Source: a virus. From it: a stretch of DNA of 58,548 nucleotides. The position numbers and the translations under genes were made by a program. The stretch is from IMG/VR virus record IMGVR_UViG_3300010392_000784, one strand, 5' to 3'. Below the pieces are notes generated by a model. That model ran no database searches. It was not told the origin of the DNA and was given only the letters and a program-made list of their open reading frames with translations. How positions within the stretch are numbered: position 1 is the first letter of the stretch; every line of letters begins with the position of its first letter. This document shows positions 1 through 58,548 of the stretch, piece after piece.

Positions 1-127
1 ACAAGATCAGCGATCTTCTCGACGCCATTCGACGAGAGGATGGCGACGGTTCATTGACAGCAGCGGAGTGCAAGGCGGTCCTGAAAGCCCACGGCGAACA
101 ATGGCTGCGCAAGGTCTACCGAAAGCA
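1..127. repeat. Left copy of a 127-bp terminal direct repeat (identical to 58422..58548); the circular or terminally redundant genome was opened arbitrarily
   Basis: Bases 1-127 (acaagatcagcgatc...ctaccgaaagca) recur exactly as the last 127 bases of the window. Confidence 0.95.
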
Positions 128-179
128 CAAGCAGGCGATCCAGGACGCCGCCGGCCAAAACGACATCGACATCACCTGA
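1..179 (+). CDS. 3' part of the small wrap-around gene that starts at 58385 (hypothetical, 71 aa when joined)
   Basis: The frame continues from ATG 58385 through the repeat to TGA 177-179; mostly G/C-ending codons. Confidence 0.6.
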   Translation, partial: KISDLLDAIRREDGDGSLTAAECKAVLKAHGEQWLRKVYRKHKQAIQDAAGQNDIDIT

Positions 180-210
180 TTAATTCTCAACCTCACGGAG
201 ACACCAAGAC

Positions 211-423
211 ATGACCATCGAATCCGCCATCGAAACCAACGCAATCGTTCTGACCCGTGCCGTTGAGGCGCGTGACGCGGCGATCAAAGAGGGGCGACGC
301 TTGCAGGAGATCACCGCCAATATGCGATCAGAGATCGCTCAGAAGGACGCGAAGATCGCGGAGCTCGAAGCAAAACTCGCCGAGCGAATGGCGGGCTCCA
401 CCGAACCGGAGGACGCGGCATGA
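211..423 (+). CDS. Small coiled-coil protein, hypothetical (70 aa)
   Basis: GGAGA RBS upstream; G/C-ending codons; heptad-like ...IAQKDAKIAELEAKLAER. Confidence 0.7.
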   Translation: MTIESAIETNAIVLTRAVEARDAAIKEGRRLQEITANMRSEIAQKDAKIAELEAKLAERMAGSTEPEDAA

Positions 424-833
424 CCGCCAACAGCGAGAAGATCATCGGCATGAACGGCGCGGCCGGCGCCAAGCCTCAGCCTCAGCAGCCGCAGCTTTCC
501 GACTGGCAGCGGGAGATCATCGCCGAACTGGGAATGATCGCCGAGAAGGTGGCCGCCGACGAGCTGTTCTGCCTGTCCTTCTACGCGGTGAGCAAGTCCG
601 GCGGCGTGAAGCGCAAGAACGTCCACGACGGTACGATCTTCGGCAAGGCGCTTCTGCACGACGGTCTCCACCGGCAGGCGCTCGAGGTCGGCACGTCGCT
701 CGAGCGCGAGGACGCCATTGCCCGCAGCCAGGCCATGAAGGCGCACCAGCAGTCCGGCGCCGCCGGCGGTGCGAGGGACGAACAGGAGGCCAAGGCCAAT
801 GCAAACGATCGCCCCGCAGACGTCCCTGCTTGA
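420..833 (+). CDS. Hypothetical protein (137 aa)
   Basis: ATGA overlap with the upstream gene; strongly G/C-ending codons. Confidence 0.7.
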   Translation: MTANSEKIIGMNGAAGAKPQPQQPQLSDWQREIIAELGMIAEKVAADELFCLSFYAVSKSGGVKRKNVHDGTIFGKALLHDGLHRQALEVGTSLEREDAIARSQAMKAHQQSGAAGGARDEQEAKANANDRPADVPA

Positions 834-1266
834 CGGCGACCCGATCCCGCTCGGGACCTTCGGCAAGGACCGCGCCGGCACACAGGCCGAGTTCGCCTAC
901 CAGCCATCCGGCATGCACCCTGGCGAGGAGTTCCGCGCACAGAGCGCCGACATGGCGATGGTCCACGAGATCGGCCGGATCCTCGGCGACCTGTATCCGG
1001 ATCACCTGTTCGGCGTTCTGGTCAGCCACCGGCAAGGCGTCATCCAGCTCAAGCTGCCGATGTTCACGGCCTATTCCTGGATCATCCACACTCGGAACGT
1101 GACAAGTCCCAACGATCTGTGGAAAAAGGTGATGCGCGGCGCCGGCGAATTCCTCGAGCGATACGGCCAGCCGCGGGCGCGGTTCGACCCAGACGCCTTC
1201 GAGGAAACGATAAAGAAGCTCGGGCCGCGCCCGAAGATGGTGCATCCGGATAAGGTGATCCTCTGA
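799..1266 (+). CDS. Hypothetical protein (155 aa; alternative start 769)
   Basis: AGGAGG lies 11 nt upstream of ATG 799; the ORF ends one base before the portal ATG. Confidence 0.65.
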   Translation: MQTIAPQTSLLDGDPIPLGTFGKDRAGTQAEFAYQPSGMHPGEEFRAQSADMAMVHEIGRILGDLYPDHLFGVLVSHRQGVIQLKLPMFTAYSWIIHTRNVTSPNDLWKKVMRGAGEFLERYGQPRARFDPDAFEETIKKLGPRPKMVHPDKVIL

Positions 1267-3425
1267 TGGCCGTGAAATGGGACTGGGACACCAGGAGTAA
1301 CAAGGAAGCGCAGGGCAACGGCGCCGACTCCATCGGCACGCCTGCGATGGGCGCCGACGGCGATCCGGACTGGCTTGCCACGGCGCGCGAGGCTGTCGAA
1401 GCGTCCGAGACCTTCATTTCGTCCTATCTGCGCGCCCGCTGGTCCCGGTCCTATCGGGCCTTCCAGTCCAAGCACTCGGAAACCAGCAAGTACCTGACGA
1501 AGCGCTACCGTGGCCGGTCGTCGCTGTTCCGCCCGAAGACGCGCGGCGCGGTGCGCAAGGCCGACGCCCAGGTCGGCGCCGCGTTCTTCTCGACCCATGA
1601 CATCGTTCAGATGACGGCGGAGAACGACGCCGACCCGATCCAGTTGCAGGGAGCGAAGCTGCAGCACGAGCTCCTGAACCTCCGCCTCGATCGCGCCAAC
1701 ACCGAATACGGCATCCCGTGGTTTCTGACGGTGATCGGCGCGCACCAGGACGCAAAGATCACCGGCATCTGCTGTTCGAAGCAGGAATGGCTCTACGAGG
1801 AAGAGATCACCGGCTATGAAAAAATGGAGGTCGTCGACGAGGAGACCGGCGAGACCTTCGAGGAAGATCAGCCGATCACCCGCCGCAAGGTCTCGCGGCC
1901 GAACGTGCGGCTGTTCCCGGCCGAGTGCGTGCTGCGCGACCCGGCGGCCGACTGGATCGACCAGGCGCAGAATTCCTCGTACGTGATCCTGAAATACCCG
2001 ATGAGCGCCGGCGACGTGCGCGCGCGGATGGACCAGGACAACCCGATCGGTCAGAACTGGAAGCCGTTCAGCGAAGCCCAGATCCGTCAGGCGGCGATCA
2101 ACCAGGACAACAGCCAGGTCCGCCGCAGCCGCGAGAGCAGCGGCGCCGACCGGATGGAGAGTGTTTTCACCACGGTTCCCGATTTCGAGACGGTGTGGGT
2201 GCATGAGAACTTCATCCGCTGGCGTGGCCGCGACATGCATTTCTGGACGCTCGGCACCGAGCACATGTTGACCGACCCGATCCCCGTCAGCGAAGCCTAT
2301 CCTGAGCAGAAGGGCCGCCGTCCCATCGTCATCGGCTACGGCCAGGTCGAGGCCCACAAGGTCGACCCGCAGAGCCAGGTGGAGTCGCTGGGGCCACTAC
2401 AGGCCGAGGCCAACGAGATCGTCAACCTGCGGCTGGACAATCTCAAGCAGAACATGTCGCCGGTCGCCAAGGTGAAGCGCGGCGCCCAGGTCGATACGAG
2501 GCAGTTGCAGAACCGGTCGGCCGACAGTGTGATCCTCCTGAACAAGCTCGACGACGTGGAATGGGACAAGCCGCCCGACGTCAGCCAATCGGCCTACGCC
2601 GAGATGAACATGCTGAATGTCGACATGGACGACATTGCCGGCGTGTTCTCGGCCGGATCGGTGCAGACCAACCGCCAGCTCAACGAGACCGTCGGCGGGC
2701 TCAACCTGCTCAACTCGTCCGCCAATACCATGGGCGAGTTCGATATCCGCGTCCTCAACGAGACGTGGATGGAGCCGGTTCTCCGCCAGCTCGCCAACCT
2801 GAACGCCTACTACGAGACCGACGAGATGATCCTCTCGATCGCCGGCCGCCGCGCCGGGGTCTGGGACCAGTACATCGCCGGGATGGAAGACGAGGCCGAT
2901 GGGTTCCTGATGCAGAACGTGCAGCTCCGGGTCGATGCCGGCATGGGCGCATCCGATCCGATGCAGCGGATCCAGAAGCTTCAACTTGGCGCGCAGGCTC
3001 TGGCGCTGATGCTCGGCCAGGAGGTCGTGCAGGGTTCCGCGCAGAAGGAGGCGCTTGTCGAGGAGGTGTTCGGCATCCTTGGCTACAAGGACGGCAAGCG
3101 GTTCTTCGACCCGGACAAGCAGGATCCGCGCCTGATGGCGATGCAGCAGCAGTTGCAGGCCGCTGCCGAGCAGATCAAGAAGCTTGAGACGGAGCTCGCC
3201 GACGGCCAGGCCGACCGCGAGAACGATATGGCGCTCCAGCGCGCCAAGTCGGCCACCGCGTTGATCGAGGGGCTGTTGCAGACCGAGCGCGACGAAATCC
3301 GGGCCGATACCCAGATCGGGCAGCACCTCCTGAGCTACGGCACCGCGCGGCGCGGACAGGACATGCAGGACGCCGCGCGCCGTGAGCAGGCCGAACGCGC
3401 CGCGAAAGCCCCGAGGCTTACGTGA
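1266..3425 (+). CDS. Portal protein (putative)
   Basis: 719-aa ORF directly upstream of the scaffold-like and capsid genes, with a C-terminal coiled-coil tail; assigned by size and position, not by a diagnostic motif. Confidence 0.6.
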   Translation: MAVKWDWDTRSNKEAQGNGADSIGTPAMGADGDPDWLATAREAVEASETFISSYLRARWSRSYRAFQSKHSETSKYLTKRYRGRSSLFRPKTRGAVRKADAQVGAAFFSTHDIVQMTAENDADPIQLQGAKLQHELLNLRLDRANTEYGIPWFLTVIGAHQDAKITGICCSKQEWLYEEEITGYEKMEVVDEETGETFEEDQPITRRKVSRPNVRLFPAECVLRDPAADWIDQAQNSSYVILKYPMSAGDVRARMDQDNPIGQNWKPFSEAQIRQAAINQDNSQVRRSRESSGADRMESVFTTVPDFETVWVHENFIRWRGRDMHFWTLGTEHMLTDPIPVSEAYPEQKGRRPIVIGYGQVEAHKVDPQSQVESLGPLQAEANEIVNLRLDNLKQNMSPVAKVKRGAQVDTRQLQNRSADSVILLNKLDDVEWDKPPDVSQSAYAEMNMLNVDMDDIAGVFSAGSVQTNRQLNETVGGLNLLNSSANTMGEFDIRVLNETWMEPVLRQLANLNAYYETDEMILSIAGRRAGVWDQYIAGMEDEADGFLMQNVQLRVDAGMGASDPMQRIQKLQLGAQALALMLGQEVVQGSAQKEALVEEVFGILGYKDGKRFFDPDKQDPRLMAMQQQLQAAAEQIKKLETELADGQADRENDMALQRAKSATALIEGLLQTERDEIRADTQIGQHLLSYGTARRGQDMQDAARREQAERAAKAPRLT

Positions 3426-3901
3426 CAGACGAAACGGCCGCGCCCCCTCCCACCGATCGCCTTGCCGAATACCGGGCGAGTTCGCTTCGCCGCACGATGA
3501 CCGACGCCGAGGGACTGGAATTCGACCCGGAAATGGCCGAACAGCTTTTTCACGAGGTTGCCGTCGGCGTGGCGATCAGCGAGGAACTGTTCAACGCCCA
3601 GCCGGCAGTTGTGCGGGAGCTCATGGCCCGCGCCGCGGACGATGCAGCGAAGGCGGTCACCAAACTGATCGACGCCGATCTAAACTCGCCGGAAGGCATC
3701 GACTACGCCAAAGGTTTGCAAAATTTGGCCACTCGTTATAGAGATATGGTCAAATGGCTCTCAGAAGCCATGAACGTGGGCCAGAATGCCGAAGCACAAT
3801 TGAGGGAATACGACGCCACGCTTTCTCCAGGAGACGCCGCAATGTTCGGCATCGATGGAGACGAATCGGATGGCGAAAGCGCCCACGAAGACAGCGACTG
3901 A
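3422..3901 (+). CDS. Acidic hypothetical protein (159 aa), head-assembly region
   Basis: GTG start overlapping the portal stop (GTGA); G/C-ending codons; very acidic C-terminus. Confidence 0.6.
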   Translation: MTDETAAPPPTDRLAEYRASSLRRTMTDAEGLEFDPEMAEQLFHEVAVGVAISEELFNAQPAVVRELMARAADDAAKAVTKLIDADLNSPEGIDYAKGLQNLATRYRDMVKWLSEAMNVGQNAEAQLREYDATLSPGDAAMFGIDGDESDGESAHEDSD

Positions 3902-5258
3902 AGAGACGGCCACCCCGGTCGACGGCGACACCGGCGTCGATGAACTGTCGCACGAAGAACTCTCCGACATCGCACGCGAACTGAACGCCGGCCGCGACCC
4001 GACCGCGCCGGCCGCCCGGGATGAAGCCCGTGAGGCGGCCGAAGAAGAGGCGGCGCGCCCCGCGCGCCCCGGCGACAAGCGCGACGAGATTTCCAGCCGT
4101 ATCGCGGCCAAGCGCCGCGACGAAATGATCCCGAACGCTGGCATCGGCCCGAAGGGTGACAGCAGCACGGACGACGGCGAGGCCGATGGCGACGTCAGCC
4201 TGGTCTCCGAAAAGCTCTACTACGGCGATTTCGGCCGCAAGGACACCGACATCACCGGACAGGCGATCGAGCCCAAGGCCTCCGACAAGGAAGAGCCGGC
4301 CGACGCCGCCGATGGACAGAACGAGCCCGGCGAGCCGGCCGTCGACCTGAAGTCGAAGGTCAAGCTCACCGTGGATGGCGAAGAGGTCGAGGTAACGATC
4401 GAGGATCTGGTGCGCGACGCCCAGAAGGATCGTGCCGCCGACCAGCGTCTGAGGGACGCCGCCGCCATCCTCCGCGAGGCTCAAATCAGTGTAGCGGGGG
4501 CGCCGCCGGCTACCCCCGACACGACCGCTGCCGGTACCGGACCGGACGCATCGCCCACGAAGACGATCAGCGAGCCAGGGCTCGACGAAATCGACTTTGC
4601 GGCGATCGCCGAGGCAATCCAGGTAGGCGAAGTGGAAGACGGGGCCAAGGCCCTCAAGGATCTTTTGGAGCAGGCGAGCAGGGCTCGTAAGGACGACGCT
4701 GCCCCGATCGATCCCGCCGCTATCGTGCAGCAGGTGACGGCACAGGTTGCCGACAACAACGCGTCCAATCAGGCCCGCGAGCAATTCGCGCAGAACTACC
4801 CGGAGATCGTCGAGAACGAGCGCTTGGGAAGAATGTCGGTCGATTTCGCCGTCGAGGCGATGGTCGACGACTTCCGCAAGGCCGGAGCCGACGATGTGAT
4901 GATCGAGCACGCCCGCAGCCACCCGCGCGACGCGGTGGAGGCACACAAGCGTCTCAGGACATCCGGGCTGTTTCCCGACCTTCGATCCCCCCACGACATC
5001 TATGACTACGCCGGTCGCAAGACCCGCGAGTTCATCGAGGACCTGACGGGCAAGAAGTTCGGCGCGACCCCGGGCCAGACGACAGCAACCGCCCCAGGCG
5101 TGCAGCCTTCGCCTCCTCCGCGAAGCCAGCGTGTCAGGGCAGCGCAACAGAGTCCCGCGGCGCGACAAACCGTCCAGCAACGGCCACAGGCTTCGAGCCG
5201 GCCCCTGACGGCGTCCGAACGCATCGAGAAAATCAAGGCGGCTCGCGGTCAGGACTGA
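3870..5258 (+). CDS. Scaffolding-like protein (acidic, low complexity; alternative start 3855)
   Basis: GGAGA lies 8 nt before ATG 3870; E/D/A-rich 462-aa product between portal and capsid. Confidence 0.5.
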   Translation: MAKAPTKTATEETATPVDGDTGVDELSHEELSDIARELNAGRDPTAPAARDEAREAAEEEAARPARPGDKRDEISSRIAAKRRDEMIPNAGIGPKGDSSTDDGEADGDVSLVSEKLYYGDFGRKDTDITGQAIEPKASDKEEPADAADGQNEPGEPAVDLKSKVKLTVDGEEVEVTIEDLVRDAQKDRAADQRLRDAAAILREAQISVAGAPPATPDTTAAGTGPDASPTKTISEPGLDEIDFAAIAEAIQVGEVEDGAKALKDLLEQASRARKDDAAPIDPAAIVQQVTAQVADNNASNQAREQFAQNYPEIVENERLGRMSVDFAVEAMVDDFRKAGADDVMIEHARSHPRDAVEAHKRLRTSGLFPDLRSPHDIYDYAGRKTREFIEDLTGKKFGATPGQTTATAPGVQPSPPPRSQRVRAAQQSPAARQTVQQRPQASSRPLTASERIEKIKAARGQD

Positions 5259-5294
5259 CCGGCCCTCGGGGACGAGAACTCAAGGAAAACTGCC

Positions 5295-6284
5295 ATGACT
5301 GGCCAGCTTTGGTCTGTCCCAGCTTCCGGCGGGTATCTCTATTCCGACGAATTGTCCGAAACGCTTCGCATCAAGGTTCAGCCCTTGACGAAGTTCAGGC
5401 AGTTCGCCGATGCAGAGGACGGCTCGGAGAAGGGACTCCACCGCGGCGCCACGTTCTACTGGGACGTGGTCTCCGACGTGGGCACCCAGGGGCACAAGCT
5501 CAACGAAAACGAGCCGATGCCCGAAACCAACTTCACGATCACCCAGCACAGCCTGACGGTGACGGAGTTCGGCAACTCGGTCCCCTATACCGGGAAGCTC
5601 GACGCCCTCGCCAAGAAGGACGTGGCCTCGACGATCGACAAGTCCCTCAAGCACGATGCCCGGAAATCGTTCGACTACGAGTCCTGGTATCAGTTCGACC
5701 AGACGCCGTTCCGCTGTGTCGGCACGGCGGCGCACACGATCACCTTCTACGAGACGGCCGCGTCGGTGACCGCCGACAACAACGCCGCCCTCGACAACGA
5801 TCACGTGAAGGCGATCTCGGACGAGATGAAGGAGCGGAACATCCCGCCCTACGGGTCGACGGACGACTATTACGCGATCTCGCATCCGTCGACTTACCGG
5901 TCCTTCAAGAACGACCTCGAGGACATCTACAAGTACACCGGCGAAGGCCTGGGGATGATCATGTACGGCGAGGTGGGTCGATACGAATCGATCCGCTTCA
6001 TCGAGCAGAACTTCATCCCGAAGGGCGGCGCCAAAGACTCGACGACCTTCAACGCGCTGACCGGCACGGCCGACGCGTGGGACAACGGCAAGTCGAGCTG
6101 GGCGTATTTCTTCGGCGGCGACACGATCACCGAGGCGATCTGCATCCCGGAGGAAATCCGGGCGAAGATCCCCGGCGACTACGGTCGCTCCCGCGGCATC
6201 GCCTGGTACTACCTCGGCGGCTTCGCCCTCGTGCATCCGGTGATCGCCAACGCGCGCGTCCTGAAGTGGGACAGCGCCTCGTAA
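5295..6284 (+). CDS. Major capsid protein, HK97-fold type
   Basis: 329 aa; AAGGAAAA RBS; the sequence resembles HK97-type capsid proteins (recollection); canonical position after the scaffold. Confidence 0.75.
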   Translation: MTGQLWSVPASGGYLYSDELSETLRIKVQPLTKFRQFADAEDGSEKGLHRGATFYWDVVSDVGTQGHKLNENEPMPETNFTITQHSLTVTEFGNSVPYTGKLDALAKKDVASTIDKSLKHDARKSFDYESWYQFDQTPFRCVGTAAHTITFYETAASVTADNNAALDNDHVKAISDEMKERNIPPYGSTDDYYAISHPSTYRSFKNDLEDIYKYTGEGLGMIMYGEVGRYESIRFIEQNFIPKGGAKDSTTFNALTGTADAWDNGKSSWAYFFGGDTITEAICIPEEIRAKIPGDYGRSRGIAWYYLGGFALVHPVIANARVLKWDSAS

Positions 6285-6312
6285 TCGCCGGCCCAGACAA
6301 ACGGAGAGAACC

Positions 6313-6717
6313 ATGAGCTACGACGCAAAGGTGCCGATCACCTACTCGGTCGGCGAAATCGACATCGGCGACGCCCCCGAGGTGTTTTCGATCCAGGGTC
6401 CGTCCGGCGCTGCCGGCATCCTGCTCGAAGTCAGCCTCTCGGCGACGGAAACCTTCACCGCCACGACTACGCCGGGCTATGTCCGTATCGGCACGGCGGC
6501 GGATCCCGACGCCAATTTCGAAATGAGCTGCGCAACGACGGCGGACACGGATTCCATCGCCGCGGCTTCCACCGACTACATCGATCGCGTGATCGCGGCC
6601 GATACCCAGGTCGAGGTGACGACCGTGGCTCCGACCGGCGGCACCCCCGCCGGCAAGGGCTGGATCTTCATCACGATCCTCTGGGACAAGCCGTATCCGA
6701 AGCACGACTTCAACTGA
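6313..6717 (+). CDS. Head-associated hypothetical protein (134 aa), possible decoration protein
   Basis: GGAGAGAA RBS; beta-rich T/A/S composition; immediately after the capsid gene. Confidence 0.6.
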   Translation: MSYDAKVPITYSVGEIDIGDAPEVFSIQGPSGAAGILLEVSLSATETFTATTTPGYVRIGTAADPDANFEMSCATTADTDSIAAASTDYIDRVIAADTQVEVTTVAPTGGTPAGKGWIFITILWDKPYPKHDFN

Positions 6718-6805
6718 TGGTACGGTGACGAATAGGTTGGCCGACGGTGCCGAATGACCCCGCCGGCCGCCACTCCCCCGCAACCCCGGACAGGAGCAAA
6801 ATCCG

Positions 6806-7033
6806 ATGGGTGAACGCGACATGGACCTGCGCTGCGATATCGAAAACCTCCGCGAGGTGGAGCGCATCCCCGCAAAGGATGGCAATCTGGCGCATGACGG
6901 CTACGAAACGCTCGATCGCGCCCAGGGTAGCCGGCAGCGACGCGGGGTCGGCGGCGACACCGACGACGACCGGTATGGCGGCCTGATGGCCTACCCCGGC
7001 CGGTCGAAAAGCTACCGCCCGATGGGCCGGTAG
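6806..7033 (+). CDS. Hypothetical protein (75 aa)
   Basis: AGGAGC RBS; G/C-ending codons. Confidence 0.55.
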   Translation: MGERDMDLRCDIENLREVERIPAKDGNLAHDGYETLDRAQGSRQRRGVGGDTDDDRYGGLMAYPGRSKSYRPMGR

Positions 7034-7076
7034 CGAAACTCTGAACCTCAACCCCTGAACCTGAAGGACCAACCCC

Positions 7077-7283
7077 ATGAGGAACATGCCCGGATCCGCG
7101 AAGAAAAATCACGGAATGACCAGCGAGAAGGTGCCCAGCGGCACCGTCAAGCAGGCCTACGGCAAGGACTCGTCCGATGTCACGATGGGCGGCGAGCGCG
7201 GCGGCTCGATGGGCGGCGGCGAGAGCAACCTCTCCCATTCGCTCAGCGGCGCCAAGGCCAAGCAGCGCATCGGCAACGGCTGA
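7077..7283 (+). CDS. Small Gly/Ser/Lys-rich protein (68 aa)
   Basis: G/C-ending codons throughout; weak GAAGGA RBS. Confidence 0.5.
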   Translation: MRNMPGSAKKNHGMTSEKVPSGTVKQAYGKDSSDVTMGGERGGSMGGGESNLSHSLSGAKAKQRIGNG

Positions 7284-7338
7284 CGCCAGTCCATCCTGCC
7301 CGAACACACACACGAACCCCAGCGAGGCCTCTACCGTC

Positions 7339-8082
7339 ATGGACCATCAGATGACCACCGACACCCAGCCCCCGGCGCCGACCGACGGTCCCGCGCCGCC
7401 CTCGCCGGACGACAACGAAGTGGCGGCGGACGCGAGCAACGACGCCGCGCCCGCCACCCGCCGCGCGCCCGACGTCTTCGGCCTGCTCAGCGCGATGCAT
7501 GAGCAACTGAAGACGATGCAGCGCGAGATCAACATCCTCAAGGCATCCCGGACCGAGGATGAAGCGGTCCACGCCGCGGTATCGCCCCGCGCCCAGGCCC
7601 AGCTTGGCGATGAGGCGGCCCCACCCCCGCCGCCGCGCCGGGAGCCCGGCGTTCCGTATTTCGATCCGACCCGCCCGCACGGAACGATCCGCAACCACCC
7701 GCAGGGCGCGTTCTTCGAACAGGACGGGTATTTCTTCAACGCCCAGAAGGAGTACATGCCGAAAATCCCGCGCCAGGTCTCCAAGGCGGCTCCGGCCGCG
7801 CCGGGTCCGGCGGCGACCGCCCGCAGCAACCTGGCTCTCGGGCAGCAGCCGTCGGCCGAGGGCAGCCCTCCCGCCGACAAGCGCGTCCGCACGCAGCAGA
7901 ACGGCATCGACCTTCAGAAATGGGCGGATGGCACCGAGAAGCACCTGTGGGCGAAGGCGAGGGTCGCCATTCGTGACGCCACCGGCACCCTCCCCGACAA
8001 TAAAGAGCACGGCCTCGACCTGCTCCGCGAACACGGCGTGATCGATCATGGCGATGACATGGACGAGTTTGACGGGAGCTAA
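7339..8082 (+). CDS. Hypothetical protein (247 aa), Pro/Ala-rich N-terminus
   Basis: Internal ATG of track ORF 7177..8082; the upstream extension overlaps the previous gene and reads as A/R/S filler. Confidence 0.55.
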   Translation: MDHQMTTDTQPPAPTDGPAPPSPDDNEVAADASNDAAPATRRAPDVFGLLSAMHEQLKTMQREINILKASRTEDEAVHAAVSPRAQAQLGDEAAPPPPPRREPGVPYFDPTRPHGTIRNHPQGAFFEQDGYFFNAQKEYMPKIPRQVSKAAPAAPGPAATARSNLALGQQPSAEGSPPADKRVRTQQNGIDLQKWADGTEKHLWAKARVAIRDATGTLPDNKEHGLDLLREHGVIDHGDDMDEFDGS

Positions 8083-8707
8083 GACGGTCACCGGCTCGAT
8101 CAAGAGCTGGGTCAACCATTCGTCCATCCCCGTCGAAGAGATCGTACCCGAAGCGGAGGCGTTGATTTTTCAGCGCCTCCGTTCGATCAAGATGCAGAAG
8201 CTCTCGAGCGGCACGCTGGCATCCGGGGACAGTTCCATCGACATTTCCGCGCTGCGCTTCCTGTCGCCGCGCATGCTCAAATTCTACGGCACCCACAGCT
8301 ACGCGCCGACCTTCTACCAGCTCGAGCTGTTCGAAGAGCAGCGGCTCTACGACGCCACGACCGCGCCGCCGACCCTGCTGGAAGGCTCGCCAACGTCCTT
8401 CACCCACGATCGCTCGACGATCTACTTCAACGTCAAGGCCAACGAGACCCACTATTACCGGCTCTGGTACTATGAACGCCCCGAGCCGCTGTCGGATTCG
8501 AACGACACCAACCTTCTGACCGACGACTACCCGCACATCCTGCGGCAGGCCTGCATGTCGCTCGCCTTCGAATACCGGAAGGACGAGGGACGATCGGACA
8601 AGGCCTTGCAGAAGATGGCCGCTTACATCGACCAGGCGATGGTCGAGAGCGACATGGCCTTCGAGGGCAGCGAATACCAGCTCTATTGGGAGCCGACTTA
8701 TGGCTGA
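8048..8707 (+). CDS. Virion structural protein, possible head-tail adaptor (219 aa)
   Basis: Position between the head genes and the tail genes; G/C-ending codons. Confidence 0.45.
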   Translation: MAMTWTSLTGAKTVTGSIKSWVNHSSIPVEEIVPEAEALIFQRLRSIKMQKLSSGTLASGDSSIDISALRFLSPRMLKFYGTHSYAPTFYQLELFEEQRLYDATTAPPTLLEGSPTSFTHDRSTIYFNVKANETHYYRLWYYERPEPLSDSNDTNLLTDDYPHILRQACMSLAFEYRKDEGRSDKALQKMAAYIDQAMVESDMAFEGSEYQLYWEPTYG

Positions 8708-10559
8708 CACCACCGAATCCAACCTCCAGATCGTCAACCAGGAAAACGGCGGCAACGACGGCACCTGGGGCGATATCGCGGACGCGAACTTCGCCAAGCT
8801 GGTGACGGCGATCACCGAAACGACGACGAAAACCGTTACCGGCGGCACCACGTCGCTGACCGATGACGAGCAGCGCGCCGCGGTGCTGATCTTCAACGGC
8901 ACCCTGACCTCGAACCAGATCATCAAGGTCAACGACACCGCCGAGAAATGGTGGTTCGTCAAGAACGACACGACCGGCTCCTACACCCTGACGGTCCAGA
9001 CCGACACCGGGACTGGCATCGCGGTGACGCAGGGCGACGTGAAGATCCTGCGCTCGGATGGGACCAACGTCATCGACCTGACGCTGTTCCTCGCCAAGAC
9101 CGACCTGTTCGACCTGGGCTATGTCGGCACCTTCACGGAGAACGGCGACGAAAACACGCTGACGGCCAGCGACACGAACTTCACCGGAACGCTCGCCGCG
9201 GGCCATAGGATCTCCGGCAAGGTGACCAATGCCAATACCAGCGATATGACGCTGGATTACAACTCGGCGGGCGCAGCCTCGATCGTCGACGGGCTTGGCG
9301 CCGAAATCCAGCCAGGGGTGGTCCCGGCCGGCGGATACCTGAAACTCGAGTTCGACGGCACGAACTGGGTATTGCTAAATGTCGCCGACCCGTTCAAGCA
9401 GAACACCGCGCCGAAGCTCTACGGCCCGCTCGATCCGAACGGCAACGATGTGGGCTGGGACAAGGGATCGGACATCGCGTCCGCTTCCGGGCCGACTGTT
9501 CCAACCGACGGCAACTTCTTCGTGGTCACCGGCACGACGGGGATTTCAAGCTTCACGGTCTCGGCGAACCGGCTGTTCGCGCTCTATTTCTCCGACGCAG
9601 TGACGCTGACGCATTCGACGAACACGCTGGAGCTGCCGGGCAATGTCGATTTCACCACGCGGGCCGGCGATCGCCTGCTGTGCTTCGCCGACGCGACCGA
9701 CAACGTGGTCGTGCTGCATGTCCAGCGCCAGGACCTGATCGTCAACGAGCGCAAGGGCGCCGATCTGGCCTCGGCTTCGACAATTTCTCCCGGGGACGAC
9801 GGCAATTTCTTCGACGTGACGGGAACGACGACGATCACGGCGATCGCGACAACCGGCATCATCGGAACCGAAATCACGCTGCAGTTCGATGGCGTTCTGA
9901 CGCTGACGCACCACGCGACCGACCTGATCCTGCCGACCGGTCTCGATATCACGACCCAGGCGGGCGACACTGCGATCTTCCGCGAATACGCCTCGGGCGA
10001 CTGGGTCTGTATTTCCTACCTGCGCGCCGACGGGACCGCGCTGGCCGTGAACTCGGCGATCGCCAGTTCGGTTGCCGATGTGACGATTTCCAACGGCAGC
10101 ACCTTTACCGAGGTGATGAGTGTGGATATTGCCGCCGGGGATTTCGGCTCAGGCGATATCTACCATTTCATCGTTCGCGGGTCGGTTCGTTCGAACAACA
10201 CAACCTCCGCCGATTTCCGTCTCAAGGTCGGCAGCGTGATCTGGCGCGACGGGCTCCGCAGCCTTGCCGGCGACGGCAATGAACAGCCATGGACCCTGGA
10301 ATTCGATTTGTTCTGCAAGGACGGCGTTTCAACCGACGCGCATATCAACGGCACCCTCATTTTTGCTTATACTGGCGCGCCACCGACCGGAGAAGGGCAG
10401 TCTGGGGCCGACCAGGTCGCCGTTGCGATACGAGGGTCCGTTTCTGACGATGTGTCGGCCGGCGTTACGGTTACGCTCGAGATCAACGACAATTACGGTG
10501 GGGGGGCTGGCCCGACGCGCACTGTGGATATGTACCGAGTTTCGAAGAGCCTTGGCTGA
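8700..10559 (+). CDS. Tail fibre/spike-like structural protein (619 aa)
   Basis: T/G/S/D-rich beta-type composition; the N-terminus NLQIVNQENGGNDGTWGDIADANFAKL resembles fibre N-termini (recollection). Confidence 0.5.
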   Translation: MADTTESNLQIVNQENGGNDGTWGDIADANFAKLVTAITETTTKTVTGGTTSLTDDEQRAAVLIFNGTLTSNQIIKVNDTAEKWWFVKNDTTGSYTLTVQTDTGTGIAVTQGDVKILRSDGTNVIDLTLFLAKTDLFDLGYVGTFTENGDENTLTASDTNFTGTLAAGHRISGKVTNANTSDMTLDYNSAGAASIVDGLGAEIQPGVVPAGGYLKLEFDGTNWVLLNVADPFKQNTAPKLYGPLDPNGNDVGWDKGSDIASASGPTVPTDGNFFVVTGTTGISSFTVSANRLFALYFSDAVTLTHSTNTLELPGNVDFTTRAGDRLLCFADATDNVVVLHVQRQDLIVNERKGADLASASTISPGDDGNFFDVTGTTTITAIATTGIIGTEITLQFDGVLTLTHHATDLILPTGLDITTQAGDTAIFREYASGDWVCISYLRADGTALAVNSAIASSVADVTISNGSTFTEVMSVDIAAGDFGSGDIYHFIVRGSVRSNNTTSADFRLKVGSVIWRDGLRSLAGDGNEQPWTLEFDLFCKDGVSTDAHINGTLIFAYTGAPPTGEGQSGADQVAVAIRGSVSDDVSAGVTVTLEINDNYGGGAGPTRTVDMYRVSKSLG

Positions 10560-12349
10560 TGGCCGACACGCCGCTCCCCCTCGAACTTCCTCCTGGAATG
10601 GTGGTGACGGAATCGATCTTCGCCGCCAGCGGCCGGTATGTGGGCGGCGACAAGGTGCGCTTCTACCGGAACAAGCCGCAGAAGATCGGCGGGAATTCCA
10701 AGCATTTCACCACCGCCTACACCGGGTTCGCCCGGGCGCTGCTCGCGTGGTCCGATTTCTCGCTCAACAACTTCGTCATGGTCGGGACGAACTGCAAGCT
10801 AGAGATCTACGATTCGAACGGCAACAAGACCAACGTCACGCCGCTTGAAGACACCGGGACGCTGGCTGCCGACCCCATCACCACGACCTCGGGCTCGACG
10901 AGCGTCAACATCGAGCATGGAAGCCACGGCCGGATCGTCGGCGACGTGGTGGTCTTCGACGGCGCCACCGCGGTCGGCGGGATCACGATCGACGGCGAAT
11001 ACACCGTTTCCACCTATGTCGATGGCAACAATTACACGATCGAGCATTCGAGCGCGGCCACGGGGAGCGCTACCGGCGGCGGATCCTCGGTCGATTACGA
11101 CTACGAATTGACCTGCGGGCTGGTCGATGCCACGGAAGGCGGCGGCTGGGGCATCGGCGGCTGGGGCGAGGAGACCTGGGGCACCTCGCGCCAGAACACG
11201 ACCTTCGTCCAATATCCGCGCTTCTGGTCTTTGTCGAAATACGGCGAGGACGTGATCGCCTGCCCGACAAACGGCACGCTTTACCACTGGGACGCAACGA
11301 ACCAGACGAGCCGGGCCGCGGCAATCAGCAATGCGCCGTCGAACTGCCAGGCGGCGTTCGTGACGGACGACCGGCATGTGGTCGCGCTGGGCGCGGGTGG
11401 CGACCCGATGAAGGTCCAGTGGCCGGACCAGAGCGATTTCACCGCATGGACGCCGTCGTCGACGAACACGGCCGGCTCGCGCACCCTGCAGGAAGGCTCC
11501 CGCCTCATGGCCGGCGGGGTGCTTCAGAACCGCGTCGCGCTGATCTGGTCGGACACGGCCGCCTATCTATGGCAGTACACCGGATCCGACTTCGTTTTCG
11601 ATAGCCGGGTCGCCGGCAACAATTGCGGGCTGATCGGGCCGAACGCCTTTACCGTGGTCGGCGGCGTCGCCTACTGGATGAGCCGCGGCAATTTCTACAT
11701 GTATTCTGGCTATGTGGTCGATATCCCGAACGCCGATGACATCAACTCCTTCGTCGACGACAACATTTCCGATCTGCAGGATGTGAAGACGGTCTGCGGC
11801 TACAACCAGGTCTTCGACGAGATCTGGTGGTGGTTTGTCGCCGAGGGGGAATACGAGCCATCGATCTACGTGGCCTACAACATGAAGAGCAAGACGTGGG
11901 TGAAGGGGACCATGTCGCGCTCGGCCTTCGCCAACCAGGAGAACCGCGCCACCGAGCCGCTTATGACTGGCGTTGCCGAGGACGATTACGTCTACGTGCA
12001 CGAGACGGGGCTGAACGAGGCCGATGGCAGCGCGATCGCGTGGTCTCTGGAAATGGCGCCGTTCGCGATCTCGCAGGGCGGCCAGGTGATGGACGTCTGG
12101 CACCTCGAGCCCGACTTCGAAACCCAGGTCGGCGACATCACCCTGAACCTGAAAACCTACCACCGCAGCCGGGTAGCCTCCCTGCTCGACAATGAGACCT
12201 ACACGATCGCCGCCACGGATGATATCGTAGACACCGACAATGTCTCCGGGCGCTATGTCTCGCTGACGTGGAGCCAGGAAGAAGTCGACGGCGATTTCCG
12301 CTTCGGGATTTCGAAGCTTCGCATCGACCAGGCGGGGGAAAGAGGATGA
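10559..12349 (+). CDS. Tail structural protein (596 aa), possible tail tube/nozzle component
   Basis: ATG overlaps the upstream stop (TGATG); size and position only. Confidence 0.4.
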   Translation: MADTPLPLELPPGMVVTESIFAASGRYVGGDKVRFYRNKPQKIGGNSKHFTTAYTGFARALLAWSDFSLNNFVMVGTNCKLEIYDSNGNKTNVTPLEDTGTLAADPITTTSGSTSVNIEHGSHGRIVGDVVVFDGATAVGGITIDGEYTVSTYVDGNNYTIEHSSAATGSATGGGSSVDYDYELTCGLVDATEGGGWGIGGWGEETWGTSRQNTTFVQYPRFWSLSKYGEDVIACPTNGTLYHWDATNQTSRAAAISNAPSNCQAAFVTDDRHVVALGAGGDPMKVQWPDQSDFTAWTPSSTNTAGSRTLQEGSRLMAGGVLQNRVALIWSDTAAYLWQYTGSDFVFDSRVAGNNCGLIGPNAFTVVGGVAYWMSRGNFYMYSGYVVDIPNADDINSFVDDNISDLQDVKTVCGYNQVFDEIWWWFVAEGEYEPSIYVAYNMKSKTWVKGTMSRSAFANQENRATEPLMTGVAEDDYVYVHETGLNEADGSAIAWSLEMAPFAISQGGQVMDVWHLEPDFETQVGDITLNLKTYHRSRVASLLDNETYTIAATDDIVDTDNVSGRYVSLTWSQEEVDGDFRFGISKLRIDQAGERG

Positions 12350-12591
12350 GGCCGATCCAACTGGGAACGCCGCCGCCGCGCGACAATCAGGAAGCGTGGA
12401 TGGAATGGATGGAGCGGTCGATCATGGAGATCGCGGGCGCAAGCCACGACACAGCAACCCGGTTTATCGACCAGTTCACCCCGTCCAACGTCACCGCGAC
12501 CCGTACCTTCGACGCGGATTCGACGACGCTCGCCGAGGTCGCCGACGTGGTCGGAACGATGATCGAGGACATCAAGGGCAGGCCGTACTGA
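12346..12591 (+). CDS. Hypothetical protein (81 aa)
   Basis: ATGA overlap with the upstream gene; GGGGGAAAGAGG RBS. Confidence 0.6.
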   Translation: MRPIQLGTPPPRDNQEAWMEWMERSIMEIAGASHDTATRFIDQFTPSNVTATRTFDADSTTLAEVADVVGTMIEDIKGRPY

Positions 12592-12941
12592 TGGATATCT
12601 TGTCGCAGATCATGATGAACCAGCCGGGGAACCCGCAGGCGATTTTAAGCCAATCGCCCGCAATGGGAGCCCCGGGTGCAGGCCTGCCGGCTATGGGAAT
12701 GTCGCCGGCAGGCCGTCCACCTTCGGAAGCGCTCGACATCAACATGCTCTTGCGCCAGATCTTCGCCCAGCCGCCGGCACAGCGGCCCGCGCCACCTGCG
12801 CCCCAGGCGGCCCCGCCCCAGATGCAGCCGCCACAGGGCGGAATGGACGACGGCGCGCCGATGATGGGCGGCGGCGCGGCGGCGGCCGATCCCAGGCAGC
12901 AGATGCTCGCGGCTATCCTCGGCGGCGGAGGCGCGGCCTGA
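12591..12941 (+). CDS. Pro/Gly/Ala/Met-rich protein (116 aa)
   Basis: ATG overlaps the upstream stop (TGATG); low-complexity product. Confidence 0.5.
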   Translation: MDILSQIMMNQPGNPQAILSQSPAMGAPGAGLPAMGMSPAGRPPSEALDINMLLRQIFAQPPAQRPAPPAPQAAPPQMQPPQGGMDDGAPMMGGGAAAADPRQQMLAAILGGGGAA

Positions 12942-13420
12942 TGCGCTTCAAGCTCTGCGAACACGGCCAGCTCGAAACCCTCTGGGATCTGCTCGAGGCT
13001 TTCTATGCCGAGAACGGCATCGTCGATCCGAACCGGCCCAAGGCGTTCCCATTCGTCGAGAAGACGGTCGACGGTGGCCGGTGCTGGCTGCTTTACCCGG
13101 ACGATGGAGACGAGCCGATCGGCACGTTCGGCTACGAGATCGTGGCGCCGTGGTGGTCGGACGAACTGCGATTGCAGGACGTGTGGATCTACATCAAGCC
13201 GGAATATCGGAGCCTTTCGTCGTTCCGCTCGGTGCTCGATCTGGCGGACCGGCTTGCCGCGCGGGCCAATCTCCCTCTATACATCCAACTCTACGTGGCC
13301 GGCGCGGACCGAAAGAAGGTCCTGTTCAAGCGCTACCTCGATGAGCTGGCCGAGGTCTACGAGGTCAAATATGTCGGCGGCCGGTTCCGCGGCCGGGCGG
13401 CAGGAAACCAGGAGCAGTGA
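12941..13420 (+). CDS. Hypothetical protein (159 aa), weakly GNAT-acetyltransferase-like
   Basis: ...VWIYIKPEYRSLSSFRSVLDLA... loosely resembles GNAT motif A; weak assignment. Confidence 0.35.
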   Translation: MRFKLCEHGQLETLWDLLEAFYAENGIVDPNRPKAFPFVEKTVDGGRCWLLYPDDGDEPIGTFGYEIVAPWWSDELRLQDVWIYIKPEYRSLSSFRSVLDLADRLAARANLPLYIQLYVAGADRKKVLFKRYLDELAEVYEVKYVGGRFRGRAAGNQEQ

Positions 13421-13421
13421 C

Positions 13422-14345
13422 ATGGGCTGCATGGATGCCGGAAGTTCGACCACCACGTCGTCGGTAAAGCTGCCGAAGTGGTTCGAGGACAGAGTCCGGG
13501 AGAACATCAAGACCGCGTCGAAGGTCTCCAAGACGCCGTTCTCCTCCTATGAAGGCGATCGGTTCACCGATTTCTCGCCGGACGAGACCGCGGCCTTCGA
13601 TTTGATTCGGGGGATCGTGCCGGAATTCTCGGGCCCGAGCGGGTATTCGGACAAGATCATGGAGGCCGCCGGCTCGCCGATCATGTCGCTCGACACGCCC
13701 TCGCTGATCTCGGGAGACATCAAGGACTACATGAACCCGTATCTCGATACGGTGATGGCCGACACCCTGAAAAACTTCAACGAGGAAGCCGGCAAGGATC
13801 TGCTCAAGATCGGCGCCGGCGCCACGTCCTCGGGGGCTTTCGGAGACGCCCGGCACGGCGTGGTCGAGAGCAGCTACAACAAGGACATGATGGGCAAGCG
13901 CGGCGAGCTCATTAACAAGATGCTGTCCGACGCGTTCGGCGGCGCGATGGGGCTCAAGCAACAGGACATCCAGAACTCGCTCAACACCTTCGGCGCCAAT
14001 GTCGGGGCGAACGAAAGCGGTCTGGGCCGGATGATCAGCGGCGCGTCGACGGCGGCCGGCACCGACACGACCGAACTGAAGAACCTCCTGGGCGCGGCTG
14101 GCGCGCTCGGCACGTCCGGCGGCCAGCAGCGCGCGCTCGGCCAGGCGAACGCCGATTTCGACTTCTCGGAGTTCCTGCGCCAGCAGAACTACCCGAAGGA
14201 AATGGTCGACTTCATGAGCCGGACGCTGGGCACCGCGCCGACGAGCAAGACGACCGAGACTTCGACGCCTACACCTTCGCCGCTCGCGAGCGTCGCGGGG
14301 GCCGGATTGAACGCCCTGTCTGCCTATCTTGGGAGTAGTGGCTGA
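13422..14345 (+). CDS. Internal virion / ejection protein candidate (307 aa)
   Basis: AGGAGCAG RBS; internal ATG of track ORF 13005..14345; G/A/S-rich; lies upstream of the giant protein, as in the T7 gp14-gp16 order. Confidence 0.45.
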   Translation: MGCMDAGSSTTTSSVKLPKWFEDRVRENIKTASKVSKTPFSSYEGDRFTDFSPDETAAFDLIRGIVPEFSGPSGYSDKIMEAAGSPIMSLDTPSLISGDIKDYMNPYLDTVMADTLKNFNEEAGKDLLKIGAGATSSGAFGDARHGVVESSYNKDMMGKRGELINKMLSDAFGGAMGLKQQDIQNSLNTFGANVGANESGLGRMISGASTAAGTDTTELKNLLGAAGALGTSGGQQRALGQANADFDFSEFLRQQNYPKEMVDFMSRTLGTAPTSKTTETSTPTPSPLASVAGAGLNALSAYLGSSG

Positions 14346-15283
14346 TGAACCCTCTTCTCGCGCAGATATTCGAAAAGCTTCAGGGGCAGGCTCAGCCCGT
14401 TCTGGACGCGCCGGCGCCGCCCACACCCACACCGATGACCGAGGAATCGTTGCGCCGGCAAGCGATCCGCGAGGCGCTGGCGTCGGCAGGCAAGACGCTG
14501 GCGACCACGCCCGGGAATTTCCTGACAGGCCTGGGCGTCGCGGCCGGCGCCGGCGGAGAAACGTTTGCCAAAGGCACCGGCGACATCCCGAAAAAGATGA
14601 TGGAGCAATCCGAGAAGGACCAGCAGAAGCGCATGGCCCTGCTCAACCAGCTTTTCGGCGGCGCGCGCGCGATCAGCGCGGAAGGCCGGGCGGACGAAAG
14701 CCTTGGGCTTGCCAAGACGCGCGAGAGCCGGGCCGCCGGCATGGACGCCTGGCGCCGGTCGCGGGCCGGCGAACTGGACGAAGAGAGCAAGCGCCGGTTT
14801 GAACTCGAATTTGGTCTCAAGAAGGATACCGGAGAAGCGCAGCTAGAGCGCGCTAAAGCTATGGTTGAACGCGCTCGCGCCGAAGAGATGCGAAAGGCCG
14901 AACGAGACAGAACCAACGATGAACGCTGGAAAAAAGAATTCGGCCTTAAAAAGGATACCGGCGAGGCCGTTAAGGAACGGGCCACCGCCGCGGCCGAGCG
15001 CATGCGTTCGGAGATGCTGCGCAATTTGTTCAACGACAAGTTCCGCCGGGCCACCGGCACCGAAAAGGCCGTATCCGACCGGATGAAGGCGCTTGGCCTC
15101 AATGACCCGTGGCTCGACCCGGAGGAGCGGAAAAAGGGCGAGGCTCTGGTCGAGGAGATGCGCAAACGCCTTACCGGCGGGACTCCGCGAAAAGGCCCGC
15201 CGTCAGTCGGCACAATCATTGTCCATCCGACGACCGGCGCGAAGATGCGCTGGGACGGCAAGGGGTGGGCGCCACTCGAATAG
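14345..15283 (+). CDS. Internal virion / ejection protein candidate (312 aa), coiled coil with an internal duplication
   Basis: Charged helical composition; duplicated (E)FGLKKDTGEA segment (14807-14839 and 14936-14968). Confidence 0.45.
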   Translation: MNPLLAQIFEKLQGQAQPVLDAPAPPTPTPMTEESLRRQAIREALASAGKTLATTPGNFLTGLGVAAGAGGETFAKGTGDIPKKMMEQSEKDQQKRMALLNQLFGGARAISAEGRADESLGLAKTRESRAAGMDAWRRSRAGELDEESKRRFELEFGLKKDTGEAQLERAKAMVERARAEEMRKAERDRTNDERWKKEFGLKKDTGEAVKERATAAAERMRSEMLRNLFNDKFRRATGTEKAVSDRMKALGLNDPWLDPEERKKGEALVEEMRKRLTGGTPRKGPPSVGTIIVHPTTGAKMRWDGKGWAPLE

Positions 15284-15292
15284 AGGCCCACC

Positions 15293-18200
15293 ATGGGAAC
15301 CGCCTGGGATCTACCCGAAGGCTTCGTCTACGAAAGCGACATCGCAACCCCGGACCCTTCGACCGAGAAGGCGGCGCCGGCATGGGCGTTGCCGGAAGGC
15401 TTCGTCTACGAGAGCGAGTTGAAGGCCAAAGCGCCGGCGCCGACGGCGACCGCCACCACGCCAGAGACTGAAACCGGCCCGGGCTTCACCGACTATCTGA
15501 AAGAGATCGGGGGGCAGCTTTATTCCGGCGGCGCCGGCACGGTCGCTTCCGCTCTGAAAGGCGTCGGCGCTGCGGACGTTGTGCCGAAGAACGTTATTGA
15601 GGAGACCGACCGCGACCTTCGCCGCGTCAAGGACATGACGGACGAAGAATTCGGCGCGTTCAGGTCTAAAATAATCAAGAAACTCGGTGTGAAATCTCTG
15701 CCGGTGCAGGCCGCTGCGTTCGGGCTGCGCAAGGGGATCATCAAGAAGCCGGAGGAACTGGACTCCTACAAGGGCTGGAAAGACCGGTTCACCACCACCC
15801 TGGAAAAATCGCCTGTTTTCATGGCTGGCGAGGCGATTTCCAAGCACATCGAAAACGATGTAGCCAAGGATCCGAGGTTCAAAGACTCGTGGACGCGAGC
15901 CTTTGCGTCCGGGGCCGGGTCAGCGATCCCGTATTTCGCGCTTGGCGCTTTGTCTGGCGGCGTCGGCACAGGCATTGGTCTCGGCTTGGGTATCGAGGCG
16001 CAGGGCGGCGAGGCGATAGACCGGGCGAGAGCGAAGAAAGCAACGCTCGAGCAGGTGCTCGAAGCGGCGCGGATTTCCAGTATCATCGGCGGAACCGAAC
16101 AGTTGCCGATGGAGGTCATCTTCGAGCGGTTTCCGCTTCTGCGCGCGATCAAGCCGGCGTGGAAGAAGATCATCGCTCAGGGCGCGACGGAAGCGGTTCA
16201 GGAAGGAACCCAGCAAATCTGGCAAAACAGCGTTGCCAAGCTGGTTTACGACCCGAAGGCCGACATCATCGATTGGGACGTGCTGAAATCGATGATCGTT
16301 GGCGCGGGTGTCGGGTCTGGCCTCGGCGGCATTCATGAAGCGGGCAAGTACGCCGGCGAGCGAAACGCGCGGCGGAAGCTGAACGCCGAGGCGCGCAAGG
16401 CTGGCGTGGAAGGAACGACCTTCACCGGCGCGCCGGGCACCGAGGGCGAGGCCGGAGCGAGCGGCGGCGAGACGGGCGCCGGCCCGGCCCCGGGCGGGTA
16501 CGCGCCGTCGGAAGAGGAGATCTTCGCCCGCATGGCCGATATGGTCGGCGGGCCGGAGGTGGTCGACCGCTACCGCACCACGCCGAAGATGTTCGATCGG
16601 CTCTACCAGGAAGCGCGCAACGCGATCATCGCGGACGCGGCCGGCGGAGTGCCTGGCAGGGCTGCCCTGCCGGCGCCGTCCGGGACCGGAGAGACAGGCG
16701 GAACGGAAACGGCCGCTCCTGCCACAGAGACCGGCACAGGGGAGGCGGAAGCGGGGACGCCGGCACCGGAGGGCGCTGACACCGGTAAAACGGCTCCTGC
16801 GGCCTCTGTGAAGGCCGATGAAACGGACGACGAAGGCACCCGCACGCTGATCGCCGCCGGCTATACCCGAGACCAGATCGCCGACATGGGATCGATCGAG
16901 CGGGATGATGCCATCGCCGAGGCGCGCGATGCGGGCGTTGTGCCGATGCCGGAAGGGTTCGAACTCGACACGTCCGGCACGAAGACCAAGCCCAAGACGG
17001 TCGAGACCGAGGCGGATATCCGTCACGCCGAAACCCATGTCGAGACGAAGCCGACGGACGCGCAGAAGGAAGCCGGCAACTACAAGAAGGGGCACATCCG
17101 GTTCAAGGGGCTCGACATCACGATCGAGACGCCAAAGGGCGAGGAGCGCACCAACAAGGACCCGAACGGCCCGAAGTGGAGCGTGAAAGTTCCCGAGGCC
17201 TACGGCTACGTCAAGCGCACGCGCGGCGCGGACGAGGACCAGGTCGACGTTTATGTCGGGCCGAAGGTGGATTCCGACCGGGCCTATGTCGTCGACCAGC
17301 TCGACCTGAAGACCGGCAAGTTCGACGAGACCAAAGTCATCCTCGGCGCCGACAGCGCGAAGGCGGCCCGGGACATCTACGAAAAGGGGTTCTCCGATGG
17401 GCGCGGCGCGGAACGGATCGGCGCGGTATCTGAAACGGACATTGCGGGACTTCAGGAGTGGCTTCGAAGCGGAGACGCCCGGGCGCCATACTCTGGCGAA
17501 CTGGCTTCGCCGGCAGGGGAGAAAGGTGCTGGTGGAACTGCAGAAGAACCGGCCGCGACCCCGGCCGCCGAAGGATCCGAGCCTGCGACCACGGGAAAAG
17601 CCTCCGCGCCGGAAGTTTCGCCGGCGGAAGGATCTGTAGAAACCACCGAGAAGAAGCCGGCCGCCGCGCCAGCGCCGGAGACCGAGACCTGGCGCCGGAA
17701 CTTCATCGCGGCGCGCAAGGAAGCGAAGTCCCGCGGTATCGACATTGTGGGGAAGACCGGTGACGAACTGATTGCCGAGATCGAGGAGCAGGACCGGCAG
17801 AAGGCGGTCGAGGCCGGCAAGGATCTGCTGGGTAAACCGGTGAAGATGGGCGGCGAGGCGGCGGCTACCGCCGAAAATCCGAACCTCGGCCCGCTGTTCT
17901 CGCCACCGAAAGACGACTACGCAAAACTGGCAATCTTGAAGTCCGTGAGAGAAGGCCGCCGGCAATCCAAAGAGCCGCTGATGGCGCCTATAAATTGGCT
18001 GATCGGCGAAGGACTCGTGAACCCTGTCCGCAAAAGAGGAAAGCAATACCTGACGCTCTCGCCGAAGGGCGAGGAACTGCTGGCCAGCCTTGAGCCCGGC
18101 GTCGAAGGCGAGACAGCGGCAAAACCGGCAGAAGGCGGAACGGAGGCGAGCGCGGAGCCGGCCGTTACCCCCACCTCCGCACCTTCCCGCACCACACTTG

Positions 18201-21200
18201 AGAAAGGTGCGGAAAGCGAGACGGAGCCTGCGGACGATGAAAGCGGCATCCACACCGCATGGAATCGCATGGATAGATCGACGCGGTTGGCGGCGGTAAC
18301 GAAGGCGACCGGCAGGGAACCGGAGGCGCGCGCTGGAACGGGCGTCCATTTCCGTCCATGGACGGCGCTGAGCGACGAGATAAAGGGGCAGCTTCGCCCC
18401 GTGATGCGGGATTACCTCGAAAATGGTTCCGCTTCGCTTTATGCCGAGGTCACCCCCGAACCTCATGGTCAATTACCACAAGGTCAGGAGACGGAAGCGG
18501 CCAGCGAGCCCAAGACCACGACAGATCGTGATTTGTTCATTCGAAATTTCGGCGGCTCGTCAGATGTTGGCTGGTCAACCAGAGTCAAGGGGCCGAATGG
18601 AAAGTGGTATTCGTTGAGGATGGCTGGCAACGCCCGCGGGTTCTCCGTTTGGAAAACTCAAAAAACCCAAACGCTGGATAGCTCTCACTTTGCACCGCAG
18701 GGGCAGGAAGATTGGAATAGCACCCAAGCTGCGGAAGCCGCCGCCGAACATGCCGGCTTCTCCGTTCCTAAACCGGAACAGGAATCGGAAACGGCGGCCG
18801 CAGAAAAGCCGGCCGCCTCGCCGGCGGTCGCCACCCCAGAACCGCAGGAAACTGCGGCCACCGAAACCAAGCCTGCCGATCTGGTCTCCGCCTTCACCGA
18901 TTTCCTGATCGATCCCGCGAACTCGTTCAAGACGATCAACGAAGCGCGCCGGTTTGCCAAGGAGCATGGATTTGAGGCGAAGGCCGGGGCCGCGAGCGCC
19001 AAGGCGATGGAGGAGCAGCTTGAACTGGCTCTGGTGCTGGCCTCCCGCGAGTTGATCGCGAAGGCCGGCAGCCCCGCCGCCGCCTATGATGCGCTGGTGA
19101 GCCTCTACGAGCGCCAGCCAAAACTCGGCGCGCGCACATCCAAGAGCATGGCGGAGCAGGCCTACTCCACCCCGGCGCCGCTGGGATACCTGACGCAGGT
19201 GCTTGCCGGCGTCGGGCCGAAAACCGAAGTCTACGAGCCGACGGCCGGCAACGGCATGCTCTTGACCGGCGCCGACCCAACCCGCGTTCTTGCCAATGAG
19301 ATCGACGAGACACGGCGCGCCAACCTCAAGCGGCAGGGTTTCCAGCGCGTTACCGGCCATCGCCTGCCCGGTGTCCAGCCCGGCGCAGTCGGCGCCGAGG
19401 AAGCCGTCGACGTCGTCGTCATGAACCCGCCGTTCGGCCCGGTGAAGGGTGAGGACGGCAGGTCGGAGAAATTCAAGGTCGGCAAACTGACCACCACCCA
19501 GATCGACCACGCCATTGCGCTGAATGCCCTCGAGGCGATGCCGGACAACGGCCGGGCGGTGATGATCGTCGGCGCGATCGGCAAGACGATCCAGAGCCCG
19601 GAACAGCGCGCGGCGGCCTACAACGCGGCGGCCAAGCGGAAATTCTACTGGAACCTCTACAACCAGTACAACGTGGTCGACCACTTCACGGTCGACGGCG
19701 ACCTCTATGCAAAGCAGGGTGCTGCTTGGCCTGTCGATGTGATCGTGGTAGAAGGTCGAGGCAAGAGCTCCCTGCCGCTTCCAGCCATAGAGCCCCCGAA
19801 GGTTCTGAGCACATGGGACGAGCTGAAGGGGAAGATCGATGCAAGACCCGAAACAGTCGTATCTAAACCGGTTGGCAAACCGGCTGGCGAGCCTGCTTCA
19901 AGAGAACCGAAGCCGGTGGAAGGGCGAGGCCCGAGTGATCGAGGCCCAGTTGAGGGACAACGGCCTGATACCGGACGCGGTGACGATCAGGTACGAGAGC
20001 CCGTTCCAGTTCGCGACCGACCTCCTGATCGAGAACCCGGAAGTGTACGAGAACAGCAACCTGGGGCGTCTTATCGCGACCGACTGGAATCCGGACGAAA
20101 GCGAGACGGCGGGCGATCTGACCTCGCACCTGCTGCTGTAGCCGAGAACGAAGCGCCGGCCGCACAGGTCGAATACCGCCCCGCCTCGACGCAACCCACC
20201 CTCAAGACCTTTGTGCCGTCCGGCATGCGATCATCGGCCGAAAGCGCGCTGATGGCCGTGGAGGACGAGCGGGGCCCCATCGACCAATTCGTGGCAGACG
20301 AGCTTGCCTATGACGTCGGCAGGCTGTCGGAGTATTTCGGAGCCGAGCAGATCGACGCCATCGCCCTTGCAGTTCACCAGATCAAGCGCGGCAAGGCCTT
20401 CATCATCGGCGACCAGACCGGGACCGGCAAAGGTAGGGTCAACGCGGCGCTGCTCCGCTATGCCATGGTGCAGGGGAAAACCCCCGTGTTCTTCACCGAG
20501 AACACGACCCTCTACGGCGACATGGTCCGCGACCTGAACGACATCGGGATCCGCGAATATCTCGGCCGCGACGTCAACCCGTTCATGACGAACACGAAGG
20601 AATCCGTTCCGCTCGACGAGGAGGCGCTGGACTGGTTCGCCGACGACCAGGAGGCAAAGGTTGCCGGCGAGAAGCGGCCGCCCAAGCGCGGCAAGTTCTT
20701 CACGTCGCCAGACAAGGAAGTTGTTGAAGAGCAGATGCGCGAAATCGTGTCCGGCGGCCTCGGCGGCTACGACATCGTTTTCAGCACCTACACCCAGATG
20801 CAGACCACGAACGGGCAAGAGAACGCGCGCCGGAATTTCATGCGCAACATCATCAGCGACGCGATCGCCGCGTTCGATGAAAGCCACAACGCGTTCGGCG
20901 GAAGCAAGGGCGAGCGCGAGGCGAAGGACAAGATCGGCGGGCGCGCCGAAGTGATCCGGGAACTGACGCAAAAGGCCTATGGCGTCCTGTTCTCCTCCGC
21001 CACCTACGCCAAGCGCCCGGACGGCATGGATCTCTACGCGCGCACCGACCTGGGCGACGCCGTCGAAAATATCCAGGATCTCGGCCCGACGATCGAGGCC
21101 GGCGGCGTTCCGCTGCAGCAGATTATCGCTTCGATGCTCGCTGACGCCGGCCAGTACGTGCGCCGCGAGAAATCGTTCGAGGGCATCGAATACGCGATGG

Positions 21201-24200
21201 AGACGGCCGAAGTCGCGAAGGCGCCGTATGCGGGGTTTTCCGCGTCAATGAGAGCCGTCGTTGTCGCGGAGCAGATCCTGAAAAACGACCCGGCCTATGA
21301 GGCGTGGGTCAAAGACCTGGCCAAGGAAGGCGCAGCGGCGGCGATGGACACGGCTGTCGGCAACGCCGGCGTCACCTCGGCGAACTTCACATCGCTGATG
21401 CACAACGCCATCAGCCAGTTCCTTCTGGCCCTGAAGGCAGACCCGGCCGCGGATATGGCGATCGCCGCCATCAAGGCCGGAGAAAAGCCGGTGCTGACGG
21501 TCTCGAATACGAACGAGGGCTTCATCAAGGACTACGTCGACGACCACAACATCGAAGTCGGCGACCGCCTCGATATCACGTTCTCCGAGGTCGTGAAAAA
21601 CTATCTCAACCGCACGCGCCAGGTGTCAGTCAAGAAGCCGGACGCCGAACCGGGCGACAAGCCTGAACAACGGGTATTCCCGCTTTCGCGTGCCGGCCCG
21701 ACGACGCGCGCGGCCTACGAGGCCGCCCTTGCGGAAATCGACAAGATCGAGAACGTGCCGATCTCGCCCATCGACTACATGATCGACAAGATCGAGCGCG
21801 CCGGCTACTCCATGGGCGAGATTACCGGCCGGTCGACGCGGGTGCGCTACCACGCCGACGGCACCGCGACATTCGAGCGCCGCCCGCCGGTGATGAAGGA
21901 AGCGGCCGGCAAGCGATCGACGCTGAAACGGTTCAATTTCGGCGACCTCGACGGCATGCTGCTCAACCGGTCCGGCTCCACTGGTCTGTCTGCGCACGCC
22001 TCGTCTCTATTTTCAGACCAGAAGCCGCGGCACATGATCATCGTGCAGGCGGAGCCGAACATTGACACGCACATGCAGACGCTGGGCCGGGTCAACCGCG
22101 AAGGGCAGGTGGTTCTGCCGCGCTATTCCCAGCTTGTCGCCAACGTGCCGGCCGAGGTGCGCCCGGCGGCGATCCTGATGAAGAAAATGGCGAGCCTTGC
22201 CGCCAACACTACCGCCTCGCGCCGGTCTCCGCTGTCGTCGAACGCCGTGGATTTCATGAACAAGTACGGCGACAAGGTCGTCGATGCGGTGCTCGGTGAA
22301 AACGACCAGTGGAGCATCATCGCGCCCGAGACCGATGTGGATATCGCCCGCAAGGCAACCGGCCGCCTCGTGATGTTGCCGGTCGAAGAGCAGCAGGCAT
22401 TCCTGGACGAGGTCACCAGCCAGTACAACGAGCTGATCGAAAACCTGGACAAGATGGGGGAAAATGACCTCGAAGCGAAGTATGTCGACCTGAAAGCCGA
22501 ACTGATCGAGCGCGACGAGTTGAAGGCCGCCACCGGCGATTCCCCGTTCACGCAGGCTGTCTATATGGACAAGGTGTCGGCGCTGGCGCGAGGACAGTCC
22601 TATTCGGCGACGGAGCTCGTCGAGAAGATGCGCTCGACCCTCGGCCTTTCCGACGATCTCACACCGGCCCGGGTGATCGAGGAAGGCGTCCGTGTCGCCG
22701 GCTATGACGCGATGCAGGCGCGGATCAAGGAATTCACCGCCGCGCAAGACGCATGGCGCGAGGAACAGTTCAAGACCGCGAAGGACAAGGGCCGGGAATC
22801 GATCTCGAAGAAGGACCAGGCGGCGCGCGATCGCTTCTACGCCGTGTCGCGCACTGCGATCCCCGGCGCCGTGGTCGAGATCGACAACAACGGCGAGGCG
22901 GTCCCGGCTATCGTGCTCGAGGTTTCACGCTCCGGCAACGCCAAAATGCCGATGGCGCTGTCGGCCCACCGGCTCAAGCTGGCGCTGCCGACCGACGCGA
23001 AAGAGGTGTCGATCTCGTTCTCGAACGTGCTGCTCGAGGGCGACGCGGCCGGAGACGCCGACGCCGAGACCAAGAAGACCCGGATCAAGCGCGCTGGAAA
23101 CCAGTACCCGGCCAAGGATCTGATGGAGATGTTCGACGCCGCGGCGAAGACCGGGCGGCAGGAGCGCTACATCATCACCGGCAACGTGGTCTCTGGCTTC
23201 GACCTGGCCGGCGGGCGCGGGCAGGTGGTGCACTTCTCCGATGCGCAGGGCAACGTCAAGCCCGGCGTCCTGATGAACAAGCGGTACAACCACGAGAAGT
23301 TCATGGAGAAGCGGCCGGTCCGGTTCAAGACCGCGAGTCAGTTGCTCGAATTCATGGACAAGGTCTCACAGCCGGAAATCACCTCGACCGACAAGGTGAT
23401 CGACGTTCTCAAGGTGAGCGCGGACGAGATCGAGATCGAGACGCCGCGCGGGCGCAAGACGGCCGGCAAGTATTTCCTGGCGCCGGCGGTGCGCCGGGCG
23501 TCGGATGACGGGTTCGCCTCGGTCGGAAACCGCATGCGCTGGCGCGGGCCGCGCGCGCAGGCTCAGAAAGTGCTCGACGCCATGATCGGCGCTGGGGCGA
23601 TGTTCCAGACCACCTCCGATCAGGATGTGGCGATGGGCATTTTGAAAGGTGAGACGGCCGCTGCACCGGAGAACGCGAATAAGCCACCCCTGCCGCGCGG
23701 CTCCAAGCCGCAGACCTCCCGCATTCCTGGCATCACCGACCGCCTCGAAGCGACGAAGCAGGTTCGTAATGCCGAACTGACCAACGAGCTTTTCGACAAG
23801 GCTGACCGCATCCTGCCAGCTTCGGTGCGCCTGCGGCTGATCGACCGGTTCTCGGGCCGGGATGACGTCGAGATCTCCGGCGCCTACACCGATTTCATCA
23901 AGTCCGTCTGGATAGCGCTCTCCGTCACGAAGGACCCACACGCGACGCTGGGCCACGAGGCTATCCACGCGCTGCGCGATGTTGGCCTGTTCACACCGGC
24001 GGAATGGACGATCCTGTCACGCACCTCGGAGGCGCGCTGGTCGAACTGGCCCGGCATCCGCGACCACTACACCGGCTATTACGCCGGGCAGTTGTCTAGC
24101 CCGGAGGCCGTCGAGGAAGCGATCATCGAAGAAGGCGTCGCCTATGCCTTCGCCGAATACTTCACCACCGGCGAAATGCCGGAGGCGGGGTCGAGCGGCC

Positions 24201-27169
24201 GAGTGCAGGCGATCTTCGCCAAGATGAAGGAGTTCCTGGAACGCCTGCGGAACTGGCTTGCCGGCCATGGGTTCCAGAGCGTCGAAGACGTGTTCGAGCG
24301 GATCAAGACCGGCGGCGTGGCCGCGCGGGACAGAAGCGCAACGCAGGATACGGGAGAGACCGATCTCGACCGGGAACTGAACGCGGCGGTCGATGAAGCG
24401 CTGCGCGACCGCCCGCGCATGATGTTCGAGTTCGAGAACAAGGCCGGGGAAAAGCAATCGGTTTCCTTCACCCCGCCGGTCGACATGACGGCGCAGGCAT
24501 GGTCCGAGCGCAGCCGCCCGCTGCTTGTGCGCACCGCGAACGCGACCTGGAGCTTCCTTTCCGATCCGTCGGCCAATTCCACCGGAATCCGCCGCGTGCT
24601 TCAGGACCGGTTCATCGACTGGAAGAAGTACCAGCAGGCGATCGAGGAGAACGACGGCAGGGCGCTCGCCGAAAGCCTGGACGCCTACATGGCCGAAAGC
24701 CTCTATTACGGCCGCGCCGGCCAGCGCCTCGACGACTTCAGGAACGACAAGGCGCTGCCGCTGATCAAGGAAATTTCCGACCGGGGCCTGACCTACGAGC
24801 AGGTGAACGACTACCTCTACGCTCGCCACGCGCCGGAGCGGAACGCCTACATCGCCTCGATCAACGACAAGTTCCCAGACGGCGGGTCCGGCATGACCAA
24901 CCAGGAGGCGTTCGACGTCATCGAGCGGTTCGGCGACAAGGGCAAGCTCGAGGATCTGGCGGCGGTCGAGACGATGGCGCAGGAAATCCTCGACGATGCC
25001 CGCAAGACGCTGCTCAGCGGCGGCCTGATCAGCCGGGAGACCTATGACCAGTGGGCGGAGCAATACGAGGCCTACGTGCCGTTGCGCGGCTGGGATCAGG
25101 ACCCGGAGGTCGACACCGACCCGGTCCACATGAACGCCGGCCGCCGCTTCGATATCCGCGGCAAGGAAGCGCACCCGGCCTATGGGCGCCGGACGAAAGC
25201 CGATTCCCCGCTCGCCTACATCTTCGGCCAGGCGCAGCAGGCTATCCTGCGCTCGGAGAAGAACCGGGTCGGCAAGACCGTCCTGCGGCTGGTGCAGCAA
25301 AACCCGAACCCGAAAATCTGGGAGATCAACAAGCAGGAGAAGACGCGCCGCCTCAACAAGCTGACGGGCATGGTCGAAGAGGTCGCGGACCGGAACCACA
25401 AGCTGGACGACAACGTCTTCTCGGTGAAGGTCGGCGGCGTCGAGCACTACATTACGTTCCACGATCCGAACCTGGCTCTTGCAGTCAAGGGCATGGGCAC
25501 CGAGCAGATGAACGCGTTTTTCAAGACGCTGGCGACGCTCAACCGGTATCTGGCCTACATGAACACGGCGCTCAATCCCGAGTTCCTGATCTCGAACTTC
25601 ACCCGAGACCTGCAGACAGCGCTGATCCACCTGAGCAACGAGGACAAGAAGGGGCTGCGAACCGCGGTGGTCCGCGATCTGCGAAAGGCGCTCGCCGGGT
25701 CGTGGCGCGGGCTGGCCGGGCAGGAAGACACCGAATGGTCAAGGCACTTCCGCGAGTATGCCGATGCCGGCGGCAAGATCACGTTCTTCGGCCTGCAGGA
25801 CATCGAGACGATCAAAAAGCGGATGGACGCGGACTTCAGGAACCTGGACCCGAGCAAGCCGCGGCAGATGGCCAAGGCGTTTCTGGCGGTGAAGGACGGC
25901 GTCGACCGGGCGAACCAGTCGGTCGAGAACGCCATCCGCCTGTCGACCTATGTCAACCTGCGGCGCGCCGGCGTGTCGAAGGCGAAGGCAGCCAGCGCCG
26001 CCCGCGAGCTCACCGTGAACTTCAACAGGAAGGGAACGGCCGGTCTCGCGATCAACGCGCTCTACCTGTTCGCCAACGCATCGATCCAGGGCAGCATGCG
26101 CATGGTCCAGGCGATGAAGGGGAAAAGGGCGCGGCGCATTGCGTTTGCCATCGTCCTGTTCGGCGCGCTGATGGACATGCTGAACCGGTGGCTCGCCGAC
26201 GATGACGACGACGGCAAGAACCTCTACGACAAGATCCCCTACTACGTGAAAGAGCGGAACTTCATCCTGATGCTGCCGGGCGGCAAGGGTGAATTCCTCA
26301 AATTCCCGCTGCCCTACGGCTACAACGTCATGCAGGCGTTCGGCCAGCAGGTTTCGGCCGCGATGTGGGGCGCTGAGGACACGCTCAAGGCGGCTACCAA
26401 CATTGTCACGACGGCCATGAACAGCTTCAACCCGATCGGCGGCGGCCCGACGATCTGGCACCAGATCTCGCCGACGTTCACCGACCCGGCGATCGACCTC
26501 CTGAGCAATCAGAACTGGTTCGGCGGCCCGATCTATCCGCACGTCTATGACCCGCGCCGGCCGCCGCCCGACAGCCAGCTCTATTTCAACAGCGCGCGCG
26601 AGCCGTCGAAGTGGATCACGAAAAAGATCAATGAGGCGTTCGGCGGCAACACGGTCCGCTCCTCTGGCCCGATGGATATCTCGCCGGAAACGCTCGACCA
26701 CATGTTCGACTTCTTCGCCGGCGGCGCCGGCATGTTCTGGGGCCGGGTCACCGATCTGCCGATGAAGATGCTTGCCGGCGAGGAAATCGAAACGAAGGAC
26801 ATCCCGTTCCTGCGCAAGGTCTATGGCGAGAAGGCAAAATATTGGGACAAGTCCCTCTATTACGAGATCTCCGACAGCGTGCTTCTGGTCGAAAAGGAGG
26901 TGAAAACCTTCCGCCAGGCCGGCGACCATGAAAAGTCCCGCGAGGTGGCGAAGACCTACGGCACCGAATACAGAATGATCAGCCTGGTCAAGGCGGCCGA
27001 GAACAAGTTGCGCCAGCTCCGCAAGCACAGAAACGCCGCGAAGGCGCTCACGGACCCGGAAAATCGGCGCAAACAACTTGATCGCATCGAGGATGCCATG
27101 CGAAGAGTACAACTCAAGGTCCGGCGCCGGTACTACGATCTCGATCGCCAGAGGCGCGCCGCGGAATAG
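15293..27169 (+). CDS. Giant polyvalent virion protein (3,958 aa): N6-adenine methylase + strawberry-notch-like SF2 helicase + zincin peptidase + other modules
   Basis: Single open frame with G/C-ending codons except 19839-20141. Motifs: VYEPTAGNGMLL and NPPF (19424-19435); GTGKG (20420-20434), DESH (20876-20887), FSSATYA, HMQTLGRVNREGQ; HEAIH (23954-23968). Gly-rich hydrophobic N-terminal segments and a C-terminal TM (~26125-26190). Sits in the T7 gp16 position. Confidence 0.8.
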   Translation: MGTAWDLPEGFVYESDIATPDPSTEKAAPAWALPEGFVYESELKAKAPAPTATATTPETETGPGFTDYLKEIGGQLYSGGAGTVASALKGVGAADVVPKNVIEETDRDLRRVKDMTDEEFGAFRSKIIKKLGVKSLPVQAAAFGLRKGIIKKPEELDSYKGWKDRFTTTLEKSPVFMAGEAISKHIENDVAKDPRFKDSWTRAFASGAGSAIPYFALGALSGGVGTGIGLGLGIEAQGGEAIDRARAKKATLEQVLEAARISSIIGGTEQLPMEVIFERFPLLRAIKPAWKKIIAQGATEAVQEGTQQIWQNSVAKLVYDPKADIIDWDVLKSMIVGAGVGSGLGGIHEAGKYAGERNARRKLNAEARKAGVEGTTFTGAPGTEGEAGASGGETGAGPAPGGYAPSEEEIFARMADMVGGPEVVDRYRTTPKMFDRLYQEARNAIIADAAGGVPGRAALPAPSGTGETGGTETAAPATETGTGEAEAGTPAPEGADTGKTAPAASVKADETDDEGTRTLIAAGYTRDQIADMGSIERDDAIAEARDAGVVPMPEGFELDTSGTKTKPKTVETEADIRHAETHVETKPTDAQKEAGNYKKGHIRFKGLDITIETPKGEERTNKDPNGPKWSVKVPEAYGYVKRTRGADEDQVDVYVGPKVDSDRAYVVDQLDLKTGKFDETKVILGADSAKAARDIYEKGFSDGRGAERIGAVSETDIAGLQEWLRSGDARAPYSGELASPAGEKGAGGTAEEPAATPAAEGSEPATTGKASAPEVSPAEGSVETTEKKPAAAPAPETETWRRNFIAARKEAKSRGIDIVGKTGDELIAEIEEQDRQKAVEAGKDLLGKPVKMGGEAAATAENPNLGPLFSPPKDDYAKLAILKSVREGRRQSKEPLMAPINWLIGEGLVNPVRKRGKQYLTLSPKGEELLASLEPGVEGETAAKPAEGGTEASAEPAVTPTSAPSRTTLEKGAESETEPADDESGIHTAWNRMDRSTRLAAVTKATGREPEARAGTGVHFRPWTALSDEIKGQLRPVMRDYLENGSASLYAEVTPEPHGQLPQGQETEAASEPKTTTDRDLFIRNFGGSSDVGWSTRVKGPNGKWYSLRMAGNARGFSVWKTQKTQTLDSSHFAPQGQEDWNSTQAAEAAAEHAGFSVPKPEQESETAAAEKPAASPAVATPEPQETAATETKPADLVSAFTDFLIDPANSFKTINEARRFAKEHGFEAKAGAASAKAMEEQLELALVLASRELIAKAGSPAAAYDALVSLYERQPKLGARTSKSMAEQAYSTPAPLGYLTQVLAGVGPKTEVYEPTAGNGMLLTGADPTRVLANEIDETRRANLKRQGFQRVTGHRLPGVQPGAVGAEEAVDVVVMNPPFGPVKGEDGRSEKFKVGKLTTTQIDHAIALNALEAMPDNGRAVMIVGAIGKTIQSPEQRAAAYNAAAKRKFYWNLYNQYNVVDHFTVDGDLYAKQGAAWPVDVIVVEGRGKSSLPLPAIEPPKVLSTWDELKGKIDARPETVVSKPVGKPAGEPASREPKPVEGRGPSDRGPVEGQRPDTGRGDDQVREPVPVRDRPPDREPGSVREQQPGASYRDRLESGRKRDGGRSDLAPAAVAENEAPAAQVEYRPASTQPTLKTFVPSGMRSSAESALMAVEDERGPIDQFVADELAYDVGRLSEYFGAEQIDAIALAVHQIKRGKAFIIGDQTGTGKGRVNAALLRYAMVQGKTPVFFTENTTLYGDMVRDLNDIGIREYLGRDVNPFMTNTKESVPLDEEALDWFADDQEAKVAGEKRPPKRGKFFTSPDKEVVEEQMREIVSGGLGGYDIVFSTYTQMQTTNGQENARRNFMRNIISDAIAAFDESHNAFGGSKGEREAKDKIGGRAEVIRELTQKAYGVLFSSATYAKRPDGMDLYARTDLGDAVENIQDLGPTIEAGGVPLQQIIASMLADAGQYVRREKSFEGIEYAMETAEVAKAPYAGFSASMRAVVVAEQILKNDPAYEAWVKDLAKEGAAAAMDTAVGNAGVTSANFTSLMHNAISQFLLALKADPAADMAIAAIKAGEKPVLTVSNTNEGFIKDYVDDHNIEVGDRLDITFSEVVKNYLNRTRQVSVKKPDAEPGDKPEQRVFPLSRAGPTTRAAYEAALAEIDKIENVPISPIDYMIDKIERAGYSMGEITGRSTRVRYHADGTATFERRPPVMKEAAGKRSTLKRFNFGDLDGMLLNRSGSTGLSAHASSLFSDQKPRHMIIVQAEPNIDTHMQTLGRVNREGQVVLPRYSQLVANVPAEVRPAAILMKKMASLAANTTASRRSPLSSNAVDFMNKYGDKVVDAVLGENDQWSIIAPETDVDIARKATGRLVMLPVEEQQAFLDEVTSQYNELIENLDKMGENDLEAKYVDLKAELIERDELKAATGDSPFTQAVYMDKVSALARGQSYSATELVEKMRSTLGLSDDLTPARVIEEGVRVAGYDAMQARIKEFTAAQDAWREEQFKTAKDKGRESISKKDQAARDRFYAVSRTAIPGAVVEIDNNGEAVPAIVLEVSRSGNAKMPMALSAHRLKLALPTDAKEVSISFSNVLLEGDAAGDADAETKKTRIKRAGNQYPAKDLMEMFDAAAKTGRQERYIITGNVVSGFDLAGGRGQVVHFSDAQGNVKPGVLMNKRYNHEKFMEKRPVRFKTASQLLEFMDKVSQPEITSTDKVIDVLKVSADEIEIETPRGRKTAGKYFLAPAVRRASDDGFASVGNRMRWRGPRAQAQKVLDAMIGAGAMFQTTSDQDVAMGILKGETAAAPENANKPPLPRGSKPQTSRIPGITDRLEATKQVRNAELTNELFDKADRILPASVRLRLIDRFSGRDDVEISGAYTDFIKSVWIALSVTKDPHATLGHEAIHALRDVGLFTPAEWTILSRTSEARWSNWPGIRDHYTGYYAGQLSSPEAVEEAIIEEGVAYAFAEYFTTGEMPEAGSSGRVQAIFAKMKEFLERLRNWLAGHGFQSVEDVFERIKTGGVAARDRSATQDTGETDLDRELNAAVDEALRDRPRMMFEFENKAGEKQSVSFTPPVDMTAQAWSERSRPLLVRTANATWSFLSDPSANSTGIRRVLQDRFIDWKKYQQAIEENDGRALAESLDAYMAESLYYGRAGQRLDDFRNDKALPLIKEISDRGLTYEQVNDYLYARHAPERNAYIASINDKFPDGGSGMTNQEAFDVIERFGDKGKLEDLAAVETMAQEILDDARKTLLSGGLISRETYDQWAEQYEAYVPLRGWDQDPEVDTDPVHMNAGRRFDIRGKEAHPAYGRRTKADSPLAYIFGQAQQAILRSEKNRVGKTVLRLVQQNPNPKIWEINKQEKTRRLNKLTGMVEEVADRNHKLDDNVFSVKVGGVEHYITFHDPNLALAVKGMGTEQMNAFFKTLATLNRYLAYMNTALNPEFLISNFTRDLQTALIHLSNEDKKGLRTAVVRDLRKALAGSWRGLAGQEDTEWSRHFREYADAGGKITFFGLQDIETIKKRMDADFRNLDPSKPRQMAKAFLAVKDGVDRANQSVENAIRLSTYVNLRRAGVSKAKAASAARELTVNFNRKGTAGLAINALYLFANASIQGSMRMVQAMKGKRARRIAFAIVLFGALMDMLNRWLADDDDDGKNLYDKIPYYVKERNFILMLPGGKGEFLKFPLPYGYNVMQAFGQQVSAAMWGAEDTLKAATNIVTTAMNSFNPIGGGPTIWHQISPTFTDPAIDLLSNQNWFGGPIYPHVYDPRRPPPDSQLYFNSAREPSKWITKKINEAFGGNTVRSSGPMDISPETLDHMFDFFAGGAGMFWGRVTDLPMKMLAGEEIETKDIPFLRKVYGEKAKYWDKSLYYEISDSVLLVEKEVKTFRQAGDHEKSREVAKTYGTEYRMISLVKAAENKLRQLRKHRNAAKALTDPENRRKQLDRIEDAMRRVQLKVRRRYYDLDRQRRAAE
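17060..17440 (+). other. Module in the giant ORF with an inorganic-pyrophosphatase-like motif string (approximate bounds)
   Basis: GLDITIETPKGEERTNKD...AYGYVKRTRGADEDQVDVYVG resembles the PPase IEIPKG / YGFIPQT / DGDPLDV pattern; weak. Confidence 0.3.
18460..18484. repeat. Degenerate (23/25) intragenic copy of the 25-bp palindrome
   Basis: ACCTCATGGTCAATTACCACAAGGT versus the consensus ACCTYATGGTCAWTGACCATRAGGT. Confidence 0.6.
18885..19835 (+). other. N6-adenine DNA methyltransferase module of the giant ORF (approximate bounds)
   Basis: Motif I EPTAGNG (~19235-19255) and motif IV NPPF (19424-19435); ends ...STWDELKGKID. Confidence 0.7.
19839..20141 (+). CDS. Nested +1-frame gene (100 aa, no recognised family) inside the methylase-helicase linker of the giant ORF
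   Basis: ATG with GAAGGGGAAG upstream; TGA four codons upstream in the same frame; own TAG. Hand count of third positions: 84/100 G/C in this frame versus 39/100 in the giant frame. Product has globular-type composition. Confidence 0.6.
   Translation: MQDPKQSYLNRLANRLASLLQENRSRWKGEARVIEAQLRDNGLIPDAVTIRYESPFQFATDLLIENPEVYENSNLGRLIATDWNPDESETAGDLTSHLLL
20150..22260 (+). other. SF2 helicase module (strawberry-notch-like) of the giant ORF (approximate bounds)
   Basis: Walker A GTGKG, DESH box, SAT motif, and motif VI-like QTLGRVNREGQ at ~22075-22105. Confidence 0.65.
23954..23968 (+). other. HExxH zincin active-site motif in the giant ORF
   Basis: LGHEAIHALRDVG. Confidence 0.55.
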
Positions 27170-27178
27170 GAGAGCATC

Positions 27179-28102
27179 ATGCAGCTATCCAAGAAGGGTG
27201 CCGAGTTCATCGAACGCCACGAGGGGTTTGTGTCGCGCGCCTATCGCGACGCGGTCGGCGTCTGGACGATCGGCACCGGCTTCACCAACATGTCCAAGAC
27301 CGCCGTTCGCATGCTGGGCAAGATCGCGCCCGGCAAGACGATCACCAGAGAGCAGAGCCGCCGCGTTCTGATCGAAGCGGTTTCGGAGGAATACGGCCCG
27401 CCGGTCGAGCGCGGCCTGCCGAACTGCAACCAGCACGAATACGACGCAGGGTGCTCCGTCACCTTCAACTGCGGGCCAGGCGCGATGACCTGGGCATGGG
27501 CACGGCTGTGGCGCGGCGGGCAGAAGCGCGCCGGCTGGGTTCGGCTGAGGACCACGGCGGTCACCGGGCGCGGGCCGCGCGGGCGGCGCAAGCTTGCCGG
27601 GCTGGTGCGCCGCCGGCGTGAGGAATCGGATCTCGGCTTGTTCGGCAACTATGGTTTCGGCATCGGCCCGGGCGACCGCCGCGAGGAAGGATCCGGCAAA
27701 GAGGAGCCAGACAAGCAAGTTCTCAAGGCGCAGGCCAACCTGGTCCGCCTCGGCGCGGACATCGCGGTCGACGGATATCTCGGCCCGAAGACCAAGGCCG
27801 CGCTGCTTGCTTTCCAGAAGGCGCACCCGAACCTGAAGAACGACGGCATCCTCGGCCCGGCCACCCAGGCGCAGCTCGAGCGCGCCGTGAGCGCCAAGGG
27901 AGAGGCGAAGACCGGAGGTGGAGTGGCGGGCACCGGAGCGGCCGGCGCGGTCGTCGCCGCCTACCAGTGGCCGAACCTGTGGCCGTGGATCGTCGGAGGC
28001 GTGGCGCTGGTGCTTGTCGCTGGCGGGCTGTGGCTGGCGATCCGCCGCCGCGAGGAGCTAACCTCGTGGATCAACCGCAAACTTGGAAGGGAAGTGGAAT
28101 GA
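27179..28102 (+). CDS. Endolysin: GH24-type lysozyme + PG_binding_1-like domain + C-terminal TM segment
   Basis: EFIERHEGFVSRAYRDAVGVWTIGTGFT (lysozyme signature); GYLGPKTKAALLAFQKAHPNLKNDGILGPATQAQL; C-terminal WPWIVGGVALVLVAGGLWLAI. Confidence 0.85.
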   Translation: MQLSKKGAEFIERHEGFVSRAYRDAVGVWTIGTGFTNMSKTAVRMLGKIAPGKTITREQSRRVLIEAVSEEYGPPVERGLPNCNQHEYDAGCSVTFNCGPGAMTWAWARLWRGGQKRAGWVRLRTTAVTGRGPRGRRKLAGLVRRRREESDLGLFGNYGFGIGPGDRREEGSGKEEPDKQVLKAQANLVRLGADIAVDGYLGPKTKAALLAFQKAHPNLKNDGILGPATQAQLERAVSAKGEAKTGGGVAGTGAAGAVVAAYQWPNLWPWIVGGVALVLVAGGLWLAIRRREELTSWINRKLGREVE

Positions 28103-28266
28103 TCTCTCACCTGATCACCCTCGCAATCGGCTTGGCGCTTGGCATCGTTCTCGCCAAGATCGGCTGGAAAAACATCTGGGCCGCTCTGATCGCGGTTGCA
28201 GGCGCAGCCGGCGTGACGTGGGCGGATAAGCTGGACTGGCTGGACCCGACGAAGTGGGGAGGCTGA
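28099..28266 (+). CDS. Small membrane protein (55 aa, 2 TM), holin/antiholin candidate
   Basis: ATGA overlap with the endolysin stop; two hydrophobic helices. Confidence 0.55.
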   Translation: MISHLITLAIGLALGIVLAKIGWKNIWAALIAVAGAAGVTWADKLDWLDPTKWGG

Positions 28267-28267
28267 C

Positions 28268-28537
28268 ATGCTCGACGCCTTCCTCGACCGCATCTGGGCC
28301 CGCGTCCGGGGCTTCAAAACCCGCGCCCTGACCTGGGCAGGCACCATAATTTCCGGCCTGCTCTTGTTCGATGCTTCGATGCTTACGCCGGTCGCGCGAG
28401 CCGTTGGCCTACCAGACAAATGGATTGCCGTGATCCCCGTGGTGCTGTTCGTCCTCGCGGCGATCAATAAGGAAATCGACGCCATGCAGGATCGGCGGGC
28501 GAAGAAGGCTGCCACGCCGCCGGGGAAGGTGAACTGA
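28268..28537 (+). CDS. Membrane protein (89 aa, 2 TM, basic tail), holin candidate
   Basis: Hydrophobic helices GTIISGLLLF and WIAVIPVVLFVLAAI; charged C-terminus. Confidence 0.55.
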   Translation: MLDAFLDRIWARVRGFKTRALTWAGTIISGLLLFDASMLTPVARAVGLPDKWIAVIPVVLFVLAAINKEIDAMQDRRAKKAATPPGKVN

Positions 28538-28540
28538 CCC

Positions 28541-28945
28541 ATGTTCTCCATCGTCTTCAAAGCCATCCTGTCCGCCTTCACCGGTTCCGTGCTGCCGAGC
28601 CTTGAGCGCGCCTACAAGGCGAAGCTGGACGCCGACACCGAGGAGAAGAAGCTTGCGGCCGAAGCCAATATCAAGCTGCTGGAGGAGCGTGCGGCCACCA
28701 TACAGGCCGGAATGCGTGCCAGATGGTTCTGGATACCGTGGAGCATGTTTGCCGTCTCTCTGGCCTTCTGGTGGGTCCTGGTGATGATCGACACCTGCCT
28801 GCCGTTCGTTCATCTGGGGATCGGCGATCTGCCGAACTCCATCAAGCCGTGGGCAAACACCATTTTCAACAACCTGTTCATCAGCGGCGGCGCGGTCGGC
28901 GGGCTCCAGGTGATCGGCGGCGCCATCACAAGGCTGAGGAAATGA
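28541..28945 (+). CDS. 3-TM holin-like protein (134 aa), resembles the GTA-type holin family
   Basis: N-terminal charged helix (KLDADTEEKKLAAEANIKLLEE) followed by W-rich TM segments; family assigned from recollection. Confidence 0.5.
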   Translation: MFSIVFKAILSAFTGSVLPSLERAYKAKLDADTEEKKLAAEANIKLLEERAATIQAGMRARWFWIPWSMFAVSLAFWWVLVMIDTCLPFVHLGIGDLPNSIKPWANTIFNNLFISGGAVGGLQVIGGAITRLRK

Positions 28946-29616
28946 CCGACGCGCTCACCTACATTTACCGGCACATGGTCGGCCTTGCTGTCGCGATCGT
29001 CATCGCGTCTCTTCTCGGTATCGGGCTGGCGCAGCTTCTCCCAGCGCCGGAGCGCGCGGGGGCAATCCTCAGACTGCGGGCCGCGAATGGGCTGGGCACC
29101 GGATTCCATGTCGGAGGCGGTCTCGTTTTCACGGCGGCCCACGTTGCGCGGTTTTCGCATGATGGAAAATTCCGGGCGACCGACGATGCCGGCGGGAAGC
29201 ACACAGGAGAAGTCCTATGGAGAAACGACAGGTACGATGTCGCCATGATCCGGGTGAACAGGTGGTATGGGCTTGGTAGCCTCCGCATGAGGTGCAAGAC
29301 GCCCGCTGTGGGCGATGCAGTCTCGACGACCGGCCATCCGATGGGAATGCTTTTTCTGTCCGCCTATGGGCGCATTGCCTCGATCAAGCCGAACGCTCTC
29401 GGCAGGCGGACCTGGCGCAACGTCATCATGGCCGACATGAAAGTGCATAGCGGCATGTCTGGCGGCCCGGTTCTCGATTCTTCCGGTGCGATTGTCGGAA
29501 TGCTGGTCGGCGCGCTCAGGAAGCGGATATTTGGAACGCCGTTTGCGAGTGGAGAGAACTACTCGTTCATTGTCCCGGCATCCGCCCTATGCGGCATGTT
29601 CCCGAAAATGCGCTGA
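28942..29616 (+). CDS. Membrane-anchored trypsin-like (S1) serine protease (224 aa)
   Basis: ATGA overlap; N-terminal TM VGLAVAIVIASLLGIGLA; catalytic-triad contexts TAAHV, DVAMIRV, GMSGGPVLD. Confidence 0.75.
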   Translation: MTDALTYIYRHMVGLAVAIVIASLLGIGLAQLLPAPERAGAILRLRAANGLGTGFHVGGGLVFTAAHVARFSHDGKFRATDDAGGKHTGEVLWRNDRYDVAMIRVNRWYGLGSLRMRCKTPAVGDAVSTTGHPMGMLFLSAYGRIASIKPNALGRRTWRNVIMADMKVHSGMSGGPVLDSSGAIVGMLVGALRKRIFGTPFASGENYSFIVPASALCGMFPKMR

Positions 29617-29628
29617 CAGGATAGAACA

Positions 29629-30006
29629 ATGCCCGAATCCCCTCCCAATGGTATCCACTTCCTGCTCGGCGAGTTGAAGGGCGGACTCAGTGCGCTCAAG
29701 GAAACCGTCGAGGTCTCGTCTCGCCGATCGGCTGAGCATCACACCAAGGTGTTCGAGAGAGTCGACAATTTGACGGAGCGGATCGGCGCAGTAGAGCACC
29801 AGGTCAAGCACATGTCCGAGGTCGCCGAGACCGTGGAGAAGGTCAAAGATCGGCTGGACAAGATCACCACAGAACGCCGAGTTGACACTGCAAAGCGTGT
29901 CGGAGTGATCGCTGGAGTCGCGCTGACGTTCTCCCTGATAGGGAACGCCGCCTATCAGAAGACCGCTGCGGCAGCGACAGCAATCTTCCAGAAGCTTTTC
30001 GGGTGA
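29629..30006 (+). CDS. Coiled-coil protein with a C-terminal TM (125 aa), possible envelope-disruption component
   Basis: Helical charged N-terminal region; VGVIAGVALTFSLIGNAAY TM near the C-terminus. Confidence 0.5.
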   Translation: MPESPPNGIHFLLGELKGGLSALKETVEVSSRRSAEHHTKVFERVDNLTERIGAVEHQVKHMSEVAETVEKVKDRLDKITTERRVDTAKRVGVIAGVALTFSLIGNAAYQKTAAAATAIFQKLFG

Positions 30007-30329
30007 ACCCCATGCGAACCACCATCCTATGCCTGATAGCCTTCCTCACCCTCTCTGGGCCCGCTGAGGCCCATTCGTGGTACGATACGGAGTGCTGCAA
30101 CGAAAACGACTGCAAGCCCGTCAAGCTGCTCAGCATCAAGAACGGCGTCTATTCGTGGAGGTCATGGCGGAAGCCGCAGCATGTCCTCAGCATCCACATC
30201 GACGACAAGCGGGTAAGGCCGGCGCTCGATGGCGGGTTCCATGCCTGCGAAGCGCCATGGGCCGACACAAGCAAGCAGACGCCATCACCTGTCCGGGTCC
30301 ACTGCGTTTATATTGGGGCTGGGGGTTGA
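30003..30329 (+). CDS. Secreted Cys-rich protein (108 aa)
   Basis: Signal peptide TTILCLIAFLTLSGPAEA followed by HSWYDTECCNENDCKP; no lipobox. Confidence 0.55.
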   Translation: MNPMRTTILCLIAFLTLSGPAEAHSWYDTECCNENDCKPVKLLSIKNGVYSWRSWRKPQHVLSIHIDDKRVRPALDGGFHACEAPWADTSKQTPSPVRVHCVYIGAGG

Positions 30330-30340
30330 GCGCTAGAGCG

Positions 30341-30478
30341 TCATTCATTGTCCCATAGTTCCCATTTAATATTCCCGGCCATCGTGAGCATTCCGCATTT
30401 CAGGCACCGCCAAAAGGTCCGCCTGAACTCGTAGCTGCTCATCTTCCACGAATGTTTGCAACGCTTCCGTTCTCCCAT
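30341..30478 (-). CDS. Small zinc-ribbon-like protein (45 aa; below the ORF-track cutoff)
   Basis: MGERKRCKHSWKMSSYEFRRTFWRCLKCGMLTMAGNIKWELWDNE; GGAGG lies 10 nt upstream of the ATG; CxH...CxxC. Confidence 0.4.
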   Translation of the reverse strand: MGERKRCKHSWKMSSYEFRRTFWRCLKCGMLTMAGNIKWELWDNE

Positions 30479-30541
30479 CACAGTTCGACCTCCACGCGGG
30501 TCAGTTTCTCAGGCGGCTCCGTTTGAGTAGCGCCGCGGTTT

Positions 30542-30769
30542 TCATATCTGGCCTCCTGTGTCAGGGAGGCGGGTAAAGCGACCGTCAAGAAATTCCCACA
30601 GCGGTCGCACCCATGCCGGCCCCTCGCCGCCAACCTCTCGGTAGACAACGACTGGCTCCAAAGTTCCCTCGATCAACGCGTGACTTGCGATAATCTCGTA
30701 GGTGTTCTTGGTTTTTTCATGCCGCCAAATGGTCCCGTCGTGCCCGTCATACCCATCGTCGATTGTCAT
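30542..30769 (-). CDS. DUF1653-like protein (75 aa from ATG 30769; the track gives TTG 30790)
   Basis: AGGAGA lies 8 nt upstream of ATG 30769; ...WRHEKTKNTYEIIASHALIEGTLEPVVVYRE...WVRPLWEF. Confidence 0.6.
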   Translation of the reverse strand: MTIDDGYDGHDGTIWRHEKTKNTYEIIASHALIEGTLEPVVVYREVGGEGPAWVRPLWEFLDGRFTRLPDTGGQI

Positions 30770-30802
30770 GTCTGTGGTCTCCTGCTTCAATCTCCGCCTC
30801 AG

Positions 30803-30827
30803 ACCTCATGGTCATTGACCATAAGGT
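30803..30827. promoter_or_regulatory. 25-bp imperfect palindrome, copy 1 (ACCTCATGGTCATTGACCATAAGGT)
   Basis: Intergenic between the DHH stop and the DUF1653 RBS; near-identical copies at 46725 and 54696. Confidence 0.7.
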
Positions 30828-30840
30828 TCGAAGCCTGGTT

Positions 30841-31755
30841 TCAGGATGGCGCGCGGAAGCCGGCGGCATTGCGATGTCCGCCGCCACCGAATTCCCTCGC
30901 CACCTCGCTGACGTCTTCGCGGCTATCTTCCGAGCGCAACGAATAGGTCCGCCCTCCATAGGCGTCGACCACGACGGCCGCAAAAGGCGCGTCGGGGTGC
31001 TCCTTCAACAGTTCATGGGCCAGGTCGCTGGCAAAGGCATAGGGCGCGTGCGCAACCGGCACGCCCTCCCACCGGCCGATTGTCTTGAGCGTCGCGGTCG
31101 GCACCATGTCGGCAATTTTCTGGTCGTAGAACCGCTCGATCGCGTGCGCTTCGGCCAGAACGAATTTCCGATCGCCGCCGATATCGTCGAAGGCGCGCAT
31201 CAGATCATCCCAGATATTGAAGTCATAGGGGTAGCTCCGCAGCATCAGCGACAGCGCCCGTGTGTCTTCCAGGTTGAAACGCCAGAGATCGCGGTCTTCG
31301 ATGTGCCGTATCAGCTTCGGCGCCGCTCGCCCCGGAAAACAGAAGGACCACGCGAGACTTGCTCCAGACCGTTCCATGTCGAATTCGGCGAGTACGTTTC
31401 CCATTGGCCCGGACATCCGGTCGAACAGACGCTGCGCTCTTTCAAAATTGCCATTGTGCATCTGGTCTACATCAAACAAATCCTCGTAAGCAGATTTGTG
31501 GTGGTCGAGAATCACGATCGATTTTGCCCGCGTCGCGAGTTCGGAGAGAGTATCCGGCTTGTAGGAGAAATCGGCGATCAGGATGTTCTTGCCATCGATC
31601 TCATTCAAATCGAGCGGAAAGGGCTGGCCGTAATTCGTTCCGCACAGCGTCACGTCCAGCCAGCGCCGGCGAACCACCCATGCAGCAGCGAAGCCGTCAT
31701 CGCATGGGAAGTGATAGAGGCAGATATCAGGTTTCCATTCGGTATTGCTGTTCAT
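30841..31755 (-). CDS. DHH/DHHA1 family phosphoesterase (NrnA-like size, 304 aa)
   Basis: AGGAGAAAATCGAA RBS before ATG 31755; motifs HFPCDDGFAAA, ILDHHKS, GGGHRNAAGF. Confidence 0.7.
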   Translation of the reverse strand: MNSNTEWKPDICLYHFPCDDGFAAAWVVRRRWLDVTLCGTNYGQPFPLDLNEIDGKNILIADFSYKPDTLSELATRAKSIVILDHHKSAYEDLFDVDQMHNGNFERAQRLFDRMSGPMGNVLAEFDMERSGASLAWSFCFPGRAAPKLIRHIEDRDLWRFNLEDTRALSLMLRSYPYDFNIWDDLMRAFDDIGGDRKFVLAEAHAIERFYDQKIADMVPTATLKTIGRWEGVPVAHAPYAFASDLAHELLKEHPDAPFAAVVVDAYGGRTYSLRSEDSREDVSEVAREFGGGGHRNAAGFRAPS

Positions 31756-31787
31756 TTCGATTTTCTCCTGTGGTTGATTTTCACGGC

Positions 31788-31955
31788 CTACAGCTTCTTC
31801 ACCAGCCGTTTGGTTGCCTTGTCGTAGATCCTGACCCGTCCGCTCCGATCCGTGCATGCGAACAGACCCCTGTCCTTCAGCCAATGGCATATGCGGGCCA
31901 TCTTCTCGTCGTCTTGCGGGCGGGGCTGGGCCGACTTGGCGCCTGGGCGTTTCAT
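31788..31955 (-). CDS. Small basic protein (55 aa; below the ORF-track cutoff)
   Basis: [55 protein letters not shown]; its ATG overlaps the frame-A methylase stop (ATGA). Confidence 0.5.
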   Translation of the reverse strand: MKRPGAKSAQPRPQDDEKMARICHWLKDRGLFACTDRSGRVRIYDKATKRLVKKL

Positions 31956-33115
31956 GGCCTGCAATCCATCACGGCCGCTATGAATTCCGCCGCGAGCGGA
32001 GCGACGATGCTGTTTCCGTAGGCGCGCAGCTGGCCCACTCGGTTGGCAACCCCATGAGCCAGCGGGAATGTTCCGGGTTCAACTGGCCTCCACCTTCCAT
32101 CCCGGCAGAAGAGCCAATCAGCATCTCGCCAGTAGCCGTCAGTCGGGCGGGCTGGTCGAGGTTGATCAGCAAGTGCCCCGTCTGCCGGTCCAGTTGCGCG
32201 TTGCCCCCGCCCGGCGATGGGTTCCATGTCGTCCGGCCCGTGTCGCTCGCTCTGGGACTGGTCCATCCCGCCAGCGTCGCGCCCTGGTTCAAGTCCTGCG
32301 GCGAGCCCTTCCGTTCGATCTCCCGAGCCGAGCCCTCCGCCGTTCGGACGTTCTTGTCCCCGTCCGTGGCTCGTGCCGTCGGCCAGCCGGCGAGCTGCGC
32401 CTGCCGCGGCAACTGATCCAGCCTCTCCCGCGTCGAGCCGTCCGGGTTCGTCCCCGTCGTCGACATGCCGGCCGTGTCCTTCCAGTCCCGGCTCGAGGCC
32501 GTCGCCCACCCCACCTGCGGCAGATCGTGTATCGTAGGCGTAGAACCAGAGCCTTTGCCGGATGTGCGGTGCGCCGATGCCCGCAGCGCAAAGATCGGCT
32601 CCGACAGAGCCATAGTGTGCGTTTTGTAGGTCAGCCGATACAACGTCGAGCCACAGTCGACCATCCTTTGACGCGACCTGCTCGCCAAAGATTTCTGAAG
32701 GGCGGCACTCGCGGACGAGCCGGGAAAACTCAGGCCAAAGGTGTCGCGGATCCGCATCGCGAGAACATCCGCAATCGAGGCAGACGAAATATCCGGTTCG
32801 GCGAGGATGGCACAAATGACGTTGGCCTCCACAAGCAGTGCATCGTTGCTTTTTCCCGGCCGAGGAGAACGGGGGGCATGGGCACGATCCGGTCCAAACA
32901 GGTCGCCCTGCCGGCCATCCCGCAAGTTGGAGGGCGTAATCCCAGACTCCGATGCCGGCGAACAGGTGGACGCGGGTGAAGCCTCGGAGGTCTTCGGGTT
33001 GGACTTCTGTGATCGATCGTTCATCGACTTCTCCTTGCATGATCAGACCGGCCGCCATGAGGTTCCGAATCCACTGGGCGGCGTACGAATCGTGTTCATT
33101 GTAATATGCCGTCAT
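31952..33115 (-). CDS. DNA (cytosine-5) methyltransferase, frame A; the central third looks out of frame
   Basis: [33 protein letters not shown]-terminal [14 protein letters not shown]; the middle of the ORF is G/R/D/E/P filler. Confidence 0.55.
31978..32530 (-). other. +1-frame segment of the methylase locus that carries the compositional coding signal
   Basis: Almost all codons are G/C-ending in this frame; [39 protein letters not shown] and [16 protein letters not shown]. Confidence 0.6.
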
Positions 33116-33699
33116 CGCACTACCGCCTTTCGGCGTTTGTGTGCCGCTTTGAGTCCTTCGGAAATGCGCCTCTTATGCTCCTCTGATCGCAAAGACCTCT
33201 TTTTCCCCAGTTTCGCAGCCGAAAGCTTGGCGCGATGTTCTGCCGTGAGATATTTACCTTTATGTGCGGCAGATATTCTTGCTTTAGCTTCTTCCGTATG
33301 TTTACGCCCTAATCCCGCTATGCTTATTTTCATTTTAGCTTCTGGAGTGTGTCGGTTGGAACGGCATTTGTCGCGCATTCGCTGCATGGACTCTTCACTT
33401 AACCCAGCAACTCCATCACCTCCATCTGTCATATTATATCCAAATGGGGCTTTCGTATTTAGTGACTTAATAAAGTCTTTCTCTGCATCGCACAAAGAAA
33501 CCCAATCCTCAGCTTCGCCTATTTTTTTTATTTCAAATGCTTCCACACCGTATTTTCTAATGGCGCTTGCCAAAGCCGTAGAAATGCTTTTTCTTCTGGA
33601 CATTTCAATATGTTCCGACAATCTTTTAGATAGACTGCGGCGGGTAATCCCCACATATTTCTTACCATTACGCAAATTTGTGATCAGATACACTTTCAT
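33112..33699 (-). CDS. Free-standing GIY-YIG homing endonuclease with NUMOD3-like repeats (195 aa)
   Basis: MKVYLITNLRNGKKYVGIT...; repeated H/K-rich helices (RHTPEAKMKIS, KHTEEAKARIS, YLTAEHRAKLS, LRSEEHKRRIS); visibly AT-rich relative to its flanks; GAGGG RBS; its stop overlaps the methylase ATG. Confidence 0.8.
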   Translation of the reverse strand: MKVYLITNLRNGKKYVGITRRSLSKRLSEHIEMSRRKSISTALASAIRKYGVEAFEIKKIGEAEDWVSLCDAEKDFIKSLNTKAPFGYNMTDGGDGVAGLSEESMQRMRDKCRSNRHTPEAKMKISIAGLGRKHTEEAKARISAAHKGKYLTAEHRAKLSAAKLGKKRSLRSEEHKRRISEGLKAAHKRRKAVVR

Positions 33700-33709
33700 A
33701 AATCCCTCG

Positions 33710-34306
33710 TTATAGTAGGCGCGTGTCATCTTCTGCCCCCGCTCCGATCCGGCATGGCAGCGTTGGCGAGTCGATCTCGTGTTTCTCGTCTCCCCTCGGC
33801 GGTTGGGTTCCCCTGCCCTCTTCTCGCGACCATTCCCGCGCCGGCAGCGGCCGTTCCCATTTCGGGTCCGGTTCGAACAGATCCCCGATGTGCGCCTTGC
33901 CCCGGGGCCCAGGAAGCCATATCGAGCCCGCAGGGTGCACGCCGTTGTAGACCATCTGCATCGCTTCTGATTTGGTGACATCGCACTGAAGGCGGAGACT
34001 GTACGGCATGTGATAGGAGAACAGGCCACGGCTTGCTGCGGACGAAGATCCACGGTTCTCGGCGTCAACCCTGATTGCCATCTTGCGAGCCGCGCCGATG
34101 CAATCTGCCGGCAGCGGCCATGTGCGGCGCGTCGCCGAAACCTGCAGGTGTTCCGCCGCTCTGGCCAGAACAGGCGCAGAAAACGATTGCAGCGCCTTGC
34201 CGTACATCGCCATGACCTTGGCCGGGTCATCGCCAGGCGGGTCCCCGAAGAAAGCCCGCATCGGCGTGAAAAAATGGGTGTTCAGTTCTTCGGTCGTCAC
34301 GGTCAT
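33710..34306 (-). CDS. Hypothetical protein (198 aa), replication-module neighbour
   Basis: ATGA-type overlap with the DUF1376 gene; G/C-ending codons. Confidence 0.6.
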   Translation of the reverse strand: MTVTTEELNTHFFTPMRAFFGDPPGDDPAKVMAMYGKALQSFSAPVLARAAEHLQVSATRRTWPLPADCIGAARKMAIRVDAENRGSSSAASRGLFSYHMPYSLRLQCDVTKSEAMQMVYNGVHPAGSIWLPGPRGKAHIGDLFEPDPKWERPLPAREWSREEGRGTQPPRGDEKHEIDSPTLPCRIGAGAEDDTRLL

Positions 34307-35139
34307 GCCGTTCCCTCCGGGTTGTTGATTCCTTCAAGCGCTTTCGTCAGGTCCTCGTCGCTCACTCGCTTCGCCCATGGATCGCGCCTCGGCGGCGCCT
34401 GCTGGGCCGGTTGTCTGGGACGATCCTGCTCGCGGGAAAGCCACGCCACGACGAAGCGGCGCATGCCCCTCGGTGTTTTTCGTCGTGTCGGGTTGGCGAG
34501 CAGCCAGGCCCGCATTTCGCCGAGAGCCTGCCGCACCTCGACGGCCGGGAATGATTTCTGCCACTCGGAGACTTCGTCTTCCGTGATCGGAACGGGATCA
34601 CCGGACACTGCCGGGAGCTCGATCGCCGGAGGTTCTTCGGGCAGGAGGGGCGGAGCGGATTTTTCCGGCTCCGCACAAACATCGAAGCGAAGCGTAGATG
34701 TTTCTTCTTCTGGATTCTGGACTCTGGCTTCTGGTTTATGCGCGCGATGCTTAAGCCCCGCTTCAGGCAACGCGTTGTTTTTATTGAATCGTGGTTGATT
34801 TTCAGGCGTTTTTCGTCCGCCTTTCGCGCCGTTTTCAGAGAGTTTTCGAGAGATTTTCGCGCTGTTTTCGATCTCTTTTTCAGCGCGAGAGTTGGTCAAG
34901 TGCCCACCCAAGTCGACCAATTTCCCAGCCTCGATCAGACGGGAACGAAGGGTGTTCCACTTCCTTATCGAGCACCCGCAGGCCCCGGCAATCCATCGCG
35001 CGTCATCTGGGATCGGGCGGCCTCTGTCGTAGATCAGATCGAGACAGATGGCGTAGGCCCCTTTTTCTTCGACCGACAGTCCGATCGTCCCGGCAATGAA
35101 GTCGGAGGGGTATCTCTTGTACCAAGGTCGACTGCCCAT
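34303..35139 (-). CDS. DUF1376 (YdaU-like) replication-associated protein
   Basis: PWYKRYPSDFIAGTIGLSVEEKGAYAICLDLIYDRGRPIPDD matches the DUF1376 pattern (recollection). Confidence 0.65.
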   Translation of the reverse strand: MGSRPWYKRYPSDFIAGTIGLSVEEKGAYAICLDLIYDRGRPIPDDARWIAGACGCSIRKWNTLRSRLIEAGKLVDLGGHLTNSRAEKEIENSAKISRKLSENGAKGGRKTPENQPRFNKNNALPEAGLKHRAHKPEARVQNPEEETSTLRFDVCAEPEKSAPPLLPEEPPAIELPAVSGDPVPITEDEVSEWQKSFPAVEVRQALGEMRAWLLANPTRRKTPRGMRRFVVAWLSREQDRPRQPAQQAPPRRDPWAKRVSDEDLTKALEGINNPEGTA

Positions 35140-35274
35140 GATTCGTCTTCCGACAATGCGCCGTGGGAAATCGGCTGTTTTCGCTTGTCAGGGAAGGATC
35201 GGCGGGCTATACGGAGATTGCTGATCTCCCAAGATCCTGTCGATCGCACCCTGTCAGTGTTTCGACCCTTCCCC

Positions 35275-35304
35275 GAAGGCCCCGTTTCCCAAAGCGGGGC
35301 CTTC
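35275..35304 (-). terminator. 10-bp GC hairpin immediately after the GcrA-like gene
   Basis: GAAGGCCCCG-N10-CGGGGCCTTC, 8 nt past the stop codon; poor U-tract. Confidence 0.4.
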
Positions 35305-35311
35305 GCCCTTT

Positions 35312-35674
35312 CTACACGTCAATCGCCCCGACGTCACCCAGAACGTTTGCAGAACCACGGCGGACAAGTTCCTCGGCGGTCTCCCGATAGGCCCGCAGGA
35401 GCGCCAGCAGAAATTTCTTGTTGCGCTTCTTGAGGTCGTCCTGCCGGCCCGGATCCAGCGGGTCGAACGCCGTATTGACGTGATACGGATGCGCGAACGG
35501 CGACGCCCCGGTCAGCCCGAGCCCGCTTCTCTTCGCAGTGATGGCGCCTGGCGTCCGGCCCATCAGCCGGCCGATCTCGGCGTCGGTCAAGCCTTTCGCG
35601 TAAAGGGCGCGAAGCTGGTCTGCGGTGTCTTGTGTCCAGCGCGGCGGCCGGCCTCGTTTCTGGTTGTCAGGCAT
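35312..35674 (-). CDS. GcrA-like cell-cycle regulator homologue (120 aa)
   Basis: RWTQDTADQLRALYAKGLTDAEIGRLMGRTPGAITAKRSGLGLTG parallels the GcrA N-terminal domain. Confidence 0.6.
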   Translation of the reverse strand: MPDNQKRGRPPRWTQDTADQLRALYAKGLTDAEIGRLMGRTPGAITAKRSGLGLTGASPFAHPYHVNTAFDPLDPGRQDDLKKRNKKFLLALLRAYRETAEELVRRGSANVLGDVGAIDV

Positions 35675-36824
35675 CGGTGGTTTCTCCTTCCTTCACGATC
35701 TTCTCGTAGAGCTCGGTGATCCCCTCGCGCTGCTTTCGCCCGAAGGCCTCGCCGATGGGGCCGTAGCTGGCCGTTCTGACGATCTCGTAGAACTCCTCGG
35801 GCTTAGACGAGTGCTGGCCGTCGACGCCCGGCCGGCCTTCAAACCATGTCGGCAGATTGTCTACGCGCGTGGTCTTCTTGCCCCTGGTGCCAAACAGGAT
35901 CTGCTCGGTGTCGTTTCTGAAATAGTGGCCCATGCCGATGTTCGGCTTCTTCCAGGTGATGATGGTCCTGTAGTCGAAGCCCCAGACCTGGGTGAGGATC
36001 CGCCACGCCTCGCCGACGAAGTTGTTCGGCGACCACATGTAGAGGTGGCAGAACTCGTCGTCCGCCCAGCGAAGGGGGTCGATATCTTCGATCTCCTCGA
36101 GGGTCATCATGGCGTAGCCAGGCGCTGCCTGACCGGTTTCGCTGAGCCAGTCGAACTTCCACGGGCAGTCGAGGATCAGGGTGCGGAACTTCCCCTCGAC
36201 CGGCTTCAGGCCGTGGACCCGATCTTCGTCCCTCGCCTTCATCACCTTCTGGTACGGCGCGTTCACCTTGCCGGTGCGGTCCATCTGGTCGACAAGGTGG
36301 CCGAAGCGGTCCGGATCGGCCTCGGCCGCCGCGATCACCGCTTTCGCCCGCTCGTATGTCTTGCCGGAGGTGCCCAGGTCCCTGGCGACCAGATCGCGCG
36401 TCGCGCCGCCGTTCTGACCTTCTGGTAATTGACCACCACCCCTCCGGCGCTCGGCCGCCTCCTCGGCATAGCGCGCCTCGAGCTTTCTGCCGATCGCCAC
36501 CAGTTCGGACGGGGCGTAGTCCTTTCGACCGCGGTTCTCCGCCACCTGCTCGACCAGGTCGTCACGCTCGCGGACCAGCACTTTGATGTGCGTGTAGCCG
36601 AGTTGCTTCGCCGCGAGCAACCTCCGCTCGCCCCAGCACAGTCGGCCGTCCGGGGTGATGCCGATCGGCTGAAGGATATCGCCAGCCTCGGTGATCCAGC
36701 CGACCATGGTCTCGATCTCGAGGTCATGCCGGTGGCGATCCTCGACGACGATGTCCTCGACCGGCCAGAGTTCGTAGTCCTCCGGCTTGTGCATCGGCGC
36801 GTTGTGGTTCGGCTTCGTCATCAT
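35667..36824 (-). CDS. ParB-like nuclease domain fused to an MT-A70 family N6-adenine methyltransferase (385 aa)
   Basis: GAGGAGA RBS before ATGATG 36824; ParB-like N-terminus (GERRLLAAKQLG); LILDCPWKF (a DPPW variant). Confidence 0.7.
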   Translation of the reverse strand: MMTKPNHNAPMHKPEDYELWPVEDIVVEDRHRHDLEIETMVGWITEAGDILQPIGITPDGRLCWGERRLLAAKQLGYTHIKVLVRERDDLVEQVAENRGRKDYAPSELVAIGRKLEARYAEEAAERRRGGGQLPEGQNGGATRDLVARDLGTSGKTYERAKAVIAAAEADPDRFGHLVDQMDRTGKVNAPYQKVMKARDEDRVHGLKPVEGKFRTLILDCPWKFDWLSETGQAAPGYAMMTLEEIEDIDPLRWADDEFCHLYMWSPNNFVGEAWRILTQVWGFDYRTIITWKKPNIGMGHYFRNDTEQILFGTRGKKTTRVDNLPTWFEGRPGVDGQHSSKPEEFYEIVRTASYGPIGEAFGRKQREGITELYEKIVKEGETTDA

Positions 36825-36837
36825 TTCGGTGATCTCC

Positions 36838-37416
36838 TCAAACAGGTGTGCATTCGCCTTCGTCTTTCTGGCAAAGGGCGCCTTCGGTAGACAGCGCCCA
36901 ATCGCCCTGACGCTCCATGAATTCTCGCATGCTGGCGCGTGTGTAGCGTTTCGACCAGAACGCAGCGCTGTTTGAATTGGTGAGCCATGTGCCAAAAGTC
37001 TCCCAGCCCTCCCACCACGCCGCGCGGTCAGGCAGATCGCGCGTGAACGCTGCGATATTGGCCTCGGATTTGAGAAAGCAGCCGTCGCAGTTTCCAAGCC
37101 AGCAATTGCCTCGGATGTTAGGGAGTCGGAGATCAAACGGCTGCGCCTGCCAGAATCGCGCCACGTCGGAACGACCAATGCCGGCGTCGGCCAGTGGGTG
37201 CCAGACAACCGGCACATTCCAGCGCGATCCAACTTCGTGGACAAAATCAAGTGTTTCATCCATTTCTCGGCCGGTGTTTTGAAAAGTAACGGCGCACCGA
37301 TCGGGGAGACCTCCATTGGTGTCAAGAATCCGCCGCAGCATGTATCCGCTGGTCCGGCCCCCGGAAAAAGCAATCTGCACCGGGTCATCTGGTAGCAGGA
37401 ACGCATCGGCCTTCAT
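36838..37416 (-). CDS. PAPS-reductase / PP-loop ATPase-like protein (192 aa)
   Basis: PP-loop-like IAFSGGRTSGYML; Cys cluster CWLGNCDGCF. Confidence 0.55.
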   Translation of the reverse strand: MKADAFLLPDDPVQIAFSGGRTSGYMLRRILDTNGGLPDRCAVTFQNTGREMDETLDFVHEVGSRWNVPVVWHPLADAGIGRSDVARFWQAQPFDLRLPNIRGNCWLGNCDGCFLKSEANIAAFTRDLPDRAAWWEGWETFGTWLTNSNSAAFWSKRYTRASMREFMERQGDWALSTEGALCQKDEGECTPV

Positions 37417-37934
37417 GGTTTGATTCCTCGTTCAAACAGGGGGGAAAGGTGTTCGGTGAAAAAGCTGGTGCGCTCGGCGCGGTCGTAGACCCTCAGCATG
37501 CAGTGCCAGACGCCGACGCCATCGGCCTCGTGCTCTTCCTCGACAAGAATGCCGAGAAGCCGGGCCATGGCGATCATCTTGTCTTTCGACGCATGGTGGT
37601 CGCCGGCGAACGTTTTTTTGACGGTGACCGGCGAAAACGACGCGTAGGTGATCCCGCCGATCTCGTGGCAAAGACGCTCGGTCTCGGCCGCGAGGCCGCA
37701 CAGAACCATGGTCGTGTGAAGGGAATTGCGCGGGTGCAGGATCGGGGACTCGTACCCGACATAGCAGCCGGGGGAGAGAAGCGGCCGAAGGTAAGAGCCA
37801 TACTGGCTGAGCAGCGCGCCGTAGTCGCCCTTGCAGGGCCTCAATTTGAACTGGCCGAAAGCCGGCTGGGCACCCGGTTCCCCGGACGCCCAGCCGGTCG
37901 TCAGGCCCGTATCGAGGCCGACTATTCGCGGCAT
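37413..37934 (-). CDS. RuvC-like Holliday junction resolvase
   Basis: IVGLDTGLTTG, GYESP, EEEHEADGVGVWHC acidic catalytic contexts. Confidence 0.65.
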   Translation of the reverse strand: MPRIVGLDTGLTTGWASGEPGAQPAFGQFKLRPCKGDYGALLSQYGSYLRPLLSPGCYVGYESPILHPRNSLHTTMVLCGLAAETERLCHEIGGITYASFSPVTVKKTFAGDHHASKDKMIAMARLLGILVEEEHEADGVGVWHCMLRVYDRAERTSFFTEHLSPLFERGIKP

Positions 37935-38344
37935 CAGGCGGCGTCTTCCTGCTTGCCGGCCTCGAAGTCCTGGTCGCGCAGGTCGAGCTCGAGCTGCTGG
38001 ACCTGGCTGCGGTGGTCATCGGAGAGCTTGGAAAGGCTCGCCTGCTTCTTGCGCTGGCGGTGCCGGTCCGAGAGGACAAACTTGAGCACCTTCTTGGTGA
38101 CGCCCTTCTCGGCCGCTGCATCGTAGAGATCGCCGATCTTGTCGGCATACGGGGCGCGCTTGGCCTTGTATTCCTCGTTGATCTCGTCGATGAAGCCCTG
38201 CTGCTCCTCGATCAGCGCCGCATATTCGCAGGCTGCTTCGAAGTTGAAGGGCGTCGCCTTGGCGCCCTCGGCCGGTTTGTTGTTCTTGTTGGCCGGCGCG
38301 GCGTCCTTGACGTCTTCGCCGGTCAGGTTCGATACCTTCGCCAT
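37934..38344 (-). CDS. Hypothetical protein (136 aa), possibly DUF2312/GapR-like
   Basis: Internal ATG of track ORF 37934..38623; ...GFIDEINEEYKAKRAPYADKIGDLYDAAAEKGVTKKVLKFVL... loosely fits the GapR pattern. Confidence 0.4.
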   Translation of the reverse strand: MAKVSNLTGEDVKDAAPANKNNKPAEGAKATPFNFEAACEYAALIEEQQGFIDEINEEYKAKRAPYADKIGDLYDAAAEKGVTKKVLKFVLSDRHRQRKKQASLSKLSDDHRSQVQQLELDLRDQDFEAGKQEDAA

Positions 38345-38567
38345 GGGGGAGGTCCTTTCGTGTTGGCGTGGTGGTCGCAGTCTACTCGGCGCCGGCCCGG
38401 TCGGGCTGGCGGGAGTTCGGGGGGATGTGGGGGCGCGGGCCTTGCCGGGCCGGTGCGCAGCTTTCCAGCGAGTTTGGAGACAAGACGGGAAGCGCGGCAT
38501 CCGGCCCGGCGGGTCGCGAAGGGGCTCCGGTCGATGGAACGGAGAACACGACGCCGGAAAAATCGCA

Positions 38568-38867
38568 TCAGGCCGCACCCTTGTCAACGCGTTCCTGCTC
38601 GCGATCGTACAGTTCCAGTTCATCGTGCGCCGTGGTGTTGCCTTTCAGCGCGGCCTGCGCGGCGGCAAGTTCCTGTCTGGAAACGCCGGCCATCTTGCAG
38701 ACCATGTCCCAGAACCGGTAAGGCACGCCGCGGCGCGAGGACCACGCCGAGATTGCCTTCTCGCTGAGCCCGGTTTCTCGCTGCAGGATCTTGGTGTGCT
38801 TCTCCTCCCTGGTCCCGCAGAGGACCATGATTTGAAGGATCGTGTATTCTTTTTCAGGCGTCGGCAT
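38568..38867 (-). CDS. Cro/YdaS-like helix-turn-helix regulator (99 aa)
   Basis: First gene of the leftward arm; TKILQRETGLSEKAISAWSSRRGVP HTH-like segment. Confidence 0.55.
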   Translation of the reverse strand: MPTPEKEYTILQIMVLCGTREEKHTKILQRETGLSEKAISAWSSRRGVPYRFWDMVCKMAGVSRQELAAAQAALKGNTTAHDELELYDREQERVDKGAA

Positions 38868-38905
38868 GGGGTGGGCTCTCCGGTCGGGCGGTGACGGTTT
38901 CGAGC

Positions 38906-38934
38906 AGAATCGCATTTTCCTCTTTACACGTCAA
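38906..38934 (-). promoter_or_regulatory. Leftward sigma70-like promoter (TTGACG-N17-GATTCT)
   Basis: The -35 lies within the conserved 15-mer ACAGAAAAGTTGACG (38929-38943, minus strand). Confidence 0.45.
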
Positions 38935-38951
38935 CTTTTCTGTCCCATGAT
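38923..38951 (+). promoter_or_regulatory. Rightward sigma70-like promoter (TTTACA-N17-CATGAT)
   Basis: Its -35 abuts the leftward -35 back-to-back, and its spacer covers the leftward -35 and the 15-mer; 30 nt upstream of ATG 38982. Confidence 0.45.
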
Positions 38952-38981
38952 TTGCGCATTGGAGATGAGACGGAGAAAATC

Positions 38982-39836
38982 ATGAAAAATCTCTACAACA
39001 AAGAGGGGGGTGTTTTCGCTCTCGACCATGAACACGAAGGCGTCGCCTACGTCAGGCCGATGGCGAAGGTTGTCGGCTGTGACGACGAAGGCAACGTGTA
39101 CGACGACGGTGACTATGAGCCGGCAGAATATCTTGTCGCGATAGACCGGGGCGAACTGTTCGACGCGCCTCCTGTGGAAGCGGTGAACGAAGATATTGCT
39201 GCAAAGAAAGAGGAGCTTGATGCTCTGAAGGCAAGCGAGACGAAGATGGTCCGCGAGATGAACGCCAAGCGCACCGCCGCCGAGCGAGAACTGAAAGCAT
39301 CCGAGCGCCAACTTGCCGAGTGGATGAAGACACACCGCGTCATGATCGACCTGGGCAAACTTCTGGATGGCGAAATCCTTTACCCGCTGTTGGTGCGGGA
39401 AAACCCATATCACCACAGCCGGAGCATACCGTACATTCCGGAGATGAGAAATATTCGTTACCTCACGGTTCATGATGGAAATTTTGAGACGGGGCAGCCG
39501 TGGGCCAGCAAGAAATACGCAGGCGACCCATACAGCGGTTCATTCCAGTTTTTCGATACCGAGGATGAACGATCCGCAGTTATCCGCGAGGAATTCGACG
39601 CCGCCTGCCAAGCGTTCCGCGAGAAGCCGAACTTCGACACGACAAGCCACACGACGTCCACCACGCTGCACTACGGCACGCTGATGGAATGGGTGGAAAC
39701 GCACCCCGCACTGGCGATCCCGGCGGATATCGAGGCCATGAAAGCCAAGCACGACGCCGAGATGATCGAGAAGAAAAAAGCCAAGCTTGCCGCCGAACTG
39801 GCCGAGATGGAAAACCGAAGCGAACAGGGGGGATAG
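38982..39836 (+). CDS. Hypothetical early protein (284 aa; the track gives TTG 38952)
   Basis: ACGGAGAAAATC RBS before ATG 38982. Confidence 0.6.
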   Translation: MKNLYNKEGGVFALDHEHEGVAYVRPMAKVVGCDDEGNVYDDGDYEPAEYLVAIDRGELFDAPPVEAVNEDIAAKKEELDALKASETKMVREMNAKRTAAERELKASERQLAEWMKTHRVMIDLGKLLDGEILYPLLVRENPYHHSRSIPYIPEMRNIRYLTVHDGNFETGQPWASKKYAGDPYSGSFQFFDTEDERSAVIREEFDAACQAFREKPNFDTTSHTTSTTLHYGTLMEWVETHPALAIPADIEAMKAKHDAEMIEKKKAKLAAELAEMENRSEQGG

Positions 39837-39932
39837 AGCCATCCCGCACCGACTGAGAACGTCTGTCGGCGGGCGCGGTTCATGGCTGGACCGCGTCCGC
39901 ACCATTCCCGCACAGAAAAGGGGTTCGGAAAA

Positions 39933-40985
39933 ATGAGCTACGAATACTGGAAGAAGGCACTGATCGTCGGCGATGGCCGCCAACTCACCCGAGACGAAGC
40001 GAAACAACTCGGCATAACGCACGAGCCGAAGGCCGGCTTCTACCGGAAGCGCGAGAAGGGCGGGCCTGACACCCCGGTCGCGATATGGAGCGCCGGTGGC
40101 GAGATGAAGGCGGTCGCCGGCGGGCGCCCGGTCGACGCCGAAGAAATCTGGACTTGGTGCGCGACGTGGCCGATCGCCGAAGACACCTATCGCGGCGTTG
40201 CCGAGCGCGGCGAGCCGTGGCCCGACGATCTCCCGGTGGCGCCCGGCCACAACCAGCCGCCGACCGGCGATCCCCACGAAGACCTTCTGCGGGAATTCGA
40301 GGGCGAGAAGGAAATGGCCGAGGAATTTCTAAAAAACTCGGTCAAGACCCAGGACGAGGCCGACCGCGCCGCGATCTGGGCGAAGCGCCTCACCGCCATC
40401 GCCAATTCCGCCGCTGCCTTCCACAAGGCCGAGAAGCAGCCGCACCTCGACGCCGGCCGCGCGGTCGACGACAAGTGGCGCGATCTCAAGGAAGAGCCGA
40501 AGGAACTCGCCACCAGCTTGAAGCGCTCTCTTGACGATTTCCTCAAGGCCCAGGCGCGCGCCGAGGAAGAGCGCCGCCGCAAGGCCGAGGCCGAAGCCGA
40601 AGAGAAGCGCCGCGCCGCCGCGCTGGCCGCCGCAAAGGCCGCCGAGGAAGCGGCAAAGGCCAGCGAGGTCGAGTCCGCCAAGCCCGACCCCGAAGCCGAG
40701 AAGGCCGCCCAGGCAGCGGCGGAGGCCGCCGAGCGTGCCGCCGAAGAAGCCGCCGCCGCCGAGGCCGAAGCCAAGGAGAAGACGGTCACCGCCGGCCGCA
40801 CCGGCGCCAAGGCATCGCTGCGCACTTTTGTCTCGGCGAGGATCGTCGACTACGACAAGGCCGTCGTGGCTCTGAAGGAGCATCCTGAAATGCGGAAGCT
40901 GGTAGAGCAGTTGGCCAATCGCGCCGTCAAGGCTGGCGTGGCGGTCGATGGCGTCGAGCGCGTCGAAGAGAAGAGGGCGGTCTGA
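39933..40985 (+). CDS. Hypothetical protein (350 aa) with a long A/E/K coiled-coil, upstream of RecT
   Basis: Internal ATG of track ORF 39882..40985; G/C-ending codons. Confidence 0.55.
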   Translation: MSYEYWKKALIVGDGRQLTRDEAKQLGITHEPKAGFYRKREKGGPDTPVAIWSAGGEMKAVAGGRPVDAEEIWTWCATWPIAEDTYRGVAERGEPWPDDLPVAPGHNQPPTGDPHEDLLREFEGEKEMAEEFLKNSVKTQDEADRAAIWAKRLTAIANSAAAFHKAEKQPHLDAGRAVDDKWRDLKEEPKELATSLKRSLDDFLKAQARAEEERRRKAEAEAEEKRRAAALAAAKAAEEAAKASEVESAKPDPEAEKAAQAAAEAAERAAEEAAAAEAEAKEKTVTAGRTGAKASLRTFVSARIVDYDKAVVALKEHPEMRKLVEQLANRAVKAGVAVDGVERVEEKRAV

Positions 40986-40987
40986 TC

Positions 40988-42103
40988 ATGTCCAACAAGA
41001 ATGTTCCGGCCCTGAACGCTGGCGGCAGCGTCGCCGCCATCGTGCCGCAATCCGTCGAGGAAATGTTTCGCATTGGCCAGATGGTGATGAAAGCGGGCCT
41101 CGCTCCCTATGCGTTGATCGCGAAGAAAACCGGAGAAGACGCAGTCAGCGCCATTTGCACGGCCATCATGGCCGGCGCCGAACTCGGGTTGCCGCCGATG
41201 GTTTCCCTTCGCTCGTTCACGGTCATCGGCGGGCGCCCGGCGCTCTACGGCGATGGCCTGATCAATGTCGTGCGGCGATCGCGCAAAGCGGCCTATATCC
41301 GAATGGGTTACCACGCGGAAAAGGGGGTCGGCTGGTGCGAGGCGAAGCGCGCCGATACTGGCGAGGAAGCCCGTGCCGAGTTTTCCATCGACGACGCCCG
41401 GCGCGCGGGCTTGTGGGACGAGCGCGAGACAGTCCGCCGCAAGGGGCGTGACGGCAACTGGGGTGACCTCCCGAACGAATCTCCTTGGCACCGCTACCCA
41501 CAACGGATGCTTCAATGGCGCGCCGCCGGCTACTGCCTTCGCGAATTGTTCGCCGACGTGCTCGGCGGCATCACCGACGAATACGAGGCTCGGGAGATAG
41601 CCCGCGCCGAGGATCCCGCCGAGCCCCCCATGCGCGATATCACCCCGCCCAGCCCCCCAAGCCCCGACGACGACTCGCCGAAGGCCGCGGATCCTCCCCC
41701 GCAGCCCGAAGCGAAGGAGGCGGCGCGTTCTACCGAGCCCGAACCCGCGAACGCGCCGCCTCGGCCCACACAGGAGCCCGAGGAGAGGGCTGAAGCCTCT
41801 CCGCCGACACCGGAGGACGCGGAGATCGTTCCGCCTGCCACAGAGGCTCCTGACGCGCCGGGGGAGGACGAGATCAGGGAGCCGGATATCGACGAACTGC
41901 TCGATCCGACCAGCGAGTTCTTCTCCATCGACGCCTACAAGGAGGCGACCGAGGCGAAATTCGGAGCGTGTCAGGATCTCGACGCGCTGGGCGAGGCCTT
42001 CGACTACGTGGTCGAGGAACTGTTCGAATATGCCCCGGACGGCGTCCGGCGCCAGTTGCAGGACATGTACGTGCGGCACGAGAAGCGGATCAAGACGGGG
42101 TAG
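40988..42103 (+). CDS. recT: RecT-family single-strand annealing protein with an acidic/Pro-rich tail
   Basis: AIMAGAELGLPPMVSLRSFTVIGGRPALYGDGL... resembles the RecT core (recollection). Confidence 0.6.
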   Translation: MSNKNVPALNAGGSVAAIVPQSVEEMFRIGQMVMKAGLAPYALIAKKTGEDAVSAICTAIMAGAELGLPPMVSLRSFTVIGGRPALYGDGLINVVRRSRKAAYIRMGYHAEKGVGWCEAKRADTGEEARAEFSIDDARRAGLWDERETVRRKGRDGNWGDLPNESPWHRYPQRMLQWRAAGYCLRELFADVLGGITDEYEAREIARAEDPAEPPMRDITPPSPPSPDDDSPKAADPPPQPEAKEAARSTEPEPANAPPRPTQEPEERAEASPPTPEDAEIVPPATEAPDAPGEDEIREPDIDELLDPTSEFFSIDAYKEATEAKFGACQDLDALGEAFDYVVEELFEYAPDGVRRQLQDMYVRHEKRIKTG

Positions 42104-42114
42104 GGAGACAGATC

Positions 42115-42591
42115 ATGGACGACAAGAAGATCATCACGGGCCAACTTCAACCGCCGCACTCCGGGTGGTTCGCATATCGCGTCGGAGAGAATGAACGGCC
42201 AGAGGCCGGCGTTGGTCAGACGGAGGCGGAGGCCATCGCGAACCTGCCTGGGGCACCCGATAACAGCATGGCCGACGAGCATCAGAATCCGATTGACGCT
42301 CTCATGGAGTATTCCATGAAACACGCAATTGCGGCCGGGCTTCCCGATATCCCGGCTACCAGAGAGCAAGCGCGATTGGAAATCCTTGATATGTTCTATG
42401 TGCTCGAAGAGGCTGGCTACCGGATAGTGAAGGTCGGCGAAATAGGCACGGGAAGGCAGCGCAGGGTGATGCGCGCCGCGTGCCGGTCTGGCAATCTCGA
42501 TATGATGGACGAAGCGTACATCGCCGCCATCGCCGCTGCCCCGACATGGGGAGACGAGGATGCCACATCGAACCCCGAGCAGCCCGAATGA
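42115..42591 (+). CDS. Hypothetical protein (158 aa)
   Basis: GGGAGA RBS; internal ATG of track ORF 41968..42591. Confidence 0.55.
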   Translation: MDDKKIITGQLQPPHSGWFAYRVGENERPEAGVGQTEAEAIANLPGAPDNSMADEHQNPIDALMEYSMKHAIAAGLPDIPATREQARLEILDMFYVLEEAGYRIVKVGEIGTGRQRRVMRAACRSGNLDMMDEAYIAAIAAAPTWGDEDATSNPEQPE

Positions 42592-43130
42592 AATCCATCC
42601 TCGCCATCTATGTCGGTGCTGGCAAGTTCGAATCTCGCGGGCCGGCCGACATGGAAACGGCCGACCGCAACTTCAGGATCGGCCAGACGGTCAAGCTCAA
42701 CATCACCCGGCCGCGCTCGTCGAAGCAGCTCAACTACTTCTTCGCGTGGCTCAAGGAGGTGTTTGAGAACCTGCCGGAGACCCTGCCCGACGACGCGCCG
42801 CCGCGGTTCAAGGACACCGAGCACCTGCGTGCCTGGCTGATCTACAAGGCCGGCCGGGCCGATGTTTGGTCCTATCCTCGCGACCAAGTCAACCGGCAGG
42901 CGATCAACATGATGCGCCGCGTCGCCCGGGGTCACCTGTTCTTCGAGGTCACCGAGACGACGGTCTGGGTTTTCGAGCCCCAATCCATCGCGATCGAGAA
43001 CATGGGCCACGAGGAATTCACCGAACTGTTCGACAAGATCAAGGAGCTGGCGATCTATCTGATCCCGGGCCTCGATCTTGAAAAGCTCGACGCGCATGTG
43101 CGCAAGGAGCACACGGAGAGGAGCCGATGA
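42588..43130 (+). CDS. Hypothetical protein (180 aa), possibly NinB/DUF1367-like
   Basis: ATGA overlap; RSSKQLNYFFAWLKEVF loosely parallels NinB RSLDQNRKLWACL. Confidence 0.35.
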   Translation: MKSILAIYVGAGKFESRGPADMETADRNFRIGQTVKLNITRPRSSKQLNYFFAWLKEVFENLPETLPDDAPPRFKDTEHLRAWLIYKAGRADVWSYPRDQVNRQAINMMRRVARGHLFFEVTETTVWVFEPQSIAIENMGHEEFTELFDKIKELAIYLIPGLDLEKLDAHVRKEHTERSR

Positions 43131-43606
43131 CCGAGGCGTCTTGCCTGCATTGCGACGGTGCCTGCCGACTGACGGACGGCAAAGAGGTCTACCCGCACCG
43201 CGGCGACCTGTGGTCCAAGCCGTTCTGGGTCTGCGATCCCTGCGGCGCCCGGGTCGGGTGCCACCCAGGCACGACCGATCCTCTCGGCCATGCAGCCAAC
43301 GCAGAAACGCGCCGCGCCCGGTCAATGCTTCACGACCGGATGCTGGACCCGATCTGGAAAACAGCGGACCGCCTCTACCAGATCGACAGCCGACAAGAGC
43401 GCAAGAAGGTCCTGCGCGTCGCCCGGCGTCGGACATACGCCTTTCTCGCCGAGAAGATGGGCCTGACCACAGACGAAACGCACACCGGCATGTTCACGGT
43501 CGAGCAATGCCGCGAGGCGTGGGCCGCGTTGAAAGGCCAGACCGCCGCCAGTATCCGCGCATGGGCGAAGGCCCGGCAGGATTCGACAAACGCAAACGAC
43601 CCCTAA
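43127..43606 (+). CDS. Zinc-finger protein, DUF3268-like (159 aa)
   Basis: CLHCDGACRL...VYPHRGDLWSKPFWVCDPCGARVGCH. Confidence 0.5.
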   Translation: MTEASCLHCDGACRLTDGKEVYPHRGDLWSKPFWVCDPCGARVGCHPGTTDPLGHAANAETRRARSMLHDRMLDPIWKTADRLYQIDSRQERKKVLRVARRRTYAFLAEKMGLTTDETHTGMFTVEQCREAWAALKGQTAASIRAWAKARQDSTNANDP

Positions 43607-43624
43607 CCAACCAAGGAGACTGAA

Positions 43625-43843
43625 ATGCCCCGTATCACCATGGCGCAGCACGCCGAACTGAAAACGAAGAACCTGCAGTTGGAGGAGACCATCAAGTCGC
43701 TGATGAAGGATATATCCTACCGCGACGGCTTGATCGTCTCCCTGCAGGACGATTTCGACGCCGCCATCCGCAAGGTCACCGCCTACAAGGGCCAGGTGAC
43801 CCGGCTCAAGCGCCGTGTGGCCGAATTGGAAGGGAAATCCTGA
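43625..43843 (+). CDS. Small coiled-coil protein (72 aa)
   Basis: AAGGAGA RBS; heptad composition. Confidence 0.6.
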   Translation: MPRITMAQHAELKTKNLQLEETIKSLMKDISYRDGLIVSLQDDFDAAIRKVTAYKGQVTRLKRRVAELEGKS

Positions 43844-44460
43844 TGGGCAAGATCGCTCTCATTTTCGACGTCGAGACAGACGGCCTCCCGCAATGGGACC
43901 AACCGGCCGACGCCGACGGCCAACCGCGCCTGTGTTCGATCGCCGCGGCGCTGGTCAACGACAGAGGCCTCGAATACGAGCGCTTCACCTCGCTGATCAA
44001 GCCGGAAGGCTGGGAATTCGACGACGACTGCGAGGCGGCCAAGATCAACGGCCTGACTTCGGCCCAGCTCCACGAGGAAGGCCGGCCGGTCCTCGACGTG
44101 CTCGAGCAGTTCGACGCCATGGTCGACAAGTGCGGCTTCATCGCGGCGTTCTCGATCCGCTTCGACCAGAAGATGATCCGCGCCGAGCAGCGCCGCGCCG
44201 GCCGGCCCGACCGGTACGGCGAGCGCGACACCTTCGAGATCATGTACCCGGCCCGGAAACTGGCCTGCTCCACCGGCGGTGCCCACTCGAATCCGAGGAA
44301 ACTGACCGAGTGCTGGGAGAACATCTTCGGTGCCTCGCGGGAACACGAGCACGAAGCCGGGGCGGATCTGGACGCGACGATCGCCATCTACCGGCGCCTG
44401 CTTCTCGAAGGACAGGTCGAGCCCAAGCCGCAGGTGAGCAAGAAGGAGGGCGAGGCATGA
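43843..44460 (+). CDS. DnaQ-like DEDDh 3'-5' exonuclease (205 aa)
   Basis: LIFDVETDG (Exo I); FDQKMI (Exo II-like context); HEAGADLDAT (Exo III H-x4-D). Confidence 0.65.
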   Translation: MGKIALIFDVETDGLPQWDQPADADGQPRLCSIAAALVNDRGLEYERFTSLIKPEGWEFDDDCEAAKINGLTSAQLHEEGRPVLDVLEQFDAMVDKCGFIAAFSIRFDQKMIRAEQRRAGRPDRYGERDTFEIMYPARKLACSTGGAHSNPRKLTECWENIFGASREHEHEAGADLDATIAIYRRLLLEGQVEPKPQVSKKEGEA

Positions 44461-44846
44461 AGATTTTTGCTGGGCAATATTATCGGACGAGGGGCGGGCA
44501 AAAAGCTTTTGTGAATTGCATCTGCTTACCGGACCCATTCACAGGGAAAGCGATGGCCTATCCGGTCATAGGCTTCATCGATGGATTTGGAACGGCTAGA
44601 TGGGACGTGGAAGGGGCGTTTTCACATCAGCCGTGGAGGGATGACCATCGCGATATCGTCTCCGAATGGCGAGAGCCAGAGAAGGTGGTGCGGTGGGTGA
44701 ATCTGTATCGTGACGACGGCATGTTGTGGACAGGGCATCCTTGTGGCTCGCTCGAAGGCGCGAAATCGGAAGGGCAAGTACGAAGAAATTCCAAACTCAT
44801 CGCCCGCAAGCGCGTCGAGATCACCGAAAACGAGTTCGACGAGTGA
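44457..44846 (+). CDS. Hypothetical protein (129 aa)
   Basis: ATGA overlap; the 5' end is AT-richer than the genome. Confidence 0.55.
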   Translation: MKIFAGQYYRTRGGQKAFVNCICLPDPFTGKAMAYPVIGFIDGFGTARWDVEGAFSHQPWRDDHRDIVSEWREPEKVVRWVNLYRDDGMLWTGHPCGSLEGAKSEGQVRRNSKLIARKRVEITENEFDE

Positions 44847-45253
44847 CCGACGACACCCCCGCCCACCAGCGCCGCCGCAAGCCCAGCAAGGGAGACTGGA
44901 TAGCTGTCCTCCTGAAGCAGGCCCGGTGCCCGGACTGCGGCGAGGTGCTGGGGGACAAGGCAAACTGCGAGTTCGAGCATGATATCGGTCTCGCAGATCG
45001 CTGGGACGCGGAGCGCTGGGTGGGCGTCGAGCCGAACGACCCGCGCTTCGCCACCATCCGACACGTCGACTGCCACAAGGTCAAAACAGCGAAGGAAACC
45101 ACAGTGCGTTCGAAGACCAAGCGTATCGGCCGGAAGCATGCCGATCACCGGGAGAAGATGCGGAAGTTCGACCTTCCAGAACCGTCGGCGCCGCCGGCAA
45201 AGCGGTCGTGGCCGAAGCGGTCCTTCCCGAAGCGCCGGAAGCGGGCGCGTTAA
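44843..45253 (+). CDS. HNH endonuclease-like protein (136 aa)
   Basis: GTGA overlap; CPDCG...EFEHD...HVDCHKVKT. Confidence 0.5.
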   Translation: MTDDTPAHQRRRKPSKGDWIAVLLKQARCPDCGEVLGDKANCEFEHDIGLADRWDAERWVGVEPNDPRFATIRHVDCHKVKTAKETTVRSKTKRIGRKHADHREKMRKFDLPEPSAPPAKRSWPKRSFPKRRKRAR

Positions 45254-45336
45254 CTTTTGCCACCTCAAATGAGGTCGAAAAAATTAACGTGGTCCCGGTT
45301 TGTTCCACGTGAAACACCAGCAAGGAGACCAGACAA

Positions 45337-45648
45337 ATGAACCTTGGCAACCTCGAACAAGTCAAGAAACTCAAGGCAGACAGGGATACGATCCTTCAGC
45401 GGATCGACAATATTGAAAACCCCGTCGGCGCGAAGGAATCGGAAACGGCGGCGCACTTCTGGGCCCATCGGCTTTCCGCGAATGGACGGGCAAGAAACGA
45501 GGATAAGGTATCGGTCCCCATTCCGGCCGATATCTGGAAGCTTCTCCGTATGATGCTTCTCGCCCACTACCGCGACGAGGCGCTGCCCGAGATTGACGGC
45601 AAGCTTGCTGTGCTCGGCGTCGACGTGACGGAGATCGAGGAGCCATGA
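45337..45648 (+). CDS. Hypothetical protein (103 aa)
   Basis: AAGGAGA RBS. Confidence 0.6.
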   Translation: MNLGNLEQVKKLKADRDTILQRIDNIENPVGAKESETAAHFWAHRLSANGRARNEDKVSVPIPADIWKLLRMMLLAHYRDEALPEIDGKLAVLGVDVTEIEEP

Positions 45649-45860
45649 CCGACACCTTTACCGCCGAAGCCTGGCAGCGCGAGCAGCAAGGCAACGCGCA
45701 AAAGCGCTTCCATGATGAAATCCGAACCTGGGCGGGGTTCCGAGTATTCATGAAATCGGACGCGCAGATATCGGGCTGGTCTCCGACGCCGAGAGACATT
45801 CGCGCCAAGAGAGACGAGCTCGAGCGCATGTGGGGACAGGAGCCGGAGGGAGAGCGATGA
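45645..45860 (+). CDS. Hypothetical protein (71 aa)
   Basis: ATGA overlap. Confidence 0.55.
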   Translation: MTDTFTAEAWQREQQGNAQKRFHDEIRTWAGFRVFMKSDAQISGWSPTPRDIRAKRDELERMWGQEPEGER

Positions 45861-46054
45861 AAGCCAATTTCGACAATCTTGAGGACGTGCAGGCCAGCTT
45901 GAAGACGATCAAGGCCGCATGGGCGGAGGCGCCGGAGGGCGAAAACACCGACCTCGACTACATCATCGCCGTCGGCATTGCCACCGTGATAATCGAATGG
46001 CTCGAAGCGCGCGAGAAGCGCCTTCTGGCCGAGCAGGGAGGCGAACATGGGTGA
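45857..46054 (+). CDS. Hypothetical protein (65 aa)
   Basis: ATGA overlap; internal ATG of track ORF 45830..46054. Confidence 0.5.
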   Translation: MKANFDNLEDVQASLKTIKAAWAEAPEGENTDLDYIIAVGIATVIIEWLEAREKRLLAEQGGEHG

Positions 46055-46532
46055 CGGATCGAAGATCGAATGGACCGATGCGACGTGGCAGATAATTACT
46101 GGTTGTTCCGTCGTGAGCCCGGGCTGCACGAACTGCTACGCTATGCGGCTGGCTGGGACGCGGTTGAGGCATCACCCGAGCCGCGCCGGACTGACAGACG
46201 ATAGCAAAGCTGGCCCGGTGTGGAACGGCTCAGTCCACTTCAATCACGACTGGCTCGACCAGCCGCTCCGCTGGCGGAAGCCGCGCATGATCTTTGTTTG
46301 CGCGCATGGCGCCCTGCGGCCGGCGATCGAGGCGTATGTGAACGGGAAGGACATGACGCCCGAGCAGATCGCTGCGATGCGCGCCTACCTCCGGCAGTGG
46401 ATCGAGGCTGATGGATGGGCACCGGGCAAGCGGCTGGACATCCTTCGACAATCGGTCGACATGCTGGTGACCCGCGACGCCATCGCCGCCTGGCTGGCCT
46501 CAGCGCTGCACGAGGGCATCGACCCTCTCTGA
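46047..46532 (+). CDS. Gp37/Gp68 (DUF5131)-type N-terminal domain fused to an unrelated helical C-terminus (161 aa)
   Basis: KIEWTDATWQIITGCSVVSPGCTNCYAMRLA...KPRMIFVC, then divergence from the expected SMSDLFH-type continuation. Confidence 0.55.
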   Translation: MGDGSKIEWTDATWQIITGCSVVSPGCTNCYAMRLAGTRLRHHPSRAGLTDDSKAGPVWNGSVHFNHDWLDQPLRWRKPRMIFVCAHGALRPAIEAYVNGKDMTPEQIAAMRAYLRQWIEADGWAPGKRLDILRQSVDMLVTRDAIAAWLASALHEGIDPL

Positions 46533-46571
46533 ATAAAATCCGGAATATTTTTCCGTCGAAAAATGCGAAAA

Positions 46572-46605
46572 GGAAAGGCCCGCTTGATTTCAGGCGGGCC
46601 TTTCC
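46572..46605 (-). terminator. Intrinsic terminator for the leftward small-gene operon (possibly bidirectional)
   Basis: 12-bp stem GGAAAGGCCCGC/GCGGGCCTTTCC; on the minus strand it is followed by TTTTCGCATTTTTCG. Confidence 0.7.
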
Positions 46606-46724
46606 CCATTGTGCGAGCCGTTGGAAGAAAGCATGGTCGAACGACCTTGTTGTGCTCTTCCGGCTCACACCTTGCCCGCGGGTCAGCGGAGACAGCAATC
46701 AAAGCGGCCCGCGGGTCTTCTCAG

Positions 46725-46749
46725 ACCTTATGGTCAATGACCATGAGGT
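46725..46749. promoter_or_regulatory. 25-bp imperfect palindrome, copy 2 (ACCTTATGGTCAATGACCATGAGGT)
   Basis: Overlaps the last codons and stop of the DUF4326 gene, where two operons converge. Confidence 0.7.
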
Positions 46750-47159
46750 TCGGTGTTCGCGATCCTCAGCAGCACGTCTCCGTGGCATGGGCCGCAGTCC
46801 GGGCAGTTCACACCAAGCGGCAGGCCGTCCTTGTGCTTGTCGCAGAGATCGCACCAGCAGGCCAGATTCTTGCCCCGGAGTTCGTGCAAGCTCAATTTCA
46901 TATCAAGCACCGCGCCTTCGCCAATCCCCGGCCGCCCGCTGCAAATGCTCAGGATCGTATGTCTCAAACGAGACGGGGGTTTTGTGAATAGGCTCTCGAA
47001 TTTGTCCACGGCGTCTTGATGATTGCCGTTGAGAACCTTGAAAGGATTCCCCCACTTCCCCGGCCGCGAGACGCTTACCGTATTGGGAGGCATTCTCCAG
47101 CCACGGGAACGCTTGCGCTGAACGCGGCGTGGGACGGTTCTGAACTCGGTGTTGGTCAC
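46734..47159 (-). CDS. DUF4326-like protein (141 aa from GTG 47159; alternative ATG 47222/47249)
   Basis: GKWGNPF...RGKNLACWC...CHGDVLL; GTGA overlap with the upstream gene. Confidence 0.55.
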   Translation of the reverse strand: MTNTEFRTVPRRVQRKRSRGWRMPPNTVSVSRPGKWGNPFKVLNGNHQDAVDKFESLFTKPPSRLRHTILSICSGRPGIGEGAVLDMKLSLHELRGKNLACWCDLCDKHKDGLPLGVNCPDCGPCHGDVLLRIANTEPHGH

Positions 47160-47371
47160 CAGTGCTTCTCCTTCCACGCTTCGTTTCGCGATGCTGTGCA
47201 CGGCGGGCACAGATAGCGACATTCGCCGCGTCCCAACCAGAGCCGCCAACCAGCCTTGAGCGCGTCATCAATTTCTATGGGCGCTATCTTGTCGCAGTCG
47301 TCGCAATGCGGCTGGAATTTCTCGCGCTTGCGCTGGATACGGCGGGGAGTGTCTGTGGTGGGGCGGGTCAT
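47156..47371 (-). CDS. Small Cys4 zinc-binding protein (71 aa; alternative start 47404)
   Basis: HCDDCDK...CRYLCPPC; its ATG overlaps the stop of the upstream 49-aa ORF (ATGA). Confidence 0.5.
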   Translation of the reverse strand: MTRPTTDTPRRIQRKREKFQPHCDDCDKIAPIEIDDALKAGWRLWLGRGECRYLCPPCTASRNEAWKEKHW

Positions 47372-47517
47372 TGGCCTGCCTTCCCCTGCAAAAGTTTGAT
47401 CCAACGAATTACCTCGTCAGCGGAAAAGTTTTTCGGATCGATCCCCATGCAAATGCGGAAAGCATCCGTAGCCATACAGACGCTGAATTCAGACGGGTTG
47501 CTAATATCCCTACCCAT
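47368..47517 (-). CDS. Small protein (49 aa; below the cutoff if started at ATG 47517)
   Basis: GGAGAG RBS 4 nt upstream; chained between the neighbouring genes by overlapping stop/start codons. Confidence 0.45.
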   Translation of the reverse strand: MGRDISNPSEFSVCMATDAFRICMGIDPKNFSADEVIRWIKLLQGKAGQ

Positions 47518-47818
47518 CGCTCTCTCCATACAGATCAGCCGCAGCAAGGGCGGCGCGGATGATGAATTCAACGGCCGTCGCTAAGTGGTCCTGCGGTTTG
47601 CAGTGCTCTCTTGCAACTGCAATTGCGGCTTCAGACATCGCCTCTGTCGGCTCCAGGTCGACGATGCGCTTGCCGGCCGCTTCGAGGGCGGCGATATCTG
47701 CTCTGATTTCTTGCAGGCAACCACATGCAGAGTCGTTGTCCTTGCAATGGTCTCGCCAAGCGCATTGGCGCGCGTCTCGGGCGATCTCCACCGGGTTCTT
47801 GTTCGCTCTATCGGTCAT
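47510..47818 (-). CDS. Hypothetical protein (102 aa)
   Basis: GGAGGACACCCCCA RBS context before ATG 47818. Confidence 0.55.
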   Translation of the reverse strand: MTDRANKNPVEIARDARQCAWRDHCKDNDSACGCLQEIRADIAALEAAGKRIVDLEPTEAMSEAAIAVAREHCKPQDHLATAVEFIIRAALAAADLYGESDG

Positions 47819-48071
47819 TGGGGGTGTCCTCCACATCGCGCCATTTCCCGTCTGTGATGCGATCCCAAAAGCCGGCACCGACCTCCGCTTCCGTCTTGGC
47901 GGGTATGCGCCCCGGCGCCAATTCCAATTGCATCCGCTTTCCGCGCTCCCAATCGTCAGAGAACCGACCGGAATATGACAGGTATATCAAAACGTCCGGG
48001 CTCGGCAGGCGGGGCCAATCGCGCAGGGCGTTGAGTATGGCCATAAATATTTCGTGGCTTGTGTCAGTCAT
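47808..48071 (-). CDS. Hypothetical protein (87 aa)
   Basis: GGGAGAAACCCCCA RBS context before ATG 48071. Confidence 0.55.
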   Translation of the reverse strand: MTDTSHEIFMAILNALRDWPRLPSPDVLIYLSYSGRFSDDWERGKRMQLELAPGRIPAKTEAEVGAGFWDRITDGKWRDVEDTPNDR

Positions 48072-48525
48072 TGGGGGTTTCTCCCTTGAGGGCGGCGCGG
48101 GCGGCCCTGACGATGGCCGGCGTAAGCAGCGGCAGCGGACCATCGATCCCAGGATAGGTATCCGGGGTGTTGAGCATGGACTCCAACGCCTCTCTGAGTT
48201 TGGCGTTCTCCGCCCGTAGGCTGGCATTGACGCCCCCAGCGCTCCAAACGTCATCCTTCAACGACACATTCTCACGGCGCAGGCGCGCGATCTCGTCAAT
48301 CCGTTCGGCGTCTCCGGTTTCCTTGCGCTCCAGATAGCGTCCGCCGGCTTCGATCAGCCCGCCTATCTTCCCCCGGTCGCACTGGTCGTCTTTCTCGTAT
48401 TCATCGATCAGCGCTTGCAGGATGCCGTCTGCGGCCTCGTTCTCCGCCCGTAGGCGGGTGAGTTCTTCTCGCTGCTGCGCGACCTCGAACCGAGACGCTT
48501 CGTACCTTTTGCCGAGGCTGGTCAT
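48064..48525 (-). CDS. Coiled-coil protein (153 aa)
   Basis: GAAGGAAA RBS before ATG 48525; ELTRLRAENEAADG...LRAENAKLREALE. Confidence 0.55.
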   Translation of the reverse strand: MTSLGKRYEASRFEVAQQREELTRLRAENEAADGILQALIDEYEKDDQCDRGKIGGLIEAGGRYLERKETGDAERIDEIARLRRENVSLKDDVWSAGGVNASLRAENAKLREALESMLNTPDTYPGIDGPLPLLTPAIVRAARAALKGETPND

Positions 48526-48854
48526 CGGGTGATTTCCTTCAGATCCTCCACCCTCGTCACATAGCCATAGGGCGGCGCGTCGAGGTGCGGCCCGGCCCAT
48601 GCCTGGAACTGCGGGATTTGCCGGGCGCCGTGGATCCGTTCGAGGAAGCCCACCACCTTGTCGTAGTGGGCGAAGGCGTCCGCCTGGTCCGTATACCTGC
48701 CCAGCGCCACCCACTCGCCCCACTGGTATTCCTGAACGATGTAGGGCCGATCGTTCGGCTTGCCGCTGTTGACGGTCTCGAACCGCCGGACCGCGAACGT
48801 GCAGGGGCCGACGGCGCAGACGAGGATGGTCTCGGGTTTGACGGGATCAGGCAT
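48522..48854 (-). CDS. Hypothetical protein (110 aa)
   Basis: ATGA overlap downstream; G/C-ending codons. Confidence 0.6.
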   Translation of the reverse strand: MPDPVKPETILVCAVGPCTFAVRRFETVNSGKPNDRPYIVQEYQWGEWVALGRYTDQADAFAHYDKVVGFLERIHGARQIPQFQAWAGPHLDAPPYGYVTRVEDLKEITR

Positions 48855-49071
48855 CGTTCCGTTCTCCTGCCTCGCAAATGGTGAAGCTGTAGCCCTTGCC
48901 CCCGTCGGCGTAGGACTTCTCGACGATCTCGAGCCGGTAGGGTGGCTGGTCGACCGGAGCCCTAACCTCGTTGAGGTCGAGCCCCCGATCCGCCGCGCCT
49001 TCCAAGAACCGTTGAAGTTCCTTCAGCGTGCCGAAAGTCTTCCGCTCGTAGATTGATGTGTCGGTTGTCAT
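48847..49071 (-). CDS. Hypothetical protein (74 aa), first gene of the leftward small-gene operon
   Basis: GGAGACAAGG RBS; a promoter lies upstream. Confidence 0.6.
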   Translation of the reverse strand: MTTDTSIYERKTFGTLKELQRFLEGAADRGLDLNEVRAPVDQPPYRLEIVEKSYADGGKGYSFTICEAGERNDA

Positions 49072-49103
49072 GATGCCTTGTCTCCAAACGATTAAGCCTC
49101 CCC

Positions 49104-49132
49104 ACCATACGGCGGGAACCGTTAACGATCAA
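49104..49132 (-). promoter_or_regulatory. Leftward sigma70-like promoter (TTGATC-N17-TATGGT)
   Basis: Read on the minus strand, 33 nt upstream of ATG 49071. Confidence 0.5.
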
Positions 49133-49150
49133 TGAAAATGTGCAGAAAAG

Positions 49151-49179
49151 TTGACGCAGGGCAATCTCGCGTCTATCGT
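49151..49179 (+). promoter_or_regulatory. Rightward sigma70-like promoter (TTGACG-N17-TATCGT) within the conserved 15-mer context
   Basis: GCAGAAAAGTTGACG at 49142-49156; 39 nt upstream of ATG 49218. Confidence 0.55.
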
Positions 49180-49217
49180 CTCCGCATGTCTCTGGCCATG
49201 GATGTAGGGAGGAAACT

Positions 49218-49589
49218 ATGAACCAACACGATCGGCACTTCGCTGTTTACAACCCACACAGCAGGTCAATCGAAGAATTGCCGGTGATTTACGGCTTCAA
49301 TAATGGTGGGTCGCCGGGGCTTTATGTCGGTCAGTTATTGGCCGCTGACGGCACGCCGCTAGGTAGTCATGCGTGTTCCAACGAAGGGTTCATGCTCGGT
49401 GATCTTGGAATCTTGGAGGGCCACAGATCAGATCGCCACAAAAGTTTCCGCGAACACTACCCTGATGGGTACCGTATGGATTTTGTTAGTTACAACGATG
49501 TGGACAGCCATGAGGGGCTCAGCGCTGCCATCATCGCGAATAATGAAAAATACGCCGAAGAAAGCAACGGCCAGGAGATCGCACCATGA
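49218..49589 (+). CDS. Hypothetical protein (123 aa), lower GC than the genome
   Basis: GGGAGGAAAC RBS; many A/T-ending codons. Confidence 0.6.
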   Translation: MNQHDRHFAVYNPHSRSIEELPVIYGFNNGGSPGLYVGQLLAADGTPLGSHACSNEGFMLGDLGILEGHRSDRHKSFREHYPDGYRMDFVSYNDVDSHEGLSAAIIANNEKYAEESNGQEIAP

Positions 49590-50317
49590 CCGAGAACGAG
49601 ACCCCGCCGACCCCAGACAAAGAAGCACTGGCCTCCGCCACACCTCCCGAGCCAAAGCCCAAGGGAAAGCGTGGAGGCTTCACCAGCGGCTCCGCCCGCA
49701 TGCAGAGAGAAGGGAAAGCCGGAGGCCCCATGAACAGCAAAAAGACCGGACGCTTCAAAGAAGCCGAGGTCAAAGAGCCGGAAGCCTTCATCCAGTTCTG
49801 CTCCATGGGACCAAACGCCACCCTCCAAAACCTCCACGAGCACTACCAATCCAAGAAGGTCCGCGTCTCTCTCGGATCCCTGGCAAAGTGGTCCGCCAAA
49901 CACGGATGGGTCGGAAGACGCAGGGAATACCTCCAGAAGATGGACCCCGAAGGCGTCGTCGAAAGATTGCGCGGATTGAGCGGACTGTCGCAATCACACT
50001 CGACGGACTCCATCGACGGCCTGATTGCCCTGTCCCTCACCCAGCTCGATATCGCGATCAAGTCCATTCACGCGAAGGACCCCAAGGACGTCGGCATCAT
50101 GCTCGACAATCTTGAGCGACTTCTGAATATCAAAGCACTCTACCGGGCGCGGCTGCTCGAGTCGGAGCGGGCCGAGGCGATGGCGCGCGCGGCAGAAGAA
50201 CAAGACGAGAACAGCGATTCCGGCTCGAAAGTGGTCAAGCTGGACGACCGGTCCGACATGCCGAAGATCGGCGAGTTTCAGGCTGAGGTGAGGAAGGGAG
50301 GCGAATGGAATGGATAG
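49586..50317 (+). CDS. Terminase small subunit candidate (243 aa)
   Basis: ATGA overlap; HTH-like VRVSLGSLAKWSAKHGW; lies upstream of TerL. Confidence 0.45.
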   Translation: MTENETPPTPDKEALASATPPEPKPKGKRGGFTSGSARMQREGKAGGPMNSKKTGRFKEAEVKEPEAFIQFCSMGPNATLQNLHEHYQSKKVRVSLGSLAKWSAKHGWVGRRREYLQKMDPEGVVERLRGLSGLSQSHSTDSIDGLIALSLTQLDIAIKSIHAKDPKDVGIMLDNLERLLNIKALYRARLLESERAEAMARAAEEQDENSDSGSKVVKLDDRSDMPKIGEFQAEVRKGGEWNG

Positions 50318-50519
50318 CATCGGACGCGACGTCAACGAGACAATCTCCAGGTTCGAAACGCCAGGCCTTCAAAAGCTGGCCATCACCGACAGGTTCCTGG
50401 TGGGGGCAAAGATACTCGGCAAGCACGGCCTCAGCGTCGTCGAGCAGGACTGGGCAAACGAGCCGATCCGCCGGGCGGTCATCCGCGCCAACCGCCGGCG
50501 CCACGGACTGCGGAAGTAA
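50310..50519 (+). CDS. Hypothetical protein (69 aa)
   Basis: G/C-ending codons in this frame. Confidence 0.5.
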   Translation: MDSIGRDVNETISRFETPGLQKLAITDRFLVGAKILGKHGLSVVEQDWANEPIRRAVIRANRRRHGLRK

Positions 50520-50539
50520 CTGAAATAGGAGAAAATCAG

Positions 50540-50818
50540 ATGGCTGTCTTCAACATCGTGACGAACCAGAAAATGGCGTCCAACCCGGACAAGCATGTCT
50601 TCGTGATCTTCGACGTGCCGGCGGCGAAGGGCGTCGCCGCGGCCCACGAGATCCTTCAGCGCGACAAGATGCTGATGGGAGATCAGTTGTTCCTCTACAA
50701 CGACGGCAACGGCGGCCCCGAAATCATCAAGAAACGTGTCCCGAAGATCGTCGGGCTGGAAATGGTCGGGACCATCGAGCATTACTGGAAGCCCGTCGTG
50801 GAGGGGAGGCACCTGTAA
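50540..50818 (+). CDS. Hypothetical protein (92 aa)
   Basis: AGGAGAAAATC RBS. Confidence 0.6.
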   Translation: MAVFNIVTNQKMASNPDKHVFVIFDVPAAKGVAAAHEILQRDKMLMGDQLFLYNDGNGGPEIIKKRVPKIVGLEMVGTIEHYWKPVVEGRHL

Positions 50819-52570
50819 GTGCTCAAGCTCCACGGCCAGCGATACATCCCCGGCGCCGACCCGGACCTGGTGCAATTCGTTGCCAAGGAGCTGCACTACC
50901 TTGATTTTGATACCACCCTTCGCTGGTACGACCATGTCTCGAAGTGCCTCGACGCGCTGACGCTCAATCTCGACGATCTCGCCTTCCTCGGGTGCAACGA
51001 CCGCTATTTCCTTCTGACGGCCATCCTGCAGCGCAAGGACATGCTGCACCCGTGGTTGTTCGACCGGTGCCGGGAGGTCGAGGCAGAGCCGGACGGCTAT
51101 CTCGATCTGTGGGGGCGCTTCCATTATAAGTCGACCATCATCACCTACGGCGGCACAATTCAGGACATCATCCGCGATCCGGACATGACCCAGGCGATTT
51201 TCTCGGTGACGCAGGGAAACGCCGAGCGGTTCCTGAAGCAGATCAAGGAAACGCTCGAGCGCAACGAGTTGCTCAAGAAAATCTATGCCGACTGCCTGTA
51301 CCAGCATCCGAAGAAGGAGAGCCCGCGCTGGGCGATCGGCACCGGGATCCAGGTCAAGCGGTCGCCGAACAACACGAAGAAAGAGCCGACCGTCGGCGCC
51401 CACGGGCTTGTCGAGGGCCTGCCGGCCGGCCCGCACTACGAGAAGCTGCTCTACGACGACGTGGTGACCCAGAAATCTGTGACCAACCCAGAGCAGATCG
51501 AGAAGGTTTCGATGCACGAAGAGATGAGCGACAACCTTGGCGTCGAATCCGGCGCGAGAAAGCAATATGTCGGCACTCGTTACCGCCACGGCGACACCTA
51601 CCAGCAGATCATCGACCGCGGCGACGTGAAGGTCCGGATCTACCCGACAACAGACAACGGCAAGCTGAATGGCAACCCGGTATTTCTGACACCAAAGCGC
51701 TGGGATGAAATCAAACGAACGCAGAAGAAGGTGGTCGCCTCCCAGCACCTGATGAACCCGGCCGCCGGCAACGAGGCGAGCTTCGATCCGCTGACCTTCC
51801 GGCCCTACACCATCCGCCCGGCGCTGCTCAACGTCTACATCATGTGCGATCCGTCATCCGGCCGAACCCAGAAATCGGACCGCACGGCGATCGCGGTCAT
51901 CGGCGTGGACGTGCAGAAGAACTTCTACCTGCTCGACGGCTACCGGCACCGGATGAGCCTGACAAAGCGCTGGGAAGCGCTCCACGGCCTCTATGAGCAC
52001 TGGTATCACGTGCCTGGCGTCCGCAGCATCGGGGTCGGCTATGAGCGATACGGAATGCAGGCCGACCTGCAATACTTCGAGCTCGAGATGCTCAAGAAGG
52101 GGAACCTGTCGTTCCCGATCGAGGAGCTGAACTGGCCGCGCGAGGGCGAGCACTCCAAGACCGCGCGGGTCGACCGCCTCGAACCGTACCTGCGCAACTC
52201 GAAGTTCTGGCTGCCCGGGCTGGTCTGGCACGCCGACTTCTCGGACATGCAGAACGGCCTGCACACGTTCTGGTCCATCAACCCGGATTCGCTGGAGATC
52301 GAGTACCGGCGCCAGATGGGCGACACGAAGGCCATGAAGGCCATGAAGGCGACCAACCAGTCATGGCGCGTGGTGAAGCCGATCATCCGCTACGACGAGG
52401 ACAGGAACGTCTACGACGTCACGCGGGCGCTGCTCGAGGAGCTTCGGTTCTTCCCGTTCGGGTCTCACGACGACCTGGTCGACGCCACGTCGCGGATCTT
52501 CGACATGGACTGGGTGGCGCCGGAGCCGTTCGAGCGGGATTACGGGGAAGAGATCAGGGACGAGGCGTGA
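50819..52570 (+). CDS. Terminase large subunit
   Basis: GTG start after GGAGGGGAGG; 583 aa; ATPase-like DLWGRFHYKST and a C-terminal nuclease-like acidic motif (FPFGSHDDLVDATS). Confidence 0.7.
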   Translation: MLKLHGQRYIPGADPDLVQFVAKELHYLDFDTTLRWYDHVSKCLDALTLNLDDLAFLGCNDRYFLLTAILQRKDMLHPWLFDRCREVEAEPDGYLDLWGRFHYKSTIITYGGTIQDIIRDPDMTQAIFSVTQGNAERFLKQIKETLERNELLKKIYADCLYQHPKKESPRWAIGTGIQVKRSPNNTKKEPTVGAHGLVEGLPAGPHYEKLLYDDVVTQKSVTNPEQIEKVSMHEEMSDNLGVESGARKQYVGTRYRHGDTYQQIIDRGDVKVRIYPTTDNGKLNGNPVFLTPKRWDEIKRTQKKVVASQHLMNPAAGNEASFDPLTFRPYTIRPALLNVYIMCDPSSGRTQKSDRTAIAVIGVDVQKNFYLLDGYRHRMSLTKRWEALHGLYEHWYHVPGVRSIGVGYERYGMQADLQYFELEMLKKGNLSFPIEELNWPREGEHSKTARVDRLEPYLRNSKFWLPGLVWHADFSDMQNGLHTFWSINPDSLEIEYRRQMGDTKAMKAMKATNQSWRVVKPIIRYDEDRNVYDVTRALLEELRFFPFGSHDDLVDATSRIFDMDWVAPEPFERDYGEEIRDEA

Positions 52571-52575
52571 GGCAT

Positions 52576-52875
52576 CTAAACACAGAAGGCCAACTGGCCG
52601 AGGCGGAGCGTCATCACGCTGCGGCTAACCCGGTAGCGTTTGGCAAGCGCGGCAACCGAAGCATCATCTTCGATATCGACGCCGCCCATCTTGCGCACAT
52701 CCTCCATCAGCCACTCCGCTGGTATCAGAAGTTCCATCGCAAAGGCATTTGCCTCAGATTCCATCGCGTCATCAACGGTTGGCCGTTTCATTTCCCGCGC
52801 GTCTGGCAACGCATTCTCTCGATCTTTTACCTGTGGTGCGGGCATCAGTCTCTCCATCGATTGCCCCGCCGCCAT
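52576..52875 (-). CDS. ImmA/IrrE-family C-terminal fragment (99 aa, no HExxH), probably a remnant
   Basis: ESEANAFAMELLIPAEWL matches the ImmA/IrrE conserved E-x-EAN-x-FA..LL.P segment; no His motif upstream; weaker G/C-ending bias. Confidence 0.45.
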   Translation of the reverse strand: MAAGQSMERLMPAPQVKDRENALPDAREMKRPTVDDAMESEANAFAMELLIPAEWLMEDVRKMGGVDIEDDASVAALAKRYRVSRSVMTLRLGQLAFCV

Positions 52876-52896
52876 TGCTGACGACGGGCGTTTCGA

Positions 52897-53133
52897 TCAA
52901 CCCCATTCGTGGACGTTGCGCGAAAGCCCCAGCGCCTTGAGCGATTCCCGAACGCGCCTGCGCTCGTCTTTGATGTACTGGCGGTGCCTGGGGCTGATCT
53001 CGGCCGGGCGATTGGAGCGCTTCTGGCTCCTGCGGGGAAGCGGCTGCCGGGTCGGCTGAAGGGGGATCATCGGCGGAAGATTGCTGAGAACGTAGTTCAA
53101 TGCGCCGGCGATGGTGAACGATCGGTTGAACAT
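52897..53133 (-). CDS. Small basic protein (78 aa)
   Basis: AAAGAGGAGA RBS; G/C-ending codons. Confidence 0.6.
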   Translation of the reverse strand: MFNRSFTIAGALNYVLSNLPPMIPLQPTRQPLPRRSQKRSNRPAEISPRHRQYIKDERRRVRESLKALGLSRNVHEWG

Positions 53134-53172
53134 GCCTGTCTCCTCTTTGGCTATAGGCTACCAGCGGCGTCT

Positions 53173-53203
53173 GCCTGCTTCGGACGGCCGTTCCGAAGCA
53201 GGC
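53173..53203 (-). other. 12-bp stem hairpin in the leader of the 78-aa gene
   Basis: GCCTGCTTCGGA-N7-TCCGAAGCAGGC. Confidence 0.4.
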
Positions 53204-53464
53204 TTCCGGCTTTGCAACGTTGCCCGCGTCCACCCTTTCGGGCCCACGGGGCGTAGCCGGCCCTTACTGGAGCCTTTCGACGTGGGGGTCGGGTTTCTGT
53301 CTGTTACCGACCTTCCGCCGCTGGGATTTGGTCCCGCCGCCAACCTGTGCAATTCTTGCACGAGTTCGGGACGGTATTTTCGGGGAGCGATCAGGGGGCT
53401 ACCCCGTCTTGCCCTCCCCCGGAGCGACTGCGCGGGACGCTACCCCACCGCCTCTCTCCAAACT

Positions 53465-53541
53465 TGGTCGGTGAACAGGGATTTGAACCCCGGACCCCCT
53501 GCTCCCAAAGCAGGCGCGCTACCAAACTGCGCTATACACCG
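53465..53541 (-). tRNA. tRNA-Pro: tRNA-Pro (anticodon UGG), CCA encoded
   Basis: Hand-folded cloverleaf: acceptor CGGTGTA/TTCACCG (one T:T mismatch), D-arm GCGC-AGTTTGGTA-GCGC, anticodon arm CCTGC-TTTGGGA-GCAGG, T-arm CGGGG-TTCAAAT-CCCTG, A73, CCA. Confidence 0.8.
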
Positions 53542-53625
53542 GAAATCGATGGGGAGGTTTGCTGCACCCGCCTCCCCGGGCAGGCTCCATGAGGGGGAAA
53601 CAGCCCTTGCAGCAGCAATTGTCTA

Positions 53626-53640
53626 ACAGAAAAGTTGACG
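53626..53640 (+). promoter_or_regulatory. Third copy of the 15-mer ACAGAAAAGTTGACG, with no convincing -10
   Basis: Exact match to the copy at 38929-38943 (opposite strand). Confidence 0.4.
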
Positions 53641-53655
53641 GGCCACAAGACGAAA

Positions 53656-53701
53656 ACGGCCCCGGCTTCTGTGCTCAGGATTGAGCCTCGGCCGGGGCCG
53701 T
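53656..53701 (-). terminator. Intrinsic terminator after gene 53731..54555
   Basis: 11-bp stem ACGGCCCCGGC/GCCGGGGCCGT with an inner hairpin; on the minus strand it is followed by TTTCGTCTTGT. Confidence 0.55.
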
Positions 53702-53730
53702 CGCCTTGGCTTGCATCTGTGTGGTGGTGG

Positions 53731-54555
53731 TCAGCTTGCGTCGACCAGCATGACCTCGAACTTCACCGCCACCTTGGCAGCCGAGGAGGCATGCAGGGCC
53801 ATGAAGCCGATATCGGTAAGCGCGGGGAACGGACCAAGCCAGAAATCGCCGCCGATGTCCACGGTTCCGAAGGCGTCGAGCATTTCGTCGATCGCCAGCA
53901 AAGCGGAATAGGGCGCGGCGGCGTCCAGGATGCCCTCGCGCTTGAACATCATCACGTCGGCGACGCCGCTGTCCTCGATGCGAATCGATGCGTTGTTGAC
54001 CCAGCCGGTCTTGCCGAGCGGGATAGTGTAGCAGCCGATCTGCGTTTGGCCCTTGGCGAAGCCGGTGGCGCTGATCGTCGCCCAGTCGGCCGCGCCGCCG
54101 CCGTCTTCGATGGTGATCGCCGCGGTATGCGATCCGCCGGCGATGGTCGCATAGGAACCGGAAGCGGACACATAGGCGTCGAGGATGCGGATGAAGGTGG
54201 CCGTGGTCGGGTCGGATGCGCTGGCCCCGGCGGTGGCGACTGCTTCGGAGACGAGTGCGCCGGTTTCGTCGATCCCGACGATGGTAACCTCGCGCGCCCC
54301 GGCGCCGGCCGCCGTGTCGGCCGCGTTGCCGCCGGCCTTGACCCGAAGAGCGACGGCCCCGGCCGGCTGAAGTGTGGGCCACAGCCCGCCGCCGCAGATC
54401 GGCTCCATGGCGGTGGCGGCGGCTTCGTTGAGCCCGAACCGGTGAACGATGGTGGTGTCGAGGTCGGAGAAAACTCCGTCGGGAAGGCTTCGGCGCTGGA
54501 AGGTCTCGAGGTCGGCGCGAAGGCTGGCTTGCGAGCGGACGATTTCGGTAACCAT
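53731..54555 (-). CDS. Structural-looking beta-rich protein (274 aa), leftward
   Basis: Very strong G/C-ending codon bias; A/G/T/S/I-rich composition; function unknown. Confidence 0.65.
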   Translation of the reverse strand: MVTEIVRSQASLRADLETFQRRSLPDGVFSDLDTTIVHRFGLNEAAATAMEPICGGGLWPTLQPAGAVALRVKAGGNAADTAAGAGAREVTIVGIDETGALVSEAVATAGASASDPTTATFIRILDAYVSASGSYATIAGGSHTAAITIEDGGGAADWATISATGFAKGQTQIGCYTIPLGKTGWVNNASIRIEDSGVADVMMFKREGILDAAAPYSALLAIDEMLDAFGTVDIGGDFWLGPFPALTDIGFMALHASSAAKVAVKFEVMLVDAS

Positions 54556-54695
54556 TGGGTCCTGATCTCCGGTGGATGTGGCGATGCTTCCGCGCCCGGC
54601 GCCGCCCTTACAGCGGGATCTGGGGGGATGACGTTGGTCCGGGCGTCACGCCAGGCGCGGAAATCGACCCATAACACATCCTGTTCAGTCGCGCG

Positions 54696-54720
54696 ACCTT
54701 ATGGTAAATGACCATGAGGT
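54696..54720. promoter_or_regulatory. 25-bp imperfect palindrome, copy 3 (ACCTTATGGTAAATGACCATGAGGT)
   Basis: In the 152-bp divergent region ahead of the tail-spike operon; the variant base creates TAAATG. Confidence 0.7.
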
Positions 54721-54968
54721 CCACCTATCGAGCGGAAGGCGCCCCCGTGGTTCAGAAACCCGAACCGGATATTTGCGCGGTCAACCTGGGACGGCGTGAA
54801 GCGTACCTGACGGATGGCGCGGTCGCGCGGATCGACACGTTCCTGGATGAAGACGGAGACGCGATCGAGGACGGGGCCGAGGCGCAGGGGATCGTGATCG
54901 AAATGCCGAACGGGGAGTGGGGCTACCTCGACCTCGATGCGTTCGATTTCGACAGAAAACCGAACTGA
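54708..54968 (+). CDS. Hypothetical acidic protein (86 aa; alternative GTG start 54747 with a GGAAGG RBS)
   Basis: G/C-ending codons; ATG 54708 lies inside the palindrome and lacks an RBS. Confidence 0.55.
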   Translation: MTMRSTYRAEGAPVVQKPEPDICAVNLGRREAYLTDGAVARIDTFLDEDGDAIEDGAEAQGIVIEMPNGEWGYLDLDAFDFDRKPN

Positions 54969-54984
54969 CCGGAAGGAACGACGA

Positions 54985-55203
54985 ATGGGCACCCGAACCA
55001 CCACCCTGCTCGATGAGGTGCTGAAGGCGGATCCGACCTTCCATCGCACCGCGAACTTCCCGACAGAATACCAGTTCTCGAACGGCCGCCGCTTCGAGGG
55101 CTACTACAAGAAGCGCGGAACCTACGGCGTCGACTACCTGCTCGACGAAGAAGGCGAGATCCTGCTCGACGAGAACGGAGACGCCCTGCTGGGCGAAGGC
55201 TGA
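54985..55203 (+). CDS. Hypothetical protein (72 aa)
   Basis: GGAAGGAA RBS; internal ATG of track ORF 54937..55203. Confidence 0.55.
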   Translation: MGTRTTTLLDEVLKADPTFHRTANFPTEYQFSNGRRFEGYYKKRGTYGVDYLLDEEGEILLDENGDALLGEG

Positions 55204-55209
55204 TCGACC

Positions 55210-58200
55210 ATGGGCACGAACCTCAGCGACAAAGCACTCGTCACCCCGACGCTGTCCGACTATTTCTCGGGCGTCGACAAGTCCAACACGACGAAGGATC
55301 CGGACGGCGCGATTGCGAATTTCCTCGGCTCGGACGTTCTGTCCCTGTTCGATGGATCGACCGGCACGCTCGAGAACAAGACGATCGCCGCCGGCGACAA
55401 CACGATCACGGACCTTGCGGATGCCAACGTCGCGTCCGACGCAGCCATCGGGCTTTCGAAGCTCGCCGCGCTGACCGGTAGCCGCGCCCTGGTCTCGACG
55501 TCGGGCGGGGTTGTTTCTGCCTCGGCGGTGACCGCGACGGAGCTCGGCTACCTCGACGGCGTGACGAGCGCCATTCAGACGCAGCTTGACGCCCTTTCGG
55601 GCGGAATTTCCAATATCGTCGAAGACACCACGCCACAGCTCGGCGGCAATCTCGACATGAACGGAAGCACCATCGCTGGGGCGACCGAAACAGAATTGGG
55701 ATATTCGCAAGGCGTTACCAGCGCGATCCAGACGCAGATCGATGGCAAGCAGGCGCAGGGCGACGTACTGGACGACCTCAATTCTCTCGGCGCTTCGACG
55801 GCAGACGGCGAATTCCTGGTGGCCACTGGCGCCGGCGCGCTGGCCTGGGAGGGTGGAGCGACGGCGCGGACCTCGCTTGGAGTTGCCATCGGCAGCGACG
55901 TGCAGGCGTTCGGCGCGGTGCTTGACGATCTTAACACGTTGGGCGCGGTTGGGGCCGACGGGGAATTTCTCGTCGGCACCGCGGCCGGCGCGCTGGCTTG
56001 GGAAAGCGGCGCTACCGCGCGGGCTTCTCTGGGCCTGGTGATTGGAACCGATGTCGGGGCGGCGGTTTTTGCCGATCGCACGACGGCGGCGGCTGCGACT
56101 ATTCCGACAGCGGTGCTCCGCATTCAAGTCGCAACGCCGCAGGGGCGGACGATCTCATATGTCCGCGATGCGAGCGGAACGGCTCTCACGACCAACGGAG
56201 CGACGGTGAACTGGTCGCCGGACGGTGTCGCAGCACCAGATCACTGGGCGGAAAACACGACGCCGGGAACCACGTTGATGACGACGGCGGTGCAGGCCGC
56301 CATCGACTTCGTCTATGCCGGCGGGGGCGGCACTGTCGATGTTCTGGACAAATATCTGGTTGACGCCGAAATCGACTGGCCCGACCTGATCGAGTTCAGG
56401 GGGCATGGCTGGCGGCTGGACGGCGACGACTTCAACACCCCGTACGGCAGTGGCTTCTATCTGAAGTCCAGTTCCGGCGTGGCTTCTGGCGATGGTGTCA
56501 TCCGGGCGCTGGCGGCGCACGGTGAAGCCTTTGCCTATCACCGCGGCGTCATGCACGACATGTTCATCCACGGGAACGGGGCAAACAATGCCGGTGTTCA
56601 CGGCGTCGTTTTCGATTGCGTCAAGAAAATCGACCTAATCCAGGTCGGTATCCTTCGGTGCGCAGACGACGCTTTCGCGACGGTGACCGATGCGGGGCTC
56701 GGGACGAACAACAACATCGCGTTGACGCGCTGCCACATCTTCCAGAACCTTGGGAAAGGCGGGGAAATTTACGGCGGCGAGCATACATTCGTCGGGAACT
56801 TCTTCTCCGCGAATGGCGGCATCGGCCTGCACATCGGCGCGGGCAGCTCGCGTCTTGCGGCCAACCATTTCTGCGACAACGCGTCTGGCATCTACATCGG
56901 CGACTGCCAGGCATTGACGATCACCGGCAATCTAATCCAAGACAACGAAGGCAATGGCATCACGATAGGGACGGGCGCGACCTATCACGATTTCATGACG
57001 ATCACCGGGAACACGATCGTCGACAACGGCCAGGATACGGGACTGGCGGATACCGCTCGCTGCGGAATTTCCATCGAATCCGCCACCGTTCTTCGTTGCA
57101 CCATCACAGGCAATTCGATCGGCAACCGGCGAAAGGCCGGCGACACCAGTTACCCGAACTCTCCGGCGCAGCAATATGGCGTCCGCATCACGGAAGCGGC
57201 GGCGCGCGTGCAGTATTGGGGCAACGATGTCGGCCTCAATGTCACGGCCGATCTGTCGCTCGCAGCGACGGCAAACATCGACTACACGCACTCTGGCAAC
57301 TTGACGATCGACGGCGGCGGGCTGCTGCATGTCGATTTCGATGGAGGAACGCTTCCGACAATCGATGCTGAAACAGTCGCAGTATTCTCGAACTGCGATA
57401 CGACGACAGACGATTGCCTGGTTTCCATAATCTCCGGGGCGACTGGCGTCGCGCACCTTAATTTTGGCGATACAGCCGACGAAAACAGGGCGAGTTTCCG
57501 ATATCAGAACCAATACGATGCAATGGATCTGTGGATCGCCGCTACCAAGGAATGGACCTGGTACAACGGTGCCGCCTACCCGGAAGCCGATGGCGCTCGC
57601 GACCTCGGCACCACATCGAAGCGGTTCCGGGATTACATCTTCTCCGGCGCTCTGAAACCGACACCGGGTTCCGACACGGATCAGAACATTATCACTGTCG
57701 GAGTGACCGGCTCGCCCACGATCAGTTGGGACGAAAGCGGGGATGTGTTCTCGTCGACGCACGGCTTTGAAATTACTGCCGGTGCCTTCACGATTTCTAC
57801 GACCAACGGAGCGGATATCAACCCAGGGTCCGACACGAGTGCCGATCTGATTACGGTCGGAGTGACTGGGGCGCCGACTCTTTCATGGGATGAGGGAAAC
57901 GACATCTTTACCCTGACGCATGGGCTAGACCTTGCAGCAGGGGATTTGACCACCACAGGAGAGGTCACAGCCAACAATTATCTAGGGACGGACGATGCCG
58001 GATCTACTTATTTTGCTGGCGGCGCGAACAAAGCGTCTGGCGCTGCCATTCTTCTCCAGGGCGGGACCGCCGGTAAGGACATTCGGTATCTTGTGGATAA
58101 TTTGGCCGTTTACCTGTGGGATCAATCGCTTGGAAAGCATAACTTCCAAACCTATCAAATTGAGACTACTGGCAACATTTCCGGCGGGATAGTCTTTCCT

Positions 58201-58374
58201 TCCAGCACAGCCGCAGAAATTGCGGATGTTGCCGACGCCATCAACACGACCAACAAGGTCGCCGGCAAGGGCGTCCTGGACACGACGAACAACCGCCTGA
58301 TGATCGCATCGGGTTCCGCAGCGGCCGATCCGTGGTATGTCGCCGATGCAAGCGCATCAGTTACACCCGCATAG
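55210..58374 (+). CDS. Tail spike / fibre with a right-handed beta-helix (pectate-lyase-like) core
   Basis: N-terminal fibre repeats (ELGYLDGVTSAIQTQLD x2; 51-aa tandem 55759-55911 / 55912-56064); PbH1-like repeats (ITGNLIQDNEGNGITIG, ITGNTIVDNG, ITGNSIGN); AT-richer C-terminal tip. Confidence 0.7.
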   Translation: MGTNLSDKALVTPTLSDYFSGVDKSNTTKDPDGAIANFLGSDVLSLFDGSTGTLENKTIAAGDNTITDLADANVASDAAIGLSKLAALTGSRALVSTSGGVVSASAVTATELGYLDGVTSAIQTQLDALSGGISNIVEDTTPQLGGNLDMNGSTIAGATETELGYSQGVTSAIQTQIDGKQAQGDVLDDLNSLGASTADGEFLVATGAGALAWEGGATARTSLGVAIGSDVQAFGAVLDDLNTLGAVGADGEFLVGTAAGALAWESGATARASLGLVIGTDVGAAVFADRTTAAAATIPTAVLRIQVATPQGRTISYVRDASGTALTTNGATVNWSPDGVAAPDHWAENTTPGTTLMTTAVQAAIDFVYAGGGGTVDVLDKYLVDAEIDWPDLIEFRGHGWRLDGDDFNTPYGSGFYLKSSSGVASGDGVIRALAAHGEAFAYHRGVMHDMFIHGNGANNAGVHGVVFDCVKKIDLIQVGILRCADDAFATVTDAGLGTNNNIALTRCHIFQNLGKGGEIYGGEHTFVGNFFSANGGIGLHIGAGSSRLAANHFCDNASGIYIGDCQALTITGNLIQDNEGNGITIGTGATYHDFMTITGNTIVDNGQDTGLADTARCGISIESATVLRCTITGNSIGNRRKAGDTSYPNSPAQQYGVRITEAAARVQYWGNDVGLNVTADLSLAATANIDYTHSGNLTIDGGGLLHVDFDGGTLPTIDAETVAVFSNCDTTTDDCLVSIISGATGVAHLNFGDTADENRASFRYQNQYDAMDLWIAATKEWTWYNGAAYPEADGARDLGTTSKRFRDYIFSGALKPTPGSDTDQNIITVGVTGSPTISWDESGDVFSSTHGFEITAGAFTISTTNGADINPGSDTSADLITVGVTGAPTLSWDEGNDIFTLTHGLDLAAGDLTTTGEVTANNYLGTDDAGSTYFAGGANKASGAAILLQGGTAGKDIRYLVDNLAVYLWDQSLGKHNFQTYQIETTGNISGGIVFPSSTAAEIADVADAINTTNKVAGKGVLDTTNNRLMIASGSAAADPWYVADASASVTPA

Positions 58375-58384
58375 GAGAGAGCTG

Positions 58385-58548
58385 ATGGCCGACTTCTCAA
58401 TCTCGATCACGGTTCCCGACGACAAGATCAGCGATCTTCTCGACGCCATTCGACGAGAGGATGGCGACGGTTCATTGACAGCAGCGGAGTGCAAGGCGGT
58501 CCTGAAAGCCCACGGCGAACAATGGCTGCGCAAGGTCTACCGAAAGCA
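58385..58548 (+). CDS. 5' part of the wrap-around small gene (continues at 1..179)
   Basis: ATG 58385, 8 nt after AGGAGAGAG; the frame runs into the terminal repeat. Confidence 0.6.
   Translation, partial: MADFSISITVPDDKISDLLDAIRREDGDGSLTAAECKAVLKAHGEQWLRKVYRK
58422..58548. repeat. Right copy of the 127-bp terminal direct repeat
   Basis: Exact identity to 1..127. Confidence 0.95.

What the first reader, a model, noticed from the sequence alone, without database searches (positions are those of the whole stretch)
19839..20141. Discrete +1-frame gene nested exactly in the methylase-helicase linker of the 3,958-aa ORF
Seen: ORF 19839-20141 lies in the +1 frame of the 11.9-kb ORF. Its ATG is preceded by GAAGGGGAAG (19825-19834). 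There is an in-frame TGA only four codons upstream (19824-19826), and the ORF has its own TAG (20139-20141). I hand-counted third-codon positions over these 100 codons: 84/100 are G/C in the nested frame versus 39/100 in the giant-ORF frame. The giant frame is dominated by G/C-ending codons from 20142 onward and in general. The flip starts within a few nt of the ATG and ends at the TAG, so the compositional boundaries coincide with the ORF boundaries. The giant-frame translation here (ARPETVVSKPVGKPAGEPASREPKPVEGRGPSDRGPVEGQRPDTGRGDDQVREPVPVRDRPPDREPGSVREQQPG...) is the R/P/G/D/E-rich string expected when a high-GC3 gene is read as p3-p1-p2. The nested product (MQDPKQSYLNRLANRLASLLQENRSRWKGEARVIEAQLRDNGLIPDAVTIRYESPFQFATDLLIENPEVYENSNLGRLIATDWNPDESETAGDLTSHLLL) has ordinary globular composition. 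The segment fills exactly the gap between the end of the methylase module (...STWDELKGKID) and the start of the helicase module (AQVEYRPAS...). No start codon or RBS for the helicase part follows 20141, so the giant frame must be translated through it. Inference, three alternatives: (a) an overprinted gene expressed from an internal RBS, perhaps a regulator, chaperone or self-immunity factor for the polyvalent enzyme; (b) a captured small gene that fused two formerly separate genes; (c) a very recent compensated double frameshift.
Basis: partly seen in the sequence, partly recalled or inferred. Interest (0 to 1): 0.85.

Follow-up and report, generated by a model that had tools for sequence, protein, structure and literature searches.

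The report
Conserved gene hidden inside giant-protein linker
A complete 100-codon gene for a small, well-folded, previously undescribed protein lies in the +1 frame of the disordered linker between the DNA-methylase and helicase parts of a 3,958-residue phage protein. The same gene-in-gene arrangement recurs in distantly related phages and plasmids, so it is a real, old case of one DNA stretch encoding two proteins.

Summary
ORF 19839-20141 lies in the +1 frame of the 15293-27169 ORF. It carries the genome's normal codon-position GC signature (0.60/0.39/0.84), while the giant frame there reads 0.84/0.60/0.39. This is the only such reversal along the 11.9-kb ORF (z 6.4).

It is neither a chance ORF nor a frameshift artefact. 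The 100-aa product has full-length homologues (best E 1.6e-21, 51% identity). With 17 sequences it folds as a six-helix protein (pLDDT 94.4). It has no match in PDB, BFVD, Pfam, PHROGs, NCBIfam or PADLOC.

In 17 other independent loci I found a homologous or equivalent +1 ORF. These are metagenomic phage-like contigs, five cyanobacterial plasmids, a Thalassospira plasmid and Bacteroides phage BS-TP4. In each, the ORF starts with ATG straight after the methylase module, usually behind a Shine-Dalgarno-like run, and the giant frame stays open across it (joint chance 1e-20 to 1e-28). Six more distant relatives lack it and show no GC3 reversal.

The giant-frame reading is a disordered spacer (pLDDT 25-42).

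Best reading: a conserved embedded gene translated from an internal start. Its alternative frame supplies the linker of a polyvalent methylase-helicase protein. Its function is unknown. I infer a dedicated partner of the methylase module.

The parts
15293..27169 (+). Giant ORF (3958 aa), a phage-type polyvalent protein. It contains InPase (aa 589-724), an N6-adenine methylase module (NPPF motif; conserved part ends at aa ~1515), Strawberry-notch-type SWI2/SNF2 ATPase domains (AAA_34 aa 1700-1976, Helicase_C_4 aa 2173-2334) and LPD38 (aa 3643-3840).
   Evidence: It lies between virion structural genes and the endolysin gene.
19433..19837 (+). Conserved C-terminal end of the methylase module (giant frame), ending ...TWDELKGKI. 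The last codons double as the ribosome-binding region of the nested gene.
   Evidence: tblastn of this segment finds relatives at 30-69% identity, always ending just before the nested ATG.
19824..19826 (+). TGA in the +1 frame (inside the Leu-Lys codons cTGAag of the giant frame). It closes the nested frame four codons upstream of its ATG.
   Evidence: In most loci a +1-frame stop lies 0-5 codons before the ATG. In L010, L016, L018 and L020 the +1 frame is open further upstream.
19825..19834 (+). Shine-Dalgarno-like purine run GAAGGGGAAG, 4 nt before the ATG. It is encoded by the giant-frame codons for K-G-K.
   Evidence: Equivalent runs (GAAGGAGAAG, GAAAGGAAAG, GGGAGG, GAGGA, AAGGAAG, AGGAG...) lie 5-10 nt before the ATG in the other loci, except Bacteroides phage BS-TP4. 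Spacing is similar to that of other genes of this phage.
19839..20141 (+). Nested gene (100 aa, pI 4.6, six predicted helices). It is a member of an uncharacterised small-protein family.
   Evidence: GC3 0.84. phmmer gave 18 hits, best E 1.6e-21 over the full length; two are spurious repeat proteins. AlphaFold2 pLDDT 94.4, pTM 0.85. No known family or fold.
19838..20152 (+). Giant-frame linker (105 codons, rich in R/P/G/D/E), read across the nested gene. It is predicted to be disordered and has no stop codon.
   Evidence: AlphaFold2 on the 666-aa giant-frame segment gave pLDDT 25-42 and no secondary structure for residues 283-387. The overlap is residues 280-381, and the flanks score 85-96. 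P(open by chance) is 0.08-0.19 here and 1e-20 to 1e-28 jointly over 17 loci.
20153..20632 (+). Conserved start of the Strawberry-notch helicase module (giant frame), beginning just before QVEYRPAS. It has no start codon of its own.

Best explanation
Bases 19839-20141 encode two proteins in two frames.

In the +1 frame they are a complete, independently initiated gene for a small acidic six-helix protein of a previously undescribed family. In the giant frame the same bases are read as a roughly 105-residue, intrinsically disordered spacer. That spacer joins the methylase module to the Strawberry-notch ATPase module of a virion-module polyvalent protein.

Shown:
- Both frames are kept open, at the same site and in the same relative phase, in the window and 17 other independent loci from phages and plasmids of several phyla.
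- The nested frame carries the normal codon-position signature, family-level sequence conservation and a confident fold.
- The giant-frame reading has none of these.
- The nested ATG is always present.
- Except in a Bacteroides phage, the ATG is preceded by an SD-like run formed by the codons of the conserved ...ELK(G/E)K end of the methylase module.

Inferred:
- The small protein is made by internal initiation on the long late mRNA, as Rz1 is made within Rz of phage lambda.
- Selection acts mainly on the nested protein. The giant frame is selected chiefly to stay stop-free and flexible, because the helicase part has no start of its own.
- The linker reading most likely arose by overprinting on a pre-existing small gene. 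This is the model proposed for the spacer of the hepatitis B virus polymerase.

Functional guess (inference only, about 0.4): the small protein is a dedicated partner of the methylase(-helicase) anti-restriction module, acting as a regulator, inhibitor or assembly factor that binds it. This rests on three points. It travels with the methylase even where no helicase follows in the same gene. It is encoded within the gene of its presumed partner. Products of other embedded genes bind the product of their host gene.

The confidence given (0.85) is for the dual-coding, conserved embedded-gene statement, not for the functional guess.
For: 1. Composition: GC by position 0.60/0.39/0.84 in the nested frame against 0.84/0.60/0.39 in the giant frame. 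This is the unique outlier in the ORF.

2. Homology: phmmer against 1.84 billion representatives gave 18 hits, 16 of them genuine. Most are about 100 aa and align end to end. The best is P0043 (E 1.6e-21, 51% identity).

3. Fold: pLDDT 94.4 and pTM 0.85 from a 17-sequence alignment. The giant-frame reading of the same DNA gives pLDDT 25-42.

4. Synteny and phase: in L004, L005-8, L009, L010, L011, L018, L019, L020/21 and L024 the homologue sits in the +1 frame of a continuous giant frame, between the methylase end and the helicase start.
- Equivalent +1 ORFs of 119-169 codons occur in plasmids of Acaryochloris, Chroococcidiopsis, Gloeobacter, Picosynechococcus, Leptolyngbya and Thalassospira, and in Bacteroides phage BS-TP4.
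- The two groups are related at profile level (hhalign probability 88.6%, E 2.6e-6; HMM hit to L015 E 6e-7).

5. Dual coding: the giant frame is stop-free across the nested gene in all 18 loci.
- The chance of that, given each nested gene's own codons, is 0.0003-0.74 per locus.
- Jointly it is 10^-27.7 (codon shuffle) or 10^-20.5 (synonymous redraw).
- In the 12 loci checked, the other four frames carry stops in most.

6. Substitutions: between the close pair L005 and L019, 81% of changes in the giant-only part fall on giant codon position 3 (115/142). In the overlap only 24% do (8/33). There the maximum is at nested position 3 (17/33). Fisher p = 1e-9.

7. Start context: ATG in all loci and an SD-like run 5-10 nt upstream. 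A +1-frame stop lies 0-5 codons upstream in most loci.

8. Negative controls: six more distant relatives (P. aeruginosa, Yersinia, Xanthomonas, Vogesella and Persicobacter plasmids, and an Acinetobacter phage contig) have no open +1 frame in the linker. Among those with a long fused linker, giant-frame GC3 stays at its flanking level in L025, L027 and L029.

9. Linker length tracks nested-ORF length (r = 0.94, 12 loci).

10. Precedents: embedded Rz1 in Rz (PMC6139136); out-of-frame genes-in-genes whose two products interact (bioRxiv 10.64898/2025.12.20.695498); the HBV spacer model (PMC8227390).
Against: - There is no expression evidence of any kind (Ribo-seq, proteomics) for either product.
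- The SD-like run is confounded with a conserved peptide motif of the giant protein, so its presence is not independent proof of initiation.
- Homology between the roughly 100-aa group and the 120-170-aa plasmid group rests on profile comparison only. For L001, L016, L017 and L028 it rests mainly on position, phase and a similar C-terminal motif.
- The loci are not phylogenetically independent, so the joint probabilities are upper bounds on significance.
- In the window/L018 pair, differences are spread evenly over the three positions (0.34/0.36/0.38). That pair alone does not show which frame is the more constrained.
- Between L005 and L019 the nested protein evolves faster than the flanking enzyme domains (13% aa differences against about 2%).
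- The proposed function has no direct support. No structural or sequence relative is known. Most family members are acidic (pI 4-5.3), which fits several roles.
Confidence: 0.85

Rival explanations
1. Compensated double frameshift or assembly error. The true protein would read the nested frame in phase with the giant frame, and two indels near 19835 and 20140 would have displaced it.
For: The coding signature sits in the +1 frame for exactly this segment. G-runs lie near 19829 and 20062.
Against: The same two-frame arrangement recurs in 17 other independently assembled loci. Their giant proteins are 30-62% identical to this one.

The nested product aligns end to end with family members from its own Met to its own stop. 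One member is free-standing.

A stop lies 0-5 codons before the ATG in most loci. The window is a closed k=127 short-read assembly.
Confidence: 0.01
2. Chance open frame plus a composition effect. A disordered R/P/G/D/E-rich linker would happen to leave the +1 frame open, with no second protein made.
For: Relatives also have G/P/E/R/S-rich linkers. In a 62% GC genome, +1 stretches of 80 or more codons are common: 15 occur in this ORF.
Against: Amino-acid composition does not explain giant-frame GC3 falling from 0.81 to 0.39.

The +1 ORFs are 142-169 codons long in 44-50% GC replicons. The +1 product has significant homologues and a confident fold.

Relatives that lack the ORF mostly keep normal GC3 in their linkers.
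Confidence: 0.01
3. Programmed +1 ribosomal frameshift. Ribosomes translating the methylase part would slip into the nested frame. This would give a truncated methylase carrying the small domain at its C-terminus, rather than a free small protein.
For: The nested frame starts immediately after the methylase module. In L016, L018 and L020 the +1 frame is open for 29-102 codons upstream of the ATG. In L022 the association is with the methylase rather than the helicase.
Against: In L005/L019 and L014 a +1-frame stop directly abuts the ATG. In the window, L004, L009, L011 and L015 it lies 4-5 codons upstream, which leaves little or no room for a shift site.

ATG is conserved in all loci, with an SD-like run in the non-Bacteroides ones. 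Homology starts at the Met. No conserved slippery motif or RNA structure was seen.
Confidence: 0.04
4. The nested gene is the only functional reading. The giant-frame read-through would be a tolerated accident with no need for a covalent methylase-helicase link, the helicase part being made separately.
For: Gene callers and RefSeq (Gloeobacter pGMOR1) sometimes start the helicase gene after the nested ORF. Persicobacter has separate methylase and helicase genes.
Against: In the window no start codon exists in the giant frame between the nested stop and the first conserved helicase motif.

The giant frame is stop-free across the nested gene in all 18 loci, against joint odds of 1e-20 or less. 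In L016 the giant frame is open throughout despite the annotation.
Confidence: 0.04

Closest known systems
Rz/Rz1 two-component spanin genes of phage lambda, embedded architecture (PMC6139136)
   Same: A complete gene with its own start and stop lies wholly inside a longer gene on the same strand, in the +1 frame. It is translated from an internal ribosome-binding site. In the spanin case the two products act together.
   Different: There is no sequence, fold or functional relation. Rz1 is a short outer-membrane lipoprotein within a 153-codon gene. Here a 100-170-codon soluble acidic helical protein lies in an interdomain linker of a 2,000-5,400-residue enzyme. The host-frame reading is a spacer rather than a functional domain. 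The arrangement is conserved across phages and plasmids of several phyla.
Spacer domain of the hepatitis B virus polymerase overlapping the preS/S surface gene (Pavesi model, reviewed in PMC8227390, section 8)
   Same: A tolerant, disordered spacer that links two enzymatic modules of a large protein is encoded in the alternative frame of another gene. The proposed origin is a small gene lying between two genes. A de novo frame born within it acts as a linker and creates a multidomain protein. That is the scenario the codon-use and disorder criteria favour here.
   Different: HBV is a eukaryotic reverse-transcribing virus, and the proteins are unrelated. In HBV the overlap extends into the RT domain. 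Here it is confined to the linker. Relatives with a fused methylase-helicase but no nested gene exist, so insertion into an existing linker is an equally open origin.
Polyvalent proteins with the DNA methylase-SWI2/SNF2 helicase dyad, archetype DarB of phage P1 (Iyer et al. 2017, PMC5512222)
   Same: The host gene is of this kind. It has an adenine-methylase module fused to an SF2/SWI2-SNF2 (Strawberry-notch type) ATPase, together with the phage-only InPase and LPD38 domains. It is encoded among virion genes.
   Different: That survey does not contain the words overlapping, linker or frameshift. No second gene inside these proteins appears to have been described. P1 DarB itself was too distant to be retrieved here.
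Intragenic out-of-frame 'genes-in-genes' slr0489/slr1079/slr1082 of Synechocystis (bioRxiv 10.64898/2025.12.20.695498)
   Same: These are long internal out-of-frame ORFs in bacterial genes. Both frames were shown to be translated, and the products interact.
   Different: The proteins are unrelated (membrane proteins with a spanin-like layout), the loci are chromosomal, and the ORFs are not in an interdomain linker.

Membership tests
Embedded out-of-frame gene (gene-within-gene, Rz/Rz1-type architecture) | Complete ORF with its own start and stop, wholly inside a longer ORF, same strand, different frame | tested here: met
   19839-20141 lies inside 15293-27169 in the +1 frame.
Embedded out-of-frame gene (gene-within-gene, Rz/Rz1-type architecture) | Both frames maintained open in relatives beyond chance | tested here: met
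   In 18 loci both frames are stop-free. Joint P for the giant frame is 1e-20 to 1e-28. In the 12 loci checked, the other four frames carry stops in most.
Embedded out-of-frame gene (gene-within-gene, Rz/Rz1-type architecture) | Embedded frame encodes a protein under selection (homologues, coding signature, fold) | tested here: met
   Full-length homologues at E 1.6e-21; GC3 0.73-0.84 in the nested frame in high-GC loci; pLDDT 94.4; substitution pattern in L005/L019.
Embedded out-of-frame gene (gene-within-gene, Rz/Rz1-type architecture) | Own translation initiation signal | tested here: inconclusive
   There is an ATG in all loci and an SD-like run 5-10 nt upstream in 17 of 18. The run is also the coding sequence of a conserved giant-frame motif, so sequence alone cannot prove use.
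Embedded out-of-frame gene (gene-within-gene, Rz/Rz1-type architecture) | Both products detected in cells | not testable with these tools
   No expression data were available.
Phage-type polyvalent protein with methylase-helicase dyad (Iyer et al. 2017) | Several unrelated enzymatic domains in one polypeptide, including an adenine methylase followed by an SF2/SWI2-SNF2 ATPase | tested here: met
   Pfam hits to InPase, AAA_34, Helicase_C_4 and LPD38. The NPPF methylase motif is conserved in the alignment. Homologues carry N6_Mtase hits.
Phage-type polyvalent protein with methylase-helicase dyad (Iyer et al. 2017) | Encoded by a phage or conjugative element, typically with virion or transfer genes | tested here: met
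   Portal, major head, virion structural, tail-fibre-like, endolysin and terminase genes are in the window. The genome is closed with a 127-nt overlap.
Programmed ribosomal frameshift site | Open path from the upstream frame into the shifted frame, with a conserved slippery sequence and/or stimulatory structure | tested here: not met
   A +1-frame stop lies 0-5 codons before the ATG in most loci and directly abuts it in L005/L019 and L014. No structure signal was found (z -0.8 to +0.9).
Any described protein family or fold for the nested product | Significant match to Pfam, PHROGs, NCBIfam, PADLOC, PDB sequences, PDB folds or BFVD folds | tested here: not met
   There were no hits above noise. 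AlphaFold DB of cellular proteins was not available.

The most novel reading that the evidence does not exclude
A whole clade of methylase-helicase polyvalent proteins of phages and plasmids owes its interdomain linker to overprinting on a small gene. That gene still encodes an obligate partner of the enzyme (regulator, inhibitor or assembly factor). One stretch of DNA would then supply both the tether that joins two anti-restriction modules and the protein that controls them. This would be a prokaryotic counterpart of the hepatitis B polymerase spacer/preS arrangement, maintained across Cyanobacteriota, Pseudomonadota and Bacteroidota elements.
Probability: 0.35. Interest if true: 0.85.

Novelty: new variant of a known kind. 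Interest (0 to 1): 0.74.

Why it matters
1. Long, deeply conserved, fully embedded out-of-frame genes are rare in bacteria and their elements, and gene finders miss them. Here RefSeq annotates only the giant CDS in five of the six plasmids carrying the arrangement and mis-splits the gene in the sixth. Metagenome callers report the small gene only when a contig end truncates the giant one.

2. It adds an unrecognised, confidently folded protein family with no known relatives to the methylase-helicase (DarB-like) anti-restriction module. That module's mechanism is still largely conjectural. A dedicated partner protein is a concrete handle for experiments.

3. It gives a clean natural example of how a disordered linker can be the by-product of another gene's sequence. 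It also offers a test case outside eukaryotic viruses for the idea that overprinting can fuse genes into multidomain proteins.

4. In practice, 'low-complexity linkers' with reversed codon-position GC in giant mobile-element proteins are worth screening for hidden genes.

Tried and rejected
- Word-indexed protein search with the 100-aa product found nothing. Only the exhaustive phmmer search found the family.
- tblastn of the nested product against GenBank phages and PLSDB plasmids gave no match. blastn of the region against phages gave no match.
- Foldseek against PDB and BFVD, PDB sequence profiles, Pfam, PHROGs, NCBIfam and PADLOC gave no informative hit.
- The promoter and terminator scan of 19000-20600 found nothing.
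- RNA folding round the nested start in five loci gave no signal.
- Pairwise identity of nested products against giant-frame linker peptides discriminates poorly, because the low-complexity linkers align by composition. I replaced it with phmmer all-against-all: 27 pairs at E<1e-3 in the nested frame against 10 in the giant frame.
- Two phmmer hits, P0056 and P0057, are repeat proteins and were discarded.
- Antisense ORFs 19863-20165 and 19898-20194 were considered and rejected as shadows. Their codon-position GC is not coding-like (0.86/0.43/0.61 and 0.46/0.60/0.85), and antisense frames carry stops in most relatives.
- Codon-position analysis of the window/L018 pair is saturated and uninformative about which frame dominates.
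Full report
**1. The observation**

The window is a closed phage genome. Its first 127 bases are repeated exactly at its end. It encodes portal, major head, virion structural, tail-fibre-like, endolysin and large terminase proteins.

ORF 15293-27169 (3958 aa) lies between the virion genes and the endolysin gene. It matches InPase, AAA_34, Helicase_C_4 (Strawberry notch) and LPD38. An adenine-methylase module with the NPPF motif is visible in alignment with relatives. It is therefore a phage-type polyvalent protein with the methylase-helicase dyad described by Iyer et al. (PMC5512222).

ORF 19839-20141 is in its +1 frame.

GC by codon position is 0.60/0.39/0.84 in the nested frame, and the giant ORF overall has 0.64/0.46/0.81. 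In the giant frame the segment reads 0.84/0.60/0.39. Over all 303-nt windows of the giant ORF this reversal is unique: 0.46 here against a maximum of 0.12 elsewhere, z 6.4.

The open +1 frame alone means little. Fifteen other +1 stretches of 80 or more codons occur, and none has coding-like composition.

**2. The nested frame encodes a real protein**

The fast word-indexed search found nothing. An exhaustive phmmer search of 1.84 billion representatives found 18 hits. Sixteen are genuine, and most are about 100 residues and align from Met to the C-terminal ...HLLL. The best is P0043 (100 aa, 51% identity, E 1.6e-21). Two hits are repeat proteins and were discarded.

With this 17-sequence alignment AlphaFold2 gives a six-helix model with mean pLDDT 94.4 and pTM 0.85. 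It has no Foldseek match in PDB or BFVD. It has no match to PDB sequences, Pfam, PHROGs, NCBIfam or PADLOC. Most of the family is acidic (pI about 4-5.3).

The giant-frame reading of the same DNA was modelled within a 666-residue segment with eight homologues. It is the one long low-confidence, structure-free stretch: residues 283-387 have pLDDT 25-42. It sits between well-modelled methylase and helicase domains with pLDDT 85-96.

**3. The arrangement is conserved**

The contigs that carry the family members show the same anatomy. In L004 (giant frame open for 3844 codons), L005-L008, L009, L018, L019 and L020/L021 the small ORF lies in the +1 frame of a continuous giant frame. It sits directly after the conserved W(D/E)xLK(G/E)K end of the methylase module and just before the QVxYxP start of the helicase module.

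Contigs found through the giant protein rather than through the small one also contain it:
- L010: HMM E 2.6e-13.
- L011: HMM E 2.2e-14.
- L024: HMM E 7.6e-6.

Plasmids of Acaryochloris, Chroococcidiopsis, Gloeobacter, Picosynechococcus, Leptolyngbya and Thalassospira, and Bacteroides phage BS-TP4, have +1 ORFs of 119-169 codons at the same place. These replicons are mostly only 45-54% GC. In the plasmids giant-frame GC3 falls sharply in the linker, for example 0.59 to 0.32 in Acaryochloris; in BS-TP4 it barely changes (0.40 to 0.36).

These longer versions are related to the 100-aa group at profile level (HMM hit to L015 E 6e-7; hhalign probability 88.6%, E 2.6e-6). They share a similar C-terminal motif.

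In L022 the nested ORF (HMM E 1.8e-4) lies in the disordered C-terminal tail of a Zeta-toxin-methylase protein that has no helicase downstream. The association is therefore with the methylase module.

Six more distant relatives serve as negative controls: P. aeruginosa, Yersinia, Xanthomonas, Vogesella and Persicobacter plasmids, and an Acinetobacter phage contig. Their +1 frame is interrupted, or the linker is short, or the genes are separate. Where a long fused linker exists (L025, L027, L029), giant-frame GC3 stays at its flanking level.

Linker length follows nested-ORF length (r = 0.94).

**4. Both frames are under selection**

Given each nested gene's own codons, the chance that the giant frame stays stop-free across it is 0.08-0.19 in the window and 0.0003-0.01 in the low-GC plasmids. 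Jointly over 17 loci it is 10^-27.7 (codon shuffle) or 10^-20.5 (synonymous redraw). These are upper bounds on significance, because the lineages are related.

In the 12 loci checked, the other four frames contain stops in most.

For the close pair L005/L019:
- In the giant-only part, 115 of 142 substitutions fall on giant codon position 3.
- In the overlap only 8 of 33 do, and the maximum (17) is at nested position 3. Fisher p = 1e-9.
- The nested protein differs at 14 of 109 residues and the giant-frame linker at 23 of 110.

For the more distant window/L018 pair the three positions differ equally (0.34/0.36/0.38). Flanking giant codons give 0.26/0.22/0.53. This fits double constraint but does not show which frame dominates.

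phmmer all-against-all detects 27 related pairs in the nested frame and 10 in the giant-frame linker, the latter only among close relatives.

**5. Expression (inferred)**

All 18 nested ORFs begin with ATG. In 17 of them an SD-like purine run lies 5-10 nt upstream. It is formed by the codons of the conserved ...ELK(G/E)K motif. The exception is the Bacteroides phage. From general knowledge, not tested here, Shine-Dalgarno pairing is little used in Bacteroidota. The spacing resembles that of other genes of this phage.

A +1-frame stop lies 0-5 codons before the ATG in most loci and abuts it in L005/L019 and L014. This argues against entry by frameshifting. No promoter, terminator or unusual RNA structure was found nearby.

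In the window the helicase part has no start codon of its own, so it can be made only as part of the giant protein.

**6. What it is and how it probably works**

The shown facts support a conserved embedded gene whose alternative frame provides the disordered spacer of the polyvalent protein. Internal initiation is the most economical account of expression.

On origin, the usual criteria are reviewed in PMC8227390: the de novo frame has atypical codon use and encodes disorder. These point to the linker reading as the younger frame, overprinted on a small gene. A free-standing family member with its own SD exists (L012). Relatives without the nested gene have ordinary linkers. This matches the model proposed for the hepatitis B polymerase spacer. 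Insertion of the small gene into an existing linker cannot be excluded.

Function is unknown. I infer, at about 0.4, a dedicated partner of the methylase(-helicase) module. The grounds are the strict linkage, the L022 case, and the precedent that embedded-gene products bind their host-gene products (PMC6139136; bioRxiv 10.64898/2025.12.20.695498).

**7. Novelty**

Embedded out-of-frame genes are a known kind (Rz1 in Rz; HBV P/S). I found no description of one inside polyvalent proteins. The defining survey does not mention overlap, linker or frameshift, and literature searches found nothing.

In five of the six plasmids carrying the arrangement, RefSeq annotates only the giant CDS. In Gloeobacter it annotates the nested ORF as hypothetical and truncates the giant gene, although the giant frame is open.

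I rate it a new variant of a known kind: a new protein family, a new host-gene class, an overlap confined to a linker, and wide conservation across phages and plasmids.

**8. Verdict**

Interest is 0.74.

Noticed in passing
window 1-127 and 58422-58548: There is an exact 127-nt direct repeat at the two ends of the window. It is the signature of a circularly closed short-read assembly (k = 127). The window is therefore a complete phage genome of about 58.4 kb.
   Followed up: partly
window 35667-37406 (-): This 579-aa ORF combines a ParB-like nuclease/partition domain (aa ~174-364) with a DNA methyltransferase domain (aa ~400-562). It is a second methylase in the same phage.
   Followed up: no
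window 53465-53541 (-): A single tRNA-Pro (anticodon TGG) gene.
   Followed up: no
L016 (Gloeobacter morelensis plasmid pGMOR1, NZ_CP063846.1) 1297-5061: RefSeq annotates the +1 nested ORF as hypothetical protein WP_230844304.1 and starts the Strawberry-notch gene at an internal ATG overlapping its stop. The methylase part is left without a listed CDS. Yet the giant frame is open from 1297 to the end of the locus. This is probably a mis-split annotation of the same gene-in-gene arrangement.
   Followed up: partly
L022 6001-8451 (GCA_002050365.1, MWYZ01000071.1): A Zeta-toxin + methylase protein (816 aa) has a ResIII helicase gene upstream and no helicase downstream. It still carries the nested +1 ORF (8009-8437) inside a 148-codon disordered C-terminal tail that ends 14 nt after the nested stop. 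Why the tail is kept open when nothing follows it is unexplained.
   Followed up: partly
L012 1092-1748 and L013 (GCA_031413205.1): This free-standing 218-aa member of the small-protein family has its own SD and a charged, Lys/Glu-rich C-terminal extension. It is not inside any longer ORF, and its neighbours are uncharacterised. P0052 (178 aa) has a similar extension.
   Followed up: partly
L021 (GCA_020054605.1, JAHZTR010379907.1) 795-2114: In this MAG contig the giant frame stops at 795, shortly after the nested gene, and is followed by a HAMP/guanylate-cyclase gene. The identical nested gene in L020 is followed by more than 1,350 codons of helicase. The MAG contig may be chimeric.
   Followed up: no
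window 30000-36000: GC drops to 0.58 and AT skew turns negative. This coincides with a switch to minus-strand genes and few confidently coding-like ORFs between 30330 and 35310.
   Followed up: no
window 15920-18472 (-): An 850-codon antisense open frame lies inside the giant gene. It was taken as a high-GC shadow ORF and not examined further.
   Followed up: no
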